From positions 78,517 through 142,516 of the forward strand of contig DATKWK010000023.1 in NCBI GenBank assembly GCA_035529595.1: a stretch of 64,000 nucleotides of DNA. The letters run 5' to 3'. Of this stretch, positions 1-64,000 are shown piece by piece. Numbering within the stretch: position 1 is the first letter of the stretch; the number at the start of each line of letters is the position of its first letter. Both the position numbers and the translations under genes were made by a program. This DNA comes from Candidatus Bathyarchaeia archaeon (GTDB lineage Bacteria; Patescibacteriota; Microgenomatia; PFEM01; JAFGMK01). A model generated the notes under the pieces. That model did no database searches, was not told where the DNA came from, and was given only the letters and a program-made list of their open reading frames with translations.

Positions 1-332
1 AGGAAGTCGGCCAGTGGCTTTACGTATCTACCCATAAACTATTTAAATATCCCGTTAGTCAAACTGAAGTTATTATGAGGTTTTTGAAATTTAATTCGCA
101 AATCCCACTGGTTAAATGGTTTACCAGGGATATTAAAGACGAAATCTTTATTAACATTGGCTTTGAAATCCACGTTGATGACTTTAATAAGGAAGTTCTG
201 TTTAAGAATTTAGACACGCTTTCTTATTATATTGATGACACCCTTGGTCTTTTAAAAAGAAAGGGCGTTTTGACTGAAAAAAATCTGACCAGAGTAGAAA
301 CGGTCACCAAAGACTCTCTGGAACTAGGCTAA
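1..332 (+). CDS. 3' part of a longer ORF entering from upstream of the window (frame 3 is open from position 3); hypothetical protein
   Basis: No stop in frame from window start to TAA at 330-332. No recognisable motif. Confidence 0.4.
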   Translation, partial: EVGQWLYVSTHKLFKYPVSQTEVIMRFLKFNSQIPLVKWFTRDIKDEIFINIGFEIHVDDFNKEVLFKNLDTLSYYIDDTLGLLKRKGVLTEKNLTRVETVTKDSLELG

Positions 333-483
333 TATTAATTTCCCGCACCTGACGTGCACATCGGTAAACCATTATGTTTGAAAATAAGCTTGTTTGATAG
401 AGAGAAGATCCAAGAATTCCTCAATTCCCAACCCGTCTATCCAATTTAGGAAAAATTTGAGAATATCTTTCTATTTTTCTTCC

Positions 484-756
484 TTACTCATTACTATTAT
501 TATTCTTCCTTTCGCACTGATAGATAATATCTGTAATTGCCATAGATAAGTTAGTAAACAATTTTTGTTTCACCTTTTTACTGTTTAATCTAAGTTTGTA
601 AACCCTTTCCAAAATAGGCCAAAATTGGTTTCTTTTAGAACTATAAAACCAGTCGTAGGCAGAGTCGTTAGCTTTCCTTTTTGCAGTAAAACTGCCTAGC
701 AATAAGAATTTTGCATTTGGAGGAGCAAAAAATTCAAAAGGATGTGTTTCTATCAT
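484..756 (-). pseudogene. Truncated uracil/hypoxanthine-DNA glycosylase family (UDG-like) N-terminal fragment, 90 aa
   Basis: FFAPPNAKFLLLGSFTAK...YDWFYSSKRNQFWPIL resembles the N-terminal motif block of UDG superfamily (family 4/6-like: ILILGSFPS...FYYGHPRNRFW). Ends after about 90 aa, versus about 160 aa for intact enzymes. Confidence 0.45.
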
Positions 757-874
757 GATTATTTATATCTTATCAAAATTGACAGGTGTATATTATGGCC
801 TTTAGATAAAATACAAACAAATGGCTAAAGCAATAAGATTCTTCTTTAATGTGGTTTATCAAGGTCAAATAAAT

Positions 875-900
875 GGCAGGGGCTGGTGAACTTTGTCAGG
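875..900 (+). repeat. Cassette-boundary repeat copy 1 (core only: GGCAGGGGCTGGTGAACTTTGTCAGG)
   Basis: Matches the core of the repeat found at 2516, 6478, 7643, 8255, 9471. Confidence 0.7.
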
Positions 901-1003
901 AATCTATTTTTTTAGAAAAAAAATTGTTATAGAATCCGACTTAGTCTTCTCCTGACGTAATTTACGTTGCGGTTTGACAATATTTTTAGTATTATAGGCG
1001 ATA

Positions 1004-2461
1004 ATGACTGAAACTGAGACAAGAAGAGACGTCTCGCAAATACCTTCCCGACCTGATTTTGTTTCTCTTTTGCAGCAATCGGGGCGATTTGAGCAAGCAG
1101 AAGGAGAAATAATCATTAATTCTATTAATGCGAGAATGGAGTTAGTAGAAAGAGAATATGGGGAGAACCCGCTTTTAGCTCGAGTAGCGACAATAATGAC
1201 GGGAGCGATTGATTATGCAAGGGCCTGTGCTCTAAAGTTGCAGCCAGAGAGAGTTGATGAACATGGGGATGCGCTTACTGTAGGTGATGTTACCACTAAA
1301 AGAGATATTGAGATTTATCGGAGAGTCGTTGAAGTCTTAGACAGTACCGGTATGAAATTTGTTATGCGGGGGGAAATTGAGGCTAAGTTGACTAAAACGG
1401 ACGGAGAATGGGAAATAGAGGATCTTAGGGCAGACAGCACAGGTAAAAAAATAACAAGTTCCGGTACTAGTAATTGCCCTGAAGGAGAAGCAGACTGGGT
1501 GTTTGTTATCGACCCTCTTGATGGAAGCGTTAATGAGACGCAAGGTAAAAAATCGGGGACAGTATTGGCTTGTGCTAAGTATGGTGGCAAGTTAAAGATG
1601 AGAGATCTCGAGATTGGTGTGGTAGCCGACTATTTGGCTGGCAGAAATGGAAATGAACGAGGGACTCAGAGATGTGTTGGGGTTAGGGGCTTAGGAGCCA
1701 GGCTTTTAAGAGCAAGAGAAATTGAAAGAATAACATTACCTGAACCTTCGCCACTTGACGAAGTACCCACATTTGGTGCCTATACAAAGTTTCCTTGGCA
1801 GGAAGAGCAACAGAAATTATTAGCGCGAGTTGTCTCTGAGGTTCTTGGGCAGAAGCAACAGAGAAGCACAGATGCCACTGCAGCCTGTTCAGTTGCCGTA
1901 GCTACCGGGGAGTTTCGGACTCATTGTGACGCAAGAGAAGCGACGAAGCTTTGGGATACGATTGCTTCTTGGGTAGTCATTAACGAAGTCACCGGGTTAA
2001 AGATGACAGATTTATTTGGTTTTTCCTTCGATGAGGCAGTACTTTATGATCCTGCTAACGAGAAATATGCGAAGGATGGGGGAATAAACAGAGCGATTGG
2101 GAAGCATTTTGTAATTGGTAGAGAAGAAGATAATTTGGCAATCACGCGGGGGTATTGTGAAGCGATTTTTTTTGGTCTAAGAGCTTCCTTATTACCTGCA
2201 AAGCGGCTAGAGTATTGGCATGATGCTGGAGAAATATTCGCTCGCATTTTGGAGCACAGAATTGATATGGCTGAAGAAGACTACGGAATTATAACAAGAT
2301 CCGATGTAGAAAGGTTTGTTTGTATAGTTAGAGATTTTTATTGCCGTGACTTTAAACCTCTGGCTGATACGGGTAGACCCGAGGTAGTTATTCCTTACCA
2401 GGGGGGGCTACGGGTGTTTGATCAGATAACTGGAGATCGTATAAAACGGATAAAAGGTTAA
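1004..2461 (+). CDS. Inositol-monophosphatase/FBPase-fold (IMPase superfamily) protein with about 150-aa N-terminal extension; GC clearly higher than flanks
   Basis: WVFVIDPLDGSVNET (DPxDG[ST] metal-binding motif) and downstream LWDTIASWVVINEVTG (WDxAA-like motif). About 48 % GC versus about 33 % in flanks. Confidence 0.5.
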   Translation: MTETETRRDVSQIPSRPDFVSLLQQSGRFEQAEGEIIINSINARMELVEREYGENPLLARVATIMTGAIDYARACALKLQPERVDEHGDALTVGDVTTKRDIEIYRRVVEVLDSTGMKFVMRGEIEAKLTKTDGEWEIEDLRADSTGKKITSSGTSNCPEGEADWVFVIDPLDGSVNETQGKKSGTVLACAKYGGKLKMRDLEIGVVADYLAGRNGNERGTQRCVGVRGLGARLLRAREIERITLPEPSPLDEVPTFGAYTKFPWQEEQQKLLARVVSEVLGQKQQRSTDATAACSVAVATGEFRTHCDAREATKLWDTIASWVVINEVTGLKMTDLFGFSFDEAVLYDPANEKYAKDGGINRAIGKHFVIGREEDNLAITRGYCEAIFFGLRASLLPAKRLEYWHDAGEIFARILEHRIDMAEEDYGIITRSDVERFVCIVRDFYCRDFKPLADTGRPEVVIPYQGGLRVFDQITGDRIKRIKG

Positions 2462-2515
2462 CAAATATACCAAAACCTCATTCAAAAACCAGATAATTAA
2501 TGAATTATTTTTCAT

Positions 2516-2560
2516 GTAGCAGGGGCTGGTGAACTTTGTTAGAACCTATTTTAGAGAATA
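2516..2560 (+). repeat. Cassette-boundary repeat copy 2
   Basis: GTAGCAGGGGCTGGTGAACTTTGTTAGAACCTATTTTAGAGAA. Confidence 0.8.
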
Positions 2561-2634
2561 AGCGCGTAGTTTATCAACTTCTTTGAGTCACAATGATTTT
2601 GCTTATGGTTAAATCTTCCTGATATAATCGTTTT

Positions 2635-3171
2635 ATGACTGGCAAGAGCGATAAATACCAGACGATTGATACTTATAATAAGACAGCAAAGATTCATTCT
2701 CAAAAGTTTGAGAATTACGGAGCAAGAATTGAAGATATTGAAAAGGCCTTTTCTTACATTGATAAATCAAATCCTAAAGTAATTGACATTGGTTGCGGTG
2801 ACGGCAGAGATGCAAAAGAGATTACTAAAAAAACTGATGATTATCTTGGCATTGATTTATCGGTTGAGCTGATTAAGATTGCCAGAAAAAAAGTTCCCCG
2901 AGGAAATTTTATAATAGCCGATTTTGAAACCTTTGAATATCCGCAGGGAGTAGATATAGTGTTTGCCTTTGCTGCCATACTCCATTCAGGCAGAGGAAGC
3001 GTAAAAAAATTACTGAAGAAAGTTTATCGATCCCTTACTCCTGGAGGAATTTTTTTTATCTCAACAAAATATGGTTCTTATCGTAGGAAGGTGATTGATA
3101 GAGACGGGCCGAAAGTAAATTTTCTTTATCGGCCTGAGGATATAATAAAAATGTCACCGGCTTGGGCTTGA
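2635..3171 (+). CDS. Class I SAM-dependent methyltransferase (small, 178 aa)
   Basis: VIDIGCGDGRDAKEI (motif I, GxGxG), followed by an acidic residue after beta-2 and the DIVFAFAAILH motif. Confidence 0.65.
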   Translation: MTGKSDKYQTIDTYNKTAKIHSQKFENYGARIEDIEKAFSYIDKSNPKVIDIGCGDGRDAKEITKKTDDYLGIDLSVELIKIARKKVPRGNFIIADFETFEYPQGVDIVFAFAAILHSGRGSVKKLLKKVYRSLTPGGIFFISTKYGSYRRKVIDRDGPKVNFLYRPEDIIKMSPAWA

Positions 3172-3391
3172 GGCAGTTTATCAAGATACTCGAATCTTGA
3201 GAGGCCAGAAATGGTTGACGATTATTCTTAAAAAGAGTCAGTTAAGATGAAGTTATTTTGATTATGAAGCAAAAAACATTTGATATAATAAATTTTAATG
3301 ACTGAAGATTTTGGGCAACTAAACATCTTTTTTAGAAATTTAAGGGTATTGATATTTGTGATACGATGATAACAATCTTGTCTCTTGAGAG

Positions 3392-3718
3392 ATGACCAAA
3401 AAACTGAAATATTTTACTATTATAGGAATAATTGCAATAGCGATGCTTTTAATCGTTGCTTACTTCTCAAACTCACTGAAAATATTTGGTTTATGTAAAC
3501 CGGGAATGGAACTGGGTACTATGCCTGCCGGCAGTTTCTGCTATAAGCCTAGCGGATATGACGGTAAACCCTGCAATAGGCAGACCGATTGCGGAACTGT
3601 AAGCTGTGTTTTGGTGGATAGATATAGCTTGAAAGGAAAATGTGAGGACATAGTTTTTGGTTGCCACCAATTAATTGATAAAGACGGTAATCTCGAGTCT
3701 TTAGTTTGTATTGATTAA
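3392..3718 (+). CDS. Small secreted/membrane-anchored cysteine-rich protein (108 aa), hypothetical
   Basis: N-terminal hydrophobic helix; 9 Cys in the mature part. Confidence 0.4.
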   Translation: MTKKLKYFTIIGIIAIAMLLIVAYFSNSLKIFGLCKPGMELGTMPAGSFCYKPSGYDGKPCNRQTDCGTVSCVLVDRYSLKGKCEDIVFGCHQLIDKDGNLESLVCID

Positions 3719-3783
3719 TAACGGGGGTAAATTATAATCCTGAGCGAGGTCGAAGGATTGAAAATAGTAAGCTTTACCGAACC

Positions 3784-3812
3784 ACTTTGTTGGAAACTGG
3801 TTTAGGGAGCAG
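3784..3812 (+). repeat. Degenerate copy of cassette-boundary repeat core (GAACCACTTTGTTGGAAACTGGTTTAGGGAG)
   Basis: Aligns with ...GTGAACTTTGTTAGAACCTATTTTAGAGAA of the full copies. Confidence 0.45.
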
Positions 3813-4225
3813 ATGAACAGCTTGGTAGTCTTTAATTCTTCCTCTTTAACTCAGCTTTTGACAGTTTATTCTCGAATAATTATACTAGTTTTAAATGATG
3901 GGGCAGTCAAAACAAAACCAAGATCAAAAAACAGAGCCTCAGAAAGTAAAAAGCTCGATAATTATTCCTTCTAAAGGGAAGGTTCTTGTTGGTATTGAAA
4001 CAGTCGGCAGTAGGGTTTAACTGCGAATAATAAAGATTTTCCTTGGCCCTTCTTCATCGAAACTGAGAATCGGTGTTTATCTTTTATTGATAATGGAAGA
4101 AGATCTAAGGCAATCTGGTCTCCTAACTGGTTTGCCATCAATTTAAGAGCTAAGGAAAGGTTCTTAAGGTAAAACGGAGATGGAAGCCAAAAGAAAGACT
4201 TAATTAACTATACAATTTTAACCAA

Positions 4226-6421
4226 ATGATTTTTTGGCCGCAGAAAAAAAGAGACCTTAAAAAGGTTATCATCATTATTTTCATGCTTCTAGTTATTGCC
4301 TTTTCTTTAATTGCCGTCCTTTTTAAAAGATTCAAAAACCTTGCACAATTTCCACCTTGTGACAATCTCTCAACTTTACACCTTGATTCTCAAGTACTAA
4401 CTTGCCCTCAAAGGGTTGATGAGACCGGTTGGATAGTCGAAAATGCCCAAGTAAAAGTGTTCCCCCATTGTTTAACAGTTATGAATTCTCGTTTCGGTTC
4501 GCGTTTCAATCTCGACTGGTATTTCTCAAATCAAAAAGTCACCTCAAGCACAATCGGTACTTTTGCCGATTATGATGTTAATTTAAATTTGGTTGTTCAA
4601 GAGCCGGATAAGGCCGAACAGCTTTTCCCATTATCAGCCAATAGTGATTTTCCCAGGCAATCAGTTGACCTTGGTCTGACTTATGAAAAGATCAATTTCG
4701 AGAGTGAAGACCTTCTGCTTTCATTTAATATCGTTTCTCCATTTTCGCCCAGTCAGTCAAGTCGTGACGATAATACCAAATTAAGTACAGCCCCTTTCTT
4801 CTATCTAGAACTATCCTTGGTTAATAAAACACCACTTTCCCAGGTCAAAAATATCTCTCTTTCTCTCGGTAATGCTCGAGAAATTAAAGATAAAAAAGAT
4901 TATTCGGTGGCATATTTCAATGACTATGCCCGAGAAGACGGGCAGCTTGCTTTAGCCAGTAGCAGAAAACAAACCGATATTGCCTCATTTATTAACAATA
5001 ACCGCGGTGGTTTTATTTGGAAAGTAAACCTTAAACCTTATTCTCAAGATACGGTAAGATTTATTTACGCTGGTTATCTCGAAGGTACCTCCCTTACTGA
5101 TAGTCGCCAAGAGAAAAAAAGAGAACTCAAATTTGCCTACCAACAGTGGTTTAATAACATTGATTCAGTTATTAATTTTGCCTTAGATCACGAGCCGGAA
5201 ATTGAAGATAAAAGAAATAAATTTGAGCAGAATGCGAAGAAACTTTCTAAGTCTCCGAAAATGTACTGGCTCCTTGCTCAATCATTCCATTCTTATATTG
5301 GTAATACCTGGCTGGTTTTTGATAAGGAAAAAGACGATTTAGAATATTATGTTTGGGAAGGAGAGTTTAAATATCTTAACACTCTAGATGTTGCTCACGA
5401 CTATGGGGTTTTAGAAGGTATATATTTTCCCTGGGTGTTAAAAGCAGAACTCAAATCTTGGCAAAAGAGTGCTAAAAAAGACGAAAAAGGCACTGTTATT
5501 CCCCATGACTTAGGATCGCGTTTTGTTATTAAATCATCTCAGGCCTACGGCATTGACGGTTGGGAAACCTCTGGGATGCCAGTGGAAGAAAATGCAAATT
5601 TCATCCTACTTACATATTGGTATTGGCATCAAACTAAAGACCATCAGTTTATTAGGGAAATCACGCCATTTTTAAAAGAATTGATAAACTCTCTTATGGC
5701 ACGTGACGGTAACCAAAATGGCTTGGCTGACCAACTGATCAGGATGACTACCTATGATAATGACGGCAACTCTGCCTTAAAAGAGGCTCCTGACGGAACA
5801 TACCTTGGTTTAAAGCAGTTGGCCGCTTACCTTTCTGTTGAGAAAATTTTTCAATTTCTAAAAGAAGATGAGTATCAAAAGATAGTTAATGAAGAGGCTA
5901 AACTAATCGTTCAAAGCCTAGAAAAGGCCCAATCAACCTATGGTTTTATACCCCTTACGATAGATCCTTCTTTTCAGGAAAAAAACCAATTTAACAACCG
6001 AACTGTTTTAGGCACCGAGGAACAGGGTTTTGTTTTTATCAGCGGGTTATTCTATCATGCTCTTACCAATTTTGACCATCCTTTACTAAAAGAAATTATC
6101 CCTCTACTTTCTAAGAACTATCCCACCGCCTATCAAAAAAGTCTGGTAAAAAATGAGAGCGACGAGATCATTGGACTGAGGCTTGCCGAAAATCAAGACT
6201 TAGCTTTGGGTTGGTTTTCCCATAGTGTCATTGCCGATTATATTGCGAAAAAACTCTTTAATCAGAATTATCAATCTACAGAAATTTTCTTTCCCCTTCT
6301 TTATGACAATCCCTTTAGTTTTGCTGATGGCCAATTTTTTAAGAAACCTTTTTATCCTCCTCAAAATACTCTCGTTTTTTATCCTCGGGGAGTTTCTCTT
6401 TTTGCCTATCTCAAGGAATAA
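4226..6421 (+). CDS. Large membrane-anchored extracytoplasmic protein (731 aa), hypothetical; possibly an (alpha/alpha)6-type glycosidase-like fold
   Basis: Single N-terminal TM helix. No catalytic motif recognised with confidence. Confidence 0.35.
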   Translation: MIFWPQKKRDLKKVIIIIFMLLVIAFSLIAVLFKRFKNLAQFPPCDNLSTLHLDSQVLTCPQRVDETGWIVENAQVKVFPHCLTVMNSRFGSRFNLDWYFSNQKVTSSTIGTFADYDVNLNLVVQEPDKAEQLFPLSANSDFPRQSVDLGLTYEKINFESEDLLLSFNIVSPFSPSQSSRDDNTKLSTAPFFYLELSLVNKTPLSQVKNISLSLGNAREIKDKKDYSVAYFNDYAREDGQLALASSRKQTDIASFINNNRGGFIWKVNLKPYSQDTVRFIYAGYLEGTSLTDSRQEKKRELKFAYQQWFNNIDSVINFALDHEPEIEDKRNKFEQNAKKLSKSPKMYWLLAQSFHSYIGNTWLVFDKEKDDLEYYVWEGEFKYLNTLDVAHDYGVLEGIYFPWVLKAELKSWQKSAKKDEKGTVIPHDLGSRFVIKSSQAYGIDGWETSGMPVEENANFILLTYWYWHQTKDHQFIREITPFLKELINSLMARDGNQNGLADQLIRMTTYDNDGNSALKEAPDGTYLGLKQLAAYLSVEKIFQFLKEDEYQKIVNEEAKLIVQSLEKAQSTYGFIPLTIDPSFQEKNQFNNRTVLGTEEQGFVFISGLFYHALTNFDHPLLKEIIPLLSKNYPTAYQKSLVKNESDEIIGLRLAENQDLALGWFSHSVIADYIAKKLFNQNYQSTEIFFPLLYDNPFSFADGQFFKKPFYPPQNTLVFYPRGVSLFAYLKE

Positions 6422-6429
6422 TTTATATT

Positions 6430-6535
6430 CCCACCTCAAGGTGGTTTTCTCCTTGCACCTGGGATATTTTTTCAATTTTTGAGCCTAAAAAGCAGGGGCT
6501 GGTAAACTTTGTTGGAACTTATTTTAGAGAAAGTT
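6430..6535 (+). repeat. Cassette-boundary repeat copy 3 (extended form: palindrome module CACCTCAAGGTGG + core)
   Basis: ...ATTTTTTCAATTTTTGAGCCTAAAAAGCAGGGGCTGGTAAACTTTGTTGGAACTTATTTTAGAGAAAG. The upstream module is shared with copy 4. Confidence 0.8.
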
Positions 6536-6652
6536 TTAATAATTCTTCAATGACAGTTAGTCAAGGATGCACTTAAGTTCCCACATCACCTCTTTATAAA
6601 GTTAATAAATTAGCTTAAACTGTGTTCTTGATACTTAATATTTTTTAGACAC

Positions 6653-6696
6653 TTGACATTGTGTGAAAATCTTTGCTAGTGTTTCTATGTATGAAG
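6653..6696 (+). promoter_or_regulatory. Promoter-like TTGACA...TAGTGT/TATGTAT upstream of the 6776 ORF
   Basis: TTGACA at 6653, AT-rich -10 candidates 18-25 nt downstream. Confidence 0.3.
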
Positions 6697-6728
6697 TTAA
6701 ACTGGGCTACCTATTTAACTTAGTTATT

Positions 6729-6754
6729 AAATCCGCTTATGGGCGGATTTTTTT
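6729..6754 (+). terminator. Intrinsic-terminator-like hairpin plus T-run in the 5' leader of the 6776 ORF (possible attenuator)
   Basis: AATCCGCttatgGGCGGATTTTTTTT immediately followed by RBS AGGAGGTG and the ATG. Confidence 0.5.
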
Positions 6755-6775
6755 ATGGAAAGGAGGTGAAAAAGA

Positions 6776-7537
6776 ATGAATTACAAGTTATTAATCAGTA
6801 TTTTTACAGCCTCGTTGGTATCAGTTTCTATATTTGTCATAGGATTTTTCATGGGTCAAACAAAAGTTTCTCCCCAGCCTCCTCAACAAGTCATTTTAGG
6901 AGAAAAAAATCAATCCGCAAGCAAGGACTGTATTACCATTCAAGACGGTAAACTGACTTATTCGCCGGGCCATTATCTTGACGAAACTCCGATTTCGACA
7001 GGTTATGATGAGTATGGATACAATTATCAAGCTCACATGTTTAATGGCTCATATGCCAATGTTTACCTTGGCGGAGGCGACTTTCCACCTTATAAAGGTA
7101 ACGATGTAGAATATTTGGCCGAAAATCCTGGGGCAGAAAATGAATGGTATTGGCCTTATCGAGATGTTGAATTGCTGATGAGATGGAACGATAGTTGGAT
7201 TGCCAATCAGGATTGTGACGACGATGGTTTATTGGACAGGCACTTTGGTAATACTAGCTATGTAGGTTCTGGGGCCTGGGAGACTAATCATCAATCAGGC
7301 GTTTATGAAGTTGAAGGCAGAACCTGTAAGTGGAATTATTTCGTCAAGATTGTAGCTGTCCCCGCTGATGCTATATTGGAAAATGGTATCTGGAAAACGG
7401 CCAACGGGGCCGAAATTGGCCTTGATATTTGGGGTCAGTTTGCCATAATTCAACAAATTTACAATGACCCGTGTGAAGGATCCCACGGGGTAGAATATCT
7501 CAGTCCTGCCGGACCTGGATTTGGCAAGTGGAAATAG
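6776..7537 (+). CDS. Secreted hypothetical protein (253 aa, signal/anchor helix)
   Basis: Strong RBS AGGAGGTG; N-terminal hydrophobic segment. No recognisable motifs. Confidence 0.45.
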   Translation: MNYKLLISIFTASLVSVSIFVIGFFMGQTKVSPQPPQQVILGEKNQSASKDCITIQDGKLTYSPGHYLDETPISTGYDEYGYNYQAHMFNGSYANVYLGGGDFPPYKGNDVEYLAENPGAENEWYWPYRDVELLMRWNDSWIANQDCDDDGLLDRHFGNTSYVGSGAWETNHQSGVYEVEGRTCKWNYFVKIVAVPADAILENGIWKTANGAEIGLDIWGQFAIIQQIYNDPCEGSHGVEYLSPAGPGFGKWK

Positions 7538-7596
7538 GAAACGCTGATTCAGCTTTCAGTGTCCAAAATATAGCCACTTTTCCTTAAAGTAAATAC

Positions 7597-7690
7597 ACCT
7601 TGGAGGTGTCTTTCCCTTGACACCTTGGAAATTTTTCAATTTCTGAGCCTAAAAAGCAGGGGCTAGTGAACTATGTTAGAACCTGGTTTA
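7597..7690 (+). repeat. Cassette-boundary repeat copy 4 (extended form with palindrome CACCTTGGAGGTG)
   Basis: ...GGAAATTTTTCAATTTCTGAGCCTAAAAAGCAGGGGCTAGTGAACTATGTTAGAACCTGG. Confidence 0.8.
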
Positions 7691-8197
7691 TTAACTCTTG
7701 ATATTATTTAAGCTGAAAAAGTGAAATTTATCTACACCCCAACCCGGGGGATACAATCCAAAGCCTTGAGGTTTGGCAATTTCCCGAGCACCAAGATTCT
7801 TGAAGTAGCGATATGAATTGATATTTGTTTTTCTGATAACGGCTACCAAGAGTGCTTTTTTATAAGTATGTTTAGCCGTAGATAACAGTTCATTAATCAT
7901 TTTCTTGGCAATGCCTTTCTTTCGGTATCCGGGATGGACGACTAGGGAACCGACTTCAAGAACTGGCGTGTTATCTTTCTTGCCATTTTCAAAGAACTTA
8001 GCAAAGCCGACAGTAATATTGTTGAATAAGGCAAGAACTCCCTGGTTTTCTTTCAAAATTCTTTCTATCTCTTGTTCTTCCAGAACTAACATGTGAGACT
8101 TTTCTTGCCGGAGAAGATTTCTGATCTGCCTTATGTGAGAACTATTATCTGTGTAGTGGAAAAGCTTAATTTCAGTTTTTTCTCTTTTCTGCATCAT
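7691..8197 (-). CDS. GNAT family N-acetyltransferase
   Basis: VHPGYRKKGIAKKMINELL = acetyl-CoA-binding motif A (R/Q-x-x-G-x-G/A). Confidence 0.7.
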   Translation of the reverse strand: MMQKREKTEIKLFHYTDNSSHIRQIRNLLRQEKSHMLVLEEQEIERILKENQGVLALFNNITVGFAKFFENGKKDNTPVLEVGSLVVHPGYRKKGIAKKMINELLSTAKHTYKKALLVAVIRKTNINSYRYFKNLGAREIAKPQGFGLYPPGWGVDKFHFFSLNNIKS

Positions 8198-8254
8198 GAC
8201 TAAAATTATACCCTTTTTATTAAATCTAGAGCGAGAAGTACGAAGAAGAAGGTT

Positions 8255-8295
8255 GCAACAGGGGCTAGTGAACTTTGTTAGAAACTACTTTGCGG
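8255..8295 (+). repeat. Cassette-boundary repeat copy 5
   Basis: GCAACAGGGGCTAGTGAACTTTGTTAGAAACTACTTTGCGG. Confidence 0.75.
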
Positions 8296-8323
8296 ATGTT
8301 CGCAATTCATGTAGAATATTATT

Positions 8324-8911
8324 ATGGCCGAAAAGTGTGTTGGTGAGATAAAAAAAGCTGGTTTGATTGGTGTGATCTATGAGGTGAGGATAAGACTCGA
8401 GCCTTTGGTTAAGGCTATTCAGGAGGGTGCCTTGGAACCTGATGATTTTCAGAAAGTGGCTGATTTTGGTGCTGGCTATGGTAATTCTGCAAGAGCGATT
8501 ATGATCGCCATGCCCGGAGCAGATATAACTGCACTAGAACAGAACGAGGAGCTTGCTGAAGTGATTATTAAGAGAGGCATACTGCCAGAAGAGAGAGTAA
8601 AAAGAGGTGATGGGATAGACTTTTTATCAGAAAGTAGGAACGCTCGAAAATTTACATTAGTTACCGCCTTTGGTTTGGAGCCGATTAAAGATAGCAGTTT
8701 GTTCAAAAAGTTCGTCATTGCTGCGGATAATGCCCTTAGAGATAAAGGAAAGCTACTAATAGAATCCGACGCTAAAAGCATGGGAGTTGTTCGTAGCGAA
8801 TTGAGAAAAGCTAGTGTGAATGCTTATTCGAGAGATGTCGGTCTGGGAGGTATGGTTGTTTTGACTCGTGACGAATGCGATAAGGTAGCTTCGTATTATA
8901 ACAGTATATAA
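8324..8911 (+). CDS. SAM-dependent methyltransferase-like protein (195 aa), GC higher than flanks
   Basis: VADFGAGYGNSARAI (motif I). Confidence 0.5.
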   Translation: MAEKCVGEIKKAGLIGVIYEVRIRLEPLVKAIQEGALEPDDFQKVADFGAGYGNSARAIMIAMPGADITALEQNEELAEVIIKRGILPEERVKRGDGIDFLSESRNARKFTLVTAFGLEPIKDSSLFKKFVIAADNALRDKGKLLIESDAKSMGVVRSELRKASVNAYSRDVGLGGMVVLTRDECDKVASYYNSI

Positions 8912-8950
8912 GCAAGATAGAATTTGGGTCTTTTTTTTGAATTAAGATAG

Positions 8951-9010
8951 TTTGGCAGAGGCTAAAGCCTGTCCGCCTCTGGAGGAAACTTTGTTAGTAA
9001 CTTCTATCAG
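8951..9010 (+). repeat. Cassette-boundary repeat copy 6 (variant: hairpin GGCAGAGGC...GCCTCTGG + GAAACTTTGTTAGTAAC)
   Basis: Shares the AACTTTGTTAG(A/T)AAC tail with the other copies. Confidence 0.55.
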
Positions 9011-9423
9011 GCTGAAAGATACTTATCGATAAACAAACCAACCTTTTCGTTTACTTGTTTAATAACGTCAGGGTAGAGGCGGTAATCGTGGGTACAATTA
9101 ATTTTGTGTAACTCTTTTGGCTCAGGAATTGTCTTATAAATTTCTCTGACCTGTTTAGGTGTAGTGAACTCATCTTTGGTGGCATAAAAAATAATTTTAG
9201 GTTTCATGCAAGTTTTTAAGACTTCTGCGTCATTATATTTACTTCCATCTTTGAAGTAGTTTAATGAAGCTGTAAACTTCTTTTTATTCTTAGTCCTTTT
9301 TGTGCCGGGAGGCAAATCTCTGTAATCAATATATAGACCAGCTTTTAAGGTTTTGGTATCAGGTGGCGAGGGAGTTCCTAATGATGGATTAATTAAAACT
9401 TTAGCATTAAAAGGGGACGGTTC
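9007..9423 (-). pseudogene. C-terminal fragment of an alpha/beta-hydrolase (about 100-138 aa; intact enzymes about 250-300 aa)
   Basis: ...IIFYATKDEFTTP...CTHDYRLYP: the Asp and His of the catalytic triad at the usual C-terminal spacing. No nucleophile-elbow region. The annotated start (9315) is TTG and the frame is open back to 9423, where it abuts repeat copy 7. Confidence 0.45.
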
Positions 9424-9470
9424 TCAATCAGGTACGAGATTAGTAACTTCCAATAATTTTTGGTTTATGT

Positions 9471-9550
9471 CTGAGGCTAAAAAGCAGGGGCTGGTGAACT
9501 ACAATCGTGTAAACCGATTTGTAGTAAACTATGTTGGAAACTATTTTCAG
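9471..9550 (+). repeat. Cassette-boundary repeat copy 7 with a 25-nt hairpin insertion (ACAATCG...CGATTTGT) inside the core
   Basis: CTGAGGCTAAAAAGCAGGGGCTGGTGAACT[acaatcgtgtaaaccgatttgtagta]AACTATGTTGGAAACTATTTTCAG. Confidence 0.75.
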
Positions 9551-10086
9551 ATTTGAGTTAGTTGATATGTCCAACCAGGTTGCCATTTCCAAGGGGCTGG
9601 AATGACTTCTTTTAAAGGTAAACCTTTAATTAAATGTTCTAATCCATATTGAGTAGCCCTGTGTCCAATTATCATTACCTTCTTATTATCATAATCTCTA
9701 AGCAAGTCCCGGAGAAAATTTTCCATTCTTTCTGAACATTGAGAATAGCTTTCTCCATTAGGAAAGGGGACATTAATTCTTTTTGGTTTTTCTGCATCAA
9801 CCTCACTACTTGGATGTTGGGTATAATCTCCGTAATCGCACTCTCTTAATCTTTTATCTTGAATGATTGGAAGGTTTCTGTTTGGAAATGCAATCTCTCC
9901 AGTTTTGTATGATCTTTGTAAGTCAGAACAGAAGATTGCATCAAAAGTGACATTCTTGTATCTTTCTCCCAGCTCTGCAGCTTGTTTTTCTCCAAGTGAG
10001 GAAAGTTCCACATCAAAATGTCCAGAAGAAAGATGTGTTTCGTTATCTTTAGTTGTTCCGTGTGATTCAAAAACTACTTCAACCAT
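9547..10086 (-). CDS. Histidine phosphatase (phosphoglycerate-mutase-like) family protein with atypical SHG instead of RHG
   Basis: VVFESHGTTKDNE (RHG-like motif, R replaced by S) and downstream IIGHRATQ (second conserved His). Confidence 0.6.
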   Translation of the reverse strand: MVEVVFESHGTTKDNETHLSSGHFDVELSSLGEKQAAELGERYKNVTFDAIFCSDLQRSYKTGEIAFPNRNLPIIQDKRLRECDYGDYTQHPSSEVDAEKPKRINVPFPNGESYSQCSERMENFLRDLLRDYDNKKVMIIGHRATQYGLEHLIKGLPLKEVIPAPWKWQPGWTYQLTQI

Positions 10087-10101
10087 ACGGGAATTCTAAC
10101 A

Positions 10102-10270
10102 CATTTGAGCCTAAAAAGCAGGCCTTAGTTGACGACATTCCCACCTCCAAGGTGTGTTTCCCCTTGCTGGTAAACACCTTCTTTCACTTCGGAGGTGCTT
10201 TTCTTCCTGTACCTTGGGAAGGTAAGGAATATCACCTTCAAGTTGTAAAAGTCCTGTTTCGAAGGGTATA
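10102..10270 (+). repeat. Cassette-boundary repeat copy 8 (5' core TTGAGCCTAAAAAGCAGG followed by a palindrome-rich module: CACCTCCAAGGTG, CACTTCGGAGGTG, CACCTTCAAGTTG)
   Basis: The core is truncated after AGCAGG. The downstream segment carries the same palindrome type as the upstream modules of copies 3 and 4. Confidence 0.55.
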
Positions 10271-10279
10271 TTTGGCGCC

Positions 10280-10549
10280 CTAATCTGTTTCAAGTGTGTT
10301 TTTAAGCATCTGCTTTATTCTTCGCCAACCAGCGGTTGTTTTAAAGTATTTTTCGCAGCTGATCGCGTCTTTTTGATTATTAAACGAACAATAGAAAATT
10401 AATTCGTAAGGAACATTAGGTTTAGTGGCTTTATTCTCGCCTTGATTATGTTCTTTTAGCCTGATTTTTAGGTCAGAAGTGAAGCCAATGTAAAGCTTAT
10501 TATTTCTCTTACTTCTGAGAATGTAAGTATAGAAGTACTGGCCGGCCAC
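10280..10549 (-). CDS. GIY-YIG nuclease domain protein (small stand-alone, 89 aa)
   Basis: YFYTYILRS..NKLYIGFTSDLKIRLKEHN = GIY...YIG motif with conserved R and E/N. Confidence 0.75.
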   Translation of the reverse strand: MAGQYFYTYILRSKRNNKLYIGFTSDLKIRLKEHNQGENKATKPNVPYELIFYCSFNNQKDAISCEKYFKTTAGWRRIKQMLKNTLETD

Positions 10550-10642
10550 GTTCAGTGTGATTTCTCCTTTCCGAATCGACTAGTCAAATCTTTTTAAATT
10601 AGTTGACATAAACTCGATACATATTTAGTTGACACATGAACG

Positions 10643-10716
10643 TGGCAGGGGCGGAGGGAATCGAACCCCCGATTGCTGTTTTGGAGACAGCAGTTATACC
10701 ACTTAACTACGCCCCT
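10643..10716 (-). tRNA. tRNA-Trp (anticodon CCA), 3'-CCA encoded
   Basis: rc = AGGGGCGTAGTTAAGTGGTATAACTGCTGTCTCCAAAACAGCAATCGGGGGTTCGATTCCCTCCGCCCCTGCCA. Anticodon loop CUCCAAA; 7-bp acceptor stem. Confidence 0.85.
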
Positions 10717-10803
10717 AGATATTTAAAAGCTATTATACATTGCTTCTGGCTCTTAAAACAGAGGAGTGTTTATTTGGTTGGCAATGGTGATCTTTCGGAA
10801 AAG

Positions 10804-10977
10804 CTACTTCAGCTTGCTGGTTTCCTTGTGAATAGTATGCTTGCGGCAACGTCGACAATATTTCTTAAGCTCCAGCTTGTCCGGGGTGTTAACTTTATTT
10901 TTTTCGGTCACGTAGTTTTGCGATTTGCAAACAGTGCAAACTAAAGCCGAGATTTGCCTTGGTCCTTTTTTCGCCAT
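10804..10977 (-). CDS. rpmG: 50S ribosomal protein L33 (57 aa), not in the supplied ORF track
   Basis: Translates to [57 protein letters not shown] with a CxxC...CxxC zinc ribbon. RBS GGAGG 9 nt upstream. Classic rpmG-tRNA-Trp linkage. Confidence 0.85.
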
Positions 10978-11086
10978 ATTTTTAGCCTCCTAAAGGAGAT
11001 TCTATCACGAAAAATGAAAAAAAGAAAATGAAATCTCTAGCTTCCGAAAGTGGGGAATTAATAAAGTTCTTCAAAACCTCGGAATT

Positions 11087-11539
11087 TCAGATTTTGATTC
11101 GGTAGGGCTTGCGGATAACTATACCTGATTTGAGTTTGGAATCGATAGTCAAACGGGCGTTTTGGATATTGCCATGCCAGCGGCAGTAGCTCCCCGAGCA
11201 GGTACCGAATAAAAGCTCCCGTTGTTGGCCGGCTGTTTCCTGTGTGGCGGTTCCCATCGCTCCCTGAGAAATTCCATTGCTGGTATAGGTTAGAGTGTAA
11301 GTTACAGAAACGGCATCGCCGAAATCCCCGAAATTGATTAATACCCCCAGGCGGTCGGGTCTTAATTTGACTGAAGACTTGACACCCCGGCTCCGGCTAT
11401 AATTTGTCGTAGTGGTAGCAGTAGTTTTGGTACCCCGAGACGGTCGAGCTTTGGCTGCCAAAGAGAAGTCAGCCGTTATCAGGGCTAATAACCAAAGCGA
11501 GAGTGAAAAGAAAATAATCAGCCTTTTTTTTCTATTCAT
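11087..11539 (-). CDS. Secreted hypothetical protein (150 aa)
   Basis: N-terminal signal-like hydrophobic segment; Thr-rich linker. Confidence 0.4.
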   Translation of the reverse strand: MNRKKRLIIFFSLSLWLLALITADFSLAAKARPSRGTKTTATTTTNYSRSRGVKSSVKLRPDRLGVLINFGDFGDAVSVTYTLTYTSNGISQGAMGTATQETAGQQRELLFGTCSGSYCRWHGNIQNARLTIDSKLKSGIVIRKPYRIKI

Positions 11540-11634
11540 ATTTCCGCTCTTGCCAACTTAGTTAAAAGAAGATAAACTGGCATTAGTAAAACAATAATAT
11601 ATTTAGCGCTATTTGGCAACCACTAAATAGAATA

Positions 11635-12288
11635 ATGTCGCAAACCAATCTCAAAAAAAACTTGATTATTTTAATCATTATTATCGCTGTTGCCGGTCTG
11701 GTGTCGGTGGGAATATTTCTGTCAAAAAAGATTTTTGAAAAGCCGGGCTTAGTCGAGCCTATTCTGCCAGAAGAACTGCCCCAGAAGGCGGTAACGATGT
11801 CAGTGTGGGAAGACCCGGCCGGTTTTACTTTTTCTTATCCGGCGGAAGTCAAGATTGACCCGCATGAAGAAGACGAAGAAAATTATGCCCATCTTGACTT
11901 AACGTCGCCTGATTACGAAGGCAACATTGTGATTTGGGTCAAAGACACGAAATATCGGACTATTGATAGTTGGTTAAAAGACGAAGGGACTGACGGCCAG
12001 GCAGTTGATACTGAGTTAGGAGGCGAGCCGGCCAAAAAAGTTGTCTACAGTAATCCGGAAAAGATAATTACGGCGGCCATCGATGTTGACGCTTTGGTAT
12101 TGATTGAAATGACTCCTGATCTACGCGGTTATTGGCAAGATGTTTACAGTAAAGTTCTCGATACTTTTGTATTTATTCCTATAGGACAGCAAAACGAAGG
12201 CACAAAATCTTCTCAGCCGGCCAGTGAAGAAAGCGGTACGGGTACGTCGGGCAATATTATCATGGAGCCTGAAGAAGTGATTGAATAG
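11635..12288 (+). CDS. Membrane-anchored hypothetical protein (217 aa)
   Basis: N-terminal TM helix; acidic C-terminus. Confidence 0.4.
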   Translation: MSQTNLKKNLIILIIIIAVAGLVSVGIFLSKKIFEKPGLVEPILPEELPQKAVTMSVWEDPAGFTFSYPAEVKIDPHEEDEENYAHLDLTSPDYEGNIVIWVKDTKYRTIDSWLKDEGTDGQAVDTELGGEPAKKVVYSNPEKIITAAIDVDALVLIEMTPDLRGYWQDVYSKVLDTFVFIPIGQQNEGTKSSQPASEESGTGTSGNIIMEPEEVIE

Positions 12289-12315
12289 GTCTTCAAAAGT
12301 TACCGCTTGGGATGA

Positions 12316-13665
12316 ATGAGATTTAAAAGGACCATTTGCAGTTTTTTGATTCCGTTCGCTATCTTTCTGGGTTTTATTTACCTCTCTTTTCGCTTAACCG
12401 CATTTCCCAGTTTGTTCAATAACCAAGCCGATGGTTTTGCTTATTATTTGCCGTTACGTTCTTTTTATTTTGATGGTGATTTTCGTTTTGCCGATGAAAA
12501 TTCATACTTTGAATCTCTGACCGGCTGCCTACCTTATGACTGGCGTCATGTGACTGAGACCGGACACTCCGTTTATCATTATTCAGTTGGCCCGTCTTTT
12601 CTTTGGCTGCCGTTTGCCAAGCTTTTTTCAACCGAATACCGGGTTGCACCTCACTTATTGCTTGAATCAAAACAGCTCAACAGACCGCCGCCAATCGGTT
12701 TTTTCGGCAGCTCCTTTAAAAGCTTAGTTTTGGGAACTTATTTTTACGGAATCGTCGGCTTGATATTAATTTATTTATTTTTAAAACAAGTTACCAAGGG
12801 AAGTGGGTATTTATACTGGTTGACGGTAGTATTGATCTTTGGCGCTACCCCGTTTGTCTATTATTTTTTATACCAACCCTTAATGCCCCATGTGATGTCG
12901 GCTTTCTCAAATAGCCTTTTTCTATATTTTTGGTCGCGACGGATTGCAAGCAAGAGAAACCTTGATTGGTTTCTGGCCGGTCTTATTCTCGGGTTGGCCG
13001 CTTTAATCAAATGGCCTAACTTTCTCTTAGTTTTTTTCTTGATGATCGAATTAATTTTTGACGTCAAAGATAAACGAACCGGTTTTGTTCACGGAGCAGC
13101 GGCTTTTTTATTATGCATGGTAGGGTTTTTGATTACCTTTTCACCTCAGCTGATATTTTGGAAACAGGTCTATAGACGTATTTTAGTTATCCCCCAGGGA
13201 GCCGGCTTTTTTTCTTTAAAGATCACCAATTTTTTTAAATTTTTATTTTCGTGGCACCATGGCCTTTTTAGCTGGCACCCGCTTTTTTTACTCGCGATTA
13301 TCGGATATCTTATTTCCATTTTTAAAAAAAAAGATATTCGCTTGGCCGGAAGCAATAAAATACTTCTCTGGTCGAGCGTTTTAACCTTGGCGGCGGCAGC
13401 CATGATTTCCGGTCTCAATATCGATTGGCACGGCAGCGATTCTTTCGGAGCCCGACGGATGGTTGATTTCAGTCCGCTTTTTGCTTTAGGTCTTTTTTGG
13501 TTTTTACGGCGGTTCAGGAAAAAGCTGACCTATGTTTTCCCGATTTTGGTTGTTCTTATAGTTTATAATCTGTTATTTGCTATCCAGTATGCTCAATGGA
13601 AACTGGGGCATTTCGGACCGGTGTCTCCGGTTCAGGTGATACAAAATACTTTGAAAAATATGTAA
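12316..13665 (+). CDS. Polytopic membrane protein (449 aa), possibly a GT-C-type glycosyltransferase
   Basis: About 10-12 predicted TM helices. No definitive motif. Confidence 0.4.
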   Translation: MRFKRTICSFLIPFAIFLGFIYLSFRLTAFPSLFNNQADGFAYYLPLRSFYFDGDFRFADENSYFESLTGCLPYDWRHVTETGHSVYHYSVGPSFLWLPFAKLFSTEYRVAPHLLLESKQLNRPPPIGFFGSSFKSLVLGTYFYGIVGLILIYLFLKQVTKGSGYLYWLTVVLIFGATPFVYYFLYQPLMPHVMSAFSNSLFLYFWSRRIASKRNLDWFLAGLILGLAALIKWPNFLLVFFLMIELIFDVKDKRTGFVHGAAAFLLCMVGFLITFSPQLIFWKQVYRRILVIPQGAGFFSLKITNFFKFLFSWHHGLFSWHPLFLLAIIGYLISIFKKKDIRLAGSNKILLWSSVLTLAAAAMISGLNIDWHGSDSFGARRMVDFSPLFALGLFWFLRRFRKKLTYVFPILVVLIVYNLLFAIQYAQWKLGHFGPVSPVQVIQNTLKNM

Positions 13666-13712
13666 TAATCCTATCAGGATGCTTATTAAAATTTGTTTTA
13701 GGAGAGTATAAA

Positions 13713-15170
13713 ATGGCTAACGGTGAAAGTAGAACTCCAAGTGCAATTTTTGAGCCAGTTGGCGGTTCGGCGATAAAGGTTGCTCCTACGCAGGATCTAA
13801 TTGGCATTCTTCGTGACCAAAAAGGGCTGCCTGATGTTGGCACAGAGCCTTTTAGGGTTAAAATGGGAACCTCCGGGGGTGGTTCAGTAACTAGCGCTGA
13901 AGGAAGATTTCATTCTTGGGTCTTTAACCCCTTAGGGACAGTGATTCTGGCTTTTGCCAAGGAAAACCGTGGAAAGCTTGAGATTATCGGCTTAGCAGTC
14001 GGCGGTGAACACTTTACTCTTACTCCGGAGGATGTTGGTACAATCGTCATGATCAATGATAAAGCGACTATGGTTTACCAAGGCCAGGAGGGGCGTGAGG
14101 CAGTTTTTACGCCAGTGCGGGCGCGTTCAGCTTTAGAATTTAAAGAAGAGCCGGCATTGCCGGTTCTTCTTCCGGAAGCCAACAAAGACAATTTCCCTCA
14201 AATTGTCAAATCATTAATCGGCATTGAAGGGATTAACCAGCCTCTAACCGATGATGAACTGGGAAGACTTCTGTGGCAGGCAGGGAGGTTAATTACTGGT
14301 CCCTTGGACAGAGGTGGTTATCCGCCGGAGATATCCATTCGGGCTTTGGCCGCAGCGGTAGTTGCTCATCGCTCTTATGTGGAGGTTAGTCGTCGTTTTG
14401 ACTGGCAGGTAGAGCAGATACTGCCGGCAGAAGTTTTATCGGAAAACCGGCAATTAATGCCCGTATTTAAGGCTTTGACCCGATTGGCGAATGAAGTTGG
14501 TAAAGTTCACCGGACTCCCGGAGTATCGGAAGCGGAAAGCAATATCTGGCAACCGCGGCAGAATCGTGTCGGCCGATTCCAATTGACGACCTTTGCTTTT
14601 CCGGCAATTCATATTAAAGATAGTCGTGGCCAAGAGACGTGCCAGCCTTTTTTGGTTGCTTGTGCTGACGAGGAATTGCCGGTGGCTCAGCAGGAGTTAC
14701 TGAAGAGAATGGCCGTTCTATTTGGGTTGTCGTCCCAGGGAAAGACAGCCCAGGCAGAAGTTCTTCTTACCAGCCAGATCTTACCCGCCGGGGTGATGGA
14801 GGAAGCTTTTGTCCATCTGCTGCCAGCCGATCAGACTGAAGGCAGTGATCAAGTTGATTTTAATTTAATCTTAAACTTGTTTGGCCAGGATTCAGGAAGC
14901 GTCAGCCTTCTCTTACCGCGGAATTCCCCATTTATTAAGGGGCTTATTAGCCGGGGATTGCTAGCCCAAGGCCGGCAATCCTCAGGAAAAAACATGACCG
15001 GTGATTGGGTCCTCTGTGATCGTTGTACGATGACTCAAGGTGATTCGGTTCAATTCATGGCGATGTATATTTCCGGAAAAAATGTTGAAAACGAGGTAGT
15101 GACGGTGAGTTCCAAATTAGCTTGCCCGGGTGCAATGGTGGTTGTTGTTGCCCGTCCTTTTCGGGATTGA
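13713..15170 (+). CDS. Hypothetical protein (about 485 aa), high-GC (about 50 %) relative to neighbours
   Basis: Start chosen at ATG 13713 (RBS AGGAGAG); the track ORF from 13596 overlaps the preceding gene. Confidence 0.45.
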   Translation: MANGESRTPSAIFEPVGGSAIKVAPTQDLIGILRDQKGLPDVGTEPFRVKMGTSGGGSVTSAEGRFHSWVFNPLGTVILAFAKENRGKLEIIGLAVGGEHFTLTPEDVGTIVMINDKATMVYQGQEGREAVFTPVRARSALEFKEEPALPVLLPEANKDNFPQIVKSLIGIEGINQPLTDDELGRLLWQAGRLITGPLDRGGYPPEISIRALAAAVVAHRSYVEVSRRFDWQVEQILPAEVLSENRQLMPVFKALTRLANEVGKVHRTPGVSEAESNIWQPRQNRVGRFQLTTFAFPAIHIKDSRGQETCQPFLVACADEELPVAQQELLKRMAVLFGLSSQGKTAQAEVLLTSQILPAGVMEEAFVHLLPADQTEGSDQVDFNLILNLFGQDSGSVSLLLPRNSPFIKGLISRGLLAQGRQSSGKNMTGDWVLCDRCTMTQGDSVQFMAMYISGKNVENEVVTVSSKLACPGAMVVVVARPFRD

Positions 15171-15229
15171 AAAAGATTCAGGACGAAGAGCTATTTTTCA
15201 TGTGAAGCAAAGCTTTTTGAGCCTGGAGT

Positions 15230-15302
15230 GGGGGTCGAACCCACGACCTCATTCTTACCAAGAATGTGCTCTGCCAACTGAGCTATCCAGGCTTTGGCTT
15301 TC
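15230..15302 (-). tRNA. tRNA-Thr (anticodon GGT)
   Basis: rc = GCCTGGATAGCTCAGTTGGCAGAGCACATTCTTGGTAAGAATGAGGTCGTGGGTTCGACCCCCACTCCAGGCT. Anticodon loop UUGGUAA. Confidence 0.85.
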
Positions 15303-15334
15303 TTAAAATATTATAGATTCCAAGTGCCGGGAGC

Positions 15335-15417
15335 AGGATTTGCACCTACGAAGGCTTGCGCCAGCGGTTTTACAGACCGCTCCGTTTGACTACTTCGGTA
15401 TCCCGGCAGGAATTTCT
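15335..15417 (-). tRNA. tRNA-Tyr (anticodon GTA), long variable arm
   Basis: rc = GCCGGGATACCGAAGTAGTC...GCGGTCTGTAAAACCGC...(long extra arm)...GGTGCAAATCCTGCTCCCGGCA. 83 nt. Confidence 0.8.
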
Positions 15418-15472
15418 TTTGCAAATTATACCAAATTATTTAGATTCTAACCCACACCTTAGCCTCTTTTAG

Positions 15473-15546
15473 AGCTGGAGGTGGGATTCGAACCCACGAC
15501 CGATGGTTTACAAAACCATTGCTCTGGCCAACTGAGCTACTCCAGC
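15473..15546 (-). tRNA. tRNA-Thr (anticodon TGT)
   Basis: rc = GCTGGAGTAGCTCAGTTGGCCAGAGCAATGGTTTTGTAAACCATCGGTCGTGGGTTCGAATCCCACCTCCAGC. Anticodon loop UUUGUAA. Confidence 0.8.
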
Positions 15547-15833
15547 AAAAAACTTTTATAGGGATAATTTTAGCAAAAGAAGGCATAAATAGAAAGATTA
15601 ATCTTTGGGGTAAAAGAAACCCGCCGTGCAGGTGACCCAAAGGTTTTTTCCCGTAAAAGGGAAAAAGTGGTTAGGCTGGTCCGATACCCACGGGTATCAT
15701 GACACTTTGCCCTACCATGCTATAAAGCTGTAAGGGAGAAAACGCCCTCAGATCAAATCCCATCACGGCAGGCTAACTTTTAGAATAGCAAATTTAACCT
15801 TTTAAGTCAATCAGATTTTATTGTTTTTTGAGG

Positions 15834-16481
15834 TTAAATTAGCGGGTAGGAAGGCAATAATAAGTTTAGGAAAAAATTAATTATCGGGGATAGCAGATAA
15901 GAAATCAGCGAGCGGCCAAAAAAGGGAAATATTAAAAAAATAAGCAGGATCTGTCCGTATTGGTTTAAGAACTCATCGATTTTGTAGGCTGTTTCTCTGG
16001 GCAAGAAGCCGACGATTGCTTTTCCGCCATCAAGTGGATGAATCGGAAGAAGGTTAAAAAACCCCAGAGAGACATTGTTAATAATTATCAGAAAGATTAC
16101 TTGGTAAACAATTGAACCGGCTGGATTAAGAGGTAAACGGGCAAGTCTTAAAAGAATGGCGAAAGCACCAGCTAAGCCGAAATTTGCCGCCGGTCCGGCT
16201 AAAGATACCAGGCCGGTGTCCCGCCTTAAATTACGGAAATTAAAGACATCAATCACCACCGGTTTAGCCCAGCCAAAAACGATCGGAGAGCCGGAAAGGA
16301 TCAGAAAAAGCGGTAAAACGACTGTTCCTAAGGGGTCCAGGTGAGCTAGGGGATTAAGGGTAAGTCGGCCGGCCAGCTTTGGATTGGGGTCGCCTAATTT
16401 ATCAGCCGTCCAAGCGTGAGCAAATTCATGAATAGTCAAAGCAACCAGAAAGCTTAAGGCAATTAAAACCAACTGAATCAT
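15834..16481 (-). CDS. Site-2 protease family (peptidase M50B) membrane metalloprotease
   Basis: HEFAHA (HExxH) and LLPIHPLDGG (LDG motif); multiple TM helices. Confidence 0.75.
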   Translation of the reverse strand: MIQLVLIALSFLVALTIHEFAHAWTADKLGDPNPKLAGRLTLNPLAHLDPLGTVVLPLFLILSGSPIVFGWAKPVVIDVFNFRNLRRDTGLVSLAGPAANFGLAGAFAILLRLARLPLNPAGSIVYQVIFLIIINNVSLGFFNLLPIHPLDGGKAIVGFLPRETAYKIDEFLNQYGQILLIFLIFPFFGRSLISYLLSPIINFFLNLLLPSYPLI

Positions 16482-16589
16482 AAAAGAGTCCTCTTTTATC
16501 CGAAAGCTAATTATGTTATAGTATATCGGATTATTTGATCATTGGGAAGCGCTTAATGCTATCGAAGATAGCAACAAGCGATTATAGAA

Positions 16590-17003
16590 ATGGCTAAGAC
16601 TCGTTGTCAACATTGCGGTAAAGGATCGTTGTACGGAAAAAAAATCGCCCGCGCCCGCCAGGGTTTAAATTACCGCAGCCCGAAAGTCTTTAAAGTAAAT
16701 TTGCATTCGTTAAAAATAGAGGTAAACGGTCGCAAGAAAAAACTTACCCTTTGTACTAAATGCTTGCGCAAGGTGAAGAAGGATTGGCAGGAGAGAAAAA
16801 AGAAGCAGGAGCTTCTCAAGACACGGGCGGAAGTAAAAAAGAAGCCGTCCAAAGGACGGTCGTCCTCCGGACGAAAAGGAGTCGGGAAACTAAAAAAGAC
16901 AGTCAAAAAAGAAAGAGTCAGTCGGAAAGAAGCGCGCGAAAAAAGAAAAAAAGAGAAAGAAGAAAAAGAAAAGAAAAAAACGGTTCCCCTTAACGAGTCC
17001 TGA
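16590..17003 (+). CDS. rpmB: 50S ribosomal protein L28 with long Lys/Glu-rich C-terminal extension
   Basis: MAKTRCQHCGKGSLYGKK...PKVFKVNLHS...LCTKCLRK pattern typical of bL28; the tail is low-complexity K/E-rich. Confidence 0.55.
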   Translation: MAKTRCQHCGKGSLYGKKIARARQGLNYRSPKVFKVNLHSLKIEVNGRKKKLTLCTKCLRKVKKDWQERKKKQELLKTRAEVKKKPSKGRSSSGRKGVGKLKKTVKKERVSRKEAREKRKKEKEEKEKKKTVPLNES

Positions 17004-17883
17004 TTATTTTTGCTTCCGGGTAGCCTTTTTGAAACTGGGCCCACCCGACAGGTTTTTTACCTTCTAATTGGATCTGGTCCAAAACTAATCTGTTCCTTTC
17101 CAAATGCGCCTTCAAGATTTTTAATCTTTTAATCTCTTTGATTTTTGTTTTTTGAGATTTGACTTTTACTTCCGTCCATGTTCCCGGCCAGGGAGACATC
17201 GCTCGAGTCAGACGCTCAATTTCGATATCCGGTCGCTGCCAGTTAATTTTCCCCGCTGATCGGGTTAATCTGATAGTGCAAGTTGCTTGAGAATGATTTT
17301 GAGATCGGAGCTTAAGTTTACCTCGAAGATAGTCAGACAATAATGCTATCAGCATTTCCGCCCCTAAAGAAAACAGTCTTTTCTGTAAGACAGGTGTCGT
17401 ATCGTCCGGTCTGATTTTTTCCTTACATTGGGCAAGAATCGGACCGTGGTCAAACAGTTTATCCATTTTAAAGATAGTAACTCCGGTTTCAGAGTCGCCG
17501 GCTAATATCGCCGCTTGGACGGGCGTCGTCCCGCGGTATTTAGGTAACAGAGATGGATGAATAACCAAAATCCCTTTAGGAAAAAGGTTAATTATTTCTT
17601 GGGGTATTTTGGCGCCGAATGAAGCTAAAATCCCTATATCTCCGCGGTACTTGCTTGTCATAATAGCCAAAGACAAGTCAGTAAGATTGAAAGTTGCTAA
17701 CCGATACTTATCCGCTAATCGACGAACCGGATTGGGAAGCGGCTTTTTTTCTCCTGTCCGGGATTTTTCCGGTAAAGTGATTACCGCTGTAATCCGACAA
17801 TTTTCAGACTTAAGAATTTTTGCTAAAATGATTGCCGAACGCCAATCTTGTCCGAAAAAAAAGATTGCCGATTTCTTGGTCAT
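16990..17883 (-). CDS. fmt: Methionyl-tRNA formyltransferase
   Basis: HPSLLPKYRGTTPVQAAILAGDSETGVTIFKMD...DHGPIL. The def gene is immediately downstream. Confidence 0.85.
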   Translation of the reverse strand: MTKKSAIFFFGQDWRSAIILAKILKSENCRITAVITLPEKSRTGEKKPLPNPVRRLADKYRLATFNLTDLSLAIMTSKYRGDIGILASFGAKIPQEIINLFPKGILVIHPSLLPKYRGTTPVQAAILAGDSETGVTIFKMDKLFDHGPILAQCKEKIRPDDTTPVLQKRLFSLGAEMLIALLSDYLRGKLKLRSQNHSQATCTIRLTRSAGKINWQRPDIEIERLTRAMSPWPGTWTEVKVKSQKTKIKEIKRLKILKAHLERNRLVLDQIQLEGKKPVGWAQFQKGYPEAKIIRTR

Positions 17884-17903
17884 TGATTATTAAATCAGTT
17901 TAA

Positions 17904-18473
17904 TTACCGGACCGGGAAAAGATAGGGAAAATCAATTTCTTTAAGCTCTTCTCCTTCGGCGGTCTTTTCCAATTGATAAATTTTCCCTCCTTGTTCAAAA
18001 ATTCTGTCAACAAAGAGAATTCCTTCCAGATGGTCGTATTCATGTTGGATGACGGTGGCCGCAAAACCCGTAAATTTTTCTTTTTTCCGTTCGCCTTGCA
18101 AATCCTGATAGTAAAGTTGTAGCCATTTGACCCGCTGAACTACCCCGTAGATACCGGGAATTGAAAGACAGCCCTCAAATTTATTCTTAGACTCGGGTAC
18201 TCCCTCGGTGAAGGTTTTTGACTTTTTAATGATTTCCGGATTGATTAAAACCCGGTATTGTTTTTTTTTCGGGTTAAAGACAACCAGAAGGCGCAGTAAT
18301 TTGCCTACTTGAACCGCCGAAAGACCGACGCCGACCGGTTTGCCCTGACGCCCCTCTTTTATTAGAAAAATCATTCTTTGGGATAACTTTTTGATCTGGC
18401 GATCAATTTTGACAATTGGTTTTGATTTCTGCCTCAGTATTGGATTGGATGCAGTAATAATCTTTAGTTTCAT
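17904..18473 (-). CDS. def: Peptide deformylase
   Basis: EGCLSIPG (motif 2) and QHEYDHLEG (HExxH motif 3). Confidence 0.85.
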   Translation of the reverse strand: MKLKIITASNPILRQKSKPIVKIDRQIKKLSQRMIFLIKEGRQGKPVGVGLSAVQVGKLLRLLVVFNPKKKQYRVLINPEIIKKSKTFTEGVPESKNKFEGCLSIPGIYGVVQRVKWLQLYYQDLQGERKKEKFTGFAATVIQHEYDHLEGILFVDRIFEQGGKIYQLEKTAEGEELKEIDFPYLFPVR

Positions 18474-18542
18474 CTGTTCTTTGAGAAATTATACCATTGT
18501 TAATGATTGACGATCTATCACGTACTTGTTTAGAATGTACTT

Positions 18543-21161
18543 ATGATTAAAAAAATCAGTAATCTCTTTTTCTTCGTCTTTCTTGCCTTCTTTATAATAA
18601 TGTTTCTGCCTCTATCCATATACGGTCAAGATTCAAAAAAAGTTTTCTCTTCAAGGAACTTTTCGCTGAGAGAGACGGGCAATAAATTCGCCCCAAATCA
18701 GCTGCTGGTTCAGTTTAAAGATTCTCCTCAGGTTGTTTACGATCAAGAGGTTTCCTTTTCATTGCCGATTCTTAGGCAAAAGGTGTTAGTCCGTCGGGCA
18801 GGTTGGGCAGTAAAAGGAATGAGCGGCGTTACTAAATTAAATAAGAACTATCGAGTCGGTTCAGTCCAAAAATTGGGAGACCGGGGAGTTATGGGGAAAA
18901 TGGTACAAATTTATTTGCCGGAAGGAACCGATCTCGCCAGCGCCATGAGTGACTATTTTCAGGATAAGGATGTCGTCTCAGTTGAACCAAATTATTTCAC
19001 CCAAGCGGCGTGGATACCCAATGATCCTTATTTTTCTCAAAACCCTCTGGACTTTTACCAATGGAACCTTGGTCAAATCAATATGCCACTGGCTTGGGAT
19101 TATCAACCCCGAGGCGGAGCCAGCCCGATAATTGTGGCGGTAATCGATACCGGGATTGCCTTTCAAAATTCAGGGTCTTATCATCAAGCACCGGAACTGG
19201 CTCAAGTTCCCTTTGTTGCTCCTCAGAATTTCAATTCGACTGTCAGTTGTCCTGTGACTTGTGATGACGGTACCGACGGCGATCCTTATGATGACGATTG
19301 TACTTATGCTCCAACACCCTTTCCTCCCAATAGCCAGGCTTTTGACGATAATGGTCATGGAACCCACGTTGCGGGAACGATTGCTCAGCGGACTGACAAT
19401 GCAACCCACGCAGCCGGAATTGCCTTTAATGTTTCACTGATGCCGGTCAAAGTTCTAAATCATTGCGGCAGCGGTACAGCCACGGATATCATTAGGGGAA
19501 TCAATTATATCGTGTCATATCTTAGTACGAATCCGGGGAAAAAAGTTGTCGTCAATATGAGCCTGACTGTTTCCGGTGACTCCGGATTTTTGCATCAGGC
19601 AATTCAGGATGCGGTAACCGGCGGAGCGGTCGTTGTAGCCGCCAGCGGCAATAATGGCTCGTCCAGTGTCAGCTATCCGGCAGTTTATCCTGAAGTGATT
19701 GCGGTCGGGGCGACCCGGCTAGCCAAAACCGGAGCAGTTTATAATAACCTCCGAGCCAACTATTCTCAATACGGACCGGGTCTGGATATCGTCGCGCCCG
19801 GTGGCCAGACCATTAATGATAGCTTTAATGCGTTTCTGGATGTAAATAATGATCTTTTACCTGACGGAATTGTCCAACAGACGATTTATCCGACTGATTT
19901 TACCCGTTTTACACAGGTGAAAAGCGGTCTTCATCCGGTGTTCGGTCTTCAATGTATCAAGGAAATTCAGACCGACCAAGGAACCGGTTATATGATTGAT
20001 GATGAATGCGGAGTTTATCAGGGAACTTCGATGGCCACGCCGCATGTCAGTGCCGCCGTCGCCTTGATGTTAAGCATTAACCCCAATTTAAATCCTGATT
20101 CGATTGTCAGTATGCTTAAAAATACGGCCTCAAAGAGTCTGATACCCGGCTATAATCAGAATGAACACGGAGCCGGTCTTTTAGATGTGGCTGCTGTTTT
20201 GGGTCAGGTAATGACGACGGTAACATCCACTCCCACTCCATCGCTTACTCCGACTTTGAGCCCAACGCCGATATCTACACCGACAACCACTCCGGTTCAT
20301 AGCCCGACACCAACACCAACTTCCGGTTTAACGCCGACGCCGACTGCGACTAAAACTCCAACTCCATCTATTACGATAACCCCGACACAATCTATCTCGC
20401 CAACGCCCAGTACGACACCCACATCGACTCCGGTCCTAACGCCGACGGTAACCCCGACGCCGACAATAACACCCTCGCCAACCCAGACGCCGACGCCGAC
20501 ACCGACCCCGGATCCCGACCATCCGAATTTACGGATTAACTTAAAATTGCAAAATCGCAATAATCATTCCTGTGAGATAGAACTTAAGATTTACAGTGCT
20601 GATAAGCAGGAAATATATGCTCTGGATAATCTTGAAATCAATCAAGACGGCCTATCGTCATCATTCGTCCTGCCGGCTGACGAATCCTTGGTTAATGTTT
20701 CGGTTTGGATTAAAGAATTAACTCATTTAAGCAAGGTAATCAGTGATGTTAATTTGGATCGGGGGGTAGTGACGTCTTTGGATTTCGACAATCTTTTGGC
20801 TGGTGACGTTGCCAGCAATAACAAAGTCGATATTTACGATTATTCCCGTTTAGTTGAGGACTTCGGCTTGACTGAGCAAACGGCCGCCGACTTGGATGGT
20901 GATGGAGAAGTTGATATCTATGATTATGCCTTGTTGGTAGAAAATTTCGGCCAGGTTGGCCAAGTGATTGTTCCGTCATTAACTCCGACCCCGGTTTTAA
21001 CCCCGACTCCTACCCCCACCCCAACTCTCACCCCGACCCCCAGTGTTAGTCCAACTCCAACAGCCACGCTGACTTTGACACCGACACCTACCCAAGTACT
21101 GACGCCCAGTCCGACAATTACGATAGTACCGACTTTATCACCAACACCGACGCCGGTTTAG
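18543..21161 (+). CDS. Secreted subtilisin-like serine protease (peptidase S8) with Pro/Thr-rich linkers and a C-terminal dockerin-like repeat pair
   Basis: Catalytic triad contexts VIDTGI (Asp), [13 protein letters not shown] (His), [15 protein letters not shown] (Ser); signal peptide. Near the C-terminus there are duplicated [17 protein letters not shown] calcium-loop segments ([14 protein letters not shown] / [21 protein letters not shown]) typical of dockerins, flanked by (T/S)P repeats. Confidence 0.8.
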
Positions 21162-21194
21162 AACTCTTATAATGAAATAGCCCAGGAGGTATAA

Positions 21195-21794
21195 ATGAAA
21201 GGAGAAAAACAAGATTTTCAACCAACGGTTGCTTCCGAAAGAAGGAAACGACTTATTTTGCTGTTGTTTGTTTTCCTGATTTTACTTTTATTAATCGGCT
21301 GGCAGAAAGCACGATCGGCAAGATATGTTCCGCCCCCGATTAAATTTGAAAAAGAAGTTTCTCCCCGGGCTGATAGCCGTTTGTGGTTTGAACCGGAAAA
21401 TATTGAGGTAAAAATAAATTCTATTTTCCCCTTGATGATAAAAGTTGACACCGGACAAAATACCGCTGCCGCTGTCAAAATTGCCTTAAAATTTGATCCG
21501 GAAGTTTTGGAAGTAATTGATCTCATCCCCAGTGATTTTTTTCAACCGCCGCTGATTCTGGAAAAAAAGACCAATAATGTTGCCGGCACTATTTTTGTAA
21601 CCTTGGCTTGTCCGCCCGAACAGCCCAAACAGGGCAGCGGTAATTTATTTCTGGTTAACTATAAGGTTAAAGAAATCAGCAGTAAAAAGACGACTACAGT
21701 TGAGTTTCTGCCTCAAACTGAAATTGCCGCAATTAAAGAGCAGGGTAGCGTTTTAAAATTTCCCGAGAAGGCTACTATTGCCGTGGTTGAATAA
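21195..21794 (+). CDS. Membrane-anchored cohesin-like domain protein (199 aa)
   Basis: N-terminal TM. A beta-rich domain (...AAAVKIALKFDPEVLEVIDLIPSDFF...GNLFLVNYKVKEI...) is paralogous to the next gene and resembles cohesin modules. Confidence 0.45.
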   Translation: MKGEKQDFQPTVASERRKRLILLLFVFLILLLLIGWQKARSARYVPPPIKFEKEVSPRADSRLWFEPENIEVKINSIFPLMIKVDTGQNTAAAVKIALKFDPEVLEVIDLIPSDFFQPPLILEKKTNNVAGTIFVTLACPPEQPKQGSGNLFLVNYKVKEISSKKTTTVEFLPQTEIAAIKEQGSVLKFPEKATIAVVE

Positions 21795-22711
21795 TGAGTA
21801 AAGTCAAACTTTTTCTGGTAGTCATTGGTTTGATTCTGGTTTTGGCCGGGGTAGTTATCGGCGTTATTTTGGTCCGTCGGCGCCAGGAAGCCAGACTTAA
21901 GGCAGCGCCGGCGACGACACTCTCTTTCAGGCCGGCTGCCGTAACTGCAGAACAGGGGGGGAGTTTTGCTCTCGAAATCGTCGTTGATAGCGGCGAAAAT
22001 ACTCTGGCCGCAGTTGAGCTTCATCTAGCTTATGATCCTGAATATTTTGAGGTTTCCTCGATTATACCCGGTTCTTTTTTCGACTCACCGGTAGAGCTTA
22101 AGAAGGATACTGGTACTCTTGGTAGGATTGTTTATATTCTCGGTTGCCGTCCGGAGGGAGCTCAACAGGGTCAGGGTACTTTGGCAAGTCTGACTTTTTC
22201 GGTTAAACCTGATGCTGCTTCAGGAGTACCTTCGGAAATTAGTTTTTTGGCTTCGAGCCAGGCAGCCGGAATCAGTGAGGGCCAGGAAAATGTCGTCGTT
22301 GGTACTACTTCCTGTTTGGTGACGGTGGCCCAGGTTCAGCCTAGCGTGACACCAACTATAGCGCCAAGTTTAACACCGACTTTAGCGTCAACACCTACCT
22401 TAGTGCCATCAGCAACACCGACGCCAACGACACCTCCTTTACCGCCAACGGCTACCCCGACCCAGGCAGCCAGCTCGACTCCGACAGTTCCTGCTCCGAC
22501 TGCCACACCCACTCGCCAGCCGACTACCGTCCCGTCCAACACGCCGACTCCTCGTCCGACCGCCACACCAGTGCCGACTTCAGCGCCGGGCTTGACGGCA
22601 ACTCCGACTCCTCATTCAACAGTGCCGGTAACCGGTGGATTATGGCCAACCGCGGGTTTGTTTTTGGGAGCTTTACTGCTGGTATTTTTTGGTGTTGTTT
22701 ATACCTGGTGA
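21794..22711 (+). CDS. Cohesin-like domain protein with Pro/Thr-rich stalk and C-terminal hydrophobic anchor (305 aa)
   Basis: N-terminal TM/signal. Cohesin-like domain (...LAAVELHLAYDPEYFEVSSIIPGSFF...GTLASLTFSVKP...). Long TP(T/S) linker. C-terminal VPVTGGLWPTAGLFLGALLLVFFGVVYTW, a sorting-signal-like anchor lacking a basic tail. Confidence 0.5.
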   Translation: MSKVKLFLVVIGLILVLAGVVIGVILVRRRQEARLKAAPATTLSFRPAAVTAEQGGSFALEIVVDSGENTLAAVELHLAYDPEYFEVSSIIPGSFFDSPVELKKDTGTLGRIVYILGCRPEGAQQGQGTLASLTFSVKPDAASGVPSEISFLASSQAAGISEGQENVVVGTTSCLVTVAQVQPSVTPTIAPSLTPTLASTPTLVPSATPTPTTPPLPPTATPTQAASSTPTVPAPTATPTRQPTTVPSNTPTPRPTATPVPTSAPGLTATPTPHSTVPVTGGLWPTAGLFLGALLLVFFGVVYTW

Positions 22712-23265
22712 TTTTGATGCCTTTCAACTTTGAAAATCTCCAGTTTAACCGTTTCGTGAGGGAAAAGGCCGGCTTTTTGATAGCAAATTTTGATTTGTTC
22801 AGAAGCAGAGTTTACTTCCGGAATATCAGGTAAGAGTAGCCCCTTCCGTCCGCCTTGACCGGTTACAATCAGGCCGTATTTTCTCGGATCTAAAATTTCA
22901 GGCCGGCGATTACCAATCCTGAAATTTTGAGTTACCGGCTGAGGTTCTGAAAGGACATCAACCGAAATGTCCAACTTTGGTAGTTCGTTTGAGCTGACTG
23001 CTGGAAATCGCGGATCCTGGGTGGCGGCACCGATAGCATTGGCGATAATTTCTTCGGCGATATTTCTTTGGATTGGTAAAATTGTGCCGATACAACCCCG
23101 CAATGTTCCGTCTTTTCGATGAATCGAGACAAAAACTCCACTTCGTTTCCGAGTCATTTCCCCGGGCAGTGACGCCGGGATACTTATTATTTGGTGGCTT
23201 TGGAGATATTGGCTTATTGCTTCTCTGGCCAGCCGGCGATAGGGGTCTTTATTTTTTTTATTCAT
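22699..23265 (-). CDS. AMMECR1 domain protein (AmmeMemoRadiSam system protein A)
   Basis: ...RSGVFVSIHRKDGTLRGCIGTILP... (GCIG motif). Confidence 0.75.
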   Translation of the reverse strand: MNKKNKDPYRRLAREAISQYLQSHQIISIPASLPGEMTRKRSGVFVSIHRKDGTLRGCIGTILPIQRNIAEEIIANAIGAATQDPRFPAVSSNELPKLDISVDVLSEPQPVTQNFRIGNRRPEILDPRKYGLIVTGQGGRKGLLLPDIPEVNSASEQIKICYQKAGLFPHETVKLEIFKVERHQNHQV

Positions 23266-23275
23266 GGCAGTTTTT

Positions 23276-24013
23276 TTAAAGCAGCCGGGCGACTAGGTAA
23301 CCAACCCCAAACGGCCCTTCGTAGGAGAGAATTTTCGGTTGCCAATTAATATTTTTCTCTTCTAAAGCACCCAATAGCAGGCAGAAAGAACGCAGGCCGC
23401 ATTCACCGGCTTCTTCAATTAAATTTGAATTAAGGCTTAAGATAGCCTCAATATTCTTCTTTTTCAACAAACCGATGAATTTTTGATCGAATTTCGGTCC
23501 CGAGGGGTGAAGTCCGTAGGGACCGTCTTTCTTCAATCGATGGCTCATGTCGCCTGAGGCAATCCAGGCGACTCGTTTTTCCTTCGGTAAGTTGGCAGTA
23601 ATTTCTTTTCCCCATCCAAAATGCTTCTTGGGTGAATCAAGAGTTGTTAATATAGGTTGGACGGTTAGTTTATCAGGTTCGATAAGTTTAAAGTCAGCCG
23701 GATTCTGATAATCTAAAATTTTGATTTGAGTTTTAAGCTTTGAGACTAAGAAGAAAAGCGGCACTTCAATGCCCCAGTCAGGATGAGGAGAGGAGACAAT
23801 AATCAAATCCGGCTTGGTTTTGGCTAATTCCGGGGCTAATTTTTCCAAACTGGAAATTGTTTCTTTGACTCTGGCCCGGTCAGTCTCTCCGCCGATATGG
23901 GGCAGAAGTAAAGGCGGATGAGGCGAAATACAGGCAAAAACAAGCATATCTTGGCTATCAGTATAGCGGTTAATTTTCAACAAGACAAGAATCAAGCTTG
24001 ATTCTTGAGTCAA
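23276..24013 (-). CDS. MEMO1-like protein (AmmeMemoRadiSam system protein B; class III extradiol dioxygenase B-subunit-like fold)
   Basis: ACISPHPPLLLPHIGG and SPHPDWG His-containing motifs. Adjacent to AMMECR1 and the radical SAM partner. Confidence 0.65.
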   Translation of the reverse strand: MTQESSLILVLLKINRYTDSQDMLVFACISPHPPLLLPHIGGETDRARVKETISSLEKLAPELAKTKPDLIIVSSPHPDWGIEVPLFFLVSKLKTQIKILDYQNPADFKLIEPDKLTVQPILTTLDSPKKHFGWGKEITANLPKEKRVAWIASGDMSHRLKKDGPYGLHPSGPKFDQKFIGLLKKKNIEAILSLNSNLIEEAGECGLRSFCLLLGALEEKNINWQPKILSYEGPFGVGYLVARLL

Positions 24014-24058
24014 AAATTGTTATAAGCTAATCTTATTTTTGAAAAAGGAGTCTTATCA

Positions 24059-24493
24059 ATGAATCAGATAGAAGCGACTGAAGCACATTTTCTCAGAATG
24101 GCAGCTATTTCAGAGGAACTAATACTGGATCCTGTACCGTTGGTAACTGGTGAGGAATTAGAAGCAAGAAGAAAAGATGCTAGGGCTTGTAGCTGTTTAA
24201 TTTCACCAGATGAAATGGATCGTCTTATAGCGGCGGGAAAAGCAATTTACGGTTCGTCATTTGGTGGCGCCCTTGTCTTAAAAGTACAGGCAGGTAATGG
24301 AGAGGAACGATCTTACATGCAATGTAAGGACTGTGGTTGGGTGTCTAATACAAGAGCAGGTAATGCCGTTCCCCATTTATCTCTGGGAATAGATGGCTCT
24401 AGCCCGGTTGTTACAATTCATTGTTCAGTATGTTATGGTGAGATAGGCAGCTTCCTCCTAGCATGTCGGGAAGGTGTGGCTATCTCAAAATGA
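24059..24493 (+). CDS. Hypothetical Cys-containing protein (144 aa) on the opposite strand, inside the AmmeMemoRadiSam locus
   Basis: CKDCGW...HCSVCYGE zinc-ribbon-like Cys pairs. No known motif. Confidence 0.35.
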   Translation: MNQIEATEAHFLRMAAISEELILDPVPLVTGEELEARRKDARACSCLISPDEMDRLIAAGKAIYGSSFGGALVLKVQAGNGEERSYMQCKDCGWVSNTRAGNAVPHLSLGIDGSSPVVTIHCSVCYGEIGSFLLACREGVAISK

Positions 24494-25553
24494 GATTTAA
24501 GCTCTCAGTACATTTTTTACAGTTGCCTTTTTTATCAACCGCTAAAATTTTCGGTTGCCAAAGGCTTCTTTTAATTGCCAGAGTTTTACATTTGGGACAA
24601 TAAGTATCGCCTTTGGCAAAAACGCCGCCGTTAAAATCAATTCCCGGTGCCCAAATATAGACAAATTCCAGGCCCGCTTGACGGCCGATTTTTTCCGCTT
24701 TCAGTAATTGCTCACGGCTCGGCGCTGGAATTTTAGCAAACTCCTGATCCGGAGCCATATCCGGGGAATAACGCGACAGGTGCCAGGGAACTTTGGGGCT
24801 TAAATTACGAGCGATCCAGTCGGCCATGGCTTTGAGTTCTTTCGGATCGTCATTAACGCCGGGAATCAGAACAGTTGTGATTTCAAGATGGATACCGTAT
24901 TTTTTATAAGCATATTTGGTCATTTCTAAAAGCTGCCCCCAATAAGCATCCATACGGTTGTAGGTTTTTTGAGAAAAGCCCTTAAAGTCAATGTTGGCGG
25001 CGTCAATATAAGGCCCGATGGTATCAAGGGCTTCTTTGCTCCAACAGCCGTTAGTGACAAAAAGCGTTTTTAAACCTTTAATTTTTGCTAGTCTTGCGGT
25101 CTCCAGGACAAACTCAAGCCACAAAGTCGGCTCATTATAGGTAAAAGCGATACTGGGCAGATGAGCATTGAGGCAAAGTTTAACTATTTGCTCCGGTTTA
25201 ACAGCTTCTTGCTCTTTTTCCTGACGGCGCTTTTTTAAAATTGACGACGACGGTTCGCCCCAGGAACACCACCAGTTGAGGCATTGTTTGCAGCGGTAAT
25301 TACAGCCGAAAGAGCCGACAGAGAGAGTCTGGGTGCCGGGAAGAAAGTGGTAAAACGGTTTTTTCTCAACCGGGTCGGCAGAAGGCGCACCGTTTAATAA
25401 ACCGTAATTCAGGCTGTAAAGAAGACCATTTTTATTAAGTCTGGTGAGGCAAAAACCAACTTGGTCGGGTGCAATTCGGCAATAGCGCTGGCAAGTCAAA
25501 CATTGGACCTGGCCTTTGGTCAAATTTTTATAAAGAAGTGCTTTCTTCATCAA
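24480..25553 (-). CDS. Radical SAM enzyme (AmmeMemoRadiSam system radical SAM protein, PFL-activase-like)
   Basis: CNYRCKQC (CxxxCxxC). Additional C-terminal Cys cluster CPKCK...CKKC. Confidence 0.8.
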   Translation of the reverse strand: MMKKALLYKNLTKGQVQCLTCQRYCRIAPDQVGFCLTRLNKNGLLYSLNYGLLNGAPSADPVEKKPFYHFLPGTQTLSVGSFGCNYRCKQCLNWWCSWGEPSSSILKKRRQEKEQEAVKPEQIVKLCLNAHLPSIAFTYNEPTLWLEFVLETARLAKIKGLKTLFVTNGCWSKEALDTIGPYIDAANIDFKGFSQKTYNRMDAYWGQLLEMTKYAYKKYGIHLEITTVLIPGVNDDPKELKAMADWIARNLSPKVPWHLSRYSPDMAPDQEFAKIPAPSREQLLKAEKIGRQAGLEFVYIWAPGIDFNGGVFAKGDTYCPKCKTLAIKRSLWQPKILAVDKKGNCKKCTESLNLILR

Positions 25554-25588
25554 GTAGAGTTTAGCAAAAGACCGGCAAATTTTCTATT

Positions 25589-27772
25589 TTAATTATAAAT
25601 CTTTTGCCAGTTATCAATTAATTTCTTAATTTCTTCATCTTGCGGGTCGATTTTTTCAATAATATATTCCAACTGTTCCAGGGCTTCTTTCTTCTTCCCT
25701 TGTTCCTGCAAATAAAGAGCTAAGGCAAAGCGAGCTTCTTTATAATTCGGCTTCATTTGAATCGTTTTCTGAAGAGTGGCCAGGGCAGTTTGCGTTTGGT
25801 CCAATTGCTTATATAGAAGAGCCAGATTATAAAAGATTTTGGCATCAGTTGGCGCCAGTTCACTGGTTTTAATTAAAGTTTTGAGAGCTTCCAGGTGAAA
25901 ACCGGGGTCAATCTCTGCCAGCCGCAGGAATATCCGGGTCCGGTTTTTCCAAAAGTTAAGATGATACGGACTAATTGTCAGTGCTTTGTCAGACTGTTTG
26001 ATTGCCAGCAGCGCCATTTGGGCGGCAAGGGTAGCTTCTTTTTGAAGAAATGACGCTTCGGCTAAAGCCGCCGCTTCAAGAGCTAACTCATCATGGTATA
26101 CCGGCTCGTCCGGTCTCAGATTAACTGCTTTTTGGGCGGCGTCAAATGCCTGTTGATAATAATTGGCCGAATGATACTGGTCGGCTTTAGCCAGCCAATA
26201 GTCGGCATACCATGATTGAAGAATGAAAAGTAAAGAGGTAAGGGTGAAGAGAATAACCACGCCTATTAGCAGATGTTGGCTAAGATTGATTTTGTTTGGC
26301 AGTTTGATTTTTTTTCGCTGGTGAATTTCAGTCGTGGCAAAACTGATTGCCGGAAAAAGAAAGAAAAAAAGGCCAACGGAAACCACCGAAAAACCCAAGA
26401 AGTTTGTGATCAGAATACTGGTAAAGCCAGAAAGGAGCGCCAAATGCAAATTACGGTTTAAAGTGAATGGTTTTTTATCAGGAACTTTTAATTTTTTCAG
26501 GCTCCAGTAAATAAAAGATCCGATTAATAACAAATAACTGCCTAAGCCAACTATTCCACTAGTGGCCAGGAAATTCAGGAATTCATTGTGAGCTTTGTTA
26601 TAAAGGAAGTCCCATTCGGAAACCAGATTATGCTCAACCGGCCGGTAATTGTAATAGGAATAAGCAAAGGTCTCCACGCCCGAGCCAAGCAGGGGATAAT
26701 GGCGCCAGATCTCAACTGCTCCTTGCCAGACAATTTTCCGGATATCACCGGACGAGCTAATTTGCACCCATTCAGGTTTTTCCACTGGCCGGGCAATGTT
26801 TAATTTAATCAATAACCAGTCTTTAGCCGGGTTGTTGGTTACTGAAGTTAAAGCCAGAACGATAAAGGAAAAAATGAGCAGTTGTCTGATTTTTATTATA
26901 GTATTAGACTTGGTTTTTACGAGGAAAATAAGCACCCAGAAGACTAAATAGGCAACGCCAAAAGCCAACAAACCCGATCTTGATTTAGTAAAAATCAGGC
27001 AAAGATAAAAGATAGTAAATAACAAATAATAAACCGCCGTTAAAGGTAAATGAGACTTTTTCCTCGTATTCCCGGTCTGGTTTTGACTTAAAACCAGGCT
27101 AATTGGAATGAAAATTAAGGCTGTTAAGTAGGCTGCCAACCAATTAGGTTGGCCGAGGGTCGAAAAAACCCGGTTTTGCACATCCTGAACCCAGTAATTT
27201 TTATCAATACCGAAGTGTTCAAGAACCCCGTAACCGGCAACCAATAAGGCCGAAATAAGAATTATTCTGATACAGTGAACCCATCTTGGAGGAGTTATGA
27301 CTTTCGTTCCGTCTGCGCTTCGCTTCAGCCTGACGCCATTCGAAGTGTTTATCTCCGCCATATTGTTTGTAAATGCCCAGTAAAGCAACAGATAACAGAT
27401 CGTTGAAGCCAATCCGCCGTGAGCGCGAGTATAATAGCCCCAAATTGAAGTATGAGGATCGAGGGAAAAGATGGTTGAAAGTAATTGAGAAAAGAAAAAG
27501 ATTAGCAGGGGAATATCCCAGAAACTGCGCCGGAAAATAAATTTTCTGCTGGTAATCATCTTCATTAACCAGGCGGCAACGATGATCGTAGTCAGGCAGT
27601 AAACGGAGATCATTTTGCTGAACTCAAAAAGTTCGTAATTCCAGGGAGTCAGGATTAAAGGGACAAGGAGAAAAAGCAGGTAAAAACCGGCTTTGATAAT
27701 TTTATCGCTTAGGTTAAAGATTTTTTCGGCCACTGATTTTTTATTGTAATTCATCAGTATTAAAATTACCAC
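25589..27772 (-). CDS. O-antigen ligase/polymerase-like polytopic membrane protein fused to C-terminal TPR repeats
   Basis: About 12 TM helices in the N-terminal 500 aa. C-terminal 200 aa are TPR-like repeats (YYQQAFDAAQKAV..., ALKTLIKTSELAP..., YNLALLYKQLDQTQTAL...). Confidence 0.6.
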   Translation of the reverse strand: MVILILMNYNKKSVAEKIFNLSDKIIKAGFYLLFLLVPLILTPWNYELFEFSKMISVYCLTTIIVAAWLMKMITSRKFIFRRSFWDIPLLIFFFSQLLSTIFSLDPHTSIWGYYTRAHGGLASTICYLLLYWAFTNNMAEINTSNGVRLKRSADGTKVITPPRWVHCIRIILISALLVAGYGVLEHFGIDKNYWVQDVQNRVFSTLGQPNWLAAYLTALIFIPISLVLSQNQTGNTRKKSHLPLTAVYYLLFTIFYLCLIFTKSRSGLLAFGVAYLVFWVLIFLVKTKSNTIIKIRQLLIFSFIVLALTSVTNNPAKDWLLIKLNIARPVEKPEWVQISSSGDIRKIVWQGAVEIWRHYPLLGSGVETFAYSYYNYRPVEHNLVSEWDFLYNKAHNEFLNFLATSGIVGLGSYLLLIGSFIYWSLKKLKVPDKKPFTLNRNLHLALLSGFTSILITNFLGFSVVSVGLFFFLFPAISFATTEIHQRKKIKLPNKINLSQHLLIGVVILFTLTSLLFILQSWYADYWLAKADQYHSANYYQQAFDAAQKAVNLRPDEPVYHDELALEAAALAEASFLQKEATLAAQMALLAIKQSDKALTISPYHLNFWKNRTRIFLRLAEIDPGFHLEALKTLIKTSELAPTDAKIFYNLALLYKQLDQTQTALATLQKTIQMKPNYKEARFALALYLQEQGKKKEALEQLEYIIEKIDPQDEEIKKLIDNWQKIYN

Positions 27773-27792
27773 CGAATCCTGGGGCGTAAGGG

Positions 27793-27893
27793 TTCAGATT
27801 TCTTGACACACTTTATCATCCTGAACTTAATTCAGGATCTATATAGATTCCGTGTCAAGCACGGAATGACGGGATTGTGTCAAAGAATCTGAG
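27793..27893 (+). mobile_element. MITE-like structured repeat, copy A (about 100 bp, terminal inverted repeats TCAGATTTCTTGACACAC / GTGTCAAAGAATCTGA, two internal hairpins)
   Basis: Near-identical copies at 49242-49342 (+) and 58197-58296 (-). Confidence 0.75.
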
Positions 27894-28018
27894 TAATCAC
27901 CCTGATGTTCCTGAAATTGAAGGTTACTGTTAAAAGACAACTTAAAGTGGAATCCTATAGTAATTGATATTAGTAATATTTTATGATATAGTAACTTTGC
28001 TTTAGAGACCTTGTTGCT

Positions 28019-28041
28019 AAGCCTCTAAAAGAGGTTTTTTG
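28019..28041 (+). terminator. Intrinsic terminator-like hairpin + T-run
   Basis: AAGCCTCTaaaAGAGGTTTTTTG. Confidence 0.5.
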
Positions 28042-28082
28042 TTCTTTAAAAATCCGGGATAATGATAAATTACCGCCTTTGC

Positions 28083-28142
28083 TTCTGCCGCAAAAAAGAG
28101 TCGGCAATTAATTTGCCGGCTGCTTCTTTTTTGCGGCAGAAA
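28083..28142. promoter_or_regulatory. About 60-bp imperfect palindrome (CTGCCGCAAAAAAGAG...GGCAATTAATTTGCC...CTTCTTTTTTGCGGCAG)
   Basis: The arms are reverse complements of each other, centred on AATTAATT. Lies in a roughly 500-bp non-coding gap. Confidence 0.5.
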
Positions 28143-28292
28143 ATCCCTCTTGCTTATTTTTTCTCCTGTCTGTTGGGTCACTTGCGACCCATGCCGGACT
28201 AGCTTTTTTGTTGTTTCCGAAACTTCGGAACGAGCGGACAGAAAGCGAAAAGAGAAAGATAAGTAAGGGGATCAAAAAGGGGGTGAAAAAAA

Positions 28293-28589
28293 GTGCAAAA
28301 GATCGGTCGGATTCTCTGGTGGTCCGTCGTAGTCGGCAGCTGTCTCGGCATAGTCATTTTCGCCAGCCTTCTGGCGAAAAGTTGTCGAGGTGAGGCTGTC
28401 GTTCAGCCACCGACCTCGGTCCCAACCGAGGCGTCGACTCCTCTGCCCGGGGCAGAAGTTTTACCTCAAGAGGTGCCAGTCGCGGCGCCTTCGGACGGGA
28501 GCGGAGAAGTCTTTCTAATCTGCGGAGCGACACTCCTCTTACTAATAGCAGTAGGAGTCCCGAAGCTCCGCAAATCGCTTAAAGGCTAA
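28293..28589 (+). CDS. Small bitopic membrane protein (98 aa, GTG start), GC about 55 %
   Basis: Two hydrophobic helices flank a Pro/Ala-rich segment. Followed by the terminator at 28587-28609. Confidence 0.4.
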   Translation: MQKIGRILWWSVVVGSCLGIVIFASLLAKSCRGEAVVQPPTSVPTEASTPLPGAEVLPQEVPVAAPSDGSGEVFLICGATLLLLIAVGVPKLRKSLKG

Positions 28590-28609
28590 CCCCTCGCTCG
28601 GGGTTTTTC
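28587..28609 (+). terminator. Intrinsic terminator
   Basis: AACCCCTCGCTCGGGGTTTTT. Confidence 0.6.
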
Positions 28610-28929
28610 ACTTATCCTGGTTGGCGGTTGGAGCCTGATCTTTTAAAAGAGGAGGATTTTTTGCCTTCCTTATTTTTGAAAGACCAGATCTATTGTTTTT
28701 TTATTTTTATTGCTCCAACCGCCAAGTTTTATCCCTTTTTTAGTCTTAATAAATTGATAATTGATCCCTCTTCCAGTAGAAAACCCAGCAATATTTTTAA
28801 TCGTGATACTTCAGAGATGTTATTAATCTCTAAATATGCAAAATTTTACTGATTACAGATTTTGAATTAATGATTACCAATTACTCTTCCCTATGCTATA
28901 CTGCCGGCAGGAGGTAGCCTGAAAAGTAT

Positions 28930-29982
28930 TTGATGTTTTTTGATAAATTTTGGCAATTTTTTACCCACGATCTGGGGATAGATTTGGGGACCGCCAATAC
29001 TCTGGTTTATATTGTAGGCAAAGGGGTTGTAATCCGTGAATCTTCGGTAGTGGCACGGCATAAGAAAACTAAGGAAATTCTTGCCATTGGAGCTAGTGCC
29101 AAAAAGATGATGGGTAAAACTCCGGGGACAATTGAAGCGATTAGGCCGTTAAAGAATGGTGTGATCGCTGATTTCGACGCCTGCGAGGTAATGCTTAAGA
29201 AGTATATCCAGTTAGTTCATCAATCAGGCCGATTGGTGCCGATGATTGCCAAACCCCGGGTAGTGATCGGCATTCCTTCCGGAGTAACCGAAGTAGAAAG
29301 AAGAGCCGTTCAGGAAGTAGCCCTTTCTGCCGGAGCCAGACAAGCCTATTTAATTGAAGAACCGATGGCGGCGGCCATCGGCTTGGGATTAGCGGTTCAG
29401 GAAGCCGAGGGTATTTTAGTGGTTGATATTGGTGGCGGAACTACGGAAATTGCCGTTATTTCACTTGGAGGGATTGTTGTCTCCAAATGTTTGCGTATTG
29501 CCGGGGATGAAATGGACGAGGCGATTATCAACTATATCCGTCTTAAGTATTCCCTGCTTTTGGGGCTAGCGACAGCCGAGGAAGTAAAGATTCAGATCGG
29601 TTCCGCCTCGCCCCAGAAGAAGGAAAAACATATCGTCGTGCGCGGTCGGGATCTTGAAGCGGGTCTGCCGAAGTCAGTAAAGCTTTCCTCGACCGAGGTA
29701 AGAGAAGCATTAGCGCCGGTAGTGCGCCGGATCATTGACAGCATTTCGGCGGTGCTTGAGGAAACGCCGCCCGAATTAACCTCCGATATTATTAAAAGAG
29801 GAATTAGCCTCTGCGGTGGTGGATCATTACTGGCAGGAATTGACGAAGTGATCATTGAGGCGACTAAGATTCCGGTCTGGCGAACCGAAAATCCAATGGA
29901 TATGGTTGTCCTGGGTTGTAGTAAGGTTTTGGCCGATCCTGAGCTTTTACAAAAAGTGAAGGTTAGTGGAGGATTAAGGTGA
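28930..29982 (+). CDS. mreB: Rod shape-determining protein MreB (actin-like ATPase)
   Basis: GIDLGTANTLVYIVGKG... (phosphate-1), DIGGGTTEIAVIS (phosphate-2), ISLCGGGSLL (adenosine motif). Confidence 0.9.
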   Translation: MMFFDKFWQFFTHDLGIDLGTANTLVYIVGKGVVIRESSVVARHKKTKEILAIGASAKKMMGKTPGTIEAIRPLKNGVIADFDACEVMLKKYIQLVHQSGRLVPMIAKPRVVIGIPSGVTEVERRAVQEVALSAGARQAYLIEEPMAAAIGLGLAVQEAEGILVVDIGGGTTEIAVISLGGIVVSKCLRIAGDEMDEAIINYIRLKYSLLLGLATAEEVKIQIGSASPQKKEKHIVVRGRDLEAGLPKSVKLSSTEVREALAPVVRRIIDSISAVLEETPPELTSDIIKRGISLCGGGSLLAGIDEVIIEATKIPVWRTENPMDMVVLGCSKVLADPELLQKVKVSGGLR

Positions 29983-30566
29983 CTTATAATCGCCAAATTA
30001 TGATGGCAAAAATAATCTCGCTTGTTTTCAGCCCGGTGCTTACCGTTGGCATGGGAATGCAGCTGCTGCTTTATTTCACTTTCGATCAGGGATGGCTTGG
30101 TTGGTGGCAATTAATGATATTGTCGCTGGTAATTATTTATTTTCCGCTGACTTATTTTTTTATTTCGATCGCCAAAGGCAGGATCGATGCCGATTTGACC
30201 AAACGACAAGCGCGATTACGTTTTTTGGTTTTCGGATTGGCTTGTGGTTTCCTGGGTTTATTCTTAAGTTTTTACTTTTCTGCCTATCTTTTCCGAGTTT
30301 TTTTAGCCTTAACCATCACGGCTTTGGCTTTTGTTCTAGTTACCTTCTGGGACAGGGCAAGTATTCATGTTGGCGGGTCAACGTCATTTTATCTGGTTTT
30401 GAATCTATTATCGCAGTGGCGTTATTTTTATTTATTACCCATAATTCCTTTAGTAGGCTGGGCCCGGCTATTTTTGGGTAAACATGAAACCGCTCAGATT
30501 TTTGAGGGTTTTGTGATTCCCCTAATAGCAATCCCGGCCGGTTTTTACCTTTTACAAATTACTTAG
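29979..30566 (+). CDS. Polytopic membrane protein (195 aa) inserted between mreB and mreC; hypothetical
   Basis: 5-6 TM helices; start overlaps the mreB stop. Confidence 0.4.
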   Translation: MTYNRQIMMAKIISLVFSPVLTVGMGMQLLLYFTFDQGWLGWWQLMILSLVIIYFPLTYFFISIAKGRIDADLTKRQARLRFLVFGLACGFLGLFLSFYFSAYLFRVFLALTITALAFVLVTFWDRASIHVGGSTSFYLVLNLLSQWRYFYLLPIIPLVGWARLFLGKHETAQIFEGFVIPLIAIPAGFYLLQIT

Positions 30567-30568
30567 TA

Positions 30569-31405
30569 ATGAGTAATAAAGATATACGAAAAGCAGTAAA
30601 ACCTTTTTTAATTCTCTTTCTTTTAAGTTTAATAATTATGTATTCCACCAAGTTTGCCTTGGTTAAGAAAGCGCGTAGTTTATTAGATCGTCCGATTTTG
30701 TTTTTACAAAGAAGCGTTTTTTCCGCCAGGCAGAAACTTGGAGATTCGTTAGTTATTTTAAGAAGTGGGCAAGAAAAGTATCAAGAAAAAACATTACTTG
30801 AAGAAAAAACCCGTAATTTAGCCGTTACTTCAGGTCAGTTATCTGTTTGCCGTGAAGAAAGTGCGGCAATGCGTCGCCTTCTGGCAGCACCGCTGCCGCC
30901 GGCCTGGAATTTTATCCCGGCAAAAGTGATCGGTCGTTACCAACAGTTAAAGATTAATGTCGGAAAAAAAGCCGGGGTTGAGTCGGGAATGGTAGTAATT
31001 GCTGATGAGATTCTGGTTGGGAAAATCGACACTGCCGGAGACTATACCAGCAGCGTTATTCTGGTGACTGATTCGTCAGTAAAAATTCCGGTGGTAATTA
31101 GAACTCCCGGGAACCCGGGGATCAAAGCCCGGGGTCTGATAAATGGCTATTTTGACGAACGTTTAAGCCTTTCGGAGGTCTTAAAAAGCGAAGATATTAA
31201 AGAAGGGGACCTCGTTTTTTCCAGCGGCGAAGACAAATCGCCCGACAGTGAAATAGATTGGCTGCCTGATTTGCTAATTGGCAAGATAGACAAAGTTGAA
31301 GAAGGAAAAGAGAAAGTTTTTAAAAAAGCGTGGGCTTATTCTTTACTTGACTTGCAAAATCTGAGGTATGTTTTTGTGGTTAAGGTAGTTCAAATTAAGA
31401 AATGA
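30569..31405 (+). CDS. mreC: Rod shape-determining protein MreC
   Basis: N-terminal TM + coiled coil + beta-domain (...GMVVIADEILVGKIDTAGDYTSSVILVTDSS...). Position between mreB and mreD. Confidence 0.7.
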   Translation: MSNKDIRKAVKPFLILFLLSLIIMYSTKFALVKKARSLLDRPILFLQRSVFSARQKLGDSLVILRSGQEKYQEKTLLEEKTRNLAVTSGQLSVCREESAAMRRLLAAPLPPAWNFIPAKVIGRYQQLKINVGKKAGVESGMVVIADEILVGKIDTAGDYTSSVILVTDSSVKIPVVIRTPGNPGIKARGLINGYFDERLSLSEVLKSEDIKEGDLVFSSGEDKSPDSEIDWLPDLLIGKIDKVEEGKEKVFKKAWAYSLLDLQNLRYVFVVKVVQIKK

Positions 31406-31833
31406 GTTTCACCGTCTTGATATTAATTACATTTGTAATGCTTCTGGTACAGACTACCCTGATACCCTTTGACTGGGCTCTAGTTCTGGTTTTATCAGAA
31501 GCGCTGCTCGCGAAAGATAAGGAAATTGCCTGGCTGGCTTTTGTTACCGGTTTGCTTCTTGATCTTTTTTTAGGTAAACCCTGGGGACTTTCCAGCGCCG
31601 CTTTATTAATTATTGCTTTCTTGGTTTTTTCCGTTAGGCGTTATTTATTAACCCGGAAGCTTATAGTGGTTTATATGATAGCTTTTTTTGGCGAATTTTT
31701 CTTTAATTATTTATTGTTTCGCTCTTTTAATCTTCTCAGGGCTGGTTTTTTTGCTATGGTTTTTTCCCTGGTCTACTTTTTTTTCTCGGCCAAGGAAATC
31801 AAAGATAATCAGGAGCTGAAACTTAAAATTTAA
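31402..31833 (+). CDS. mreD: Rod shape-determining protein MreD (small polytopic membrane protein)
   Basis: 143 aa, 4-5 TM helices, translationally coupled to mreC, precedes PBP2. Confidence 0.55.
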   Translation: MSFTVLILITFVMLLVQTTLIPFDWALVLVLSEALLAKDKEIAWLAFVTGLLLDLFLGKPWGLSSAALLIIAFLVFSVRRYLLTRKLIVVYMIAFFGEFFFNYLLFRSFNLLRAGFFAMVFSLVYFFFSAKEIKDNQELKLKI

Positions 31834-31840
31834 GCAAAAA

Positions 31841-33457
31841 ATGACGGAAAAGAAAAACAGGGTTTTTTTCTTATCATGGCTGCAACTGCTTTTTTTCCTG
31901 GTGCTGGTTGCCCGATTAATCGAGCTTCAATTAATCGAAGGGGAGAAGAATCGGATTCTGGCTGATGAAAACCGAGTGAGGAGAAATATTCTACCGGCCG
32001 GCAGGGGAATCATTTTCGATCGGCAAGGTTTGCCTCTGGTTGAGAATATTCCTCTGTATCGTTATCAAGAAGGCAGCCAAGAAACAAGTTTTAAAAGTAT
32101 TGACCGGCAGACTGCTCTTAAAATTGAATCCCAAGGAGAGAGCGAGGCAAATAAGATCAAGGTTGGTGTTGGCAGAAAATATCTTTATGGAGAAATTCTT
32201 TCACACTTACTCGGCTACATCGGCCAGGTCTCCGAGGAGGAGATTTCATCAGCACATAATGTCCGGCAAGCAGGCGATCTGGTTGGCCGGGGAGGGATTG
32301 AGCAGCAATACGATGCTTTACTTAGAGGAAAGGCCGGCGCGGAAATTTCGGAGACCGATGCTATAGGTGAAAAAGTTAGAACCATTGGAAGAATTGAGCC
32401 GCAAGCCGGTCAGGACTTGCACCTGTCGGTTGATCTTAGGCTGGCTCAAATTGCTCACGAAGCATTAGGCGAACAAGCCGGTGCGATTATTGCTTCCGAA
32501 GTTAAAACCGGCCAGATTCTTTGCCTTGAATCTTTACCGTCTTTTGACCCGAACAAACTTTCCTTAGGAATCAGCACCGAAGAGTATCAGCAAATCCTTG
32601 AAGATCCGCGTAAACCTTTCTTTAACCGAGCCATCGGCGGTGCATATCCGCCCGGTTCGACTTTTAAAATTGTTACCGCCGCCGCCGGTTTAGAGGAAGA
32701 CAAGATTACCGGCAGTACTTTAATTGATGATCCGGGCGTAATAAATGTCGGCCCTTTCAGTTACCGGAATTGGTACTTCACCCAGTATGGCCGGACGGAA
32801 GGCGAGATTAATATCGTCCGGGCTCTTAAGCGTTCAACCGATACTTTCTTTTATCAGTTAGGGGAACGACTCGGTGCCGATCGCCTTTCTGCTTGGGCGA
32901 AGAATTTCGGTCTGGGACAGTTAACCCGGATCGACCTGCCGGGCGAAGTGACCGGTTTGGTGCCTAATCCTGATTGGAAGGAGAAAGTTCGGGGCGAACC
33001 TTGGTTCCTGGGTAACACCTACCATTTTGCCATCGGTCAGGCGGATCTTACGGTTACTCCTCTGCAAATAAATATGATGACTTCCGTGATTGCTGCTAAC
33101 GGTTTGCTTTGCCAACCCGGAATAATTAAGCAGAGCGATTTTAAGCAAGATAATTGCCGTGATTTGAAATTGAAAAAAGCAACACTTCAATTAATTAAGG
33201 AGGGAATGAAAGAAGCCTGTTCGTCTGGGGGGACGGCTTTTCCCTTGTTTGATTTTCGGCCGCAGGTAGCCTGCAAAACCGGTACCGCTGAGTTTGGCGA
33301 TCCTAAAGACCGGACTCATGCTTGGTTGACGGTCTTTGCTCCGGCGGATGATCCGGAAATCGTCATGACCGTTCTGGTTGAAGCCGGCGGCGAAGGATCT
33401 TCAGTCGCCGCCCCGATTGCCAAAAAAATTCTTGAGGCGTGGTTTAAAAAAGGCTAA
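31841..33457 (+). CDS. mrdA: Penicillin-binding protein 2 (class B transpeptidase)
   Basis: N-terminal TM; SxxK = PPGSTFKIV; SxN region; KTGTAE (KTG motif). Genomic context mreBCD-mrdA. Confidence 0.85.
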   Translation: MTEKKNRVFFLSWLQLLFFLVLVARLIELQLIEGEKNRILADENRVRRNILPAGRGIIFDRQGLPLVENIPLYRYQEGSQETSFKSIDRQTALKIESQGESEANKIKVGVGRKYLYGEILSHLLGYIGQVSEEEISSAHNVRQAGDLVGRGGIEQQYDALLRGKAGAEISETDAIGEKVRTIGRIEPQAGQDLHLSVDLRLAQIAHEALGEQAGAIIASEVKTGQILCLESLPSFDPNKLSLGISTEEYQQILEDPRKPFFNRAIGGAYPPGSTFKIVTAAAGLEEDKITGSTLIDDPGVINVGPFSYRNWYFTQYGRTEGEINIVRALKRSTDTFFYQLGERLGADRLSAWAKNFGLGQLTRIDLPGEVTGLVPNPDWKEKVRGEPWFLGNTYHFAIGQADLTVTPLQINMMTSVIAANGLLCQPGIIKQSDFKQDNCRDLKLKKATLQLIKEGMKEACSSGGTAFPLFDFRPQVACKTGTAEFGDPKDRTHAWLTVFAPADDPEIVMTVLVEAGGEGSSVAAPIAKKILEAWFKKG

Positions 33458-33502
33458 GTATCTTTTCTTGACCTTCTTTCTTTAATCCCTTAAAGTTAAG
33501 AA

Positions 33503-34612
33503 ATGCCCAACGGAAATTTTGACCTTGATGAAGAGCGGCTTTATTGGCTGGCTTTTTCGGTTTTTGTCGGTATCGGTCCGAAAAGATTTGCCCTTTTAAA
33601 AAATTATTTCGGCTCGGCTAAAAAAGCCTGGCAGGCAAATCCGAATGAGTTGACAAGGATAGGCCTTGGCTCTTTATTATCAAGGCAACTGGCAGAGTTC
33701 CGGAAAAAATTCGATCCTTTAATTTATTACAGAGATTTACGAAGGCAGGGTTTTAATTGTCTTTTCTTAGACCAGCTTGATTATCCGGAAAACCTTGTCA
33801 GAATCGAGAGTCCGCCTTTCGTTTTGTACGTCTGGGGGCAAATTGAGAAAAAAGACAGGCTGGCTCTGGCGGTTGTCGGAACACGCAAAATGACCGGTTA
33901 TGGCGGCCAGGTAACTGAAAGTTTGGTAACTGATCTAGCCGCTGCCGGTCTCACTATTGTTTCCGGGCTGGCTCGGGGAGTGGATTCGATGGCCCACCAA
34001 AGCGTTCTTTCTGCCGGCGGCCGGACTATCGCCGTTTTGGGTTCGTCTTTGGATTGGATTTATCCCCGGGAAAATCAAGATCTAGCCAGAAAAATTGCCG
34101 CTGGTCGGGGAGCGGTCATTTCTGAATATCCTCTTGGCACCCAACCCTATCTCGGTAATTTTCCGGCGCGTAATCGAATTATTTCCGGCTTAAGTCTGGG
34201 AACCTTAGTGGTCGAGGGTGGTGAGAAGTCCGGCAGTTTAATTACCGCCCGTTTGGCTGCCGAGCAGGGAAGGGAAGTTTTTGCTGTTCCCGGCCCGATT
34301 TATAATCCGGGGACCAAAGGGCCGGCTTATCTCGTTCGACTGGGAGCAAAATTGGTCTTGTCCGTGGATGATATACTTGAGGAATTAAATCTTGGTACCC
34401 GGAAAGGAACTTCGGAAAAACAGCCAATTCTTTCTGATTCGGCTGAAGAAAGTTTGCTTTTGACACTATTGGAGAAAGAAGCTAAACATATTGATCAACT
34501 GGTCAGAGAATCAGGATTGACAACGGCTCAAGTTACCAGTTTAATGACAATGATGGAAATTAAGGGCAAAATAAAAGATATGGGGGGACTGGTTTATATA
34601 ATCAAAAAATAA
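33503..34612 (+). CDS. dprA: DNA-processing protein DprA (Smf)
   Basis: Rossmann-like DprA core: VVGTRKMTGYGGQVTE...IVSGLARGVDSMAHQ...VLGSSLDWIYPREN...LVVEGGEKSGSLITA; C-terminal winged-helix-like region. Confidence 0.8.
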   Translation: MPNGNFDLDEERLYWLAFSVFVGIGPKRFALLKNYFGSAKKAWQANPNELTRIGLGSLLSRQLAEFRKKFDPLIYYRDLRRQGFNCLFLDQLDYPENLVRIESPPFVLYVWGQIEKKDRLALAVVGTRKMTGYGGQVTESLVTDLAAAGLTIVSGLARGVDSMAHQSVLSAGGRTIAVLGSSLDWIYPRENQDLARKIAAGRGAVISEYPLGTQPYLGNFPARNRIISGLSLGTLVVEGGEKSGSLITARLAAEQGREVFAVPGPIYNPGTKGPAYLVRLGAKLVLSVDDILEELNLGTRKGTSEKQPILSDSAEESLLLTLLEKEAKHIDQLVRESGLTTAQVTSLMTMMEIKGKIKDMGGLVYIIKK

Positions 34613-34624
34613 AAAAGAAAAATT

Positions 34625-36631
34625 ATGGATCTAATTATTGTTGAATCACCGACTAAAGCGCGCACTATCTCCCTTTTTATCAAGGGTGATTATTCTATTC
34701 TGGCGACAATGGGCCATATCCGGGATTTGCCGAAAAAAAAATTAGGCGTCGAAGTCGAAAAGGATTTCCAACCCCAATACGTTCAATTACCGGGCAAGAA
34801 AGCAGTCATTAGGAATTTGGAAGAAGCGATCGGCAGAGCAAAAAAAGTCTATCTGGCCACCGATCCGGATCGGGAAGGAGAGGCGATCGCCTATCACGTA
34901 ACGACGCTAGGACCAAAAACCAAATTTTTAAGGATTACCTTTCACGAAATAACCGGTACGGCAATTCAAAAAGCCTTAAGCGACCCGGGGGCGATTAATA
35001 TGCCGCTAGTGAATGCCCAGCAGGCACGTCGGATTCTGGATCGGTTAGTCGGCTACAAACTTTCTCCTCTTCTGTGGCGCAAAATCAGGATCGGTTTGTC
35101 AGCCGGCCGGGTGCAGTCGGTTGCCGTCAGGTTAATCGTTGATCGCGAGAGGGAAATTGAAAAATTTATTCCTGAAGAGTATTGGGAAATTGCCTGTCAA
35201 TTGCGGAAAAGATCCAAACGGAAGAAAGGCGATGAGCCCTCTTTTATAGCGAAGCTGGTTAAAAAGAACGGTAAATCGATTAAAGTAAAAAATAAAACGG
35301 CAGCCGAAGAGGTTGTCGAAGACTTAAATAAAGCCGGTTTTAGAGTCGAGAAGGTGGAACAAAAGGAAATTAAGAATTCACCCCCGCCTCCGTTTATAAC
35401 CTCGACTCTCCAGCGGACGGCTTTTGCCAAACTCGGTTTCACCAGTAAGCAAACAATGCAGCTGGCTCAATCGCTTTACGAAAAGGGTTTAATTACCTAC
35501 CACCGGACTGATTCGGTCGCTTTATCCGGTGAAGCGTTAGGGAAAATCAGGGAGTCTATTAAGCTGAAATACGGTGACCGGTACTTACCCGAAACTCCCC
35601 GGTATTATAAAACCAGGTCTAAAGTTGCCCAGGAAGCCCACGAGGCAATCAGGCCGACAGATTTTCAATCCCAAATTCCCGATAATAAATTTCAAAATGG
35701 GCAGGAAAAAAAGCTTTTTGGCCTGATTTTCAAGCGTACTGTCGCTTCACAAATAAAACCGTCAGTTTTTGATCAAACCAAGGTTTTTGTTAAGACAGAA
35801 AAACTCGCTAATCTTTATTTGCTTCTGGCTGAAGGCAAACTGGTCAAATTCGATGGTTGGCTGGTTGTTTATAGCCAAATTAAAAATGAAGCAGGTAAGG
35901 AATGCCTGCCACTTCTCAAGCCGAATGACGAACTGGTTTTGCTTAAGGTTTTGTCTGAACAAAAGTTTACCCAGCCCCCCGGTCGTTATAATGAGGCGAC
36001 TTTAATTAAAGCGCTTGAGGATAAAGACATCGGTCGGCCTTCTACCTATGCACCGATCATTGCCACCATCCAGCTAAGACAATATGTTGAAAAGGAAGAG
36101 AAAAAATTTAAACCGACGTCTTTAGGAATCACGGTTAATGATTTTTTACTTAAGTATTTTCCTCATGTTTTTGATTATAGTTTCACGGCTCAAATGGAAG
36201 ATGAGTTGGATGATATTGCCAGAGGCAAAAAAAATTGGGTGGTTACTGTGACTGATTTTTATCAGCCTTTTAGCCAGAAATTAACAGAAGTACTTGAGGT
36301 AGCGGAAAGAGTTAAGATTCCGGCCGAAGCAACCGGTCAAAAATGTCCTAAATGCCAAAGTACCCTGGCTGCCGGTGAGCAGGGAGAACTAGTTATCAAA
36401 GTCGGGAGATTTGGAAAATTCATTGCCTGCTCCCGGTTTCCAAAATGCGATTACCGGGCCAGTTATGTGGAAAAATTACCGGGGATAAAATGTCCGGAAT
36501 GCGGAGGAGAAATAGTAATTAAAAAAACCAAAAGAGGGAAGAAATTTTACGGTTGTTCCAATTATCCCAAATGTAAATGGGCCAGCTGGCGGAAACCAAT
36601 GATTGTGATCAACAACACCGGCAAGCGCTAG
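34625..36631 (+). CDS. topA: DNA topoisomerase I with C-terminal zinc-ribbon repeats
   Basis: Toprim start MDLIIVESPTKARTI; catalytic-Tyr region LITYHRTDS; C-terminal CPKC...C..C zinc fingers (x2). Confidence 0.9.
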   Translation: MDLIIVESPTKARTISLFIKGDYSILATMGHIRDLPKKKLGVEVEKDFQPQYVQLPGKKAVIRNLEEAIGRAKKVYLATDPDREGEAIAYHVTTLGPKTKFLRITFHEITGTAIQKALSDPGAINMPLVNAQQARRILDRLVGYKLSPLLWRKIRIGLSAGRVQSVAVRLIVDREREIEKFIPEEYWEIACQLRKRSKRKKGDEPSFIAKLVKKNGKSIKVKNKTAAEEVVEDLNKAGFRVEKVEQKEIKNSPPPPFITSTLQRTAFAKLGFTSKQTMQLAQSLYEKGLITYHRTDSVALSGEALGKIRESIKLKYGDRYLPETPRYYKTRSKVAQEAHEAIRPTDFQSQIPDNKFQNGQEKKLFGLIFKRTVASQIKPSVFDQTKVFVKTEKLANLYLLLAEGKLVKFDGWLVVYSQIKNEAGKECLPLLKPNDELVLLKVLSEQKFTQPPGRYNEATLIKALEDKDIGRPSTYAPIIATIQLRQYVEKEEKKFKPTSLGITVNDFLLKYFPHVFDYSFTAQMEDELDDIARGKKNWVVTVTDFYQPFSQKLTEVLEVAERVKIPAEATGQKCPKCQSTLAAGEQGELVIKVGRFGKFIACSRFPKCDYRASYVEKLPGIKCPECGGEIVIKKTKRGKKFYGCSNYPKCKWASWRKPMIVINNTGKR

Positions 36632-36648
36632 CAGGCTTTAAACACGGC

Positions 36649-37959
36649 ATGATCAAACGAATGAAAATTTCTCCTTTTATGTTTAGTCGGGAAGAAAAGA
36701 TCAAGGGTAAAATCTTAATTTTATCTCAGGAAATTTACCCGCAAGTTTGTATTGGCGGATTAGGAAAGTTCGTTGCTGGAATCAGTCACGGTATGCAAGA
36801 CCTCGGTTGGGAAACAACTGTTTTCTTGCCCGAAAATCAAAATCCGGTTTATCTTCCCTATTATTTACCGGAAGCAAAAGCAAGAAGTAGAACCTTGGTA
36901 AAAAAAGCTTTGAGCTGGTGCTGCAATCACCTTTGGTGGCCAAATTGGCTTTGGGTTCAAGATTGGGAAGGTGCTTATCAGGCCGAAGTGTGGCGGCAGC
37001 AAGCGAGGGGAGTTTCTCAATCGGAAACTAAGATAATTTGGACAATTCACAGTCCGCTGACAACCGCCGGTGCAGGCTATAATTATGGTTACCAAGATTT
37101 TAACCAGCCAGATGAGCCGATTGATTGGGGTGATGATTTCTTTGATTTTGCCGCTTTGATTGAAAAAGGCATCTCCAACGTTGACTTAATCAGCACTGTT
37201 TCGTTTTCGTTTGCCAGGAAATTAACCAGGTGTGAATTATTTTCTCAGGCAGATCAGATTTGTGGGATTAATAATGGAATCGATAGTCGGGAATGGGACC
37301 CGTATCACGATAAACAAATTAGCTTTTGCCTTAAAGACAGCTGGCCGGAATTTAAGTTGGTCAACAAAAGAGTCCTTCAGAGAATTTTCGGCTTGCCGCA
37401 GAGGAATGAGCCGGTTTTTGCCTTTGTTTCCCGGTTAGTACCGCAAAAAGGTATCGATCTATTGATAGAAGTTTTACCTGGAATATTGGCTAAAAATCGG
37501 ATTCAGTTGATAGTTGTTGGCCAAGGCTTAACCAGGTACCAATCCTTTTTTGCCCGATTGAAATCCGATTTTCCACAAAAACTTGGCTTATGTCTCCAAT
37601 CAGAATTTCGATTGCCTCATCAAGTTTTTGCGGGTGCAGATTTTCTGATTTTGCCTTCATTTTCTGAACCGTTTGGTATTGTTGTTGCTGAGGCGCGCCA
37701 ATACGGAGTTATCCCAATAGTAAGCGACGTCGACGGCTTAGCAGATCAAGTTCGAAATGATATTGACGGCTTAACCTTTGAAACAGGTAACGTTAATTTA
37801 TTAGCCGGTAAAATCTATGAAGCATTGAGGCTTTTTGGTAGTTCGTCTTATTGGACTCTAAGTAGTAATGGCCGGAATCGAGTTGAGGACTGGCTAGAAA
37901 TTGCGGCACGATATGAGTTTTACTTGGCAGGAGCAGATCAGCAAAGGTATCCCTCTTGA
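36649..37959 (+). CDS. GT4-family (GT-B) glycosyltransferase
   Basis: N-terminal ...EIYPQVCIGGLGKFVAGIS... (glycogen-synthase-like G-rich loop) and C-terminal LPSFSEPFGIVVAEARQYGVIPIVSDVDGLADQV (E-x7-E motif region). Start at the first ATG after the topA stop. Confidence 0.7.
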   Translation: MIKRMKISPFMFSREEKIKGKILILSQEIYPQVCIGGLGKFVAGISHGMQDLGWETTVFLPENQNPVYLPYYLPEAKARSRTLVKKALSWCCNHLWWPNWLWVQDWEGAYQAEVWRQQARGVSQSETKIIWTIHSPLTTAGAGYNYGYQDFNQPDEPIDWGDDFFDFAALIEKGISNVDLISTVSFSFARKLTRCELFSQADQICGINNGIDSREWDPYHDKQISFCLKDSWPEFKLVNKRVLQRIFGLPQRNEPVFAFVSRLVPQKGIDLLIEVLPGILAKNRIQLIVVGQGLTRYQSFFARLKSDFPQKLGLCLQSEFRLPHQVFAGADFLILPSFSEPFGIVVAEARQYGVIPIVSDVDGLADQVRNDIDGLTFETGNVNLLAGKIYEALRLFGSSSYWTLSSNGRNRVEDWLEIAARYEFYLAGADQQRYPS

Positions 37960-40204
37960 AGGCGGTCTCAGAAAACGTTGTTTTCTGGTTAAAGAAGGCC
38001 GTGAGAAACTGGTTTATTCACTTTGGCCCACGGACAGTTTGTCCGAAGAAAAAATTAAGCAGACGATTAAATGGGAGCTGATGGCAAGGGCGAGGGGTGT
38101 ACCGGCTAGGCATTGGCAGAAGCTAGACGGATCTTGGCTTAAAAAAATAAGATTTGAGAGGAAAATATATTGGTTAGGCATTGGGAATTACCTTCCGGGG
38201 CAAATATATTATGATTTAGCGCCGGGACAACTTTACGCTGCCGGTCGAAAGTTAGCTTTTCTTCATCAGTCTTTCCGCCGCTTAAATAATAAAACACTTC
38301 TCCATTTAGATTTTGCTCGGGGCAATTTGCTTTTTAATAAAAAAAAAGAAGTCGCCGGTATTTTAGATTTTGAAGAAGCCGGCTGGGGGATAGTCGAGAA
38401 AGATTTAGCTTGCAGTCTTTCTTTTTTCGTTGTTGATAACGGGCAATTGGCAGATAATCAAATTTGGGGAAATTTTTTAAAGGGCTATACTGATGGAGGT
38501 GGCGATTTTAATTATGATAAGATAAAAAGATTCTATTTTCATTATTTAAAAGTGAGAGCAGAGGAAAACAATCAGAAAGCCTTTTTGTTGCTGGCTCGTG
38601 AGCGCCTAAGGAAAATTCAAGAGCGAATTAAAGCTAAACTGCTGAAAAAAACTGACCTAGAACAGTTTTTGAAAAAACATCAGGACAAGAGAATAGTTTT
38701 TTTAGTGGGAGCGTTTGAGCTGCTTCATTGGGGACACCTTAAATTCTTGAAAAAAGCTAAATCTTTAGGAGATACTCTGGTAGTTGGAGTTGCTTCTGAC
38801 CAGTCAAGGCGGCGCCTCAAAGGAGAACCCTATCCTCTTATCAGTGAACGGACGCGAGCAGAAACATTGGCCTATTTTGACAGTGTCGATGCGGTGGTAA
38901 TAGTGACTGAGGATTCGGTAAGGAAAGAACTCCAATATCTAAAACCAAAGATTTTCTATGCGATTGCTGACGATTGGAAACAGGGAATTAGAAAAATGGA
39001 GGAAGCGGAATCCGTCAGAAGCTGGGGTGGAAAAGTTATCAAGACTCTTTATCTTTCCCCACGAATTTCTTCTTCTCAAATGACTGAAAAAGTCGCTCTT
39101 TTAAAAATAAAACAGGTTCTCTTTGGTAAAAAAATCCGTCAGCCAATGCTTAAACTGAGAAAAAATCGGCGAATTCCGAAAGAAGTCAAATTTCCAGACC
39201 TGGAAAAACTCGAAAAAAGACTGCATCAGCAAAATAAAACAATCGTTTTTGCGAGCTTAACAGCTGACCTTTTTCATTTAGGGCATGCTCGGTTTATTCA
39301 AAAAGCTAAAAGTTTAGCTGATTTTTTGGTAATTGGCGTTCCCAGCAATGAAAGCGTCACTGCCTTAAAAGGGCCTGGCCGGCCGATAATCGACGAGAGA
39401 GCGAGAGCACTGGTTTTATCAGAACTTAACTTTGTTAATAAAGTGGTTATATTTGATGAGCGGACGGTCTTTGGCTGTTTACAGAAACTCAAACCGGATG
39501 TTTTTTTTACAGTTAAGGAAGATTGGAATACCGGTTTGCTTAGCTCGCCTGAAGCACATCTGGTAAGATCTTATGGCGGTAAAATTGCCCGCTCTGAAAG
39601 GCAAGCGCCCTATCTCTCTGCTTCAAAAATGATTGACAAGGCGGCCGGAGAAATAATCCAAAAAAAGTTTTCCGCTTTAATTAAAACCGCGGCAGAAACG
39701 CCGATTCTTGATGCCGATGGTTTTGATCCTCATCATCCGCAAGTTCAGTTAGCAGCTAGGGAGAAAGGTTTTTATGATCAAGTTTTAGCTTCGGTAGCTA
39801 AAAGAGGTAAATGTGTTTTTTGTGACCTTAAAGAAAAATATATCATTGCTTCTCGGGATGGTATTGTTTTAACGGTAGCCCTTTTCCCCTATATTGACGG
39901 CCACCTTTTGGTTATTCCTCGCCGGCACCTATTGACTATTGACCAGCTTAACCCTGGAGAAATTAGCATGATTTTTGATATGGTGGGGAGAGGTAAAAAG
40001 ATTTTGAATCAAGGGTTGGGGATAGAAAATTATTGGATTATTCTTCGGGAAGGGAATGGCATTAAAGCTGGAAAGTCGGTTGATCATTTACATTTTCATC
40101 TGATTCCTTACAATTCGACTGTGGTTAAGATGGGCAATAAAAAGTTAACTTCAACGCCGCTTAAGATGGCTCAAACTTTAAAAAAACAATGGAAAAATAT
40201 TTAA
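37901..40204 (+). CDS. Four-domain fusion: choline/ethanolamine-kinase-like (APH fold) + tandem TagD/ECT-like cytidylyltransferase domains + C-terminal HIT domain
   Basis: Kinase-like: ...HLDFARGNLLFNKKKEVAGILDFEEAGWGIVEKDLA (Brenner/APH motif region). CT domain 1: VFLVGAFELLHWGHLKFLKKAK...ADDWK...RISSSQM (HxGH, RTEGISTT-like). CT domain 2: IVFASLTADLFHLGHARFIQKAK...KEDWN...LSASKM. HIT: DHLHFHLIP (HxHxHxx). Confidence 0.65.
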   Translation: MRHDMSFTWQEQISKGIPLEGGLRKRCFLVKEGREKLVYSLWPTDSLSEEKIKQTIKWELMARARGVPARHWQKLDGSWLKKIRFERKIYWLGIGNYLPGQIYYDLAPGQLYAAGRKLAFLHQSFRRLNNKTLLHLDFARGNLLFNKKKEVAGILDFEEAGWGIVEKDLACSLSFFVVDNGQLADNQIWGNFLKGYTDGGGDFNYDKIKRFYFHYLKVRAEENNQKAFLLLARERLRKIQERIKAKLLKKTDLEQFLKKHQDKRIVFLVGAFELLHWGHLKFLKKAKSLGDTLVVGVASDQSRRRLKGEPYPLISERTRAETLAYFDSVDAVVIVTEDSVRKELQYLKPKIFYAIADDWKQGIRKMEEAESVRSWGGKVIKTLYLSPRISSSQMTEKVALLKIKQVLFGKKIRQPMLKLRKNRRIPKEVKFPDLEKLEKRLHQQNKTIVFASLTADLFHLGHARFIQKAKSLADFLVIGVPSNESVTALKGPGRPIIDERARALVLSELNFVNKVVIFDERTVFGCLQKLKPDVFFTVKEDWNTGLLSSPEAHLVRSYGGKIARSERQAPYLSASKMIDKAAGEIIQKKFSALIKTAAETPILDADGFDPHHPQVQLAAREKGFYDQVLASVAKRGKCVFCDLKEKYIIASRDGIVLTVALFPYIDGHLLVIPRRHLLTIDQLNPGEISMIFDMVGRGKKILNQGLGIENYWIILREGNGIKAGKSVDHLHFHLIPYNSTVVKMGNKKLTSTPLKMAQTLKKQWKNI

Positions 40205-40662
40205 GATTAGCTATAAATGAGGCAGAGAAATCCGGTTGCCGCCGAGCTAAACGGGGTGCCGTGATTATCAAGAATGGTCAAATAGTAAGTCGAGCCCATA
40301 ACCTGGTTTTTCCCAAAAACAGCTTTTGCGAGAAACGCGGTTGCCTGCGGGACAAGTTACGTTTGGGTTTAGGTCAAAATCTTGAACGCTGCCGCTCAAT
40401 TCATGCTGAAGCTTTGGCAATTTGCCGGGCGGCCAGCAAAGGAATTTCTTTGTCTAAAACAGAAATCTTTATGACCGGCCAGCCGTGTATCAACTGCGCT
40501 AAGTTAATCTATGCTTCGGGGGTCAAAAAAGTTTATTATCTTGATGTTTACGGAGATCGAACCGGGGCTATCTTCTTAAACAAAATGGGCGTCTTATGCC
40601 AACGTACCGGAATAGAAAATGATCAGCCTAAAAGGAGAATCAGGGATATTACCAGCCAATAA
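40189..40662 (+). CDS. dCMP deaminase (ComEB-like cytidine/deoxycytidylate deaminase zinc-binding)
   Basis: HAEALAI (HAE) ... TGQPCINCAKLI (PCxxC). Confidence 0.8.
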   Translation: MEKYLRLAINEAEKSGCRRAKRGAVIIKNGQIVSRAHNLVFPKNSFCEKRGCLRDKLRLGLGQNLERCRSIHAEALAICRAASKGISLSKTEIFMTGQPCINCAKLIYASGVKKVYYLDVYGDRTGAIFLNKMGVLCQRTGIENDQPKRRIRDITSQ

Positions 40663-40689
40663 GATCACTTTTAGTCTGGAAAAGATTCT

Positions 40690-42126
40690 ATGAAAAAGAA
40701 ATGGCCGGCTTATTTCAACGAGAGACTTTGGTTGGTTAACCCCAGTCAGGGATATATCGGTATTGTTACCTGCTGGACCGCAAAAGAACAGGTTGCTCCC
40801 CGAATGCCCAGCCAAGTAGCTTTAGTCGGCCAGCTTTATACCAAAGCCGGGATCGAGTTTATCATCCGTAATCTTTGGGCAAATCCGCAAATTTCCTCTC
40901 TGGTAGTTTGCGGCCAGGACTTAACCGGAAGCGGGCAGGCTTTAGTTGAATTTTTTGAAAGAGGGACTATCGATAACCAAAGACCATTTTTTGAAGAGCA
41001 GATACCCAGGAGAGATCTCGTTCTTATCCGGAAAAAAGTCGGCTTGGTTTCTCTCTTGGGCGAGGTAGATCCTGACTTAATTGCGCGAAAAGTTGCTGGC
41101 TTGAAATTTTCTCCTCCTTTTGCTTCCCGGCCTAAATTTTTTCCGCAGTCTCAATTGATGGAGGCCTTTCCTTCCGAGCCTTCGCTGTTTCGGGTTGAAG
41201 CCAAAACAATCGGTGAAGCTTGGCTGCAAATTTTGGGATTGATTTTGAAATTCGGCCGCCGACTTCCGAGGATCTATGTTTACGGAGGCTATGAAAGGGT
41301 TCTCCTAAATTTATCGGTCTTAATAACTGATGAGGATATAAAAAAACCTAAATTATGGCCCTATTTTCAGTTTAATAAGGAACAGCTGAAAACGTATTTC
41401 CGGAGTTTCTTCTCTCCTGAGCGTGGTGGTGAGGCCTATACCTATGGGGAACGACTATTTGCTTATCCGTCAGAGGGGAATGTTGTTGACCAAGTGACTA
41501 AGATGGCTAACAAATTAAAAAGCTTTCCCTATAATAAGGGGGCGTTAGCGGTTCTTTGGCAACCGGCTATCGATAATTTTCCGATCCGTAAGCCCTGGCG
41601 AACACCATGTTTGACTTTAGTCCAGGGGATATGCCTGGGTGATGAACTCTGTTTGACGGCTTTTTTTCGTGCCAATGATATGTTTGCCGCCTGGCCTCAA
41701 AACTGCTTTGCTTTAAGGAAACTGCAAACAGAGATTGCCAAAAAAATCGGCAAAAAAATCGGCGCTTTGACGACGATATCTCATACTGCCTTTATTGATG
41801 AGGCTGATTTGCCTAAAGCACAAAAGGTTATTAATGACAACCAGCCGTTGTTCTGCCAATTAGATCCGCGGGGAAATATAGCGGTTACGGTTGAAGGGAA
41901 AATTATCGTTAGCCGTCATTTTTCGCCGGAAGGAAAACTCTTAGCAGAATACCGCCAGAATGGTTTGGTACCGAAGGCAGCCTTGAAATTGGAACGAAAG
42001 CTTATCTCAAGCCAGGTTATTTCCAGAGTTGACCATGCCCTGGATATCGGCGAACACCTGGGCCGGGCCGAGGATGCCGTTAAGTTAGGATTAAAGTTTG
42101 AACAAGATCGGCAACTAAAGAAATAA
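40690..42126 (+). CDS. Thymidylate synthase (ThyA)-family enzyme with about 170-aa N-terminal extension and C-terminal tail (478 aa); dUMP-utilising methylase or hydroxymethylase
   Basis: ThyA-like blocks: YGERL (cf. YGxQWR), VDQVTKMANKLKSFP...ALAVLWQP (cf. IDQ..LK.DP.SRR..SAWNP), PCLTLVQ (catalytic Cys in the PCH context), FRANDMFAAWPQN (cf. YQRSxDxxLGxPFN; Asn retained), SHTAFI (cf. GDxHxY). The phosphate-binding RR pair appears replaced (NK). Confidence 0.6.
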   Translation: MKKKWPAYFNERLWLVNPSQGYIGIVTCWTAKEQVAPRMPSQVALVGQLYTKAGIEFIIRNLWANPQISSLVVCGQDLTGSGQALVEFFERGTIDNQRPFFEEQIPRRDLVLIRKKVGLVSLLGEVDPDLIARKVAGLKFSPPFASRPKFFPQSQLMEAFPSEPSLFRVEAKTIGEAWLQILGLILKFGRRLPRIYVYGGYERVLLNLSVLITDEDIKKPKLWPYFQFNKEQLKTYFRSFFSPERGGEAYTYGERLFAYPSEGNVVDQVTKMANKLKSFPYNKGALAVLWQPAIDNFPIRKPWRTPCLTLVQGICLGDELCLTAFFRANDMFAAWPQNCFALRKLQTEIAKKIGKKIGALTTISHTAFIDEADLPKAQKVINDNQPLFCQLDPRGNIAVTVEGKIIVSRHFSPEGKLLAEYRQNGLVPKAALKLERKLISSQVISRVDHALDIGEHLGRAEDAVKLGLKFEQDRQLKK

Positions 42127-42299
42127 TCAACCAAAAAACAATAATCTGGTTATTTGCCAGTTGACGGGTTTTTAGTATAATGCTCTTGATTAAGTGGGTC
42201 TTACTCCTTTTTCTCCTGCCCGGAAAAGAAGAATAACAGGATTTTAAACAGTAAATCTAGTCGTTTTAATTTAAATAATTCCTTTTCGCGTCGGCTAAA

Positions 42300-43385
42300 A
42301 TGAATATTGTTGAAGTTTTAAGAAAACCGGAATTAACAACCGGTGGTGTTTATCGGTTAGAAGCTGGCATCTTGCCTGATCCAGTTCAAGTTCAAATTTT
42401 AGCTGATATTGAAACTTTCACTAATTCAAGATTTAATTGGCAGGAATTTGTTCAAGAAGCCGGAGAGAGATGGGCAGATTACATTCCTGTGGGGGATAGA
42501 TTTCGTACCGATCGGCCGACTGATACGGAGCTTGAAGAGATTACCTGGAGCCATTTGGTAAGCGGAGTCTATTCTAATCAACAAGCCACAATTGAGGTAA
42601 TAAAGAAAGCTTGGGATGTTCAAGCCGGTCATGAAACCGGTAGCCTAAGTCTAGGTCGCCATTTAGTAGTGATTGGATTAATGGGAACCGGAAAAACAGA
42701 GTTGGCTAAAGCCTTGCACGGCGGAAATCCTTTTTATTCAAAACTCTTGCTGGAACAATGGGAAGATAATAGTAGTCTTGCCTATTTCTATGATTTATTA
42801 GAGACATATTTAGATCCGCTTTGCGCTCAAGCCCCGGATTTCCAGGATTTAAATAGCTTATTAACTAATGTCCAAGGATCAGCTCAGGGCCATTTTGCCG
42901 CCTGTAAATTTATTCAAACATTAAATGGGATGTCTGATTTAGGTAATGGTTTTGATTTAGTTCAGGATACCAACTTGAGTGTTACTGATATGGTTTTTTT
43001 TAATAGCCAGGCGATGTTGAGATTAGCCAGTCAAGAAAACATAGAGGCTTATAAAAGAGACAATGCCTATCGGCAAAGATTGACTCCTCCCTATCTGCGG
43101 TTAGGGCATGACCGATCAATGATGGTTTACCTTTGGGCGCCACTGTCGGAAATTAGAGCCAGAATTGTTCATACTAGAGGCCGGGAAATCGAACGGCAGA
43201 TCCCTTGGGGATATCTTGAACTCTTATACTTAAATACCCTTCAATGCGTATTAGCAATGAGTCAGGCCGGAGCGCCGGTTTTAGTCGTCGATGCCCGGGC
43301 CGATTTTCGGTCGTTCAGAAGCGACCGGTCACTTATAGTCCGTGATATTTGGGAAAAAATGGGTGGTATCAGGGGCCAATCTTAG
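42300..43385 (+). CDS. Deoxynucleoside-kinase (dNK/dCK/dGK) family P-loop kinase with about 130-aa N-terminal extension
   Basis: P-loop VVIGLMGTGKTELAKAL; DRS motif (cf. ERS); Arg-rich lid IRARIVHTRGREIERQIPWGYLELL (cf. dCK RIYLRGRNEEQGIPLEYLEKL). Confidence 0.6.
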   Translation: MNIVEVLRKPELTTGGVYRLEAGILPDPVQVQILADIETFTNSRFNWQEFVQEAGERWADYIPVGDRFRTDRPTDTELEEITWSHLVSGVYSNQQATIEVIKKAWDVQAGHETGSLSLGRHLVVIGLMGTGKTELAKALHGGNPFYSKLLLEQWEDNSSLAYFYDLLETYLDPLCAQAPDFQDLNSLLTNVQGSAQGHFAACKFIQTLNGMSDLGNGFDLVQDTNLSVTDMVFFNSQAMLRLASQENIEAYKRDNAYRQRLTPPYLRLGHDRSMMVYLWAPLSEIRARIVHTRGREIERQIPWGYLELLYLNTLQCVLAMSQAGAPVLVVDARADFRSFRSDRSLIVRDIWEKMGGIRGQS

Positions 43386-43484
43386 TTTTTTTAATAATGC
43401 TGATTATAAATTCTTTAGGAAAATGATAAAATAGCTCCTAAAGGAAGATTTTGTTCCGGAAGCAGTATTTTAGATATCACCTTA

Positions 43485-44801
43485 ATGATTGATAAGGAAG
43501 TTTTTGATCTTATTCGTAAGGAAGAGAAGCGCCAAGAAGAGGGCTTGGAGCTGATTCCCTCTGAAAATTATGTCTCCAAAGAAGTCCGGCAAGCCTTGGG
43601 CTGCATTTTGACTAACAAATACTCCGAGGGTTATCCGCGCAAGCGCTATTATGGCGGTAACGAAGTTGTTGACGAAATCGAAAGCTTAGCTATAAAACGG
43701 GCTAAAAGACTTTTCAAAGTGCCCCACGTTAATGTTCAGCCCTATTCCGGATCGCCGGCTAACTGGGCGGTTCATGGTGCTCTTTGCCAACCGGGAGACA
43801 TAATTCTTTCACAACATCTCTCCCACGGCGGCCATCTCAGCATGGGCCAGGAAGCTAATCTTTCATCAAAATTTTTCCATGCTTATTATTATCATTTAAC
43901 TGCTGACGGCAGTGTTGATTTTAAGGAGTTGGAGAGTCTGGCCAAAAAAATTAAGCCCAAAGTTATTTGGTCTGGCGGAACTGCCTATACTATAAAGTTT
44001 AACTTCTTAAAATACGCCCAGATAGCCGATCAGGTAGGTGCTTATTTTGTGGCCGATATTGCTCATATTGCCGGTTTAATCATCGGCGGTATTCACCCCA
44101 GCCCGGTTCGTTATGCTCATCTGGTGACCACTACTACCCATAAAACCCTGCGCGGTCCGCGGGGAGGGATGATTATGGTGACCAAAAAAGGTTTGAAAAC
44201 TGATCCTGATTTAGCACGAAAAATTGACCGGGCGGTTTTTCCCGGCCTCCAAGGTGGGCCCCACGACAATCAGATAGCTGCTTTAGCCATTGCCCTAAAG
44301 GAGGCGTCGACTGTTAAATTCAAGGAATACACGCGGCAGGTTGTTGTTAATGCCCGAGCATTAGCGCGGATTCTCAAGAGAGCTGACTTAAAGTTAATTG
44401 GAAACGGTACCGAAAACCACATGATTTGGGTCGATTTAACCGATCAAGGAATTGATGGTTGGCAAGTTCAAGTTGCCTTAGACGTTCTCGGAATCTCAAT
44501 CAATCGCCAGACGATTCCTTTTGATCTGCGTCCGGCTTATTACCCAAGCGGTATCCGACTGGGTACGCCGGCAGTGACTACCCGGGGAATGAAAGAGGCG
44601 CAAATGAGACTGATCGGCGATTGGATTATCCAGGTAATTAATATTGTCCGAGAGATTAAATGCGTGGGGTTGGGAAGCTCCGACCGGGAGGAAGACCAGG
44701 CGGCGCGGAAAGAATTTAAGGAAAAAATTAAATTGCATCCCCATCTTCGGCATCTGCAAAAAGAAGTCAAGTCTTTTTGTTTAAACTTCCCGATTCCTTA
44801 A
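43485..44801 (+). CDS. glyA: Serine hydroxymethyltransferase
   Basis: LELIPSENYVSKEV..., TTTTHKTLRGPRGGMI (PLP-Lys region). Confidence 0.9.
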   Translation: MIDKEVFDLIRKEEKRQEEGLELIPSENYVSKEVRQALGCILTNKYSEGYPRKRYYGGNEVVDEIESLAIKRAKRLFKVPHVNVQPYSGSPANWAVHGALCQPGDIILSQHLSHGGHLSMGQEANLSSKFFHAYYYHLTADGSVDFKELESLAKKIKPKVIWSGGTAYTIKFNFLKYAQIADQVGAYFVADIAHIAGLIIGGIHPSPVRYAHLVTTTTHKTLRGPRGGMIMVTKKGLKTDPDLARKIDRAVFPGLQGGPHDNQIAALAIALKEASTVKFKEYTRQVVVNARALARILKRADLKLIGNGTENHMIWVDLTDQGIDGWQVQVALDVLGISINRQTIPFDLRPAYYPSGIRLGTPAVTTRGMKEAQMRLIGDWIIQVINIVREIKCVGLGSSDREEDQAARKEFKEKIKLHPHLRHLQKEVKSFCLNFPIP

Positions 44802-44809
44802 ACAATCCT

Positions 44810-45664
44810 ATGGTATATATTTTTGACGGTAAAAAAGAAGCCGGGGAAATTAAAGCTTCTTTAAAAAAGAAGATTTTTAAGCTTAAAAAAAAGCCGGTTT
44901 TGGAACTGGTTCTGGTCGGCGATGATTCGGTTAATGAGAGTTACTTAACACAACTGCAAAAAATAGCCCTAGAGTTAGAAGTTAGGCTTTCTATTCATCG
45001 ATTTGGAAACTGTGTCAGGTGGGAAAAAATGGCAGAATATTTTACCAGGAAAAATAATAATGAAGAGATTAAGGGGATTTTGGTCCAAATTTCACCCAGT
45101 TGTTCTCTTTTTAGTAAACGGGAGGAGGTTATTAATCTGCTAAAGCCGGAGAAAGACAGCGACTTTTTGGGAGAAATTTTTTTCAAGGATAAAAATCGTC
45201 TCCCCTCAGTTTGTCAGGCGGTACTTATTGCGATTAATAAGGCCAGTGAGGTTTTAAGCTTTCATTCGCAATGGGTAAATACTTTAGTTATCGGTAATCA
45301 GGGTTTTTGGGGCAGAAGAATTCAGCAAACACTAATTAATCAAGGATTTGAAAACGTTGCCGGTATTGACAAAGAGACAATCGATCTTAAACTTGCTTGT
45401 ACTGAAGCTGATATTATTATTTCCTGTACCGGTCAGCCGGGATTAATTAAGAGACCAATGGTCAAAAAAGGAGCGGTGGTTATTGATGTTGGTGTTTCTA
45501 TTCCGGAGCACCGGTATAATTCCGGTCCCAGAGCGGATCGGGTAATTGGAGATGTTGACTTTAGATCAGTTTCACGGGTGGCCGGCTTTATCACCCCTGT
45601 CCCCGGCGGCATCGGGCCATTGAGTACGATTTTGGCGTTTAAGAATTTAGTGGGAAGAAATTAA
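44810..45664 (+). CDS. folD: Bifunctional 5,10-methylene-THF dehydrogenase/cyclohydrolase
   Basis: N-terminal ...LVLVGDDSVNESYL...; C-terminal ADIIISCTGQPGLIK...GAVVIDVGV...GDVDF...ITPVPGGIGPLSTILAFKN. Start set at the MVYIFDG ATG just after the glyA stop. Confidence 0.8.
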   Translation: MVYIFDGKKEAGEIKASLKKKIFKLKKKPVLELVLVGDDSVNESYLTQLQKIALELEVRLSIHRFGNCVRWEKMAEYFTRKNNNEEIKGILVQISPSCSLFSKREEVINLLKPEKDSDFLGEIFFKDKNRLPSVCQAVLIAINKASEVLSFHSQWVNTLVIGNQGFWGRRIQQTLINQGFENVAGIDKETIDLKLACTEADIIISCTGQPGLIKRPMVKKGAVVIDVGVSIPEHRYNSGPRADRVIGDVDFRSVSRVAGFITPVPGGIGPLSTILAFKNLVGRN

Positions 45665-45761
45665 GTTAAAATAAAGCGAATTTAAACTCCTGCCCTGTCT
45701 ATAATTATAGAAAGAAATACCTTTTTTATAAAATTTTAAAGAAGAAGACATAATTACCGGG

Positions 45762-46253
45762 ATGGTAGAGAGAGATAATGGAGAGACAGAAGCAGTAGTT
45801 GGGAGAAGGGTTCGTTTGGCTGAAGATATATTTTGGGCTTGGGCACAAAGTGATCTTTACGGTGAGACTGTGTATCTGACCTTAACTGACGGACAGCGTC
45901 TCGCCCTTGATATTGAATATGGTCTTTGGGAGGACATACTGGATGATGTTTTGGATTGGGAAAGAGAAGAAGATGATGAAGATGAGTGGAAAACACTTGC
46001 TGAACGGGAAGGAATTGAAGCTAAATTACACGAGTTGGGTTTGAATAAAGATTTTTATTTTTTTTTCATTATTAGTGATCCGACGAGAGAGGAAGGAGAA
46101 GTTGGTCATTGTTTTGGCATTTATTCTGATCGGCAAACGGTTGGGGTTTTAAAAAGATTAGAAAAAAAATATGATTATTGTTTTGGAATCGATAAAGTGA
46201 TTCCTCGTGATATAGTAGATGCCTTTTGGCAAGCTTTAGCTAGCGCTGACTAG
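45762..46253 (+). CDS. Acidic hypothetical protein (163 aa), paralog of 47782-48237
   Basis: Shares LTLTDGQRLALDIEYGLWEDILDDVL / LALTDGRQLALEIGYVSWDDMLYSVL and C-terminal ...GIDKVIPRDIVDAFWQAL / ...GVDGVIPDEIALALEIAL blocks with the paralog. Confidence 0.5.
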   Translation: MVERDNGETEAVVGRRVRLAEDIFWAWAQSDLYGETVYLTLTDGQRLALDIEYGLWEDILDDVLDWEREEDDEDEWKTLAEREGIEAKLHELGLNKDFYFFFIISDPTREEGEVGHCFGIYSDRQTVGVLKRLEKKYDYCFGIDKVIPRDIVDAFWQALASAD

Positions 46254-46335
46254 AAAAATCTGCTCGAAAAAAAGTTGAATAGCCTTCATTAATTTAACCT
46301 GCCCAAAGAAAAAGTTAATAGTTTCTTAAATAAAC

Positions 46336-47745
46336 ATGCCAAGAAGTCTGGAGTTGCGTGATTTGTTTTGGCGGCAAGAATTTTTATATCCTAATGGAGA
46401 CTGCTTTGACTGGTTTGGAATAGGACCGTTAAGGCACAATGATGAGTCTGTTATAGCCGTTGAAACGCCTTTTGACACCGGAAGGCGATCAATCCTTGAT
46501 CTGCCGGTGGCGGCTGATTTGCATGCTTTACAAGAGGGATTAGATAGTTTTAAGCCAAGTCGGGAAGTATTAGGGAGGATAGCGAAACTTTACGGGCAGA
46601 TATTTGAACATTTAGAGAAAAACGGCCACGAAGTTCAACTAAAAACTGATTTATGTGCAAGATTATGGGATCTATACCATCAAATACATTACGAAGATTA
46701 TGCTTTTTCATACTCGGGCGCTCTTGGGTGTAGTACTTCTTATGCTTGGGGTTTAGTCCATGCTTGTGCTCAAAGGCGAGCCTTAATTAGATCAGCCGGT
46801 TTGAAAGACGATCAACTGGCAAAATTAGTCATTGATGAGTGGCTTCTTTACGAAAGACTTCATTTGCCTCCTTCAGCTGATGATGAAACTCAGGCTTGTG
46901 GAATTTTAGGCGGCCGAAGAGATAATTTAGCTCTTTGGCACCAAGCTTGGTTGCCGTCTATTTATTTTGACCAGACTTTAGGCCTTTATCGGGTTGAAGG
47001 ACTGAGTATTACTCAGGGTTTAATCGAAAGATGCTATCGAAATTTTCTGCCGATCCCCTGGATTGGTTTTGAAGGTCTTGACAAAAGCGGTAAAGATACC
47101 CAGGCTGATATTTTGGTGAAGTTTTTGGAGGATGTTTTAGGTTGGCAGGTTCTTCCTCAGAATTTTCCGACAAATTTAAAAATTGGACAGATGATTAAAG
47201 CGGCCTTAGGAGGCGAGATTACTTTTGATAACCGGGCGATGCAAAAACTATTTCAAGCTGATCGGGCTGATTGGCGCTGGCAGGCAGAAATGGGTAAAAT
47301 AACCGAAGGTCGAGCTTGTTTGGTCACCAAAAGACATTCGGCCTCCGGTATTGCTTATGGGGCTGAAGATTATGCCAGTTTACTAAGATATGTTGTTGAG
47401 CATTTCATGCTCGGCTGGGCCGATTTAACGATTTTTATTGATGTTCCTGAAGATGAATGTTTAAGAAGACTTAAAGGCCGGCCGGAAATGTACGAGAGGA
47501 GAGAAAAATTGGCAGGAGCAAGGACGAACTATTTGGCTCTTTTAGATATCTTACCGCATTTTGTCCGGCTTGAGGGGATGAATTCGGATGGTAGTCCGAA
47601 ATCGCCGGAGGTTATTTTCCGAGAAACAGTGGGAATCCTGGTTTCACAGATGCCTGCTGAGAAATTAACCCCAAAACAAAAAGAGAAAATAGTTGGTAGT
47701 CTTGATAGTTGGATTGCTGATAATAAAGACCGGTTCGTAGTTTAA
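46336..47745 (+). CDS. Two-domain protein: unknown N-terminal domain (about 250 aa) + C-terminal thymidylate-kinase-like domain with atypical P-loop (GLDKSGKD)
   Basis: IGFEGLDKSGKDTQADIL (cf. Tmk FEGIDGAGKTTQ) and downstream FQADRADW (cf. Tmk DR motif). Confidence 0.5.
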   Translation: MPRSLELRDLFWRQEFLYPNGDCFDWFGIGPLRHNDESVIAVETPFDTGRRSILDLPVAADLHALQEGLDSFKPSREVLGRIAKLYGQIFEHLEKNGHEVQLKTDLCARLWDLYHQIHYEDYAFSYSGALGCSTSYAWGLVHACAQRRALIRSAGLKDDQLAKLVIDEWLLYERLHLPPSADDETQACGILGGRRDNLALWHQAWLPSIYFDQTLGLYRVEGLSITQGLIERCYRNFLPIPWIGFEGLDKSGKDTQADILVKFLEDVLGWQVLPQNFPTNLKIGQMIKAALGGEITFDNRAMQKLFQADRADWRWQAEMGKITEGRACLVTKRHSASGIAYGAEDYASLLRYVVEHFMLGWADLTIFIDVPEDECLRRLKGRPEMYERREKLAGARTNYLALLDILPHFVRLEGMNSDGSPKSPEVIFRETVGILVSQMPAEKLTPKQKEKIVGSLDSWIADNKDRFVV

Positions 47746-47781
47746 TATTACTGTACTGATTAATATTTTTTATCATTATGG

Positions 47782-48237
47782 ATGATTTTTGAAAACGACC
47801 GGACAAATTATGATAAGTTGTCTACTGAAAGAAGAATACCCTTAGCCCAATACATGTTTCATATGTTAGCCCGAGATGGATTAACCGAAGAGATCTTTCC
47901 ATTAGCTTTAACTGACGGACGACAACTTGCTCTTGAGATTGGATATGTTAGTTGGGATGATATGCTGTATTCTGTTTTACAAGCGGGTGAGGAACGAGAT
48001 AGGCTTCTGATACAACTAGCTGAACTTGGTTTAGATCAACAATTTGTCTATTTAATTTTCGTGCAAGCTGCGCCAGAGGGAAGAGAACCACAGGAGGCAA
48101 CTTGTTACATCGATCGAGAAACCTTTAACGTTTTACATCCTTTTGAAAAAGAATATCAGTGGGATTTTGGAGTTGATGGGGTAATTCCTGATGAGATAGC
48201 TTTGGCTTTGGAAATAGCCTTGCAGTCCCGAATTTAA
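47782..48237 (+). CDS. Acidic hypothetical protein (151 aa), paralog of 45762-46253
   Basis: See paralog entry. Confidence 0.5.
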   Translation: MIFENDRTNYDKLSTERRIPLAQYMFHMLARDGLTEEIFPLALTDGRQLALEIGYVSWDDMLYSVLQAGEERDRLLIQLAELGLDQQFVYLIFVQAAPEGREPQEATCYIDRETFNVLHPFEKEYQWDFGVDGVIPDEIALALEIALQSRI

Positions 48238-48339
48238 TTCTGAGTTTAATGAAGCATAAATCTTTTTGCTACCATGACCTAGCGTCTGCTAGCAAAACAA
48301 ACTGGTAGTTTATAACCTAAGCGATATTATTTAACTGAA

Positions 48340-49224
48340 GTGGCCAAACAAGAAGCCGAATCAAGATTTGATTTCGTACCTAGCCCAGAAATTCTTTATC
48401 TCGAGAGCCCGGAGCAACTTCAGGACAGAGAGATTTTTGTCTATCGGGTACATGATCCTGAACCGATGTTTGCGCGCCAGGTAGTGGAGAGGCTTTGGGG
48501 AATAGCAGGTGAAGTAAATCCAGGAACTGAAATGCCTATTAAATTTTACCGGAGAATGCCTCATGGAATTAAAAGCGATTCGGTTCATGACGAGTTCAAT
48601 ATATCTTTGGCAGTGCCGATTGAAAATCAATTAGCGGAAGCATTAGGAATTTGTCAGGGATTAGCTTTTATTGATCGGAAGAATTCCGATCTTCCGTGGA
48701 ATTTAGTGGTTGAAAGCCCGGTGATCGCCTCAAGCGAAGGAGACGCTAGTCATTTTTTATTGATTGATCTTGATGGTAAGGTTAATAGCCTAGATCAGTT
48801 CGTAATCGAAAATAGTTTTAAAGCAGCCGGTTTTTCCGGGTTTTTATTGGTTAGCGGCGCCTCTTATCATTACTGGTCTGATTTTACTGTTTCGGCGGAT
48901 AGTCTGCCGGCTTTTTTGGGGACTGCGGCTGCGGCTTTAACACCGCAAGTTTCCGATAATGATCGTTTATTGTCGATTGCTTTTCGAATGTCAGTTTGCC
49001 AAAATTTGGCAGAAGGTCAGGAATTAGCTTCTCAAATTCTTAACCGGAACAGCGCTCTTTTTATTCCTTCTTCAGGCAGTGGTTTTAAAAGCGGGAGTTT
49101 TTTTGATTTTCGCTGGGCTTGTCACCGTTTATTAGCCGGGAAATTAGCTTTGAGGGTAAGTTCGGACCGATATCCGCAAGAACCGATATTGATTTCCGAA
49201 TTAACGGCCAGAAGCTTTTCATGA
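48340..49224 (+). CDS. Hypothetical protein (294 aa)
   Basis: No recognisable motif. Follows the acidic paralog in the same way the 469-aa protein does. Confidence 0.4.
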   Translation: MAKQEAESRFDFVPSPEILYLESPEQLQDREIFVYRVHDPEPMFARQVVERLWGIAGEVNPGTEMPIKFYRRMPHGIKSDSVHDEFNISLAVPIENQLAEALGICQGLAFIDRKNSDLPWNLVVESPVIASSEGDASHFLLIDLDGKVNSLDQFVIENSFKAAGFSGFLLVSGASYHYWSDFTVSADSLPAFLGTAAAALTPQVSDNDRLLSIAFRMSVCQNLAEGQELASQILNRNSALFIPSSGSGFKSGSFFDFRWACHRLLAGKLALRVSSDRYPQEPILISELTARSFS

Positions 49225-49241
49225 ATGACGAAAAGTAAGAG

Positions 49242-49342
49242 TTCAGATTTACTGGCACACTTGGTCATGCTGAACTTGATTCAGGATCTACATAGATTCC
49301 GTGTCAAGCACGGAATAACGGGATTGTGTCAAAGAATCTGAG
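49242..49342 (+). mobile_element. MITE-like structured repeat, copy B
   Basis: TTCAGATTTACTGGCACAC...GATTCCGTGTCAAGCACGGAATAACGGGATTGTGTCAAAGAATCTGAG; about 90 % identical to copy A. Confidence 0.75.
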
Positions 49343-49425
49343 CGGTTACGACGAAAACAGATTATGGTTAATATTCTCTTTATTTGATAAGATAAATAAT
49401 TAGAGTTTACTTGGAGGGCAGGCAG

Positions 49426-50043
49426 ATGAAACCAAATCCTTATCCCGGGTTTTTTGTTGTTATCGAGGGCCTTGACGGTTGCGGAGCTTCAAGCCAAATT
49501 GAGCCGGTCGCCGAAGCTTTGCGGATCGGGAATAAGGAGGTAACCACTACCAGTGAACCGACTGATAATATTTTAGGAGGTCTGCTTCGCGGTGCTTTGA
49601 CTGGTGTCTACCGCTTGCCGCCTGCTTCTCTTCAGCTTCTTTTTGTGGCCGATCGTCTTCATCATTTAGACCGTTTAATCGAGCCGGTTCTAAAAAAAGG
49701 CGAACTGGTTTTATGCGATCGTTATTTTTGGTCAACTATTGCTTATGGTTCGATTGATTTGGATTTCAACTGGTTGTTGGAAATTAACCAATACTGTTTA
49801 CTGCCTGATCTTTCGATATTTCTTAAAGTTGACCCCTTAACCTGTTTTCAACAAATCAAAAAAAGCCGGTTTGGATTAGAGCTTTTTGAAAACCGCCAGA
49901 AACTGGACCAAGTCTGGCGGATCTATGAAAAACTGGCTCGAAAATATCCCAGAGAGATTGTTTTTGTTGATGGTGAACGAGTTTCTTCTGAGGTTAAAAG
50001 TAACATTCTAAAAGCGATAAAACACCATCCGAAATTCTCCTGA
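49426..50043 (+). CDS. Thymidylate kinase-like protein with degenerate Walker A (GLDGCGASSQ; P-loop Lys and Thr absent)
   Basis: FFVVIEGLDGCGASSQ (cf. Tmk IEGLEGAGKTTQ); LLFVADRLHH (DR motif); CDRYFWSTIAYG (cf. DRYxxSSxAYQ). ATG 49426 preferred (RBS GGAGGG 7 nt upstream) over the TTG at 49411. Confidence 0.55.
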   Translation: MKPNPYPGFFVVIEGLDGCGASSQIEPVAEALRIGNKEVTTTSEPTDNILGGLLRGALTGVYRLPPASLQLLFVADRLHHLDRLIEPVLKKGELVLCDRYFWSTIAYGSIDLDFNWLLEINQYCLLPDLSIFLKVDPLTCFQQIKKSRFGLELFENRQKLDQVWRIYEKLARKYPREIVFVDGERVSSEVKSNILKAIKHHPKFS

Positions 50044-50113
50044 CTTTTGGCATCATGATACAAATCATGATATCAGGTTTTCAAGAAGAGAAATTTTTGT
50101 TACACTGCAAGGG

Positions 50114-50671
50114 ATGAAAATCAGAAAACAGACACTCGAGAAAATATGCAACTGTATTTCCAGCCGCTTGGTAATTCCGGGCGGAGGAGCGGCATCAGCT
50201 ATATGCGGAGCGTTAGCTGCCGGCCTGGTTGCCAAAGTGGCTGCTTTTTCGATTGACCGCCGGAATGAACAGCCAAATGAAATTCGTCTTAAAGAAATCC
50301 GCCAGAAAGCTAAGGAACTGGTGGTCGTTTTCCAGGAACTGGCTGAAGAAGATTGTCTTGCTTACGAGTCATTTTCAAAAGATAAAAAAGCTAAAAAAAG
50401 GATCAAAAAGGTTGTCGAAATACCGCTTGAAATTGCCCGAAATGCAGTCGAAATACTAGAATTGGCGAGTTTTTTAGTTGATCAAGGAAACCAGAGGTTG
50501 ATTTCTGACAGTCGCTGTGCTTTTGAGTTGGGGACGGCTGCTTTCTACGGAGCACTTGAAATAATCAAGATTAACTTGCCGCTTCTTGATAAGGGCTGCA
50601 AATTCGAAAGCGAAACGAGAGAAGAAATTGACCGGCTTCTTGACCGGGTGAAGAATTTGTTCAAAGCCTGA
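50114..50671 (+). CDS. Cyclodeaminase/cyclohydrolase family protein (FTCD C-terminal-domain-like; methenyl-THF cyclohydrolase-like)
   Basis: LVIPGGGAASAICGALAAGLVAKV (cf. PGGGSAAALSGALAAAL of formiminotransferase-cyclodeaminase C domain). Confidence 0.55.
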   Translation: MKIRKQTLEKICNCISSRLVIPGGGAASAICGALAAGLVAKVAAFSIDRRNEQPNEIRLKEIRQKAKELVVVFQELAEEDCLAYESFSKDKKAKKRIKKVVEIPLEIARNAVEILELASFLVDQGNQRLISDSRCAFELGTAAFYGALEIIKINLPLLDKGCKFESETREEIDRLLDRVKNLFKA

Positions 50672-50825
50672 GTTTCTTTTTTTCATCATTGCCAGATTCT
50701 GACCGGGATGTTAAAATAATCCCATATTTAATTAATCACGCACACCGGCTGGACTCCTTGCTGACTTCTTGGCCGGTGGAGGAGAAAAGGAGGCGACGTT
50801 ACTTGGGATACGTCGTAATTCATCT

Positions 50826-51689
50826 ATGATCGATAAACAAATATCTTTACAGGAATTACTTGAGGTCGGGGCTCATTTCGGTCATCAGCCGCGGCGTTGG
50901 AATCCAAGAATGAAGCCTTATTTATACGGTAACCGGGACGGAGTTCATATTTTTGATCTGGTGAAAACCAAAAAATTGCTTGAAGACGCCTGTGAATTCA
51001 TTAAAGAGCAGATTGTAGAAGGAAAAGTGATTGTTTTTGTCGGCACCAAAAGGCAAGCGGCCGATATTATCCGGGAAGAGGCTAAAAGAGCTGAGGTCCC
51101 CTATGTTAGCCAACGCTGGCTGGGTGGAACGATTACCAATTGGGAACAGATCAGAAAAAGCGTCAAGAAACTGGCGGACATGAAAGCTAAGAAGGAAACC
51201 GGAGGTTACGATAAATACACCAAAAAAGAAAATATTTTAATTGATCGGGAGATTGCCCGGCTGGATAAGTTTTTTGGCGGTCTGTCTGAATTGCATAAAA
51301 TTCCCGATGTTCTTTTTGTCGTTGATGTAAAAAGGGAAGAAGCAGCAATCAAGGAAGCTCTTAAAGTGAGCATTCCGATCGTAGCGATGGTTGACAGCAA
51401 CAGCGATCCGACCATGATTGACTGGGTGATTCCGATTAACGATGATGCCGTGCGTTCAGTGAAGCTGGTAGTTTCCCGGGTTGCCGATGCGGTAATCGAA
51501 GGCCGCCAAATTGGAAAGAAGCGAACAGAAAAAAGCGACAAAAGAAAATCTGCGCCCAAAAAAGAGCCTAAGGAAACGCCTGCTAAAGAGAGTAAAAAAA
51601 GTAAGGTTCAAGAAAGAAAAGCTAAAGAAACTAAAATCAAAAAAAACAGTAAAAAAACACCGACTACAAAGAAAATAAGCACCAAGTAG
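50826..51689 (+). CDS. rpsB: 30S ribosomal protein S2 with Lys-rich C-terminal extension
   Basis: ISLQELLEVGAHFGHQPRRWNPRMKPYLYG...; start set at MIDKQ (the track ORF begins 57 nt earlier). Confidence 0.85.
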   Translation: MIDKQISLQELLEVGAHFGHQPRRWNPRMKPYLYGNRDGVHIFDLVKTKKLLEDACEFIKEQIVEGKVIVFVGTKRQAADIIREEAKRAEVPYVSQRWLGGTITNWEQIRKSVKKLADMKAKKETGGYDKYTKKENILIDREIARLDKFFGGLSELHKIPDVLFVVDVKREEAAIKEALKVSIPIVAMVDSNSDPTMIDWVIPINDDAVRSVKLVVSRVADAVIEGRQIGKKRTEKSDKRKSAPKKEPKETPAKESKKSKVQERKAKETKIKKNSKKTPTTKKISTK

Positions 51690-51701
51690 CGGAGGAAGTG
51701 T

Positions 51702-52169
51702 ATGGCGGGAATCATAATCGATCAAATTAAAAACTTAAGAAAAAAAACCGGAGCTGGTGTTATGGATTGCCGTCGGGCTCTGGAGAATAGTGGCGGGGAC
51801 GAAAAAAAGGCGCTTGAATGGCTGAAGAAGAAAGGTATCGCTAAAGCCGCCGAAAAAGGGCAGCGGGAGGTAAAAAGCGGTCTGGTAGTTGCTTATACTC
51901 ATGGCGATGGTGATATCGTAGCGGTAGCGGAAATTGCCTGCGAAACCGATTTTGTGGCCAAGAATAAAGAATTTAAAAAACTGGCCAATGAAATTTGTCT
52001 GCAGGTGGCGGCGATGAAACCCAAAGATATTGACGAACTGATGAAACAACCTTATATTAGAGATGAAGCGAAATCAGTCAAAGAACTGGTTACCGAGGCA
52101 ATTGCCACGATCGGAGAAAACATTAAAGTGCGGCGGATTGCCCGGTTTGAACTGGGAGAAAAATTTTAG
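51702..52169 (+). CDS. tsf: Elongation factor Ts (short form, 155 aa)
   Basis: IKNLRKKTGAGVMDCRRALENSGGDEKKALEWLKKKGIAKAAEK (UBA-like N domain) ... Confidence 0.85.
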   Translation: MAGIIIDQIKNLRKKTGAGVMDCRRALENSGGDEKKALEWLKKKGIAKAAEKGQREVKSGLVVAYTHGDGDIVAVAEIACETDFVAKNKEFKKLANEICLQVAAMKPKDIDELMKQPYIRDEAKSVKELVTEAIATIGENIKVRRIARFELGEKF

Positions 52170-52277
52170 AAATTACTAATGAAATTTCAATCTTCAGAAA
52201 CATTGGCACTTCCAGGCGGAAAAGCGGAACTTTTATCCTTACCGGTTAAATAATTAAACTCAAAAAGGGAGGTTTAC

Positions 52278-52832
52278 ATGGATTTTGATTCTATCAGGCA
52301 GCGAATGCAGAAAACGCTTCAATTCTTAAAAGATGAGCTGGCTCAGATTAAAACCGGCCGGGCAACGCCGTCACTGGTGGAAAAAATTGTCGTTGACGCT
52401 TATGAGACCAGAATGCCGCTGGTAGAGCTGGCAACTATTGGCGCACCGGAACCAAATGAGCTGGTGATTACACCTTTTGATCAATCGATTATTAAAAACA
52501 TCGAAAGAGCTGTTTCCGAACGTCATGAATTAAGACTGTCTCCGGTCGTTGATGAGCAAGTGATCCGGATTAAAATTCCTCCGCTAACAGAGGAGAGAAG
52601 GAAAGAGCTGGCTCGAGTTTTAAGTCAAAAGCTGGAAGCAGGCCGGGTGGCAATCCGCCAAATCCGGCATGAAGAACGCTCCAATTTAAAGAAGCTGTCT
52701 GAAGACGGAGGAATCAATGAAGATGAAAAAAGAAAATACGAAGATGATTTGCAGAAATTGACAGAGGAGATGAACGGAGAAATCGAGACGGCAGGTGAAG
52801 TTAAGGAGAAAGAGATTAAAGGGGATTGGTAA
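52278..52832 (+). CDS. frr: Ribosome recycling factor
   Basis: ...ATPSLVEKIVVDAYETRMPLVELATIGAPEPNELVITPFDQS... Confidence 0.85.
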   Translation: MDFDSIRQRMQKTLQFLKDELAQIKTGRATPSLVEKIVVDAYETRMPLVELATIGAPEPNELVITPFDQSIIKNIERAVSERHELRLSPVVDEQVIRIKIPPLTEERRKELARVLSQKLEAGRVAIRQIRHEERSNLKKLSEDGGINEDEKRKYEDDLQKLTEEMNGEIETAGEVKEKEIKGDW

Positions 52833-53939
52833 ATGTTTTTGACAATATTCGTTACTCTGATTACTCTTTCGGTTTTGATTTTGGTTCACGAATTGGGCCA
52901 TTTCCTGGCGGCTAAAAAAGGGGGGATTAAAGTCGAGGAATTTGGCGTGGGCTATCCGCCCAGAATTTGGGGGAAAAAGGTCGGTAAAACGGTCTATTCG
53001 ATTAACTGGGTTCCCTTTGGCGGGTTCGTCCGTCTTTATGGCGAGGAGGAAATCAATGAAGGCAAGAAAGAAGGTGCTTTTTGGGCCCAAAGTAAGAAAG
53101 TGCGTTTGCTGGTAATTCTTGCCGGTGTCTTCGCCAACCTGCTTTTATCTTTTTCGCTTTTTTCGCTGATATATTACCTCTCAGGAATTCCGACTGAGAC
53201 TGACAAGGTGATAGTTGAAGCGGTGGCTAAAGACTCGCCGGCGGCCGCAGCGGGAATCAAGCCTGAAGATGTGATTATTGCTTCTGAAAGGCAAACGATT
53301 ACTTCGATTGATGATTTTATCAGTAAAATCGAAACCAAAAAGGGAGAAGAAATCAGTTTAGAGTTATCCAGGAATGGCGAAAATCTCAAGTTAACGGTTG
53401 TCCCCCGGAAAGATGAGGTTGAAGGACAGGGTCCCTTGGGAGTAATTGTCTCCAATTACCAAATGATTAAATATCCATTTTGGCAGATGCCGGTGCGAAG
53501 TATGATTGAGGGTGGTAAGGAAACCTATTCCTGGACGATAATGATTGTCGGCGAGTTAGTAAAGATGATTAAAAATCTGCTTCTTGCCGGTCAAGTGCCT
53601 CGGGATATCGCCGGCCCGATCGGAATTTTCCAGGTCACTTCGCAAGTTGCCAAATCGGGTATTGTGCCGATCCTGCAGTTTATTGGGATCCTCTCTATTA
53701 ACTTGGCGGTAATAAATATTTTTCCCTTTCCGGCGCTTGACGGCGGCCAGTTTTTTTTCCTGGTAATTGAAGCTCTAATTGGTCGGCGATCACCCCGAAA
53801 GCTAGAAAAATGGGCTCAGGCAGTCGGCATGGCTTTTCTATTGTTTTTAATGCTGCTCGTGACCGTCAACGACATCCGGCGGATTTTACTGACAACCCAG
53901 TTTGGAAGCCGCCTTAGGAATTTCTTACAGTTTTTATAA
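52833..53939 (+). CDS. rseP: RseP-type site-2 protease (M50 zinc metalloprotease with PDZ domain)
   Basis: HELGHFLAAKKGG (HExxH), PDZ-like middle region, C-terminal NLLPFPALDGG (LDG). Confidence 0.8.
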   Translation: MFLTIFVTLITLSVLILVHELGHFLAAKKGGIKVEEFGVGYPPRIWGKKVGKTVYSINWVPFGGFVRLYGEEEINEGKKEGAFWAQSKKVRLLVILAGVFANLLLSFSLFSLIYYLSGIPTETDKVIVEAVAKDSPAAAAGIKPEDVIIASERQTITSIDDFISKIETKKGEEISLELSRNGENLKLTVVPRKDEVEGQGPLGVIVSNYQMIKYPFWQMPVRSMIEGGKETYSWTIMIVGELVKMIKNLLLAGQVPRDIAGPIGIFQVTSQVAKSGIVPILQFIGILSINLAVINIFPFPALDGGQFFFLVIEALIGRRSPRKLEKWAQAVGMAFLLFLMLLVTVNDIRRILLTTQFGSRLRNFLQFL

Positions 53940-54021
53940 ATCTCCGGTCGTGGATAATCAGCGTGATCCCAATCTTGCCTGGCGTTTTGTCTTCCACAAA
54001 AGTTATGATATCATACGGGAG

Positions 54022-55263
54022 ATGAGATATTCAAAACTGTTCGGAAAAACCAAAAAAAGCGCTAAAAAGTTCGATACAGCCAATGCCACCCTGCTGGTTA
54101 AAGCCGGTTTTGTCGACCAGTTGATGGCCGGAGTATACAGTTACCTGCCTTTAGGATTACGGGTTTTGGAAAAAATTAAGCAGATTATCCGCGAAGAAAT
54201 GAATGCCATCGGCGGACAGGAAATTTTCCTGCCGGCGCTTCATCCGGCAGAAAATTGGAAAAAAACCGGCGGCTGGGATAACATCGATGTTTTATTTAAG
54301 TTAAAAAGCCGGACCGGTCGCGATTATGCCTTAGGCCAAAGCCATGAGGAAGTGGTCACACCTTTAGTTAAAGAATACGTGACTTCCTGGAAAGAGTTGC
54401 CGATCTTGGTTTATCAGATTCAAAATAAATTCCGTGACGAGCTCCGGGCGAAATCGGGTATTTTACGGGGGCGGGAGTTTGGTATGAAAGATCTTTATAG
54501 TTTTCATCTGAACCAGGCGGATTTTAATCACTATTATGCAGTAATCAAAAAGGCTTATTTGAAAATATTTTCCCGTTGCGGCTTGACCGCCAAAGTAACT
54601 GAGGCTTCAGGCGGGTCTTTCACTAAAAAAATATCTTATGAATTTATGGTTTTGACCGATGCCGGAGAAGACGATATTTTCTATTGTCCGGACTGTGATT
54701 ACTGCGTCAATGCCGAAATTGCCAAAGTAAAAGAGGTCGCTGCTTGTCCTTTATGCGCTAAAGCCAATCTAAAAAAGGCTCGTGCATCAGAAGTGGGCAA
54801 TGTCTTTGACTTGGGACGTAAATATACCAAGGATTTTGATTTTTATGTTCTGGATAAAAGTAGCCGCAAAGTCTATCCGATTATGGGCTGTTACGGTATC
54901 GGTGTAACCCGGCTGATGGGGGTAATCGTTGAGAGATATCATGATCAGGACGGTATCGTTTGGCCGGATTCGGTGGCGCCTTTCTTGGCTTATATTTTGC
55001 CGATTGGCAAGGAAGAAAAGACGGTCAGCTTTGCTGAAATGGTTTATCAAGCACTACTTGATAAGGGGATTGAAGTTTTATTGGATGATCGGTCGGATGT
55101 TTCTGCCGGAGAAAAATTTGCCGACAGCGATTTAATCGGCCTTCCTTACCGGTTGGTAATTTCTGACAAAACTACCGCCAAAGAAATGATTGAAGTAAAA
55201 AGAAGAGATAAAGATCAAAGTAAACTGGTCAGTTTAACTCAGCTTTTAGCCAAGCTTTCCTAA
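54022..55263 (+). CDS. proS: Prolyl-tRNA synthetase (compact form)
   Basis: Class II aaRS motifs; ...FLPALHPAENWKKTGGWD..., ...ILRGREFGMKDLYSFH..., ...GCYGIGVTRLMG...; start at MRYSKLFG. Confidence 0.8.
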   Translation: MRYSKLFGKTKKSAKKFDTANATLLVKAGFVDQLMAGVYSYLPLGLRVLEKIKQIIREEMNAIGGQEIFLPALHPAENWKKTGGWDNIDVLFKLKSRTGRDYALGQSHEEVVTPLVKEYVTSWKELPILVYQIQNKFRDELRAKSGILRGREFGMKDLYSFHLNQADFNHYYAVIKKAYLKIFSRCGLTAKVTEASGGSFTKKISYEFMVLTDAGEDDIFYCPDCDYCVNAEIAKVKEVAACPLCAKANLKKARASEVGNVFDLGRKYTKDFDFYVLDKSSRKVYPIMGCYGIGVTRLMGVIVERYHDQDGIVWPDSVAPFLAYILPIGKEEKTVSFAEMVYQALLDKGIEVLLDDRSDVSAGEKFADSDLIGLPYRLVISDKTTAKEMIEVKRRDKDQSKLVSLTQLLAKLS

Positions 55264-55324
55264 CAAAGGTAGATATTTAAAAAGAGATATAAAAATTACT
55301 CAATGTGTCAGGACTGGGTCGCAA

Positions 55325-56164
55325 ATGAACAAAATTATCACTCATGTAAATCCCGATCTGGACGCGATTTTCTCCGTTTGGCTGGTAAAGCGTTTTTTGC
55401 CCGGCTGGGAGAAAGCCAAAGTCTGTTTCGTGCGAGCCGGCCAAACTCTGGATAACCTGGCGGCAGATAGCGTTCCCGGTGTCTTACACGTGGACGTGGG
55501 GATGGGAGAACTTGACCATCATCAGTTTATCGGTTTAACTTCGGCAACTCAATTGACCTGGGATTATATTCTAATCAAAAGAAAAGGTCAGCCGTTGAGT
55601 CCTTTGGAAACCGAGGCACTCAACCGTTTGGTTCCGGTGGTGACGGAGGTTGATAACGGTCGAACGGTCGCCTGGCCGGAAATTACCCTCGATCGCTCCC
55701 AACTCTATTTGGATAATTTGATTTACGGTCTTAAAAAAGTTATTACCGATGACGAAGTCGTCGTTAAAGAAGGCCTGATGATCCTTGATAGTTTGCTTAA
55801 AGCCTTCAAGGATAAAATCCGGGCCGAAGAGATGATTGAGAACGAATCAATCATTTTTCAATCGCCTTGGGGAAAAGCCATTGCCTGCAAGACTGGTAAT
55901 GAAATGATCTTATGGGAAGCAGAGTATCGTGGTTATGCCCTGGTTTTAAAATACGATTCGACGTATAGGAACCGGGTTAAAATTTATGCCCGGTTCGACA
56001 GCAAGGTTGATTTGACTAAAGTTTACCGCCAGCTTAGTAAAATTGATTCCCAGGCTGATTGGTTCTTGCATGCTTCCAAAAAATTGCTCTTAATCAGTAG
56101 CCGGCCGGAGGCTCGGGGGACCAGTCTTTCTTTTGAAGAGATAGTAGCGCTTTTAAAAAAATAA
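55325..56164 (+). CDS. DHH-family phosphoesterase (NrnA-like), short form
   Basis: ITHVNPDLDAIFSVWL (motif I) and GMGELDHHQ (DHH motif). Confidence 0.55.
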   Translation: MNKIITHVNPDLDAIFSVWLVKRFLPGWEKAKVCFVRAGQTLDNLAADSVPGVLHVDVGMGELDHHQFIGLTSATQLTWDYILIKRKGQPLSPLETEALNRLVPVVTEVDNGRTVAWPEITLDRSQLYLDNLIYGLKKVITDDEVVVKEGLMILDSLLKAFKDKIRAEEMIENESIIFQSPWGKAIACKTGNEMILWEAEYRGYALVLKYDSTYRNRVKIYARFDSKVDLTKVYRQLSKIDSQADWFLHASKKLLLISSRPEARGTSLSFEEIVALLKK

Positions 56165-56214
56165 TGCGGCAATTGATCCTCTTGTGCTGGAATTGATAAA
56201 GCTGAAAGTACCGA

Positions 56215-56826
56215 TTAAAGCAGTTCTTTATTATCATCATCAGGCTGAACAGTGCCAAGATTATCAACTGTTATGCTATTATCTGGTCTAAGTTTAATTT
56301 GATAATATGTTTGATCATCAGCAAATATAAATACATACCAGCAAAATTGATCGTTTCCTGTTTTTACCCCCTGATACGTCAGTGTCCCTTGTTGGAAATC
56401 AGCTGCCGTAACAGTTAATCCGCCACTAGCAAAGGGAACAGTTTGATCAAAGTAGGTCTCTCCCTCTTCGGGTTCGCGACCAATGCCAACGTCGAGTCGA
56501 TCACCTTCGCGAAGATGGACGGCTGCTGTAATATCTATAGTTTCTGGATTATGATCATCGTCAATCACGATTCGAAAGCCATAGTAAGCAACCTGACTCC
56601 CTTCCGAATAAACCGGAGTGCCTTTGAAAGTAATTGTTCCTTGATCATAGTTAGCGCCAGCAATAAAATCATATTCCGGTGCTGGTTGAACTTCCGGTCT
56701 AACCGGAGCTGGCGGCTGTGGTTGCTGGGGAAGACATCCTGAGATAAGAGCGGCCGCTGCGGCTATTTTTAAAAAATGTCTTCTTGATAGTGACGGCGGT
56801 TCTCTGTTTTCCGGTGTTCTGCTCAT
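56215..56826 (-). CDS. Tat-signal lipoprotein, hypothetical (203 aa)
   Basis: SRRHFLKIAAAAALISGC: twin-Arg motif followed by lipobox LISGC. Confidence 0.5.
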   Translation of the reverse strand: MSRTPENREPPSLSRRHFLKIAAAAALISGCLPQQPQPPAPVRPEVQPAPEYDFIAGANYDQGTITFKGTPVYSEGSQVAYYGFRIVIDDDHNPETIDITAAVHLREGDRLDVGIGREPEEGETYFDQTVPFASGGLTVTAADFQQGTLTYQGVKTGNDQFCWYVFIFADDQTYYQIKLRPDNSITVDNLGTVQPDDDNKELL

Positions 56827-57299
56827 TTTCTTAAGTAACTTTGGCTCCTTTATTTATAGAGTTGATTATATCAGCTTATAGTTATATTTGCAAGGTAGTT
56901 TAGCAGCGTTTTAAGGTTCTTCGGTCCGGTATCGGAAATGATGCGATCAGTTTCCGTCTTTATGGAGTTCCAGCGATAGAATCTGGTTTTTGCTGCCATG
57001 CACTAGATCATGGTAGCAAAGAAAAACCACCCGATTTTTACCAGATGCCAGATAACAGGAAACATTTGAAATTTGAAAATAGTTTTTTTTTAAAAATTTA
57101 AGGATTAAAGAATCCGGGGACTGTCAGGTTGTTTTCTGGGTTTGAAAAGAGTGCGAGAGAAGACGGGGTTTATATATAGTCGATGAAAGTTTTTTTAATT
57201 GCAGCAAAAAGAATTGCAATTACTTTCGACGACCAAACCCCGTCTTCCGCGCGGATGAGACCGTACTCCCGGAGGCCCGGTTCCGGGAGTGCTAGGAGG

Positions 57300-57890
57300 T
57301 CAGTAGAGTTTGACCTCAATCCGATTACCTTCGAAAAGTCGCACTTCCGCCCTCGTGTAAGGAGGGTAAGGCAGCATGAAGATGAAGTAGTAGAATGAGC
57401 CTTCTCTGCGACCCTTGATAGTCATTGTGTAGTTAGTTGTGTCAATCTCTTCGACTAAGCGGAAGTCTCCGAGATAGGACCACTTACCAACGTACACTTC
57501 GGAGAAGTCTTCACTTCCGAAGAAGGTTTTCCACTCGAGACTTGCCGATTGCGTGACCGTGTTGTACACGATTGATCCGTACCAGTTACCTCTTTCATCG
57601 GGTATCTCGATTCTGTATGCTGTTACATCTTCAATCTCATCACTTGTTGTATTGTAGTACGGAACGGTAGATTGGATTAGCTTGATCGTAATCCTTCCTT
57701 CTCCGAAATTTGCGGCCGAGAAGACGAAATTCTCAGCCGTGACCTCGCCTTCTCCGGTAAAGTCCGGCGACCACGGTTTTGGCGTGGGCGTCGGCGTGGG
57801 GGTAACATTGTAGACTACCCCTACTGGAGTGCACGATAAGGTGGCTGCCGCTAGAACAAGCGCCACCACGATCCATCTTCTAGTGTTCAT
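57300..57890 (-). CDS. Secreted hypothetical protein (196 aa), GC about 55 %
   Basis: Signal peptide MNTRRWIVVALVLAAATLSC; beta-rich; strong RBS GGAGGAG. Confidence 0.45.
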   Translation of the reverse strand: MNTRRWIVVALVLAAATLSCTPVGVVYNVTPTPTPTPKPWSPDFTGEGEVTAENFVFSAANFGEGRITIKLIQSTVPYYNTTSDEIEDVTAYRIEIPDERGNWYGSIVYNTVTQSASLEWKTFFGSEDFSEVYVGKWSYLGDFRLVEEIDTTNYTMTIKGRREGSFYYFIFMLPYPPYTRAEVRLFEGNRIEVKLY

Positions 57891-58196
57891 TATTTTCTCC
57901 TCCGGGCCCTCAGAGGACGGGCTTTTTCTAAGATATATTCACCTCGGAGGAGTCAAATCCGCCTGTCGGCGGGTTGACACCATCCGAGGTGCCAAAAAAA
58001 GTCAAAAAGTCCGTCTTGTGAAGGTCCGGAAAGGAAACGGGCTAACCGCTTTGGCCTTATCCGCGATTTTAAAGAGCATTAACTTAAAAAAGCTTGACTC
58101 CGAAAAGGCAAATTCTTTTGGGCAAGCTTTAAATAAATTAAGCTGATTATAACGAAATGGAATTTGATAATCAAGCTATAGGATAGGGGTGGCTAA

Positions 58197-58296
58197 TCGA
58201 ATTATTTGCACCAATTCCGTCATTCCGTGCTTGACAGGGAATCTATATAGATCCTGAATCAAGTTCAGGATGACAGAGTGTGTTAAGAAATCTGAA
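58197..58296 (-). mobile_element. MITE-like structured repeat, copy C (inverted orientation, one TIR degraded)
   Basis: rc = ...TTCAGATTTCTTAACACACTCTGTCATCCTGAACTTGATTCAGGATCTATATAGATTCCCTGTCAAGCACGGAATGACGGAATTGGTGCAAA. Confidence 0.7.
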
Positions 58297-58342
58297 TAGT
58301 CGCGATAGGGGTGTTATATTTCAGTAGATCTTAAAATCCGTC

Positions 58343-58903
58343 TTGCTTTTAATACTACAAAACGATAAACTAAAAAAAATGCAAAAATCAAAACCTAAAA
58401 TTCAAAAAGATAAAGATTCAGTTGAGATTAGCTTGGTAAAAGTAAAAAAACCAGATGAAGTGAACCTCATTTTCGGCCAGGCGCATTTTATTAAAACAGT
58501 CGAAGATCTTTATGAAACTTTAGTGACTGCAATTCCCGGGATTAAATTCGGGCTGGCTTTTTGCGAGTCGTCCGGCCCGGCTCTGGTTAGAACTAGCGGT
58601 ACGGACAAAGACTTAGAGAAGTTGGCGGCGTCAAATGCCGCCAACCTTCGTTGCGGACACAGTTTTGTGATTTTCCTTAAGGATTGCTATCCGATCAATA
58701 TCTTAAACCGGATAAAAATGGTGGACGAAGTGGCCACCATTTTTTGTGCCACTGCCAATTCGGTCGAGGTAATCGTCGCCGAAACTGAAACCGGCCGAGG
58801 AGTACTCGGGGTAATTGACGGAGCGGCCAGTAAAGGAATTGAAGTAATAAAAGATAAGGAAGACAGAAGGGGGTTTTTAAGAAAAATCGGGTACAAATTA
58901 TAG
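58343..58903 (+). CDS. Conserved hypothetical protein (186 aa; Lys-rich N-terminus, Gly-rich C-terminal half)
   Basis: No confident family assignment. Confidence 0.4.
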   Translation: MLLILQNDKLKKMQKSKPKIQKDKDSVEISLVKVKKPDEVNLIFGQAHFIKTVEDLYETLVTAIPGIKFGLAFCESSGPALVRTSGTDKDLEKLAASNAANLRCGHSFVIFLKDCYPINILNRIKMVDEVATIFCATANSVEVIVAETETGRGVLGVIDGAASKGIEVIKDKEDRRGFLRKIGYKL

Positions 58904-59007
58904 GAAATATCAAATATCAAAAATAAAATATTAAATATAAGAATATTCTTAAAACACGTCTGAGGTGTAGGGGCGTTTTTTAATGAGGGGAGGTGTAATG
59001 AATTTAT

Positions 59008-59214
59008 ATGGCGATTATTGTCAAGAAAGAACCGGGCGAAAGCGAGGACCGATTAATCTCTAAATTCAGAAAGAAAGTTCAACTAGAGCAAATTTTGACT
59101 TTAATTAAAGAAAGACAGCATTATAAAAAACCTTCGGTTCTGAAAAAAGAAAGATTGTCCCGCTTTCGGAAAAAGGGAAGAAAAAAGCCGAAGAAAAGAA
59201 TCGGCAATTATTAA
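59008..59214 (+). CDS. rpsU: 30S ribosomal protein S21
   Basis: MAIIVKKEPGESEDRLISKFRKKVQLEQIL...KKPSVLKKERLSRFRKKGRKK: size, basic composition and RFKR-like block as in bS21. Confidence 0.55.
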   Translation: MAIIVKKEPGESEDRLISKFRKKVQLEQILTLIKERQHYKKPSVLKKERLSRFRKKGRKKPKKRIGNY

Positions 59215-59358
59215 AGAAATGACAAAAGGCTTCCGGCTTCAGAAAGAAGTTGCGCAACTTTGCCTATGAAAGCTTGTTTTTGGTAAGACTCACCGATTAG
59301 TAAATTGAAATAGTGCTGACTTATTTTGATTATGATAAGTGATAGTTGACAGGTAGAG

Positions 59359-59742
59359 ATGTATTCGATTTTAATTAGATCAGAATCCCGATTTCCCGTC
59401 AACCGCAAGCGGATTAAAAGACAGGTTGAGAAGTTACTGACAATAAACGGTTTGACTTTTGATGTTGAGGTAAGTTTGGCCTTTGTCGGTGAAAGAAGGA
59501 TGATCAAGTTAAACCGTGAGTATCGGGATTTAGATCAGGCAGCAGCGGTACTTTCGTTTTCTCAGCTGGAAGAAAAGGCAGGCGAACGATTCATTTCGTC
59601 TCCACCTGACACCTTATATTTAGGTGATATAGTTATTTGTTATCCACTGGCTCAGAAACTGGCTAATGAGGAAAATATTCTGATTGATGAGGAGATAGAG
59701 GCGCTGGTTGAACACGGTCTTTTAAATTTAATAAAAATTTAA
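59359..59742 (+). CDS. ybeY: YbeY-like rRNA maturation factor with incomplete metal-binding motif
   Basis: EVSLAFVGERRMIKLNREYRDLDQAAAVLSF (YbeY N-terminal block); the C-terminus ends ...LVEHGLLNLIKI, so the H-x3-H-x5-H triad is reduced to one His. Confidence 0.5.
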   Translation: MYSILIRSESRFPVNRKRIKRQVEKLLTINGLTFDVEVSLAFVGERRMIKLNREYRDLDQAAAVLSFSQLEEKAGERFISSPPDTLYLGDIVICYPLAQKLANEENILIDEEIEALVEHGLLNLIKI

Positions 59743-59802
59743 GGCCTTGGGTATGGTGACAAAAACCGGTCCGGTTTTTGCCCGACTGCTCAATGTACTA
59801 AC

Positions 59803-61356
59803 TTGGTTTTTTATCTAAAATATCGGCCGCAGAGAATCGCTGATTTGGATCTGCCCGAGATTAGTCAAGGTTTAAAGAAATTGGTCGATAGCGGCAAAGT
59901 GCCTCATGCGCTTCTTTTCAGTGGTCCTCGCGGGGCGGGAAAAACTTCAGCCGCCAGAATTATCGCCAAAGCTCTCTCTTGTTTGAATAATAACGGTCGC
60001 GGTGAACCCTGCAATCATTGTTCCAATTGTAATGAAATTGCTTCCGGAAGTTTCCTTGACTTAATTGAGATTGATGGCGCTAGCAACCGCGGCATTGATG
60101 ATGTCCGGAGGCTGCGCGAGAACATTAAGCTGGCTCCGGCCCGAGGTAAACTTAAGATATATATTATCGATGAAGCCCATATGCTAACGACTGAGGCCTT
60201 TAACGCCCTTTTAAAGACGCTCGAAGAACCGCCGGCACATGCAATTTTTATTCTCTGCACGACCGAGCCGGAGAAACTGCCCGGGACAATTATTTCCCGC
60301 TGTACCCAGTTTCGTTTGCGAAAAGCCAAGCCGTCTGAAGTAGAAACAGCTCTTAAAAGAGTGGCTAAAGGTGAAAAATTAACAATCGAGGAGGGAGTTC
60401 TTGAGTTGATTGCCAAAAATGTTGACGGTAGTTTTCGGGATGGAGAGAAGATTCTCGACCAGCTGGCGGCTGGTAATGAGAAAATTACTTTGGTTGAGGC
60501 CCGACAACTTTTAGGTCAGGTTGAGGCCTTATCTCCGGAAAGGTTAATCGAGGCCTTAGCCGGAAGCGATGCCAAGGAGGGACTGCTGGAAATCAGCCGC
60601 TTGGTTGAGGTAGGGGCCGATCTTAAAATTTACCTGCAAAACTTGCTTGAAGCATTGCGCTTAATTTTGATGAGCCGGATCGGGGTTGAGGAATACGAAG
60701 AAACGGAGACGACGAAGAAATTGTCATTTACCGATCTGAAGAAACTGATTGAAAATTTTTCCCAGCGCGCAGCCGAACTTAAGAATGCGGTAATTCCTCA
60801 GTTACCGCTTGAACTGGCGGTAATTGAATGGACCCAAGAAGCCGGTCGAGATCGACCCTTGCCGCCGGTTCAAACTCAACCAAAGGGTAAAGGAGAGAAA
60901 GCGGTCAGGAATGAAGTGAAGACTGCTTTACCGGTGGCAAATAAGCCCGGATCATCTGATTTGGAAAATCAAGGCAACGGTCAGTTGCTGCTTGAAAAAA
61001 TCCGCTCCGGCTGGAATGAGATACTTTCCCGGGTCCGGCCAATGAATCATTCGGTTGAGGCTTTGCTTCGAGCCTGCCGGCCGCTTAAAGTGGACAGAGA
61101 TATTTTAACTCTTGAGGTCTTTTATGTCTTTCATAAAGAGAGATTGGAAACAGAGAAATGTCGCTTGATTGTCGAAGAAGCAGCCACCGAAGTAGTTGGG
61201 TCGCCGGTAAAAGTCAAATGCCTGTTAGGAAAAAGACAAACAAAATCATCAACTGCCGTTAAAGAAGAAATAATAGAAAAAGTAATCCCAGATGATTTAG
61301 CTCAAGATTCACTGGCGGCCGCCGAGCAGATATTCTCGGGAAAAATTGTTGAATAA
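59803..61356 (+). CDS. dnaX: DNA polymerase III subunit gamma/tau (TTG start)
   Basis: HALLFSGPRGAGKTSAARIIAKAL (Walker A), Zn module CNHCSNC, IIDEAHML (Walker B), SRC motif region. Confidence 0.85.
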   Translation: MVFYLKYRPQRIADLDLPEISQGLKKLVDSGKVPHALLFSGPRGAGKTSAARIIAKALSCLNNNGRGEPCNHCSNCNEIASGSFLDLIEIDGASNRGIDDVRRLRENIKLAPARGKLKIYIIDEAHMLTTEAFNALLKTLEEPPAHAIFILCTTEPEKLPGTIISRCTQFRLRKAKPSEVETALKRVAKGEKLTIEEGVLELIAKNVDGSFRDGEKILDQLAAGNEKITLVEARQLLGQVEALSPERLIEALAGSDAKEGLLEISRLVEVGADLKIYLQNLLEALRLILMSRIGVEEYEETETTKKLSFTDLKKLIENFSQRAAELKNAVIPQLPLELAVIEWTQEAGRDRPLPPVQTQPKGKGEKAVRNEVKTALPVANKPGSSDLENQGNGQLLLEKIRSGWNEILSRVRPMNHSVEALLRACRPLKVDRDILTLEVFYVFHKERLETEKCRLIVEEAATEVVGSPVKVKCLLGKRQTKSSTAVKEEIIEKVIPDDLAQDSLAAAEQIFSGKIVE

Positions 61357-61445
61357 ACTGAGAAATAGAAAATGCAGGTAGCGGATTTTTAAAGAATCAG
61401 ATATAATGCCTTTTTAGTTTTATTTATTTTTTATTTATCTACGAT

Positions 61446-61724
61446 ATGTTTGATAAATTAAAACAGCTTAATGATTTAAGAAAATTGCGTTCCCAGGCAC
61501 TGCAGATGCAGCAGGCTTTAGCGCAGGAAATAATTGAAATCGAAGAAGCCGGAATCAAGGTCGTGGTTAGAGGCGACCAAAGAATTGAGGCCGTAGAAAT
61601 CGCCGGTCAAACTCAGGACCGTTTAGTTGAGATTCTCAATAAAGCCATCAAGCAAGCCCAGCAAAAAGCGGCGGCCAAGCTGACCCAGATGAGCGGCGGT
61701 TTAGGCGGTCTTTTGGGTCAATAA
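61446..61724 (+). CDS. ybaB: Nucleoid-associated protein YbaB/EbfC
   Basis: 92 aa, MFDKLKQLNDLRKLRSQALQMQ...; conserved dnaX-ybaB-recR order. Confidence 0.8.
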   Translation: MFDKLKQLNDLRKLRSQALQMQQALAQEIIEIEEAGIKVVVRGDQRIEAVEIAGQTQDRLVEILNKAIKQAQQKAAAKLTQMSGGLGGLLGQ

Positions 61725-61730
61725 CCTCTT

Positions 61731-62351
61731 ATGAAACTACCGCGGCCACTGCAAAAACTGATTGATTCGTTTGAACAGCTGCCGGGAATCGGGCCCAAGA
61801 CTGCCTCCCGATTAGCCTTTTATCTTTTGCATGTACCCCAATCTTATCTTGATGATTTCGCCCGGAACTTAAAAGAATTAAAGACAAATACCGTCCGCTG
61901 CTCGATCTGTTTTAACGTGGCCGAATCGGATCCCTGTCCGGTTTGCAACGATCAAAATCGGAATAAGACGCTTCTTTGTGTAGTGGAGGCGCCTTTGGAT
62001 GTTTTGGCGCTTGAAAAAACCGGCCAATTTAAGGGGCTTTACCATGTGCTGCATGGCGCGATCTCGCCTCTGAATAATATCGGCCCGGAGGAGCTCTATA
62101 TTGCCCAGTTACTTGAGCGAGTCAAGGAAGGTGATTTCAAAGAAATTATGATTGCCACTAACCCGAATATGGAAGGCGAAGCGACGGCGATGTATATTTC
62201 TAATAAAATTAGCAAACTCAAAACTCAAATCTCAAAACTCAAATCTCTAAAAGTGACCCGGATTGGTTTAGGCTTACCAACAGGAGCCGACTTAGAGTAT
62301 GCCGATGAAGTAACTTTAACCAGAGCAATTGAAGGCAGGAGAGAATACTGA
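61731..62351 (+). CDS. recR: Recombination protein RecR (contains a short internal tandem repeat)
   Basis: HhH LPGIGPKTASRLAFYLL; C4 zinc finger CSICFNVAESDPCPVCND; Toprim ...KVTRIGLGLPTGADLEYADEVTL. Confidence 0.85.
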   Translation: MKLPRPLQKLIDSFEQLPGIGPKTASRLAFYLLHVPQSYLDDFARNLKELKTNTVRCSICFNVAESDPCPVCNDQNRNKTLLCVVEAPLDVLALEKTGQFKGLYHVLHGAISPLNNIGPEELYIAQLLERVKEGDFKEIMIATNPNMEGEATAMYISNKISKLKTQISKLKSLKVTRIGLGLPTGADLEYADEVTLTRAIEGRREY

Positions 62352-62354
62352 TTT

Positions 62355-62813
62355 ATGGCTTCCTTACCGAAACAGATTGCCCAACAGATAGCCCGGATTG
62401 TTAAACAGACCGGCGAAGCAGTGGTCAAAGAACCGTTGGAAATTGTCAAAACTGCCGGCCAGCAAACCGGATTGACAAAAAAAGAGGAAGGGGTCGAAAG
62501 ACCGCCGGGAGGTGGCCCATCGTCTCAACAGGTAGCCAAGTTACAAAAGAAACAACAAGAGGACCAAAAAAAACTGGAATTTTTTCGCCGCCGGTTACGG
62601 GAACTGGCTGAAGAGACGCAAAAGCCGCATCAACCAACGCCTGAAGAAATAGAGGAATACCAAAAGAAAATGCAGGCCGAGGAAACCGCTAAAAGAGAAA
62701 AGGAAAAGGGATCGATCACTGCCCCCGGCGGGCCCAGTAAACGGGGAACCGCTCTCATTGGCGGCAAAAGAAAAAAAGGCGGTAGTGAAATGATGCCGGC
62801 TAAGTCAAGGTAA
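62355..62813 (+). CDS. Lys/Glu/Gln-rich hypothetical protein (152 aa)
   Basis: Low-complexity charged protein; start overlaps the recR stop region. Confidence 0.4.
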   Translation: MASLPKQIAQQIARIVKQTGEAVVKEPLEIVKTAGQQTGLTKKEEGVERPPGGGPSSQQVAKLQKKQQEDQKKLEFFRRRLRELAEETQKPHQPTPEEIEEYQKKMQAEETAKREKEKGSITAPGGPSKRGTALIGGKRKKGGSEMMPAKSR

Positions 62814-62871
62814 GGAAATTGTTATTCTTCGGCTCAAATAATCTTGAAACCCTCAGATAACTGCGAGAACA

Positions 62872-62900
62872 TTGACAACTTCTGGTATACCGTTTAGAAT
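62872..62900 (+). promoter_or_regulatory. Near-consensus sigma70-type promoter TTGACA-17 nt-TAGAAT
   Basis: TTGACAacttctggtataccgttTAGAAT. Confidence 0.5.
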
Positions 62901-63016
62901 TACCGACAATGATTAGAAACACCTTTACGATCTGTTTGAGCTGTTGCCAGTTACGGTTGGAGGGGTGTTTGATTCGGAAACGCTGAAACATTGTTAAAAT
63001 AATCGGCAAAAACACC

Positions 63017-63039
63017 GCCTCCTAACCGGAGGCTTTTTA
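63017..63039 (+). terminator. Intrinsic terminator (GCCTCCtaaccGGAGGC + TTTTT) about 110 nt upstream of cysS start
   Basis: Perfect 6-bp GC-rich stem, 5-nt loop, T5. Confidence 0.65.
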
Positions 63040-63149
63040 ATTATATTTAGGAGGCCCTGAACAAATCGGGCCGGATAGATTCAAAGAGTGTATGTTTTTA
63101 AATTGACGATTCGTTATTTGAATTGCGGAGTCAGTTGAGGGATGATAAG

Positions 63150-64000
63150 ATGATAAACAAGATGACAATGGTCAAATTATATAATACTTTAACTCGGAAG
63201 CGGGAGGAATTCAAACCGATTAAAACAGGTAAGGTGGGGATTTATTCCTGCGGTCCGACGGTGTACTGGAACCAGCATATTGGCCACATGTACGCCTATG
63301 TCCAATGGGACATTTTAGTTCGTTTCCTGCGCTATCTGGGTTTTGAGGTTAGTTGGGTGATGAATATTACCGACGTCGGCCACCTGACTTCGGATCAGGA
63401 TACGGGCGAGGATAAGATGGAAAAAGGCGCCAAAAGAGAAGGATTGACGGTTTGGCAGATTGCCGATAAATACCTTGGCCAGTTTTTGGAAAGTATTGAT
63501 CTTTTGAATATTAAGCGGCCGGATGTTTTATGCCGGGCGACCGAGCACCTTCAGCAACAGATCGATCTGATTAAGAAAATAGAGAATCGGGGTTTCGCTT
63601 ATAAAACGGCGACCGGTTTGGTTTTTGATACCACCAAATATAAAAATTATGCCGCTTTTGCCCGACTGAAGTTAGAAAAACAACAGACAGGGCAACGACT
63701 GGAGATTGATCCGGAGAGAAAAAATCCTTGGGATTTTCTCCTTTGGGTAACCAACCAACCCGGTCACGTGATGCAATGGGATAGCCCCTGGGGCCGGGGA
63801 TTTCCCGGTTGGCATATTGAATGCACGGCGATGTCGACTAAATATTTGGGAGAAAGCTTTGATATCCACACCGGCGGTATTGATCATATTTCGGTTCACC
63901 ATACCAACGAAGTTGCTCAAGGATACGGTGCTTTCGGCCACCAAACCGCTGCTTTTTGGCTCCATAACGGCTGGTTGAAATTTAAAGGCGAAAAAATCAG
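63150..64000 (+). CDS. cysS: Cysteinyl-tRNA synthetase, 5' part (continues past window end)
   Basis: [46 protein letters not shown] (HIGH motif)...; no stop before 64000. RBS GAGGG 9 nt upstream of ATG 63150. Confidence 0.85.

Follow-up and report, generated by a model that had tools for sequence, protein, structure and literature searches.

Results

A repeat-bounded gene array beside tRNA-Trp

The window, the whole 64-kb stretch of DNA that was analyzed, carries one repeat family between positions 872 and 10122, with eight full and two partial copies within 9.3 kb. The repeat site is ~35 to 50 bases long and bounds every cassette of the array. As an earlier sequence-only reading had claimed, all copies lie on the plus strand and in intergenic DNA, including a degenerate copy that it had placed near 3784 (3768-3805). 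The features are, from left to right, as follows.

872-909, plus: repeat 1, full copy, aaATGGCAGGGGCTGGTGAACTTTGTCAGGAATCTATTT, the distal-most junction
910-2514, plus: cassette 1, 485-aa inositol-monophosphatase-fold protein (gene 1004-2461, plus)
2515-2553, plus: repeat 2, full copy
2554-3767, plus: cassette 2, SAM methyltransferase (2635-3171, plus) and small Cys-rich putative secreted protein (3392-3718, plus)
3768-3805, plus: repeat 3, left half degenerate, recognizable only by its right half, CACTTTGTTGGAAACTGGTTT
3806-6467, plus: cassette 3, 731-aa GH52/GH116-like protein (4226-6421, plus)
6468-6526, plus: repeat 4, full copy with left extension TTTTTCAATTTTTGAGCCTAAAAA
6527-7631, plus: cassette 4, 253-aa protein whose N terminus has a hydrophobic segment (6776-7537, plus)
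7632-7690, plus: repeat 5, full copy with left extension
7691-8253, minus: cassette 5, GNAT acetyltransferase (7691-8197, minus)
8254-8291, plus: repeat 6, full copy, followed by TGTAGAAT and, seven nt further, an ATG (8324)
8292-8950, plus: cassette 6, 195-aa methyltransferase-like protein (8324-8911, plus)
8951-9009, plus: repeat 7, left half (TTTGGCAGAGGCT...) broken by a ~22-nt hairpin-forming insert, right half AACTTTGTTAGTAAC intact
9010-9471, minus: cassette 7, alpha/beta hydrolase C-terminal fragment (9007-9315, minus)
9472-9549, plus: repeat 8, left part 9472-9500, right part 9527-9549
9550-10105, minus: cassette 8, histidine phosphatase (9547-10086, minus)
10106-10122, plus: half-site TGAGCCTAAAAAGCAGG, left half only
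10123-10649, minus: last inserted unit, with 140 nt of non-coding DNA and a gene for an 89-aa GIY-YIG nuclease (10280-10549, minus)
10643-10716, minus: tRNA-Trp(CCA), its 3' acceptor end (plus strand, TGGCAGGGGCGG) in place of the repeat left half
10804-10977, minus: rpmG (ribosomal protein L33), conserved as the chromosomal neighbor on the far side of the tRNA

The 17-mer GCAGGGGCTGGTGAACT had six matches in the window at three or fewer mismatches, against 0.10 expected by chance, and a profile search found no extra repeat copies at 10.2 to 64 kb of the window or over the 9 kb that precede position 1. The two parts of repeat 8 are split by a 30-nt palindromic insert (9501-9530), and analogous inserts occur in another array, L140.

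In cassette 3, a terminator-like hairpin (CCACCTcaAGGTGGTTTT, 6431-6454) follows the GH52/GH116-like gene; in cassette 5, the stop codon of the GNAT gene adjoins repeat 5, and a minus-strand TATAAT box lies 7 nt ahead of its ATG. No family match was found for the 253-aa protein of cassette 4. Homologues of cassette 8 with the same bounding repeats are present in arrays L127 and L032 (72% nucleotide identity). The open reading frame of cassette 7 matched an alpha/beta-hydrolase profile at positions 245 to 320 of 367 only, the C-terminal part. Outside the repeat-bounded part, an open reading frame at 484-756 (minus) matched a DNA-deoxyinosine glycosylase profile at positions 6 to 80 of 150 only (E = 1.8e-8). 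These partial matches confirm two truncated remnants, one UDG-like and one alpha/beta-hydrolase, that had been proposed from the letters. The window cassettes have a GC content of 34.8 to 42.4%, AT-shifted relative to the backbone (43.4 +/- 3.4%) and narrower in range than the ~33 to 48% first reported.

The array is anchored at the tRNA-Trp gene

The array is located in the gap between rpmG-tRNA-Trp and secE-nusG, and at locus L148 an island divides that cluster, which bears out the earlier suggestion of an island insertion neighborhood where secE/nusG would be expected next. That suggestion had ended the array at the GIY-YIG gene; the functional end is the tRNA-Trp gene itself, which is the docking site and terminal half-site of the array. 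The left half of the repeat is the 3' end of tRNA-Trp, a point absent from the earlier reading. The left extension of the repeat (tTGArGCTAtttt) lies immediately beyond the 3' end of the tRNA, whose body substitutes for the right half. Among the copies in the window, only repeat 1 has TGG (the encoded CCA) in its left half, matching the resident tRNA; this junction is read as the original tRNA-Trp 3' end, displaced and joined to the right half of a cassette.

The GIY-YIG unit differs from the cassettes in the type of its ends, with GCAGG at both sides and TTAGTTGACRACAT near each end, and its right end provides the final bases of the tRNA, CCA included. In the half-site at 10106-10122, similarity to the repeat ends exactly after GCAGG, the inferred exchange point. 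In line with this, the tRNA-Trp genes vary (GCAGGCCCG, GCAGGGCC, GCAGGGCTG, and GCAGGGGTG), whereas the repeats of the same arrays stay constant at GCAGGGGCT, which places the switch point inside GCAGG. Fusion of the left extension to a tRNA was also found at tRNA-His, where GGGG are the only shared bases; a large serine recombinase element adjoins tRNA-His, 8 kb from one array.

Of 26 arrays covered for 2 kb or more downstream, 13 reach tRNA-Trp, which is always on the opposite strand with its 3' end abutting; on the upstream side, a tRNA was found at 0 of 41 loci. For 12 of the 26, there was no tRNA within 2 kb; in these arrays, the link to the tRNA may be masked by variant or decayed sites.

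The site is conserved in sequence and does not fold

The 24-nt core ttGCAGGGGCTAGTaAACTTTGTCAGGAACTtcTtt was found at 11 genome loci and in at least 118 metagenome stretches, its hosts being Patescibacteria (Microgenomates/Amesbacteria-like) genomes and metagenomes. The family as a whole comprises ~348 copies at ~130 loci; two or more copies are present at 90 loci, and at none is their orientation mixed. Thirteen variant-type sites interleaved within the same arrays are likewise all co-oriented, and the variant site contains the T-loop GGTTCGAAC, indicating that the site descended from a tRNA 3' half. The best-conserved part of the site is its right, non-tRNA half, although housekeeping flanks are only 63 to 70% identical between genomes, and conservation beyond the flanks fits a protein-recognition site. 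The cores used by tyrosine and serine recombinases usually show inverted symmetry; none is obvious here. Promoter modules flank the core, one on each side, so that the junction has an expression role too.

Folding of 314 copies, which had been proposed as a check for attC-like hairpins, gave no hairpin on either strand (mean dG, -2.8 and -2.5 kcal/mol; mean z, +0.5). An integron/attC-like array had been the initial framing of the locus. An integron, or a CALIN (integrase-less attC cluster), with divergent attC sites agrees with the array layout, with one site per cassette, and with the diverse small genes, including toxin-antitoxin pairs, in the arrays of relatives. The loose likeness of the repeat tail to GTTRRRY, also cited in its favor, reflects descent from the T-arm/acceptor region of the tRNA, not an attC core. 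The conserved feature is sequence rather than structure, cassette genes are oriented 100:94 (about 50:50) and have their own promoters, no intI was found at or beside the arrays, and the platform is a tRNA gene. The integron framing therefore fails; it is contradicted by these data and very improbable.

It is scarcely credible that the repeat is an ordinary dispersed REP element, terminator, or operator clustered here by chance. Its place between two promoter modules would suit such an element, but in the 73 kb of window contig the copies are confined to the array, contrary to the genome-wide REP element or terminator considered at the outset. Moreover, their orientation is constant regardless of gene orientation, they form no hairpin, they are fused to the tRNA-Trp end, and homology ends at the cassette bounds.

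Cassettes are discrete and polymorphic

A total of 203 distinct cassettes had a median length of 616 bp; 82% were single-gene, and 85% of their length was coding sequence. They carry their own leaderless promoters, as fixed-phase modules at cassette ends. Alignments between loci start and stop at the repeat anchors (-15...+20); arrays L127 and L133, for instance, are 99.3% identical over 701 nt with non-homologous neighbors. Arrays with a common distal flank (87-95% identity) vary in cassette content and order, shown here with cassette numbers of the compared arrays.

L032: 6 / 3 / 16 / 35 / 15 / 12
L127:. / 32 / 33 / 15 / 12 / 16-tRNA
L064:. / 3 / 56 / 57
L078: 52 / 3 /. / tRNA
L074: 13 / tRNA

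Cassette 16 lies inside one array but next to the tRNA in two others, and the longest rows have 11 or more units. The reading of the locus as a site-specific cassette array was thus upheld, in that the units are discrete, exchangeable modules with repeat-bounded homology, and the polymorphism among sister genomes that had been suggested as its test was strong, in both content and order. Because relatives have different cassettes in different orders, the array behaves in an integron-like manner.

The units could also be cargo and att scars left by decayed tRNA-integrating elements (genomic islands, satellites, or tycheposon- or CIME-like accretion), each of which once had an integrase. Tycheposons offer a precedent for serial tRNA integration, with partial-tRNA repeats between elements and older ones displaced outward (bioRxiv 10.1101/2020.12.28.424599). 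The truncated genes and decayed sites of the window array, and the serine recombinase element at tRNA-His, would also agree with such a graveyard. We consider this origin quite improbable, however, as the 203 cassettes are tightly sized and mostly a single intact gene, share fixed-phase promoter modules at their ends, and occur in identical form between differing neighbors; there were no integrase fragments in 693 kb, and decay of multi-kb elements would not repeatedly leave clean one-gene units with intact sites.

Search for a recombinase

By Pfam labels, no recombinase was found on the window contig, in 9 kb upstream and ~74 kb of contig. The earlier statement that the window lacks intI stands, and the upstream location that it suggested was not borne out within those 9 kb; nor is there an intI or other recombinase in the ~64 kb downstream of the array. 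No recurrent recombinase was seen among 119 integrase-sized open reading frames of the array loci, and none was found in the largest cassettes, in the 10 kb on each side of the syntenic locus of Amesbacteria relatives, or adjoining the ~130 other arrays. XerD and gamma-delta-resolvase probes had no match in 693 kb, a weak test that used single probes. The site itself had no occurrence in viral contigs or in phage and plasmid records.

Integrase-less elements that exploit host Xer at the chromosome dimer-resolution site, in the manner of IMEX arrays at dif, would account for the missing integrase and for tandem, co-oriented arrays that regenerate their target. GC skew, however, is positive across the whole window and never changes sign, so the locus is not at the replication terminus; the site, which lacks an 11-6-11 dyad, lies within a tRNA gene, and no Xer-like gene was seen in ~85 kb. 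Xer/dif exploitation is thus weakly contradicted, and we give it very little credence.

Alternatively, there may be no dedicated enzyme. The repeat would then be a portable homology block with promoters, and natural transformation followed by RecA-dependent recombination between repeats would add, remove, and shuffle cassettes, resembling the minimal mobile elements of Neisseria, with the tRNA-Trp fusion as one ancient event. The absence of a recombinase near ~130 arrays, the competence gene dprA on the window contig, and the promoter modules on both sides of the core, with the expression role that they give the junction, are in keeping with this. Precise single-cassette indels are equally expected from repeat-repeat recombination, and deletion, duplication, and exchange between 35-50-bp repeats after DNA uptake could yield much of the polymorphism. 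Still, we think RecA-driven shuffling unlikely. An identity of 35-45 bp across genera is short for efficient RecA exchange, and homology alone does not need a non-tRNA core half conserved above the housekeeping flanks. The switch between cassette and tRNA falls in the same 5 bases despite lineage-specific acceptor stems, fusion at tRNA-His with only GGGG in common is impossible by homologous recombination, and the changing position of cassette 16 also argues against it.

Discussion

The array shares with integrons (IntI/attI/attC; sedentary chromosomal integrons and CALINs) its one-directional, mostly single-gene cassettes with one site each, a fixed platform site of which one side is constant after every insertion, cassette content that is highly variable among close relatives, and a cargo of small accessory enzymes and toxin-antitoxin genes. 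Unlike integrons, the present arrays lack IntI, belong to a CPR/Patescibacteria lineage, and have the 3' end of a tRNA gene as their platform. Their sites show conservation of sequence, not of structure, and no folding of the single strands. Genes point either way and bring leaderless promoters of their own, whereas integrons rely on Pc.

As in tRNA-targeting elements (genomic islands, CIMEs, and Prochlorococcus tycheposons), att copies the 3' portion of the tRNA, and integration would regenerate the tRNA. Among CIMEs, integrase-less units between att sites exist. In contrast to these elements, the units here are ~0.6 kb and single-gene, stand up to 11 or more in a row, and have no integrase, replication, or excision genes in or beside them; many genera share one conserved ~35-nt core, and exchange maps to the very 3' end (positions 70-74). 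As in tycheposons, newcomers would displace older units outward and partial-tRNA repeats remain (bioRxiv 10.1101/2020.12.28.424599).

The arrays resemble IMEX/pdif modules in being integrase-less, bounded by short sites, in tandem at the target, and putatively mobilized by a recombinase encoded elsewhere. They differ in having a target other than dif, in lying away from the terminus, and in a site that lacks the 11-6-11 dyad. In pdif modules site orientation alternates, whereas all sites here are in direct orientation.

Collectively, these findings suggest, with a probability of roughly 0.6, that the array was built as integrase-less cassettes entered tRNA-Trp one after another, each by site-specific integration through a trans-acting recombinase. 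In this model, the chromosomal tRNA-Trp gene would repeatedly receive small, putatively circular gene cassettes at its 3' end. A cassette usually has a single gene, which can point either way, a leaderless promoter of its own, and one asymmetric site of ~45-50 bp, (TGArGCTAwwTT)GCAGG/GGCTAGTRAACTTTGTYRGRAAC, which is a degenerate version of the 3' half of the tRNA. An enzymatic, site-specific exchange would take place inside GCAGG, that is, C74, the G73 discriminator, and acceptor positions 72-70, and the incoming cassette would supply the final few bases of the tRNA, which would thus remain intact. The earlier junction would move outward with each insertion, giving a one-directional array: chromosomal flank/R - cassette - L/R - cassette - ... 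- L/tRNA. The tRNA body, as the unchanging part of the platform, would play the role that attI has in an integron, and any two internal L/R sites could in principle excise a cassette for re-insertion. Since no recombinase is encoded at the array, the enzyme would have to act in trans, and it is most likely a tyrosine recombinase whose gene lies elsewhere in the genome. Several sites of the window array are degenerate, and the GIY-YIG unit of a different type lies between the array and the tRNA; this particular array may no longer be active. On the best reading, the array is functionally integron-like yet not an integron.

Organization of the repeat array in the window

The repeat-punctuated array described in the sequence-only reading is real. 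Three approaches (detection of direct repeats, pattern searches with mismatches allowed, and a profile search) were concordant in calling eight full and two partial copies of one repeat between positions 872 and 10122 of the window, all on the plus strand.

Features of the array and its tRNA end in the window
872, 2515, 3768, 6468, 7632, 8254, 8951 and 9472/9513, plus strand: starts of repeat copies
10106, plus strand: half-copy of the repeat
10123-10649: GIY-YIG unit, 527 bp; right end ...GAACGTGGCAGG/GGCGGAGGG; GCAGG on both sides, TTAGTTGACRACAT near both ends
10643-10716, minus strand: tRNA-Trp(CCA)
10804-10977, minus strand: rpmG

The 17-mer core was matched six times in the mismatch-tolerant search of the window, against 0.10 matches expected. 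A profile search of the other 54 kb of the window, and of the 9 kb upstream of position 1 taken from the 275-kb ENA version of the contig (73 kb of contig covered), found no further copy. REP and BIME elements are palindromic units scattered genome-wide at operon ends. A dispersed repeat of this type, an outcome for which the sequence-only reading had allowed, was rejected on the lack of any copy outside the array in these 73 kb and of any palindrome, and its probability is negligible.

The gaps between copies hold one gene each, or two in a single case. Cassettes are AT-shifted, with a GC content of 34.8-42.4% compared to 43.4 +/- 3.4% for the backbone; they are less heterogeneous than stated in the sequence-only reading. 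Both truncated genes were confirmed: a C-terminal fragment of an alpha/beta-hydrolase at 9007-9315, and a UDG-like gene at 484-756 (minus strand), which is the N-terminal half of a DNA-deoxyinosine (hypoxanthine) glycosylase, matches only positions 6-80 of 150 of TIGR04274 and sits outside the repeat-bounded part. The DNA around the latter remnant, immediately beyond the first repeat, is very AT-rich (32.7% GC). The locus in a second sample was identical to that of the window and therefore carried no polymorphism information. With its decayed sites, the window's own array may be inactive. Elsewhere in the window, a nucleotide-metabolism cluster (dCMP deaminase, dNK, SHMT, FolD and two thymidylate kinases) contains a thymidylate synthase of 478 aa that has additional MtrA-like and pterin-binding DUF4346 domains (40690-42126) and a 294-aa AEP-like primase-polymerase (48340-49224).

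Distribution of the repeat across genomes and metagenomes

An exact scan of one-genome-per-species contigs with a degenerate 24-mer returned 11 loci, from Microgenomates, Woesebacteria and 'Patescibacteria group' MAGs together with some contigs filed under Bathyarchaeia or Gammaproteobacteria, and the same scan of JGI metagenome contigs returned at least 118 stretches. Among the matches listed, a profile recovered about 348 copies in about 130 loci, with two or more copies in 90 loci, a maximum of 11, and no locus of mixed repeat orientation. These comparison loci (array-bearing or syntenic, with handles beginning with L) are mostly short metagenome contigs. The repeat logo reads ttGCAGGGGCTAGTaAACTTTGTCAGGAACTtcTtt, and conservation is highest in its right half.

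By its rpmG homologues, the window organism adjoins 'Candidatus Amesbacteria'. Patescibacteria-type arrays and syntenic flanks are filed as Bathyarchaeia or 'uncultured Gammaproteobacteria' MAGs in L004, L006, L009, L010, L012 and P0003, and the NCBI name of the window's L33 protein is Bathyarchaeia. Array contigs filed under these two names are probably mis-binned or mislabelled, and the arrays may help explain the fragmented assembly and wrong binning of such loci.

The tRNA-Trp gene is the terminal half-site of the array

In the window and in L003, L004 and L006, the array and tRNA-Trp face each other with their 3' ends. About 27 junctions of this kind were found over all loci (among the matches listed), and an intact tRNA is predicted at every one. 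Among the 26 arrays with at least 2 kb of sequence past the last detected repeat, tRNA-Trp is reached by 13, always on the opposite strand, tRNA-Leu by one and no tRNA by 12, and on the upstream side a tRNA within 1.5 kb was found in none of 41 loci. In the syntenic locus L148, the canonical rpmG-tRNA-Trp-secE-nusG-rplKAJL cluster is interrupted by a 4.5-kb island at exactly the array position. The left half of the repeat reads (T)GGCAGGGGC or TTGCAGGGGC, which is the tRNA acceptor 3' strand in reverse complement, and the GCAGG(GGC) core is the tRNA-Trp 3' end. Since the left extension of internal repeats, tTGArGCTAtttt, is also present just outside the tRNA, and the tRNA body occupies the position of the repeat's right half at the array end, the tRNA gene is the terminal half-site. 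As in tRNA-integrating elements, the att sequence is common to the 3' part of the tRNA and the tRNA is left intact.

A few arrays end likewise at tRNA-His (L018 761-900, L029 95-700 and L118 123-720; junction tgaggctactc/GGGGTGGCC). Only GGGG is common to this junction and the core, which suggests that tRNA-His is an occasional secondary tRNA target. In L061 and L088, next to tRNA-Leu, and in L028 (7880-8023), the tRNA-Leu flank carries a partial T-arm duplicate (aaggactcgaacctcc), a scar left by another kind of tRNA-integrating element close to these arrays.

To locate the exchange point, tRNA variants were compared with the repeats beside them. The tRNA end reads GCAGGCCCG in L004, L049, L074 and L076, GCAGGGCC in L080 and L082, GCAGGGCTG in L134 and GCAGGGGTG in six others, while repeats inside those arrays retain GCAGGGGCT and the outer flank of the tRNA is cassette-type. 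The switch from cassette to tRNA therefore lies inside GCAGG, which corresponds to C74, the G73 discriminator and acceptor positions 72-70 and is common to all these tRNAs. The window's half-copy at 10106 (AAAAAGCAGG/CCTTAGTTGAC) breaks at the same point. The GIY-YIG unit at 10123-10649 looks like the last insertion, of a different insert family and end type with the same tRNA crossover. Positions 10137-10280 are a 140-nt non-coding stretch with many CACCT/AGGTG hairpin motifs, of the kind also present at 6431-6454 and 7598-7620.

Two types of far junction were seen. In the first (L074, L035 and L071), a unique flank precedes ATTGCAGGGGC/TAGTGAAC; the first copy in the window is similar, with ATGGCAGGGGC, and is the sole copy with an encoded CCA, as in the resident tRNA. 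A first copy of the ATGGCAGGGGC type fits a displaced original tRNA end. In the second, found in one lineage, the junction falls where a Cas4-like nuclease gene ends, and the repeat provides that gene's stop codon (GTGGAG TGA ACTTTG). The presence of this gene varies between relatives, and L074 and L035 lack it at the corresponding position.

Gene at the second type of far junction
L127 1001-2065, also in L032, L045, L064, L078, L085 and L125: Cas4-like PD-(D/E)XK nuclease, 354 aa (Pfam Cas_Cas4, E 6.5e-5), adjoining the distal-most repeat

Amesbacteria relatives carry main-type and variant sites, co-oriented and interleaved. The variant reads TTTTGCAGCYCTGGATGGAAGACGTTCGAACCTATTACGC, of which GGTTCGAAC is a T-loop signature. 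Because GTYRGRAAC of the main type and GTTCGAAC of the variant align to the tRNA-Trp T-loop with a few extra spacing bases, the entire site represents a degenerate 3' half of the tRNA, like the attP of tRNA-targeting elements. The site also contains a AACTTTGTCAGGAAC block. Palindromic inserts occur inside some sites (30 nt at window 9501-9530; about 45 nt in L140 at 13268-13362 and 15778-15872), at the same internal position between GGTGAACT-type and GTTRGAAC-type blocks; they could be a long site form or a tiny hitch-hiking element. A reading by tRNA-primed reverse transcription from GCAGGGGC complementarity was dropped, since GCAGGGGC is retained by cassettes where the host tRNA reads GCAGGCCC.

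In the best-supported model, to which we assign a probability of about 60%, the arrays were built up by cassettes without an integrase that integrated site-specifically, one after another, at the tRNA-Trp 3' end. The body of the tRNA would be the constant half of the platform, which would reproduce the logic of attI x attC, and internal L/R sites would then be competent to excise and re-insert cassettes. We infer circular intermediates and a recombinase.

Cassettes are modular and carry their own promoters

In an all-against-all blastn comparison, many alignments between loci start and stop at repeat anchors, with identities of 99.3% over 701 nt (L127 and L133) and 95% over 505 nt (L091 and L131); the histidine-phosphatase cassette of the window is 72% identical to those of L127 and L032. 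Arrays that share the same distal flank (87-95% identity) differ in cassette content and order, and cassette 16 has an internal position in one array and a tRNA-proximal one in two more. The presence/absence polymorphism that had been proposed as a check is thus found between relatives.

Cassette order from the distal end to the tRNA (numbers are cassettes)
L125:. /. / 6 /. /. / 3 /. / 56 / 57
L032: 6 / 3 / 16 / 35 / 15 / 12 /. /.
L127:. / 32 / 33 / 15 / 12 / 16-tRNA
L064:. / 3 / 56 / 57 / 53
L085:. / 6 / 19
L078: 52 / 3 /. / tRNA
L074: 13 / tRNA

The re-ordered cassettes would be the one indirect sign, read from sequence, of excision and re-integration. A main rival to site-specific integration is homologous recombination between repeats after DNA uptake, which the switch point inside GCAGG at the tRNA speaks against and which we consider unlikely.

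The 203 distinct cassettes have a median size of 616 bp (5-95%, 299-1999 bp) and are 85% coding; 82% hold a single gene, and gene orientation is 100 minus vs 94 plus. NUDIX proteins are the cargo in at least 22 loci, and a homologue search with a NUDIX cassette as the query gave two matches only. Other cargo includes 2H phosphoesterases, methyltransferases, GNATs, deaminases, alpha/beta hydrolases, toxin-antitoxin pairs, AbiEii and zeta toxins.

An inward-facing promoter module is present at both cassette ends. On the array strand, TAnAAT boxes cluster 40-50 nt past the core (52 vs 4 on the other strand), and in a subfamily TG-TAGAAT lies at exactly +46, with the start codon 6-7 nt further. 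On the opposite strand, the arrangement ...TAGCCTCAGATGA-TATAAT-N6-7-ATG recurs immediately left of the core (35 matches at 15-20 nt vs about 5 in the control). Each junction therefore consists of a minus-gene promoter, the core and a plus-gene promoter. Generally, from L003 to L134, the box (often TG-TAGAAT or TGATATAAT) is found 6-7 nt before the start and at a fixed distance from the core on either strand, and the window's GNAT and methyltransferase-like cassettes show the same box-to-start pattern (8195-8215; 8292-8326). Judged from this spacing, cassette transcripts are probably leaderless.

The arrays differ from integrons and dif-targeting elements

In integrons, the gene for an IntI-type tyrosine recombinase lies beside the array on the attI side, and the attC sites are imperfect palindromes. 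These form hairpins as single strands and are conserved in structure and not in sequence, with ends R''/R' (RYYYAAC ... GTTRRRY) and exchange between G and TT. Integron cassettes are mostly promoterless, in one orientation and expressed from Pc. The arrays resemble integrons in having discrete cassettes with one site each that vary between relatives. In contrast to Pc-driven one-way cassettes, the genes here run both ways (100 minus, 94 plus) with their own fixed-phase TAnAAT boxes 6-7 nt before the start. The suggested hairpin check of repeat copies on both strands revealed no attC-like fold: z ranged from -1.45 to +1.5 over twelve folds, and 314 distinct copies as single-stranded DNA had a mean dG of -2.8 and -2.5 kcal/mol on the two strands and a mean z of +0.5. 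As to R''/R' cores, the site offers no more than a loose GTTAGAA or GTCAGGA, with no inverse core upstream, and the exchange point GCAGG lies about 20 nt to the left of it. The attC reading was therefore rejected, the site having no fold and a conserved sequence. Collectively, the lack of an IntI gene in the stretches searched, the lack of folding, the genes in both orientations with their own promoters and the tRNA platform overturn the integron framing of the sequence-only reading, and a canonical integron is scarcely credible.

IMEX elements that exploit Xer target dif, a 28-bp 11-6-11 dyad at the replication terminus. This reading was also rejected, as GC skew stays above zero throughout the window and the site, being located in a tRNA gene, has no such dyad; Xer/dif exploitation is extremely improbable. 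At gathering thresholds, Rfam matched tRNAs and no other family.

Search for a recombinase

According to Pfam labels, no Phage_integrase or other recombinase domain is encoded in the 9 kb upstream of position 1, where the sequence-only reading had suggested that a recombinase might lie, or in the roughly 64 kb that follow the array; the labels covered about 85 kb of the window contig. None was found among clusters of 1468 ORFs from the roughly 130 loci, in ORFs of the largest cassettes, at the solo-site loci L011 and L013, among unannotated neighbours (NCBIfam, PHROGs) or within +/-10 kb of the syntenic loci of five rpmG homologues, and no recurrent one among 119 integrase-sized ORFs of array loci (Pfam). 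Single phmmer probes for XerD and gamma-delta resolvase, a test of low sensitivity, gave no match in a six-frame translation of 693 kb. The array site was absent from the viral contigs and the phage and plasmid records searched.

Candidate proteins near other arrays
L082 1899-2564, also in L049, L063, L074, L078, L106, L127 and L133: ~220-aa protein, N-terminal HTH_23 and no other family, inside a tRNA-Thr/Tyr/Trp cluster
L135 1000-2577: large serine recombinase, 525 aa (Resolvase + Recombinase + Zn_ribbon_recom), overlapping the tRNA-His 3' end

The HTH_23 protein occupies, in its eight loci, the place that rpmG has in the window. This protein, the distal Cas4-like nuclease and the GIY-YIG genes were rejected as universal components, having no homologue in the window contig. 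The serine recombinase of L135, which abuts tRNA-His beside a DUF87/TrwB-like ATPase and 8 kb from the cassette array, probably belongs to a separate integrated element and was rejected as the array enzyme. A recombinase, if one exists, would act in trans.

Unlike the arrays, which have no integrase in or beside them, tRNA-integrating elements encode one beside one att. CIME-type passengers have no integrase and need a helper in tandem; no helper element was found at the tRNA-proximal position in about 27 junctions. Tycheposons integrate serially at tRNAs and leave partial tRNAs between elements, whereas each of them carries an integrase, replication modules and kb-scale cargo (bioRxiv 10.1101/2020.12.28.424599). 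Decay of conventional integrase-bearing elements of either kind is an account of the arrays that we find improbable.

Implications for gene capture in CPR bacteria

To our knowledge, integrons have so far been the only general platform that stockpiles single-gene cassettes. A full-text literature search found no account of single-gene cassette arrays anchored at a tRNA, whether in CPR bacteria or in other organisms, and a 2025 survey of Patescibacteria gene exchange does not mention tRNAs, integrases or cassettes. The arrays combine integron-like function with tRNA-integration chemistry. At roughly even odds, CPR bacteria of the Microgenomates/Amesbacteria type have a gene-capture system that arose independently of integrons, with a putative trans-acting recombinase, tRNA-Trp as a permanent dock, self-expressed single-gene cassettes and a double-stranded, tRNA-derived site of about 45 bp.

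The 24-35-nt conserved core and the tRNA-Trp anchor give a handle on this accessory gene pool in metagenomes, as PCR primers or an in-silico search key, and the compact site with its short exchange core is a possible new recombination tool once the enzyme is found. If true, the model would provide a dedicated, shareable accessory-gene shelf for minimal genomes and a concrete route of gene flow for organisms with ~1-Mb genomes and few recognisable mobile elements. If ultra-small CPR bacteria do possess a second platform with a different mechanism, cassette shelves would have evolved more than once.

Follow-up and report, generated by a model that had tools for sequence, protein, structure and literature searches.

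The window analysed here, a stretch of 64,000 nucleotides, contains a series of related repeats confined to positions 865-10122. The question is whether these repeats are protein-binding operators or sites at which DNA is cut and rejoined. A preliminary description favoured the latter and proposed that each copy combines a palindrome module with a conserved core. Our analysis indicates that the repeats are probably att-type joints of a tandem array of nine cassettes, inserted one by one into the 3′ end of a tRNA-Trp gene.

A tandem array of small cassettes

The copies are genuinely related, as had been claimed, and form a real repeat family whose frequency greatly exceeds chance: there were 3 matches to the 23-nt core against 0.00 expected, and 16 to the 15-nt tail against 4.3. 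A profile search found copies on the + strand at 865-911, 2513-2556, 3784-3807, 6476-6529, 7640-7691, 8258-8293, 8986-9009 and 9468-9501 plus 9522-9549, with a 5′ half at 10106-10122. Including the tRNA, the window contains ten joints in a single orientation, with one ORF between successive joints (two in cassette 2). The nine cassettes, mostly single-gene, are arranged in tandem at 872-10642 with 47-nt repeats between them, all on the + strand (Table 1). Their cargo is mutually unrelated and includes IMPase-like, methyltransferase, GH52-like, GNAT, histidine phosphatase and GIY-YIG genes.

Table 1. Features of the cassette array and its tRNA-Trp target in the window
Feature	Position	Strand	Description
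Distal array end, attL-like	865-911	+	Chromosomal flank, TGG (reverse complement of CCA), core GCAGGGGC 876-883, 3′ half; without 5′ half
Cassette 1	912-2512	+	Inositol-monophosphatase-like ORF 1004-2461
Junction 2	2513-2556	+	Core and 3′ half; 5′ half degenerate
Cassette 2	2557-3724	+	SAM methyltransferase ORF 2635-3171; 108-aa ORF 3392-3718
Junction 3, decayed	3725-3810	+	Hairpin AATCCT..AGGATT in place of 5′ half and core
Junction 3, 3′ half	within 3725-3810	+	13-nt insertion, TAGTAAGCTTT[ACCGAACCACTTT]GTTGGAAAC
Cassette 3	3811-6430	+	GH52-like glycoside hydrolase ORF 4226-6421
Palindrome module 1	6431-6475	+	CCACCTCAAGGTGG, then T-run; 10 nt past stop of cassette 3 gene
Junction 4, full site	6476-6529	+	5′ half TGAGCCTAAAAA, core GCAGGGGC 6492-6499, 3′ half TGGTAAACTTTGTTGGAACTTATTTT
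Cassette 4	6530-7594	+	253-aa ORF 6776-7537; own promoter-like and terminator-like leader
Palindrome module 2	7595-7639	+	ACACCTTGGAGGTGT overlapping GAGGTGTC..GACACCTT; ~60 nt past stop of cassette 4 gene
Junction 5, full site	7640-7691	+	Core 7656-7663
Cassette 5	7692-8253	-	GNAT acetyltransferase ORF 7691-8197
Junction 6	8254-8293	+	Core variant ACAGGGGC and 3′ half; without canonical 5′ half
Cassette 6	8294-8953	+	Methyltransferase-like ORF 8324-8911
Junction 7, decayed	8954-9009	+	5′-half-like GAGGCTAAAGC and 3′ tail AAACTTTGTTAGTAACTTC retained
Cassette 7	9010-9467	-	Truncated hydrolase-like ORF 9007-9315, apparently a decayed gene
Junction 8, full site	9468-9549	+	Core 9484-9491; 30-nt hairpin-forming insertion in 3′ half
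Cassette 8	9550-10105	-	Histidine phosphatase ORF 9547-10086
Junction 9	10106-10122	+	5′ half TGAGCCTAAAAA and GCAGG (10118-10122), joined to CCTTAGTTGAC...
Cassette 9, tRNA-adjoining	10123-10642	-	Three palindromes 10142-10245; small GIY-YIG ORF 10280-10549 (-); TTAGTTGAC repeats
tRNA-Trp(CCA), integration target	10643-10716	-	+ strand 3′ end TGG-C-AGGGGCG; core GCAGGGGC 10645-10652

Anatomy of the 47-nt site

The site is tripartite, with a 5′ half of ~13 nt (yTGAGGCTAwwTT), an 8-bp core (GCAGGGGC) and a 3′ half of 26 nt (TAGTAAACTTTGTCAGGAACTTCTTT). The real bipartition of the joint is that of two halves on either side of an 8-bp crossover core. The conserved block extends from -13 to +33 with sharp edges and no conservation outside, and the core is near-invariant (2.0-2.5 bits per position). 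In a sequence logo of 158 sites, conservation lay in sequence rather than structure; the sites were gathered with a sequence pattern derived from this window, and the logo is therefore biased towards similar copies. By visual reading of the logo, dyad symmetry is absent from the site, which counts against a core site of a tyrosine or serine recombinase, and the two halves resemble each other in the direct, not the inverted, sense (GGCTA..AA.TT). A hairpin is also absent, since the mean folding z-scores of 80 sites were +0.31 (top strand) and +0.76 (bottom strand). The secondary structure that the preliminary description suggested looking for on both strands did not emerge: single copies folded no better than shuffles, except for hairpins outside the conserved block.

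An unexpected observation was that the 47-nt block can also be read as a ribosome-binding site, a start codon and 11 codons. A Shine-Dalgarno-like GAGG lies 5 nt ahead of a TTG or ATG start, and the predicted small ORF would encode a conserved 12-residue peptide with a coding-like signature, its first 11 codons being conserved across lineages. The stop of this ORF was close to the start (-10 to +15 nt) of a cargo gene on the same strand in 29 of 78 cases. The conservation of the site may be due in large part to a role in coding or translation initiation and not to the binding of a recombinase.

The tRNA-Trp gene as target

The array ends at a tRNA-Trp gene on the minus strand. The core is the reverse complement of the 3′ acceptor end of this tRNA and is identical to its last acceptor-stem bases, the discriminator and C74, so that the tRNA is restored upon insertion. 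Because the tRNA 3′ end reads TGG-C-AGGGGCG on the + strand, GCAGGGGC beside cassette 9 is the shared core; the right end of that cassette (..ACGTG) provides the encoded CCA of the tRNA. The sequence common to site and tRNA is GCAGG(GGC), only 5-8 nt, and not a partial tRNA copy of tens of nucleotides.

We surveyed 140 loci with 357 copies, labelled as or resembling Patescibacteria. Besides the window, 36 loci had a tRNA-Trp gene, which invariably lay at the array's 3′ end, in antisense orientation relative to the repeats. All 30 unique tRNA junctions had the order 5′ half, GCAGG(G), tRNA-Trp body. The last half-site of locus L020 (...TGAGGCTAATTT-GCAGGGGC-GGAGGGAATCGAACC...) is the tRNA-Trp gene itself, and the arrays of L017 and L021 terminate in tRNA-Trp 3′ fragments.

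Both ends of the arrays are half-sites. With position weight matrices trained on full sites, the 5′ and 3′ halves had median scores of -5.2 and +32.7 bits in first copies (n = 49) and of +3.9 and -61.8 bits at tRNA junctions (n = 30), compared with -8.9 and -56.6 bits in random sequence; the scores of internal sites (+7.0 and +37.5 bits) are circular, because the matrices were trained on full sites. Thus, the 3′ half at tRNA junctions scored like random sequence, and first copies in other loci were without the 5′ half, as in the window copy at 865-911. An NGG preceded CAGG in 12 of 50 first copies vs 5 of 170 internal copies, which fits a retained CC(A).

Cassette differences among related loci

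None of the 140 loci had an array of mixed orientation, and the median copy spacing was 603 bp (5-95%: 220-1672). Gene orientation within the arrays was unbiased, with 123 ORFs on the repeat strand and 120 on the opposite strand (243 ORFs). As cassette genes occur in both orientations, a single shared promoter does not drive their expression.

Close relatives differed by whole cassettes. L122 and L089 have flanks of 95-99% identity, and L089 has one extra cassette of ~680 bp, bounded by GCAGGG and lying exactly between the preceding cassette and tRNA-Trp; the pair amounts to a comparison of an empty and an occupied tRNA-Trp. L046 and L094 have the flank and cassette 2 in common, with cassette 1 and the remainder differing, and L082 and L063 share both flanks and none of three cassettes. 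Locus L004 has the same genes on the tRNA-Trp side (55-60% protein identity) and different cassettes. The same GIY-YIG cassette, with its own 5′-half variant, was found at different array positions in L003, L007, L041 and L069. We found no published description of such tRNA-Trp cassette arrays.

That the sites are cut and rejoined, as the preliminary description held, rather than being operators, was upheld by three results: the array ends are half-sites, the array abuts a tRNA-Trp gene whose 3′ end is the shared core, and the differences between close relatives have their breakpoints at the sites. In each internal joint, the cassette upstream contributes its right end as the 5′ half and the cassette downstream its left end as the 3′ half, with the core in between. 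At the far end of the array (window 865-911), the former tRNA trailer is retained, followed by the core and a 3′ half; at the tRNA end, a 5′ half and the core lead into the tRNA body. In the proposed cycle, a circular cassette with a single full site would recombine either with the joint next to the tRNA or with one of the others, and recombination between two joints would release a cassette. The putative enzyme would act in trans. It is most likely a tyrosine recombinase, because the crossover segment is 6-8 bp. The array may currently be active in this genome; all contigs of this particular population carry the same array and so give no sign of such activity.

Palindrome modules and aberrant copies

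All the motifs listed in the preliminary description were found in place. CACCTCAAGGTGG lies at 6432-6444 and CACCTTGGAGGTG at 7596-7608, TTTTTCAATTT(T/C)TGAGCC occurs at 6468-6485 and 7632-7649, the tail AACTTTGTTAGTAAC is at 8987-9001, and the palindromes of the last copy are CACCTCCAAGGTG (10142-10154), CACTTCGGAGGTG (10185-10197) and CACCTTCAAGTTG (10233-10245). The idea that palindrome module plus core is the architecture of the family was not sustained: the CACCT..AGGTG pair was upstream of the core at only 2 of 282 sites in the 140 loci, both in this window. Judged from sequence, the palindrome modules look like cassette-internal, terminator-like hairpins outside the family-wide site.

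Three copies had been described as unusual. The insertion in the 9473 copy is self-complementary as reported, with the motif at about 9497-9526, but it is 30 nt long, not 25, and lies not in the core but 10 nt past it, within the 3′ half, at about 9502-9531. It is flanked by a GT(G/A)AACTA duplication and preserves the reading frame of the predicted small ORF. Insertions of the type ..GCCGAACCAC, related to that of junction 3, were present in L053 and L104. The copy at 8987, whose 5′ core had been described as replaced by a hairpin, did retain its tail, but its 5′ half is still recognisable (GAGGCTAAAGC, 8958-8968) and the replaced part is GCAGGGGCTGGT; the core gave way to CTGTCCGCCTCTGGAG, which pairs with the 5′ half. 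The last copy (10106) has the three palindromes, and the reading of its structure needed correction: the 5′ half and GCAGG are joined to a different sequence, CCTTAGTTGAC..., a variant 3′ half ("type B") known from other genomes. This joint, GCAGG-CCTTAGT, is recurrent in other genomes. The decayed copies (3783 and 8987), like the one bearing the 30-nt insertion, have probably been disabled as sites and thereby lock the adjacent cassettes in place. Overall, the preliminary observation was partly confirmed and its interpretation partly supported.

Search for a recombinase

No recombinase gene was found in the 64-kb window or in the 8 kb upstream. Blastp probes and a motif scan of the 140 loci (751 kb, 874 ORFs) revealed only one Xer-like gene, in L020; it had the XerC/D domain layout, and nothing linked it to the array. 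A family scan of 150 cassette ORFs revealed neither a recombinase nor a transposase-like family among the families with two or more matching ORFs. We also looked for a circular cassette contig and saw none.

Alternative explanations

The lack of a linked recombinase also agrees with RecA-mediated homologous recombination after natural transformation, in which 47-nt functional blocks serve as homology handles and no dedicated site-specific enzyme is needed. The block is coding-like, with its GAGG 5 nt before the TTG/ATG start, DprA and RecR are encoded in the window, so that uptake and recombination functions exist, and the mosaics of relatives could stem from homologous exchange in flanks or blocks. 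However, the block has only 5-8 bp in common with the joints at the tRNA and the distal flank, which is too short for exchange of the RecA type, yet the tRNA junctions are precise in 30 cases; and GIY-YIG cassettes, whose 5′ half is unrelated to the canonical one, are still joined exactly at GCAGG. Such exchange would account for turnover but not for the origin of the array, and we consider it unlikely. Target-specific transposition seems more doubtful still. It would involve non-autonomous cassettes, a trans-acting transposase and GCAGGGGC as a 6-8 bp target-site duplication at the tRNA-Trp end. The same 6-8 bp direct repeat does surround every cassette, the ends are defined and conserved, and neither a tyrosine nor a serine recombinase is linked to the arrays. 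But in the logo the two ends of a cassette do not form inverted repeats, the families with at least two matching ORFs among the 150 cassette ORFs included none that was transposase-like, and the duplicated segment is constant, at the information content given above for the core, which fits a must-match overlap better than an arbitrary duplication.

The term cassette hinted at an integron, and a classical integron array or CALIN would explain single-gene cassettes between sites of the same orientation, the repeats being attC sites recombined by IntI as folded single strands. The tail (GTTAGAA / GTCAGGA) is superficially like the attC R′ box GTTRRRY, and the array cargo includes GNAT, methyltransferase and NUDIX genes, which are also common in integron cassettes. 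This reading is refuted on the attC hairpin, its defining feature: the site has no imperfect inverted repeat, and its sequence is conserved rather than its structure. Moreover, the inferred crossover lies in GCAGGGGC and not in GTT, the genes show no preferred orientation (123 vs 120), and there was no IntI-like gene nearby; we regard an integron as highly improbable. An equally small probability is given to a non-mobile repeat, such as a regulatory or leader element or a small-ORF start, that was locally duplicated close to tRNA-Trp by coincidence. The resemblance of the block to a translation start with a conserved peptide, and the small-ORF stops near cargo starts (29/78), agree with it. 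This reading is disfavoured, as the cargo genes are unrelated to each other, half of them running antisense to the block, and as the end half-sites, the constant tRNA-Trp geometry in 36 loci and the single-cassette differences are unexpected for a static repeat.

A MITE or REP-type repeat was rejected: the site is without inverted repeats or a stable fold, and its copies are not scattered through the window.

Comparison with known systems

As att-type joints at tRNA-Trp, the repeats recall several known systems. Like integrons and CALINs, the arrays consist of small, mostly single-gene cassettes between recombination sites of one orientation, with a fixed chromosomal entry point at one end and accessory-enzyme cargo; the L089 / L122 difference is a cassette gained at the entry-point end. 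Unlike in integrons, the site is a hairpin-free 47-bp conserved sequence, the entry point is a tRNA-Trp 3′ end rather than an attI beside intI, no integrase is adjacent (none in the window, the 8 kb upstream or 139 of 140 loci), and cassette genes lie in both orientations with no single common promoter.

Xer-dependent modules, i.e. those of Acinetobacter plasmid pdif sites and dif-exploiting elements, are also small gene modules bounded by short sites, with a recombinase encoded elsewhere in the genome, as would be the case for the present arrays. The GTAAACT stretch of the 3′ half presumably resembles the outer part of a XerD-binding arm. However, the present site lacks the 11-6-11 dyad (28 bp, two inverted 11-bp arms and a 6-bp spacer), the sites have one orientation instead of alternating, and the partner site in the chromosome is a tRNA end rather than dif. 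Neither the Xer genes of the host nor its dif site lie within the window.

Tandem elements that target tRNA genes (genomic islands, cis-mobilisable elements arising by accretion, and tycheposons) likewise integrate at a tRNA 3′ end and rebuild the tRNA. In these elements too, successive integrations displace older elements outward, and degenerate remnants and tRNA fragments occur within the island. Tycheposons of Prochlorococcus encode recombinases of the tyrosine or large serine type and have cargo in the kilobase range (bioRxiv 10.1101/2020.12.28.424599). The units described here differ in having one gene, a median spacing of 603 bp and neither an integrase nor a replication module. Their repeat has only 5-8 bp in common with the tRNA, compared with the partial tRNA of roughly 40 nt that is usual for such elements, and the remainder of the joint is element-derived and conserved across many lineages.

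In class 1 integrons, the recombination site attI1 is overlapped by a short reading frame, ORF-11, which helps the first cassette to be translated. The present site would similarly combine a recombination site with a predicted ribosome-binding site, start codon and short ORF, whose stop often abuts the start of the next gene. In contrast to ORF-11, a small-ORF start is predicted in every joint and not just at the entry site, and its first 11 codons are conserved across lineages.

Repeat copies and cassettes in the window

The repeat family is not a chance pattern. In the window, the 23-nt core was matched three times against 0.00 expected and the 15-nt tail 16 times against 4.3 expected, and every motif named in the preliminary description was found where it had been placed. 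The set of copies was defined by repeat finding, a profile search and multiple alignment (see table). All copies lie on the + strand, and neither the rest of the 64-kb window nor 8 kb of upstream source contig had further copies.

One ORF occupies each interval between successive copies, with two in the second interval, and the ORFs lie on either strand. From interval 1 to interval 9, the products are an inositol-monophosphatase-like protein, a SAM methyltransferase, a GH52-like hydrolase, a 253-residue protein without a family, a GNAT acetyltransferase, a second methyltransferase-like protein, a truncated hydrolase-like ORF, a histidine phosphatase and a small GIY-YIG protein. They are mutually unrelated. 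The 102-residue ORF matches only the C-terminal part of the alpha/beta-hydrolase-like family PhoPQ_related (profile 245-320 of 367) and looks like a truncated gene; both joints flanking its cassette are also damaged. Upstream of ORF 6776-7537, a TTGACA promoter-like box is followed by a leader of ~70 nt and then by AGGAGG-ATG, and the leader holds a strong terminator-like hairpin plus a T-run. This layout resembles an attenuator or riboswitch; the sole Rfam match over it was a sub-threshold Trp_leader (22.5 bits, E = 0.66). Elsewhere in the window, and unrelated to the array, we observed an ORF with an archaeo-eukaryotic-primase-like domain, and two adjacent cohesin-domain ORFs beside a large ORF annotated as an S8 peptidase in locus L023 (L numbers denote loci from other records carrying the site).

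Coordinates of features of the window array and of related loci
Feature	Sequence	Position	Strand
Repeat copy	window	865-911	+
Repeat copy	window	2513-2556	+
Repeat copy, tail only	window	3784-3807	+
Repeat copy	window	6476-6529	+
Repeat copy	window	7640-7691	+
Repeat copy	window	8258-8293	+
Repeat copy, tail only	window	8986-9009	+
Repeat copy split by insertion	window	9468-9549	+
5' half	window	10106-10122	+
Palindrome module	window	6431-6475	
Palindrome module	window	7595-7639	
Palindrome module	window	10142-10245	
Promoter-like box and leader	window	6653-6775	
Terminator-like hairpin in leader	window	6729-6750	
102-residue ORF	window	9007-9315	-
76-residue ORF	window	10053-10283	+
TTAGTTGAC copy	window	10126-10134	
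TTAGTTGAC copy	window	10600-10608	
TTAGTTGAC copy	window	10626-10634	
Small GIY-YIG protein	window	10280-10549	-
Small GIY-YIG protein	L003, L007, L008/L028/L098/L137, L041, L069		
tRNA-Trp, directly right of array	window	10643-10716	-
Cohesin-domain ORFs	window	21195-22711	+
Primase-like ORF	window	48340-49224	+
Type-B small ORF	L014	346-462	
Type-B small ORF	L011	~749-857	minus
Type-B small ORF	L002	~664-780 and ~2850-2970	
Type-B small ORF	L106	966-1148	
Type-B small ORF	L012, L013, L017, L019		
tRNA-Trp 3' fragment	L007	~5309 in reversed coordinates	minus-strand orientation
tRNA-Trp 3' fragment	L017	~3150-3186	
tRNA-Trp 3' fragment	L021	4464-4500	

Distribution and anatomy of the site

Scanning one genome per species with the pattern CAGGGGCTRGTRAACTWTGTYRG gave 21 loci, and a metagenome scan added more than 100 at least, among the matches listed. 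As the pattern came from this window, the diversity of the collected sites is underestimated. The profile search covered 140 loci (751 kb), which are short, mostly 8 kb or less, and it returned 357 copies in the 140 loci listed. None of these loci had a mixed-orientation array, and the median spacing between copies was 603 bp (5-95% range, 220-1672). Approximately half of the 21 loci bear Patescibacteria-lineage names; most of the others are labelled uncultured Gammaproteobacteria and one is labelled Bathyarchaeia. By record title, array-bearing lineages include Microgenomates, Woesebacteria, Amesbacteria, Beckwithbacteria and Paceibacterota; for several records, the organism label cannot be relied on. 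L003, L005, L012, L014, L017, L018, L020 and L021 carry arrays under the Gammaproteobacteria label, and L004, labelled Bathyarchaeia, has an array whose flanking genes show 55-60% protein identity to those of the window. Errors in binning or naming seem to lie behind these labels.

A logo of 158 distinct full sites showed a sharp-edged conserved block from -13 to +33 relative to the core, and no conservation beyond it. The consensus is yTGAGGCTAwwTT, then GCAGGGGC, then TAGTAAACTTTGTCAGGAACTTCTTT. The cargo of the arrays consists mainly of small nucleotide- or RNA-handling enzymes (NUDIX, 2H phosphoesterases, HAD, HD, deaminases, methyltransferases and acetyltransferases), and two ORFs matched an aminoglycoside nucleotidyltransferase family. 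This suggests a trade, by single genes, in salvage and housecleaning functions and perhaps in defence or resistance.

Palindromes and variant copies

The preliminary description had treated the palindrome as a module of the repeat. This does not hold for the site in general, as the CACCT..AGGTG pair was found upstream of the core in only two of 282 sites, both of them window copies. The palindrome pattern recurs only in the array part of the window, and a cassette gene has its 3' end just before each module. T-rich sequence follows the first two modules, which matched a simple terminator pattern; total matches to that pattern in the region were not above shuffles. By inspection, the outermost stem pair changed from C:G to A:T between palindrome copies with pairing kept. 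We take the palindromes to be cassette-internal, terminator-type hairpins common to related cassettes.

The insertion that had been placed precisely inside the core of the 9473 copy (junction 8) is actually in the 3' half. It is 30 nt long and duplicates GT(G/A)AACTA, and similar short insertions occur at about the same place in the 3783 copy (junction 3) and in L003, L029, L053, L056 and L104. The 8987 copy (junction 7) has indeed kept its tail and lost its core; its 5' side was not fully replaced by an unrelated hairpin as had been thought, and retains GAGGCTAAAGC. Insertion-bearing and core-less copies are probably disabled sites. The 10106 copy (junction 9) is a 5' half plus GCAGG fused to CCTTAGTTGAC..., and the same joint was found in L002 (twice), L011, L012, L013, L014, L017 and L019. 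The 76-residue ORF spans this last half-site through three palindromes (..KQALVDDIPTSKVCFPLLVNTFF..), and its start resembles the type-B small ORF described below. The third palindrome module may thus be either coding or structural.

Whole-cassette differences between close relatives

In three pairs of close-relative loci, the differences consist of whole cassettes. L122 and L089 share 95.5% identity over 760 nt at the left and 98.8% over the tRNA. L122 reads ...CATAATGCTTT-GCAGGG-CTGTCAGGATTTGAACC, running into the tRNA. L089 has the left joint ...CATAATGCTTT-GCAGGG-GCTAGTGGACTATATCAGAACTTGGTTT, then ~680 bp with a 197-residue ORF, and then the right joint ...GGTTATTTT-GCAGGG-CTGTCAGG... at the tRNA; thus L089 has one extra, tRNA-proximal, core-bounded cassette. 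L046 and L094 have a common flank (96%) and a common second cassette (90.5% over 634 nt), with unrelated first cassettes and different later content. Both flanks of L082 and L063 match (93-96%), and none of three cassettes does. The tRNA-Trp stretches of L063 and L082 gave no blastn match to each other, and L063 has ~660 nt more than L082 between the tRNA and the common right flank; the tRNA gene may have been replaced between them. In the window's own population all contigs carried the same array, and no circular cassette contigs were seen.

The tRNA-Trp gene as target

Among the 140 loci listed, tRNA-Trp was by far the commonest nearby tRNA (36 loci besides the window), lying every time at the array 3' end and antisense to the repeats. 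In the window, it is followed by rpmG and other core genes. Its 3' end reads TGG-C-AGGGGCG on the + strand; therefore, the invariant GCAGGGGC, read as its reverse complement, corresponds to the acceptor 3' strand together with the discriminator and C74. The tRNA-Trp gene itself forms the last half-copy in L020 (...TGAGGCTAATTT-GCAGGGGC-GGAGGGAATCGAACC...), and the L017 and L021 arrays terminate in tRNA-Trp 3' fragments. Such fragments (GCAGGGGCGGAGG...) occur in arrays that lack a full tRNA, either internally or at the end, as older insertions or rearrangements displacing part of the tRNA would leave them. Some arrays (L011, L013 and L019) finish at the type-B small gene instead of tRNA-Trp.

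The array ends are half-sites. Median scores of the 5' and 3' halves were +7.0 and +37.5 bits at internal sites, where the scoring is circular because the position weight matrix was trained on full sites; in the independent classes they were +3.9 and -61.8 bits at tRNA junctions (n = 30), -5.2 and +32.7 bits at first copies (n = 49), and -8.9 and -56.6 bits in random sequence. NGG precedes CAGG in 12 of 50 first copies and 5 of 170 internal copies, which fits a remnant of the encoded CC(A). The window's first copy reads aaaTGGCAGGGGCTGG. Together with the half-site ends and the NGG remnant, this places the exchange point inside GCAGGGGC. The target of insertion is the tRNA-Trp 3' end.

Resemblance of the joint to a gene start

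One frame of the 47-nt joint (window 6463-6525 and every full joint) can be read as a Shine-Dalgarno-like GAGG, a start codon and 11 conserved codons, Q-G-L-V-N-(F/Y)-V-(R/G)-(N/T)-(F/Y/W)-(F/Y). GAGG lies 5 nt ahead of a TTG, ATG or CTG codon at 114 of the 158 sites. Variability at codon positions 1, 2 and 3, estimated from per-position counts, was ~0.04, 0.13 and 0.19; changes at third positions are mostly synonymous, and the three aromatic positions are preserved via TTC, TAT, TAC and TGG. A synonymous-fraction test over 16 codons separated this frame only weakly from the other frames (0.234 vs 0.054-0.214). As the site reads like a gene start, recombinase binding need not account for all of the strong 3'-half conservation.

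The type-B joint, GCAGG-CCTTAGT..., opens a small ORF of 34-42 residues (MQALVxxLRTIWHKxxSFxxxKxxxFLNPQ...), the protein being conserved in at least eight genomes. Over the first 12 residues it aligns with the repeat peptide through other codons (Leu TTA vs CTA, Arg CGA vs AGG), and its start is homologous to the joint. Gene callers almost never predict the ORF; its homologues among 5.8 billion database proteins amount to one 39-residue protein. Tested by inspection, the 3' half and the type-B sequence have no T-arm pairing and are not tRNA-like. At ordinary joints, the median small ORF has 24 residues and the tails are not conserved; in 29 of 78 cases the stop falls within -10 to +15 nt of a same-strand cargo start, a proximity that may come partly from tight gene packing. 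The resemblance to a gene start might be explained by translation of the joints, by coupled translation, or by an origin of the site in the start of the small gene.

The GIY-YIG cassette

The small GIY-YIG protein (~90 residues) belongs to the second commonest gene family near arrays, seen in seven distinct contexts, and in several loci no gene lies closer to the tRNA. Without exception it runs antisense to the repeats and is thus co-oriented with tRNA-Trp. Its cassette has a 5'-half variant of its own, ..GCAAGGTGCAGAATTGTACCTT-GCAGG, which was found beside the tRNA in L003 and without an adjacent tRNA in L007, L041 and L069. Three direct copies of TTAGTTGAC lie on both sides of the window gene, one straight after the GCAGG of the last half-site and two just ahead of the tRNA-Trp 3' end; this particular cassette may have them as its end sequences. 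A role as the mobilising enzyme was not supported, as the protein is missing from most arrays, has nothing beyond the bare catalytic domain and is recurrent cargo.

Mechanism and rival explanations

No recombinase gene was found linked to the arrays. Neither the window nor its 8-kb upstream stretch nor the 140 loci had one, except for an Xer-like gene beside a tRNA cluster in L020. That gene was also the only hit of tblastn and blastp probing (with the L020 recombinase, a resolvase and a XerD sequence that served only as a probe), of a tyrosine/serine recombinase motif scan, and of Pfam searches on 40 window ORFs, 20 fetched-locus ORFs and 150 cassette ORFs. From its length, the identity segment suggests a tyrosine recombinase, with the asymmetric site leaving the type open. 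We suggest that cassettes would exist as circles with one full site each, and would be taken in when the 6-8 bp core undergoes reciprocal exchange, at the tRNA-proximal joint or at others. They would leave by exchange between two joints, and the enzyme would act in trans.

Four rival explanations were considered. One is a static regulatory repeat. In another, homologous exchange takes place through the blocks, and in a third, transposition is target-specific and makes an 8-bp duplication. The fourth is a classical integron. Single copies folded no better than shuffles on both strands, hairpins outside the block excepted, and for 80 sites from many genomes the mean z was +0.31 and +0.76 on the two strands, so an attC-type hairpin was rejected. 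Co-orientation of cassettes was rejected as well, array genes numbering 123 vs 120 by strand. Rfam (gathering, E<=1) gave no known RNA family in the array besides tRNA-Trp and the sub-threshold Trp_leader, which is unrelated to the repeats, and the site was found in no IMG/VR viral contig, annotated phage or plasmid.

It is possible, although we stop just short of calling it probable, that the arrays represent an undescribed gene-cassette acquisition system of Patescibacteria. Its entry would be the tRNA-Trp 3' end, with a second entry at the start of the ~38-residue small gene. The 47-bp double-stranded joint would also be a translation start (ribosome-binding site, start codon and 11 codons) at every boundary, and the recombinase would be encoded away from the arrays, with a type that the asymmetric site does not let one predict.

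Significance and comparison with known systems

Patescibacteria have very small genomes and, to our knowledge, few recognised mobile elements, so the route by which they gain accessory genes is an open question. A cassette platform at one tRNA gene, common to many lineages, would be a concrete route of gene gain and loss. We found no published description of the arrays in the full-text literature, site sequence strings included, and a paper on gene transfer in Patescibacteria did not mention tRNA, integrase or cassettes. The 47-nt site is also a practical marker, which finds arrays in metagenomes and flags misbinned contigs such as those labelled Gammaproteobacteria or Bathyarchaeia.

The array resembles an integron in its fixed entry point, single-gene cassettes and same-orientation sites, but it has neither the attC fold nor IntI. 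Its position at a tRNA recalls tRNA-targeting islands that grow by accretion, such as tycheposons; however, it lacks partial-tRNA repeats of tens of nt and an element-borne integrase. By their defining tests, the array falls outside both families. If our tentative reading is true, a lineage with tiny genomes would have independently evolved a functional analogue of the integron.

Follow-up and report, generated by a model that had tools for sequence, protein, structure and literature searches.

The 64,000-nt window, by which we mean the whole stretch of DNA that was analyzed, carries two ordinary housekeeping genes, rpmG and tRNA-Trp, followed on the 3' side of the tRNA by an array of small genes separated by a short repeat (Table 1). 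The rpmG product was matched by the Ribosomal_L33 model with a score of 80.8 bits against a gathering cut-off of 25, its translation contains a four-Cys zinc ribbon formed by two CxxC pairs (C14/C17 and C41/C44), and a ribosome-binding site, GGAGG, can be read in the sequence approximately 9 nt 5' of the ATG, so the initial annotation of this region was correct in describing a clean 57-codon L33 gene with these two features. The same annotation called the gene unannotated, which holds for the list of open reading frames that was available to it, where the gene was missing because the list was cut off at 60 aa, but not for the public gene calls, in which a 57-aa Ribosomal_L33 is already present (ENA ERZ27256827, contig k141_4284862). 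The L33 protein of the window is 100% identical to P0001 and its closest named relatives come from Candidatus Amesbacteria; the source of the window is an Amesbacteria-like organism of the Microgenomates, within the Patescibacteria.

The CCA of tRNA-Trp is encoded in the gene, the 3' end of which points to lower coordinates and anchors the array. As initially described, this end is faced by a GIY-YIG gene, located 93 nt past the end of the tRNA, and then by the cassette array. The Rfam scan of the window yielded nothing above the gathering scores except four tRNAs. On the other side of rpmG, the tRNA-Thr/Tyr/Thr cluster represents the conserved upstream context of the rpmG-tRNA-Trp pair in Microgenomates and is found in loci L008, L015, L031-L033 and L037 as well as in many metagenome loci. 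Loci L035 and L036, where the L33 gene sits within the spc operon, were dismissed as irrelevant to this neighborhood.

Table 1. Genes, cassettes and junction repeats of the tRNA-Trp locus, listed from the tRNA cluster toward the far end of the array (coordinates of the window).
Feature	Position	Strand	Description
tRNA-Thr(TGT) / tRNA-Tyr / tRNA-Thr(GGT) cluster	15219..15546	-	ARAGORN; 4.2 kb with four genes between cluster and rpmG
rpmG, ribosomal protein L33	10804..10977	-	57 aa; Pfam PF00471, E=9.4e-23
tRNA-Trp(CCA)	10643..10716	-	ARAGORN; Rfam tRNA 66.7 bits
Junction core GCAGGGGC within tRNA-Trp	10645..10652	+	First C of CCA, discriminator base, last 6 nt of acceptor stem
Cassette 1, tRNA-adjacent	10123..10642	.	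Bears GIY-YIG nuclease-domain gene
GIY-YIG gene	10280-10549	-	89 aa; PF01541, E=1.5e-16
Junction 1, degenerate	10097..10145	+	Canonical left arm TGAGCCTAAAAA + GCAGG, diverged right arm CCTTAGTTGAC
Cassette 2	9550..10117	.	Bears histidine phosphatase gene
Histidine phosphatase gene	9547-10086	-	PF00300, E=6e-35
Junction 2	9460..9549	+	Right arm duplicated internally; cores at 9484 and about 9515
Cassette 3	9007..9315	-	102-aa alpha/beta hydrolase-like fragment; weak PF10142 match
Junction 3, partial	8966..9011	+	Right arm AACTTTGTTAGTAACTTCTAT only
Cassette 4	8324..8911	+	Methyltransferase-like, 195 aa; weak MTS / Methyltransf_23 matches, under Pfam cut-offs
Junction 4	8235..8297	+	ACAGGGGCTAGTGAACTTTGTTAGAAACTACTTT
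Cassette 5	7691..8197	-	GNAT acetyltransferase; PF00583, E=1.4e-12
Junction 5, full site	7632..7698	+	TTTCTGAGCCTAAAAAGCAGGGGCTAGTGAACTATGTTAGAACC
Cassette 6	6776..7537	+	253-aa protein; N-terminal hydrophobic stretch (read from sequence), no Pfam match
Junction 6, full site	6468..6533	+	Full site
Cassette 7	4226..6421	+	Glycoside hydrolase family 52-like, 731 aa; PF03512, E=2e-20
Junction 7, partial	3780..3809	+	Right arm CACTTTGTTGGAAACTGGTTT
Cassette 8, two genes	2635..3718	+	No recognizable junction between the genes
SAM methyltransferase (cassette 8)	2635-3171	+	PF13649, E=6e-17
Cys-rich protein (cassette 8)	3392-3718	+	108 aa; N-terminal hydrophobic stretch
Junction 8	2508..2559	+	75% nt identity to L014 690-820
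Cassette 9	1004..2461	+	Inositol-monophosphatase-like, 485 aa; PF00459, E=3e-10
Junction 9, last recognizable repeat	856..915	+	Carries TGGCAGGGGC; left arm atypical

The array consists of some nine cassettes spread across 9.8 kb (about 883-10642); its nine junction repeats, within 856-10652, occur one at each gene boundary and all on the + strand (positions 876, 2519, 3783, 6492, 7656, 8258, 8987, 9484/9527 and 10118), whereas the cassette genes are oriented either way, with 5 of the 11 on the - strand. The tRNA-adjacent GIY-YIG cassette has homologs in 10 other loci. No further repeat was detected beyond junction 9 in the next 9.9 kb leftward, including the 9 kb to the left of the window. 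The CYTH and Ham1 genes within these 9 kb to the left of the window nevertheless have homologs in cassettes elsewhere. Terminator-like hairpins lie just 5' of several window repeats (6431, 7598 and 10142).

The repeats have as their core GCAGGGGC, an 8-mer that coincides with the terminal bases of tRNA-Trp. It occurs six times in the window, always on the + strand between 876 and 10652, with five occurrences in repeats and one at the tRNA 3' end itself; shuffled sequences contained 1.4 copies on average, and six copies were reached in none of the 100 shuffles. The tRNA 3'-terminal 10 nt including the complement of CCA, TGGCAGGGGC (+ strand, 10643-10652), recur at the far end of the array (873-882), and GCAGGGGC recurs at four internal junctions, with no copy elsewhere in the 64 kb. 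We propose that the core at 10645..10652 is the region within the tRNA where crossover would take place. These direct repeats, together with the gene order in relatives (see below), support the initial suggestion that the tRNA-Trp 3' region served as an integration site, although the island is a series of approximately nine separate, independent cassettes of the single-gene type rather than one integrated element.

Cassette sites and tRNA have only a short stretch in common, 5-10 nt, which shrinks to GCAGG in genomes with a different tRNA-Trp acceptor stem. In loci L028, L090, L094, L104 and L108, the trailer of the tRNA is the left arm of the repeat, ending in TGAGGCTATTTT immediately before GCAGG, and the L008 trailer matches the left arm of an L018 repeat with no mismatch over 27 nt. 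The site at the tRNA is a hybrid of a cassette left arm and the tRNA body, which meet precisely at the core, so that at least one precise non-homologous joining event is required.

The complete repeat spans approximately 47 bp, with the layout TGAGGCTAAATT-GCAGGGGC-TAGTAAACTTTGTCAGGAACTTCTTT. An nhmmer search identified 287 copies in about 105 fetched Patescibacteria loci, with a median spacing of 602 bp; pattern scans recovered 23 loci among genome contigs, nearly all labeled Patescibacteria, and more than 118 loci in metagenomes. The same pattern had no match in viral contigs, and a phage origin was discarded. Repeats of mixed orientation occurred in none of the 80 metagenome loci, and in all 31 loci that hold tRNA-Trp (8/8 from GTDB, 20/20 from metagenomes and 3 found independently through L33) the repeats are on the 3' side of the tRNA and in the same sense. 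In a few loci, the repeat family also adjoins tRNA-Leu(TAG) and tRNA-His. The arrangement beside tRNA-Trp recurs in many Patescibacteria and seems to be new, inasmuch as full-text searches of the Patescibacteria/CPR literature turned up no earlier account of it. Given that about 40 nt of the repeat are conserved non-tRNA sequence retained across several lineages, namely the Microgenomates group (including Ames-, Woese- and Beckwithbacteria) and Paceibacterota, the site appears to be under selection rather than to represent debris of decayed elements.

A conserved fold is lacking in the repeat. RNAalifold detected no consensus structure in 36 aligned copies on either strand; among nine single-strand folds, seven were ordinary and two had z values of about -2 to -2.6, which derive from flanking hairpins outside the repeat; and alignment, folding and inspection by eye revealed no dyad symmetry in the consensus. 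The GTAAACT motif of the repeat resembles, by eye, an XerD arm. A dif-like site was considered and rejected, since the likeness is confined to this motif and the dyad is absent. Relative to the direction of the site, 104 cassette ORFs are sense and 104 antisense; such random orientation implies that the cassettes do not follow a common logic of the Pc promoter type.

One could also read the repeats as the 3' ends of a protein-coding gene that were duplicated by elements integrating into that gene. Indeed, the + frame, (E)(A/P)KKQGLVN(F/Y)V(R/G)(N/T)(F/Y/W)F, contains no stop codon in any copy from the window, and many of the substitutions between copies affect third codon positions. However, among 41 copies drawn from 27 sources, the open frame extends upstream of the motif by only 0-50 aa and no intact gene terminates with the peptide, and the apparent one-base shifts between copies, such as GTCAGGAAC vs GTTGGAACC, would break the frame. 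Because no long ORF ends in a QGLVNFVRNYF-like peptide in the 41 copies, we rejected this reading, which we regard as extremely improbable.

Homologous cassettes are found in different arrays, and their homology stops at the repeats. The histidine phosphatase cassette of the window is 72% identical at the nucleotide level and 75% at the amino acid level, from core to core, to a cassette in L060 that is bounded by two repeats, and the cassettes common to L047 and L101, L060 and L107, and L089 and L107 show 90-95% identity that ends at the cores. One cassette adjoins tRNA-Trp in L107 yet stands 8 kb away from it in L089, and L098 and L101 have a common distal block but different tRNA-proximal parts. 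Conversely, the 95% identity of L075 and L101 runs from the flank through the tRNA and first cassette and breaks off exactly at the first core, so insertion cannot occur solely at the tRNA end. Neither circular cassettes nor empty sites were observed. The cargo includes NUDIX, GNAT, methyltransferase and GIY-YIG nuclease genes as well as toxin-antitoxin-like or Abi-type genes.

Exchange of this kind could, in principle, proceed without a dedicated recombinase if the repeat were a dispersed functional element (a terminator, a promoter or a protein-binding site) and the cassettes were exchanged by homologous recombination after natural transformation. This scenario would fit the lack of a linked recombinase (see below), the 47-bp repeats and the conserved tRNA could supply the flanking homology, the terminator-like hairpins upstream of several repeats suit such a role, and two studies indicate that some Patescibacteria are naturally competent (PMC10633639, PMC10187176). 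Nevertheless, we consider it quite unlikely: the repeat shows neither a conserved fold nor, by eye, a consistent promoter spacing, genes occur in both orientations with respect to it, the single orientation per locus and the fixed tRNA geometry (31/31) are unexpected for a generic regulator, and the hybrid tRNA site demands precise joining of non-homologous sequences.

In relatives (L033, L037, L101 and L030), the gene order is rpmG, tRNA-Trp, a variable region, in some cases an NTP-transferase gene, and then secE, nusG and rplK, that is, the start of the secE-nusG-rplKAJL block. In the window and the 9 kb to its left, which together cover 20 kb on the downstream side and 53 kb on the upstream side of the locus, Pfam searches found no homologs of secE, nusG or rplK, and tblastn with the SecE, NusG, L11 and NTP-transferase sequences of a relative gave nothing better than E=0.13, so in this genome secE-nusG lie more than 20 kb from tRNA-Trp or elsewhere. 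The initial annotation was therefore right that secE and nusG are missing from the expected place, but they are displaced and not replaced, and its statement that the order rpmG, tRNA-Trp, secE, nusG prevails in most bacteria is an overstatement. Consistent with its inference of an island, secE-nusG were not found just upstream of window position 1, and the array is not common to the relatives, L011 combining the same rpmG-side synteny with other cassettes. In this group, the linkage between rpmG, tRNA-Trp and secE-nusG is broken by up to 20 kb or more. A lesson for annotation is that assemblies and bins often break at the tRNA-Trp array locus.

No recombinase gene of any kind was identified within the 73 kb around the window array, and specifically no gene of the Phage_integrase family from the -9 kb to the +53 kb side. 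Among the 891 ORFs of approximately 0.5 Mb of array loci, phmmer searches with an Xer-like integrase and E. coli XerD (an approximate query) yielded a tyrosine recombinase in L028 only, where an Xer-like gene lies 0.5 kb from the tRNA cluster. In L089, a gene for a large serine recombinase with Resolvase, Recombinase and zinc-ribbon domains (Pfam) abuts the 3' end of tRNA-Trp, its last codons crossing the core, and in L072 a remnant of the same C-terminus is joined via TGGGCAGGGG to a canonical cassette right arm. Altogether, one intact serine recombinase (L089) and a remnant (L072/L085) were found, that is, in two or three of about 105-110 loci. A 61%-identical homolog overlaps the 3' end of tRNA-Glu, and the associated segment is inverted between samples. 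Large serine recombinases of the L089 family are the leading candidates for the enzyme, although these observations amount to a lead and not to a demonstration. Separately, a helix-turn-helix protein of approximately 210 aa is encoded 5' of tRNA-Trp in three loci and beside neighboring cluster tRNAs in two more; it has no catalytic-domain match and is absent from the window.

The serine recombinase gene and the remnant at the L089 and L072 junctions, the position at a tRNA 3' end, directly repeated copies of that end and a content that varies among relatives are also what one would expect of an ordinary tRNA-anchored island, in which integrase-carrying elements of the phage, ICE or tycheposon kind arrived in succession and decayed to cargo and tRNA-end repeats. 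We view this scenario as unlikely, because the units are just about 0.6 kb long with one gene each, the 287 junctions contain almost no integrase remnants, the repeat combines 5-10 nt of tRNA with approximately 40 nt of conserved non-tRNA sequence, and whole cassettes are swapped precisely at the sites.

Another possibility is that the array is a classical chromosomal integron or an integrase-less attC cluster, where IntI folds single-stranded attC hairpins and brings promoterless cassettes to attI. Short, mostly single-gene cassettes split by a co-oriented repeat, the median unit of 602 bp, the NUDIX, GNAT, methyltransferase and toxin-antitoxin-like content, and the Xer-like recombinase of L028 all speak for such an assignment. 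The sites, however, lack inverted-repeat architecture and the 36 copies are structureless, no tyrosine recombinase other than that of L028 is present in the 73 kb or in the approximately 0.5 Mb of other array loci, the even split of ORF orientations differs from that of integron cassettes, and insertion takes place at a tRNA 3' end and not at an attI beside intI. Given the absence of both a hairpin at the sites and a linked integrase, this is not a classical integron, and we assign that interpretation a very low probability.

The scenario that we favor, and consider probable, is that the tRNA-Trp 3' end is the insertion point of a gene-cassette platform that operates by site-specific recombination with an enzyme provided in trans. 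Several observed features point in this direction: the anatomy of the array, a core common to cassettes and tRNA, a site that is conserved across many Patescibacteria and fixed in its geometry relative to tRNA-Trp, modular exchange with break points at the repeats, and, in relatives, the placement of the variable region between tRNA-Trp and secE. From them we infer site-specific recombination, insertion that is mainly tRNA-proximal, and action in trans. Counting against this scenario are the absence of recombinase genes from the 73 kb around the array, the rarity of the serine recombinase among array loci, the shortness of the stretch in common with the tRNA, the lack of observed circular cassettes and empty sites, the distal divergence of L075 and L101, and the occurrence of the repeat family beside other tRNAs. 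Under this scenario, a cassette, with a median length of 0.6 kb and usually one gene, would begin with the conserved right arm (GCAGGGGC-TAGTAAACTTTGTCAGGAACTTCTTT) and end with the conserved left arm (TGAGGCTAAATT). Crossover within the common core (GCAGG or GCAGGGGC) would join a cassette to the tRNA and restore the end of the acceptor stem, the left arm of the incoming cassette would become the new 3' trailer of the tRNA, and earlier cassettes would be displaced outward. The expected outcome is a series of co-oriented sites, of which the one next to the tRNA is a hybrid and those separating cassettes are full. To our knowledge, large serine integrases recombine attP with attB only, so reuse of the hybrid tRNA site would be unusual behavior for such an enzyme.

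A broader version of this platform can be offered only tentatively, and we believe it is more apt to be wrong than right in its entirety. Patescibacteria might own an integron-like system of gene capture in which the role of attI is played by the tRNA-Trp 3' end or, occasionally, that of another tRNA, the site is a 47-bp double-stranded, non-hairpin sequence, and cassettes are inserted, excised and at times inverted by a large serine recombinase specific for tRNA ends, whose gene lies elsewhere or in rare master units; this would be a main route of accessory-gene exchange. Patescibacteria account for a large share of bacterial diversity and have very small genomes with few recognized mobile elements, and for these reasons the acquisition of accessory genes in this group is poorly understood. 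A conserved, phylum-wide platform anchored at a tRNA would be a concrete and easily searchable locus of flexible genes, and the 47-bp site could be used as a probe for cassette PCR and targeted metagenomics, much like attC primers are for integrons. If a serine recombinase indeed reuses the tRNA-end site, it would be of interest as a tool for genome engineering.

Among the known systems, Xer dif/pdif modules and IMEX similarly involve recombinase-less modules with short conserved bounding sites and an enzyme encoded elsewhere. However, pdif sites alternate in orientation and are dyads of 28 bp, with inverted 11-bp arms for XerC and XerD around a 6-bp spacer, whereas the Patescibacteria repeat lacks dyad symmetry and all of its copies run in one direction. 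Large serine recombinase systems resemble the platform in the size of the site (approximately 45-50 bp), in the lack of long identity between partner sites, and in a recombinase gene that adjoins the att site and extends into it at the 3' end of the gene (L089, L157). Known representatives, in contrast, move whole phages or elements, and the link to cassettes in the present case comes from two loci only; we know of no serine integrase that builds arrays of recombinase-less single-gene cassettes or reuses a hybrid site. The tycheposon islands of Prochlorococcus (bioRxiv 10.1101/2020.12.28.424599) likewise begin at the 3' end of one particular tRNA, have boundary repeats of the tRNA end, differ in content among close relatives and are shifted outward by newer insertions. 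Tycheposons, though, are multi-gene elements with their own integrase and hallmark replication genes and att sites of approximately 40 nt of tRNA sequence (bioRxiv 10.1101/2020.12.28.424599), unlike the approximately 0.6-kb, single-gene, integrase-less units of Patescibacteria, whose site combines 5-10 nt of tRNA with approximately 40 nt of non-tRNA sequence. With integrons, including sedentary chromosomal integrons and CALINs, the arrays share a fixed insertion point heading co-oriented, single-site, mostly single-gene cassettes, unit-wise shuffling between genomes, a cargo of accessory enzymes and toxin-antitoxin-like genes, and the occurrence of many arrays without an adjacent recombinase. 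They differ from integrons in that sites of the type found in the window have neither a hairpin nor R/L box symmetry, in the absence of IntI, in the insertion point, which is a tRNA 3' end that is proposed to be rebuilt at each event, and in the Patescibacteria host range.

The initial annotation, which placed rpmG beside tRNA-Trp with a GIY-YIG gene next, was correct in this observation, given that Pfam, ARAGORN and Rfam confirm all three (see the table). It also described rpmG as unannotated, which does not hold: the public gene calls of the ENA assembly (ERZ27256827, contig k141_4284862, with the window at 78517-142516) include the 57-aa L33. This protein contains two CxxC pairs (GGAGG is located upstream of the ATG), is 100% identical to the fetched protein P0001, and has its nearest named relatives (75-88% identity) in Candidatus Amesbacteria, Microgenomates group, Patescibacteria; as a finding, rpmG itself is ordinary. 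In the window, four genes occupy the gap from tRNA-Thr(GGT) to rpmG; the comparison locus L011 has only the first two (150-aa and 217-aa proteins), and the gap spans 0.3-1 kb in several relatives. In another such locus, L037, genes are inserted in every gap of the tRNA-Thr/Tyr/Thr, rpmG, tRNA-Trp, secE stretch. The whole stretch, beyond the tRNA-Trp end alone, looks like an insertion hot spot.

The absence of secE and nusG from their expected position was borne out. Pfam annotation of the window and the 9 kb to its left yielded a small-genome housekeeping set (def, fmt, L28, mreBCD, topA, S2, tsf, frr, proS, dnaX, recR) with no SecE, NusG, L11 or L1, and tblastn of the neighborhood with a relative's SecE, NusG, L11 and NTP-transferase as queries gave a best E of 0.13. 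Thus, secE-nusG either follow the tRNA 3' end at a distance of more than 20 kb or map to another part of the genome. The order in L033 is rpmG, tRNA-Trp, three repeat matches (one being the tRNA junction), two further genes, secE, nusG, rplK, rplA, rplJ and rplL, with the secE start 4.4 kb past tRNA-Trp; L101 and L030 share this layout (rpmG, tRNA-Trp, variable region, secE-nusG), and an NTP-transferase gene precedes secE in L030 and L033. In L037, 6.2 kb of accessory genes without recognisable repeats extend from tRNA-Trp to secE. Given the gene orders of these four loci, the ancestral linkage of rpmG, tRNA-Trp and secE-nusG was present in the lineage of the window, and the variable region was inserted into it. 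In the two Amesbacteria loci L031 and L032, the accessory genes (AbiEii, HEPN/nucleotidyltransferase, toxin-antitoxin pairs) span more than 9 kb, with degenerate repeats only.

The accessory region of the window probably continues beyond the last recognisable repeat (876), given that the CYTH and Ham1 genes to the left of the window have cassette homologs: the CYTH gene, 6 kb away, is 59% identical to a repeat-bounded cassette in L114, and a homolog of the Ham1 gene adjoins a repeat in L100. No repeats survive among these genes left of the window. A 30-nt direct repeat, ATCTTTCGAATTCTGGATCAAAAAACCGGT (L034 1-30 and L001 ~1140-1175, window ~-7857 to -7822), flanks two genes. One product (196 aa) has no Pfam match; the other (245 aa) has a winged helix at its N-terminus and a weak PLD-like domain. 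Both copies of the 30-nt repeat coincide with breaks in the Logan assembly, and the two genes may form another small mobile module in the accessory region.

Features of the tRNA-Trp region in the window and related features in comparison loci (L-numbers)
Feature	Location	Strand	Remarks
rpmG (L33), 57 aa	10804-10977	-	Pfam Ribosomal_L33, 80.8 bits, E=9.4e-23
tRNA-Trp(CCA)	10643-10716	-	ARAGORN and Rfam; 87 nt downstream of rpmG, same strand
GIY-YIG domain protein, 89 aa	10280-10549	-	PF01541 E=1.5e-16; next gene on tRNA-Trp strand
150-aa protein, between tRNA-Thr(GGT) and rpmG	within 10978-15218		N-terminal hydrophobic stretch
217-aa protein, same gap	within 10978-15218
PMT_2-type glycosyltransferase, same gap	within 10978-15218
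524-aa protein, same gap	within 10978-15218		no Pfam match
Repeat copies	876, 2519, 6492, 7656, 8258, 9484	+
Partial repeat copies	3783, 8987, 9527	+
Repeat copy	10118	+	diverged right arm
Window cassettes 1-5, from tRNA outward			GIY-YIG domain protein; histidine phosphatase; hydrolase-like fragment; methyltransferase-like protein; GNAT acetyltransferase
Window cassettes 6-9			253-aa protein of unknown function; GH52-like glycosidase; SAM methyltransferase and small Cys-rich protein; inositol-monophosphatase-like protein
Arrays on 3' side of tRNA-Leu(TAG) or tRNA-His	L053 (=L018) 2767-8023; L088 53-1530; L054 95-2046		tRNA-Leu(TAG): L053, L088; tRNA-His: L054
GIY-YIG genes 5' of tRNA	L015 946-1263; L042 and L111 (same sequence); L037 2558-2827
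~210-aa HTH protein directly 5' of tRNA-Trp	L113 1899-2564; L101 7185-7844; L075 263-922
~210-aa HTH protein beside tRNA-Tyr or tRNA-Thr of same cluster	L090 6127-6750; L033 9212-9817

Between positions 856 and 10145, the window contains a family of direct repeats, all on the + strand, with one repeat per gene boundary and approximately nine cassettes (units usually with one gene between two repeat copies). The repeat core, GCAGGGGC, is the + strand of the last bases of the tRNA-Trp gene (10645-10652). This 8-mer occurs six times in the 64 kb, in five repeats and at the tRNA end, always on one strand; shuffled sequences contain 1.4 copies on average, and six were reached in 0 of 100 shuffles. 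The direct repeat of the tRNA 3' end sought at the opposite end of the island was found at 873-882, where the most distal recognisable repeat matches the tRNA end over 10 nt, TGGCAGGGGC, a stretch that takes in the complement of the gene-encoded CCA; this copy is one base off the usual left-arm ending (..ATTG before CAGG), and the two extra shared bases carry little weight. The core common to the tRNA end and the repeats supports the tRNA-Trp 3' region as the integration site of the island.

Junction 2 (9484-9549) contains an internal duplication in which the right arm starts as GCAGGGGCTGGTGAACTAC, stops, and restarts 30 nt later as GTAGTAAACTATGTTGGAAACTATTTT. Short GC-rich hairpins with T-rich runs (CCACCTCAAGGTGG TTTTCTCC and similar; window 6431-6450, 7598-7625, 10142-10165, 10546-10569) are located 35-75 nt ahead of several junction cores and of the tRNA end, and look like terminators borne at cassette ends. 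The right arm is an open frame, QGLVN(F/Y)V(R/G)(N/T)(F/Y/W)(F/Y), in the window (877-909, 2520-2552, 6493-6525, 7657-7689, 8259-8291, 9527-9547) and in other loci, and many differences among copies fall at third codon positions, a three-base periodicity that is unexplained in a non-coding site. An origin of the repeats as remnants of a coding gene was rejected because, among 41 copies from 27 sources, no gene ending in the QGLVN... peptide was found.

A degenerate repeat pattern matched 23 loci in the species-representative genomes scanned, mostly labelled Patescibacteria (Microgenomates, Ames-, Woese- and Beckwithbacteria, Paceibacterota and two single-cell genomes), more than 118 metagenome loci and 0 viral contigs; a single match in Paenibacillus looks like chance. 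Approximately eight of the 23 genome loci are labelled Gammaproteobacteria and one Bathyarchaeia, on contigs with Patescibacteria-type gene order, and these labels are probably binning or labelling errors. Deposits named 'Candidatus Bathyarchaeia archaeon' or 'uncultured Gammaproteobacteria' that combine Patescibacteria gene order with the repeat are L011 (DATLAM010000036.1), P0001, and L009, L012, L020, L022, L025, L026, L028 and L029. In several assemblies, the array region falls at contig ends. An assembly artefact was rejected, given that the ENA and Logan assemblies of this genome, which are independent, both show the structure, as do approximately 100 other contigs.

A profile built from the repeat copies found 287 copies in 105 loci, with a consensus of ~47 bp, T(T/C)TGAGGCTAAATT-GCAGGGGC-TAGTAAACTTTGTCAGGAACTTCTTT, and a median core-to-core spacing of 602 bp (interquartile range 478-821); mixed repeat orientation was seen in 0 of 80 metagenome loci. 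Wherever the locus includes tRNA-Trp (8 GTDB loci, 20 metagenome loci and 3 fetched independently via L33), the repeats are on the tRNA 3' side, in the same sense as in the window. A few arrays are located beside tRNA-Leu(TAG) or tRNA-His with unchanged geometry, so tRNA-Trp is the main anchor and not the sole one. Partial copies of the tRNA T-arm also occur downstream of tRNA-Leu genes.

In many genomes, a canonical left arm is present just past the tRNA-Trp 3' end (L090, L094, L104 and L108, ..TGAGGCTATTTT followed by GCAGG; L028, ..CTGAGGCTAATTT followed by GCAGG), and the L008 trailer has 27 nt identical to the left arm of a repeat within the array of another genome, L018. Since these trailers are left arms, the tRNA site consists of left arm, core and tRNA body, and the internal sites of left arm, core and right arm. 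Comparison of homologous cassettes shows that the right arm moves with the following cassette (L047 versus L101) and the left arm with the preceding one (L060 versus L107). One cassette adjoins the tRNA in L107 and is 8 kb off in L089, with similarity running through ..CCCAAATTGCAGGGG and then diverging. The histidine phosphatase cassette of the window (9524-10122) aligns core-to-core with a homologous L060 cassette that has a repeat on either side (72% nucleotide and 75% amino acid identity) and unrelated neighbours. At the junctions, one partner is the tRNA end.

The arrays change content quickly. Over 1595 nt (flank, tRNA-Trp and first cassette), L075 matches L101 at 95.3% identity, and the similarity ends exactly at the first core, which shows that exchange is not confined to the tRNA-proximal position. 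L098 and L101 share a distal block (96% identity), and the cassettes between it and the tRNA side differ: L098 has at least three there, L101 has one. In L011, the rpmG, 150-aa and 217-aa synteny is as in the window, with different cassettes past tRNA-Trp (a 121-aa ORF and a cytidine deaminase).

In the sample, NUDIX hydrolases form the commonest cassette family, at 21 copies in 18 loci, and GIY-YIG proteins come second (11 copies). Homologs of the GIY-YIG protein of window cassette 1 are also encoded directly 5' of tRNA-Trp or tRNA-Tyr; these genes share the strand of the tRNA and stop within a few bases of its start. Other tRNA neighbours encode a ~210-aa protein, not found in the window, with an N-terminal helix-turn-helix (HTH_23, IS630-type and resolvase-type HTH matches) and an uncharacterised C-terminal part.

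In L089, the gene for a large serine recombinase (491-594 aa; Resolvase, Recombinase and zinc ribbon in Pfam) abuts the tRNA-Trp 3' end, and its last codons run across the core (..AATTCACGC TGGGCAGG). In translation, the tRNA-side flanks of L089 and L101 are 96% identical, and in L101 an ordinary cassette occupies this junction. Perfect inverted repeats of 58 nt, starting within the final 8 nt of the tRNA, enclose the recombinase gene (L089 region 1-2060); a second inverted pair of 95 nt (including 8450-8544) encloses the next 6.4 kb, and the 95-nt piece resembles a degenerate tRNA 3' half. In L072 (727-990), a remnant of this recombinase C-terminus is joined via TGGGCAGGGG to a canonical cassette right arm, so a recombinase unit has stood at a cassette position within an array. 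More than 7900 proteins belong to the family at E<1e-20. A 61%-identical recombinase with nested ~100-nt inverted repeats (103 and 97 nt) overlaps the tRNA-Glu(CTC) 3' end on the opposite strand (L157 4972-8565). A repeat-flanked 1.5-kb segment with an MFS transporter gene has one orientation in L157, L159 and L160 and the reverse in L162 (99.7% identity), a natural inversion polymorphism. Given this inversion between samples at tRNA-Glu, recombinases of the family seem to be active at tRNA 3' ends in natural populations. Against a role of the family in cassette movement, an L089-type gene was seen in only 2-3 of ~110 loci, with none within 73 kb of the window array, and reuse of hybrid sites is not known for serine integrases. 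The family might be the cassette recombinase, which we put forward tentatively, as a candidate lead and not a result.

A classical integron was rejected: no IntI integrase was found at the arrays and no hairpin-forming structure in the repeat sites, and the orientation of cassette ORFs relative to the sites is unbiased (104 sense, 104 antisense). There is a modest but realistic chance that the system is an integron analogue of independent origin, based on a serine recombinase. A full-text literature search found no description of tRNA-Trp-anchored cassette arrays or of the repeat in Patescibacteria; behind this locus is a widespread cassette platform, apparently undescribed as far as we found, that deserves follow-up. 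Integrons come closest among described phenomena, together with tRNA-anchored islands, of which the Prochlorococcus tycheposon islands are an example: although without the IntI and attC that define integrons and without the element-borne integrases of the tRNA-anchored islands, the arrays have their logic in common with both.
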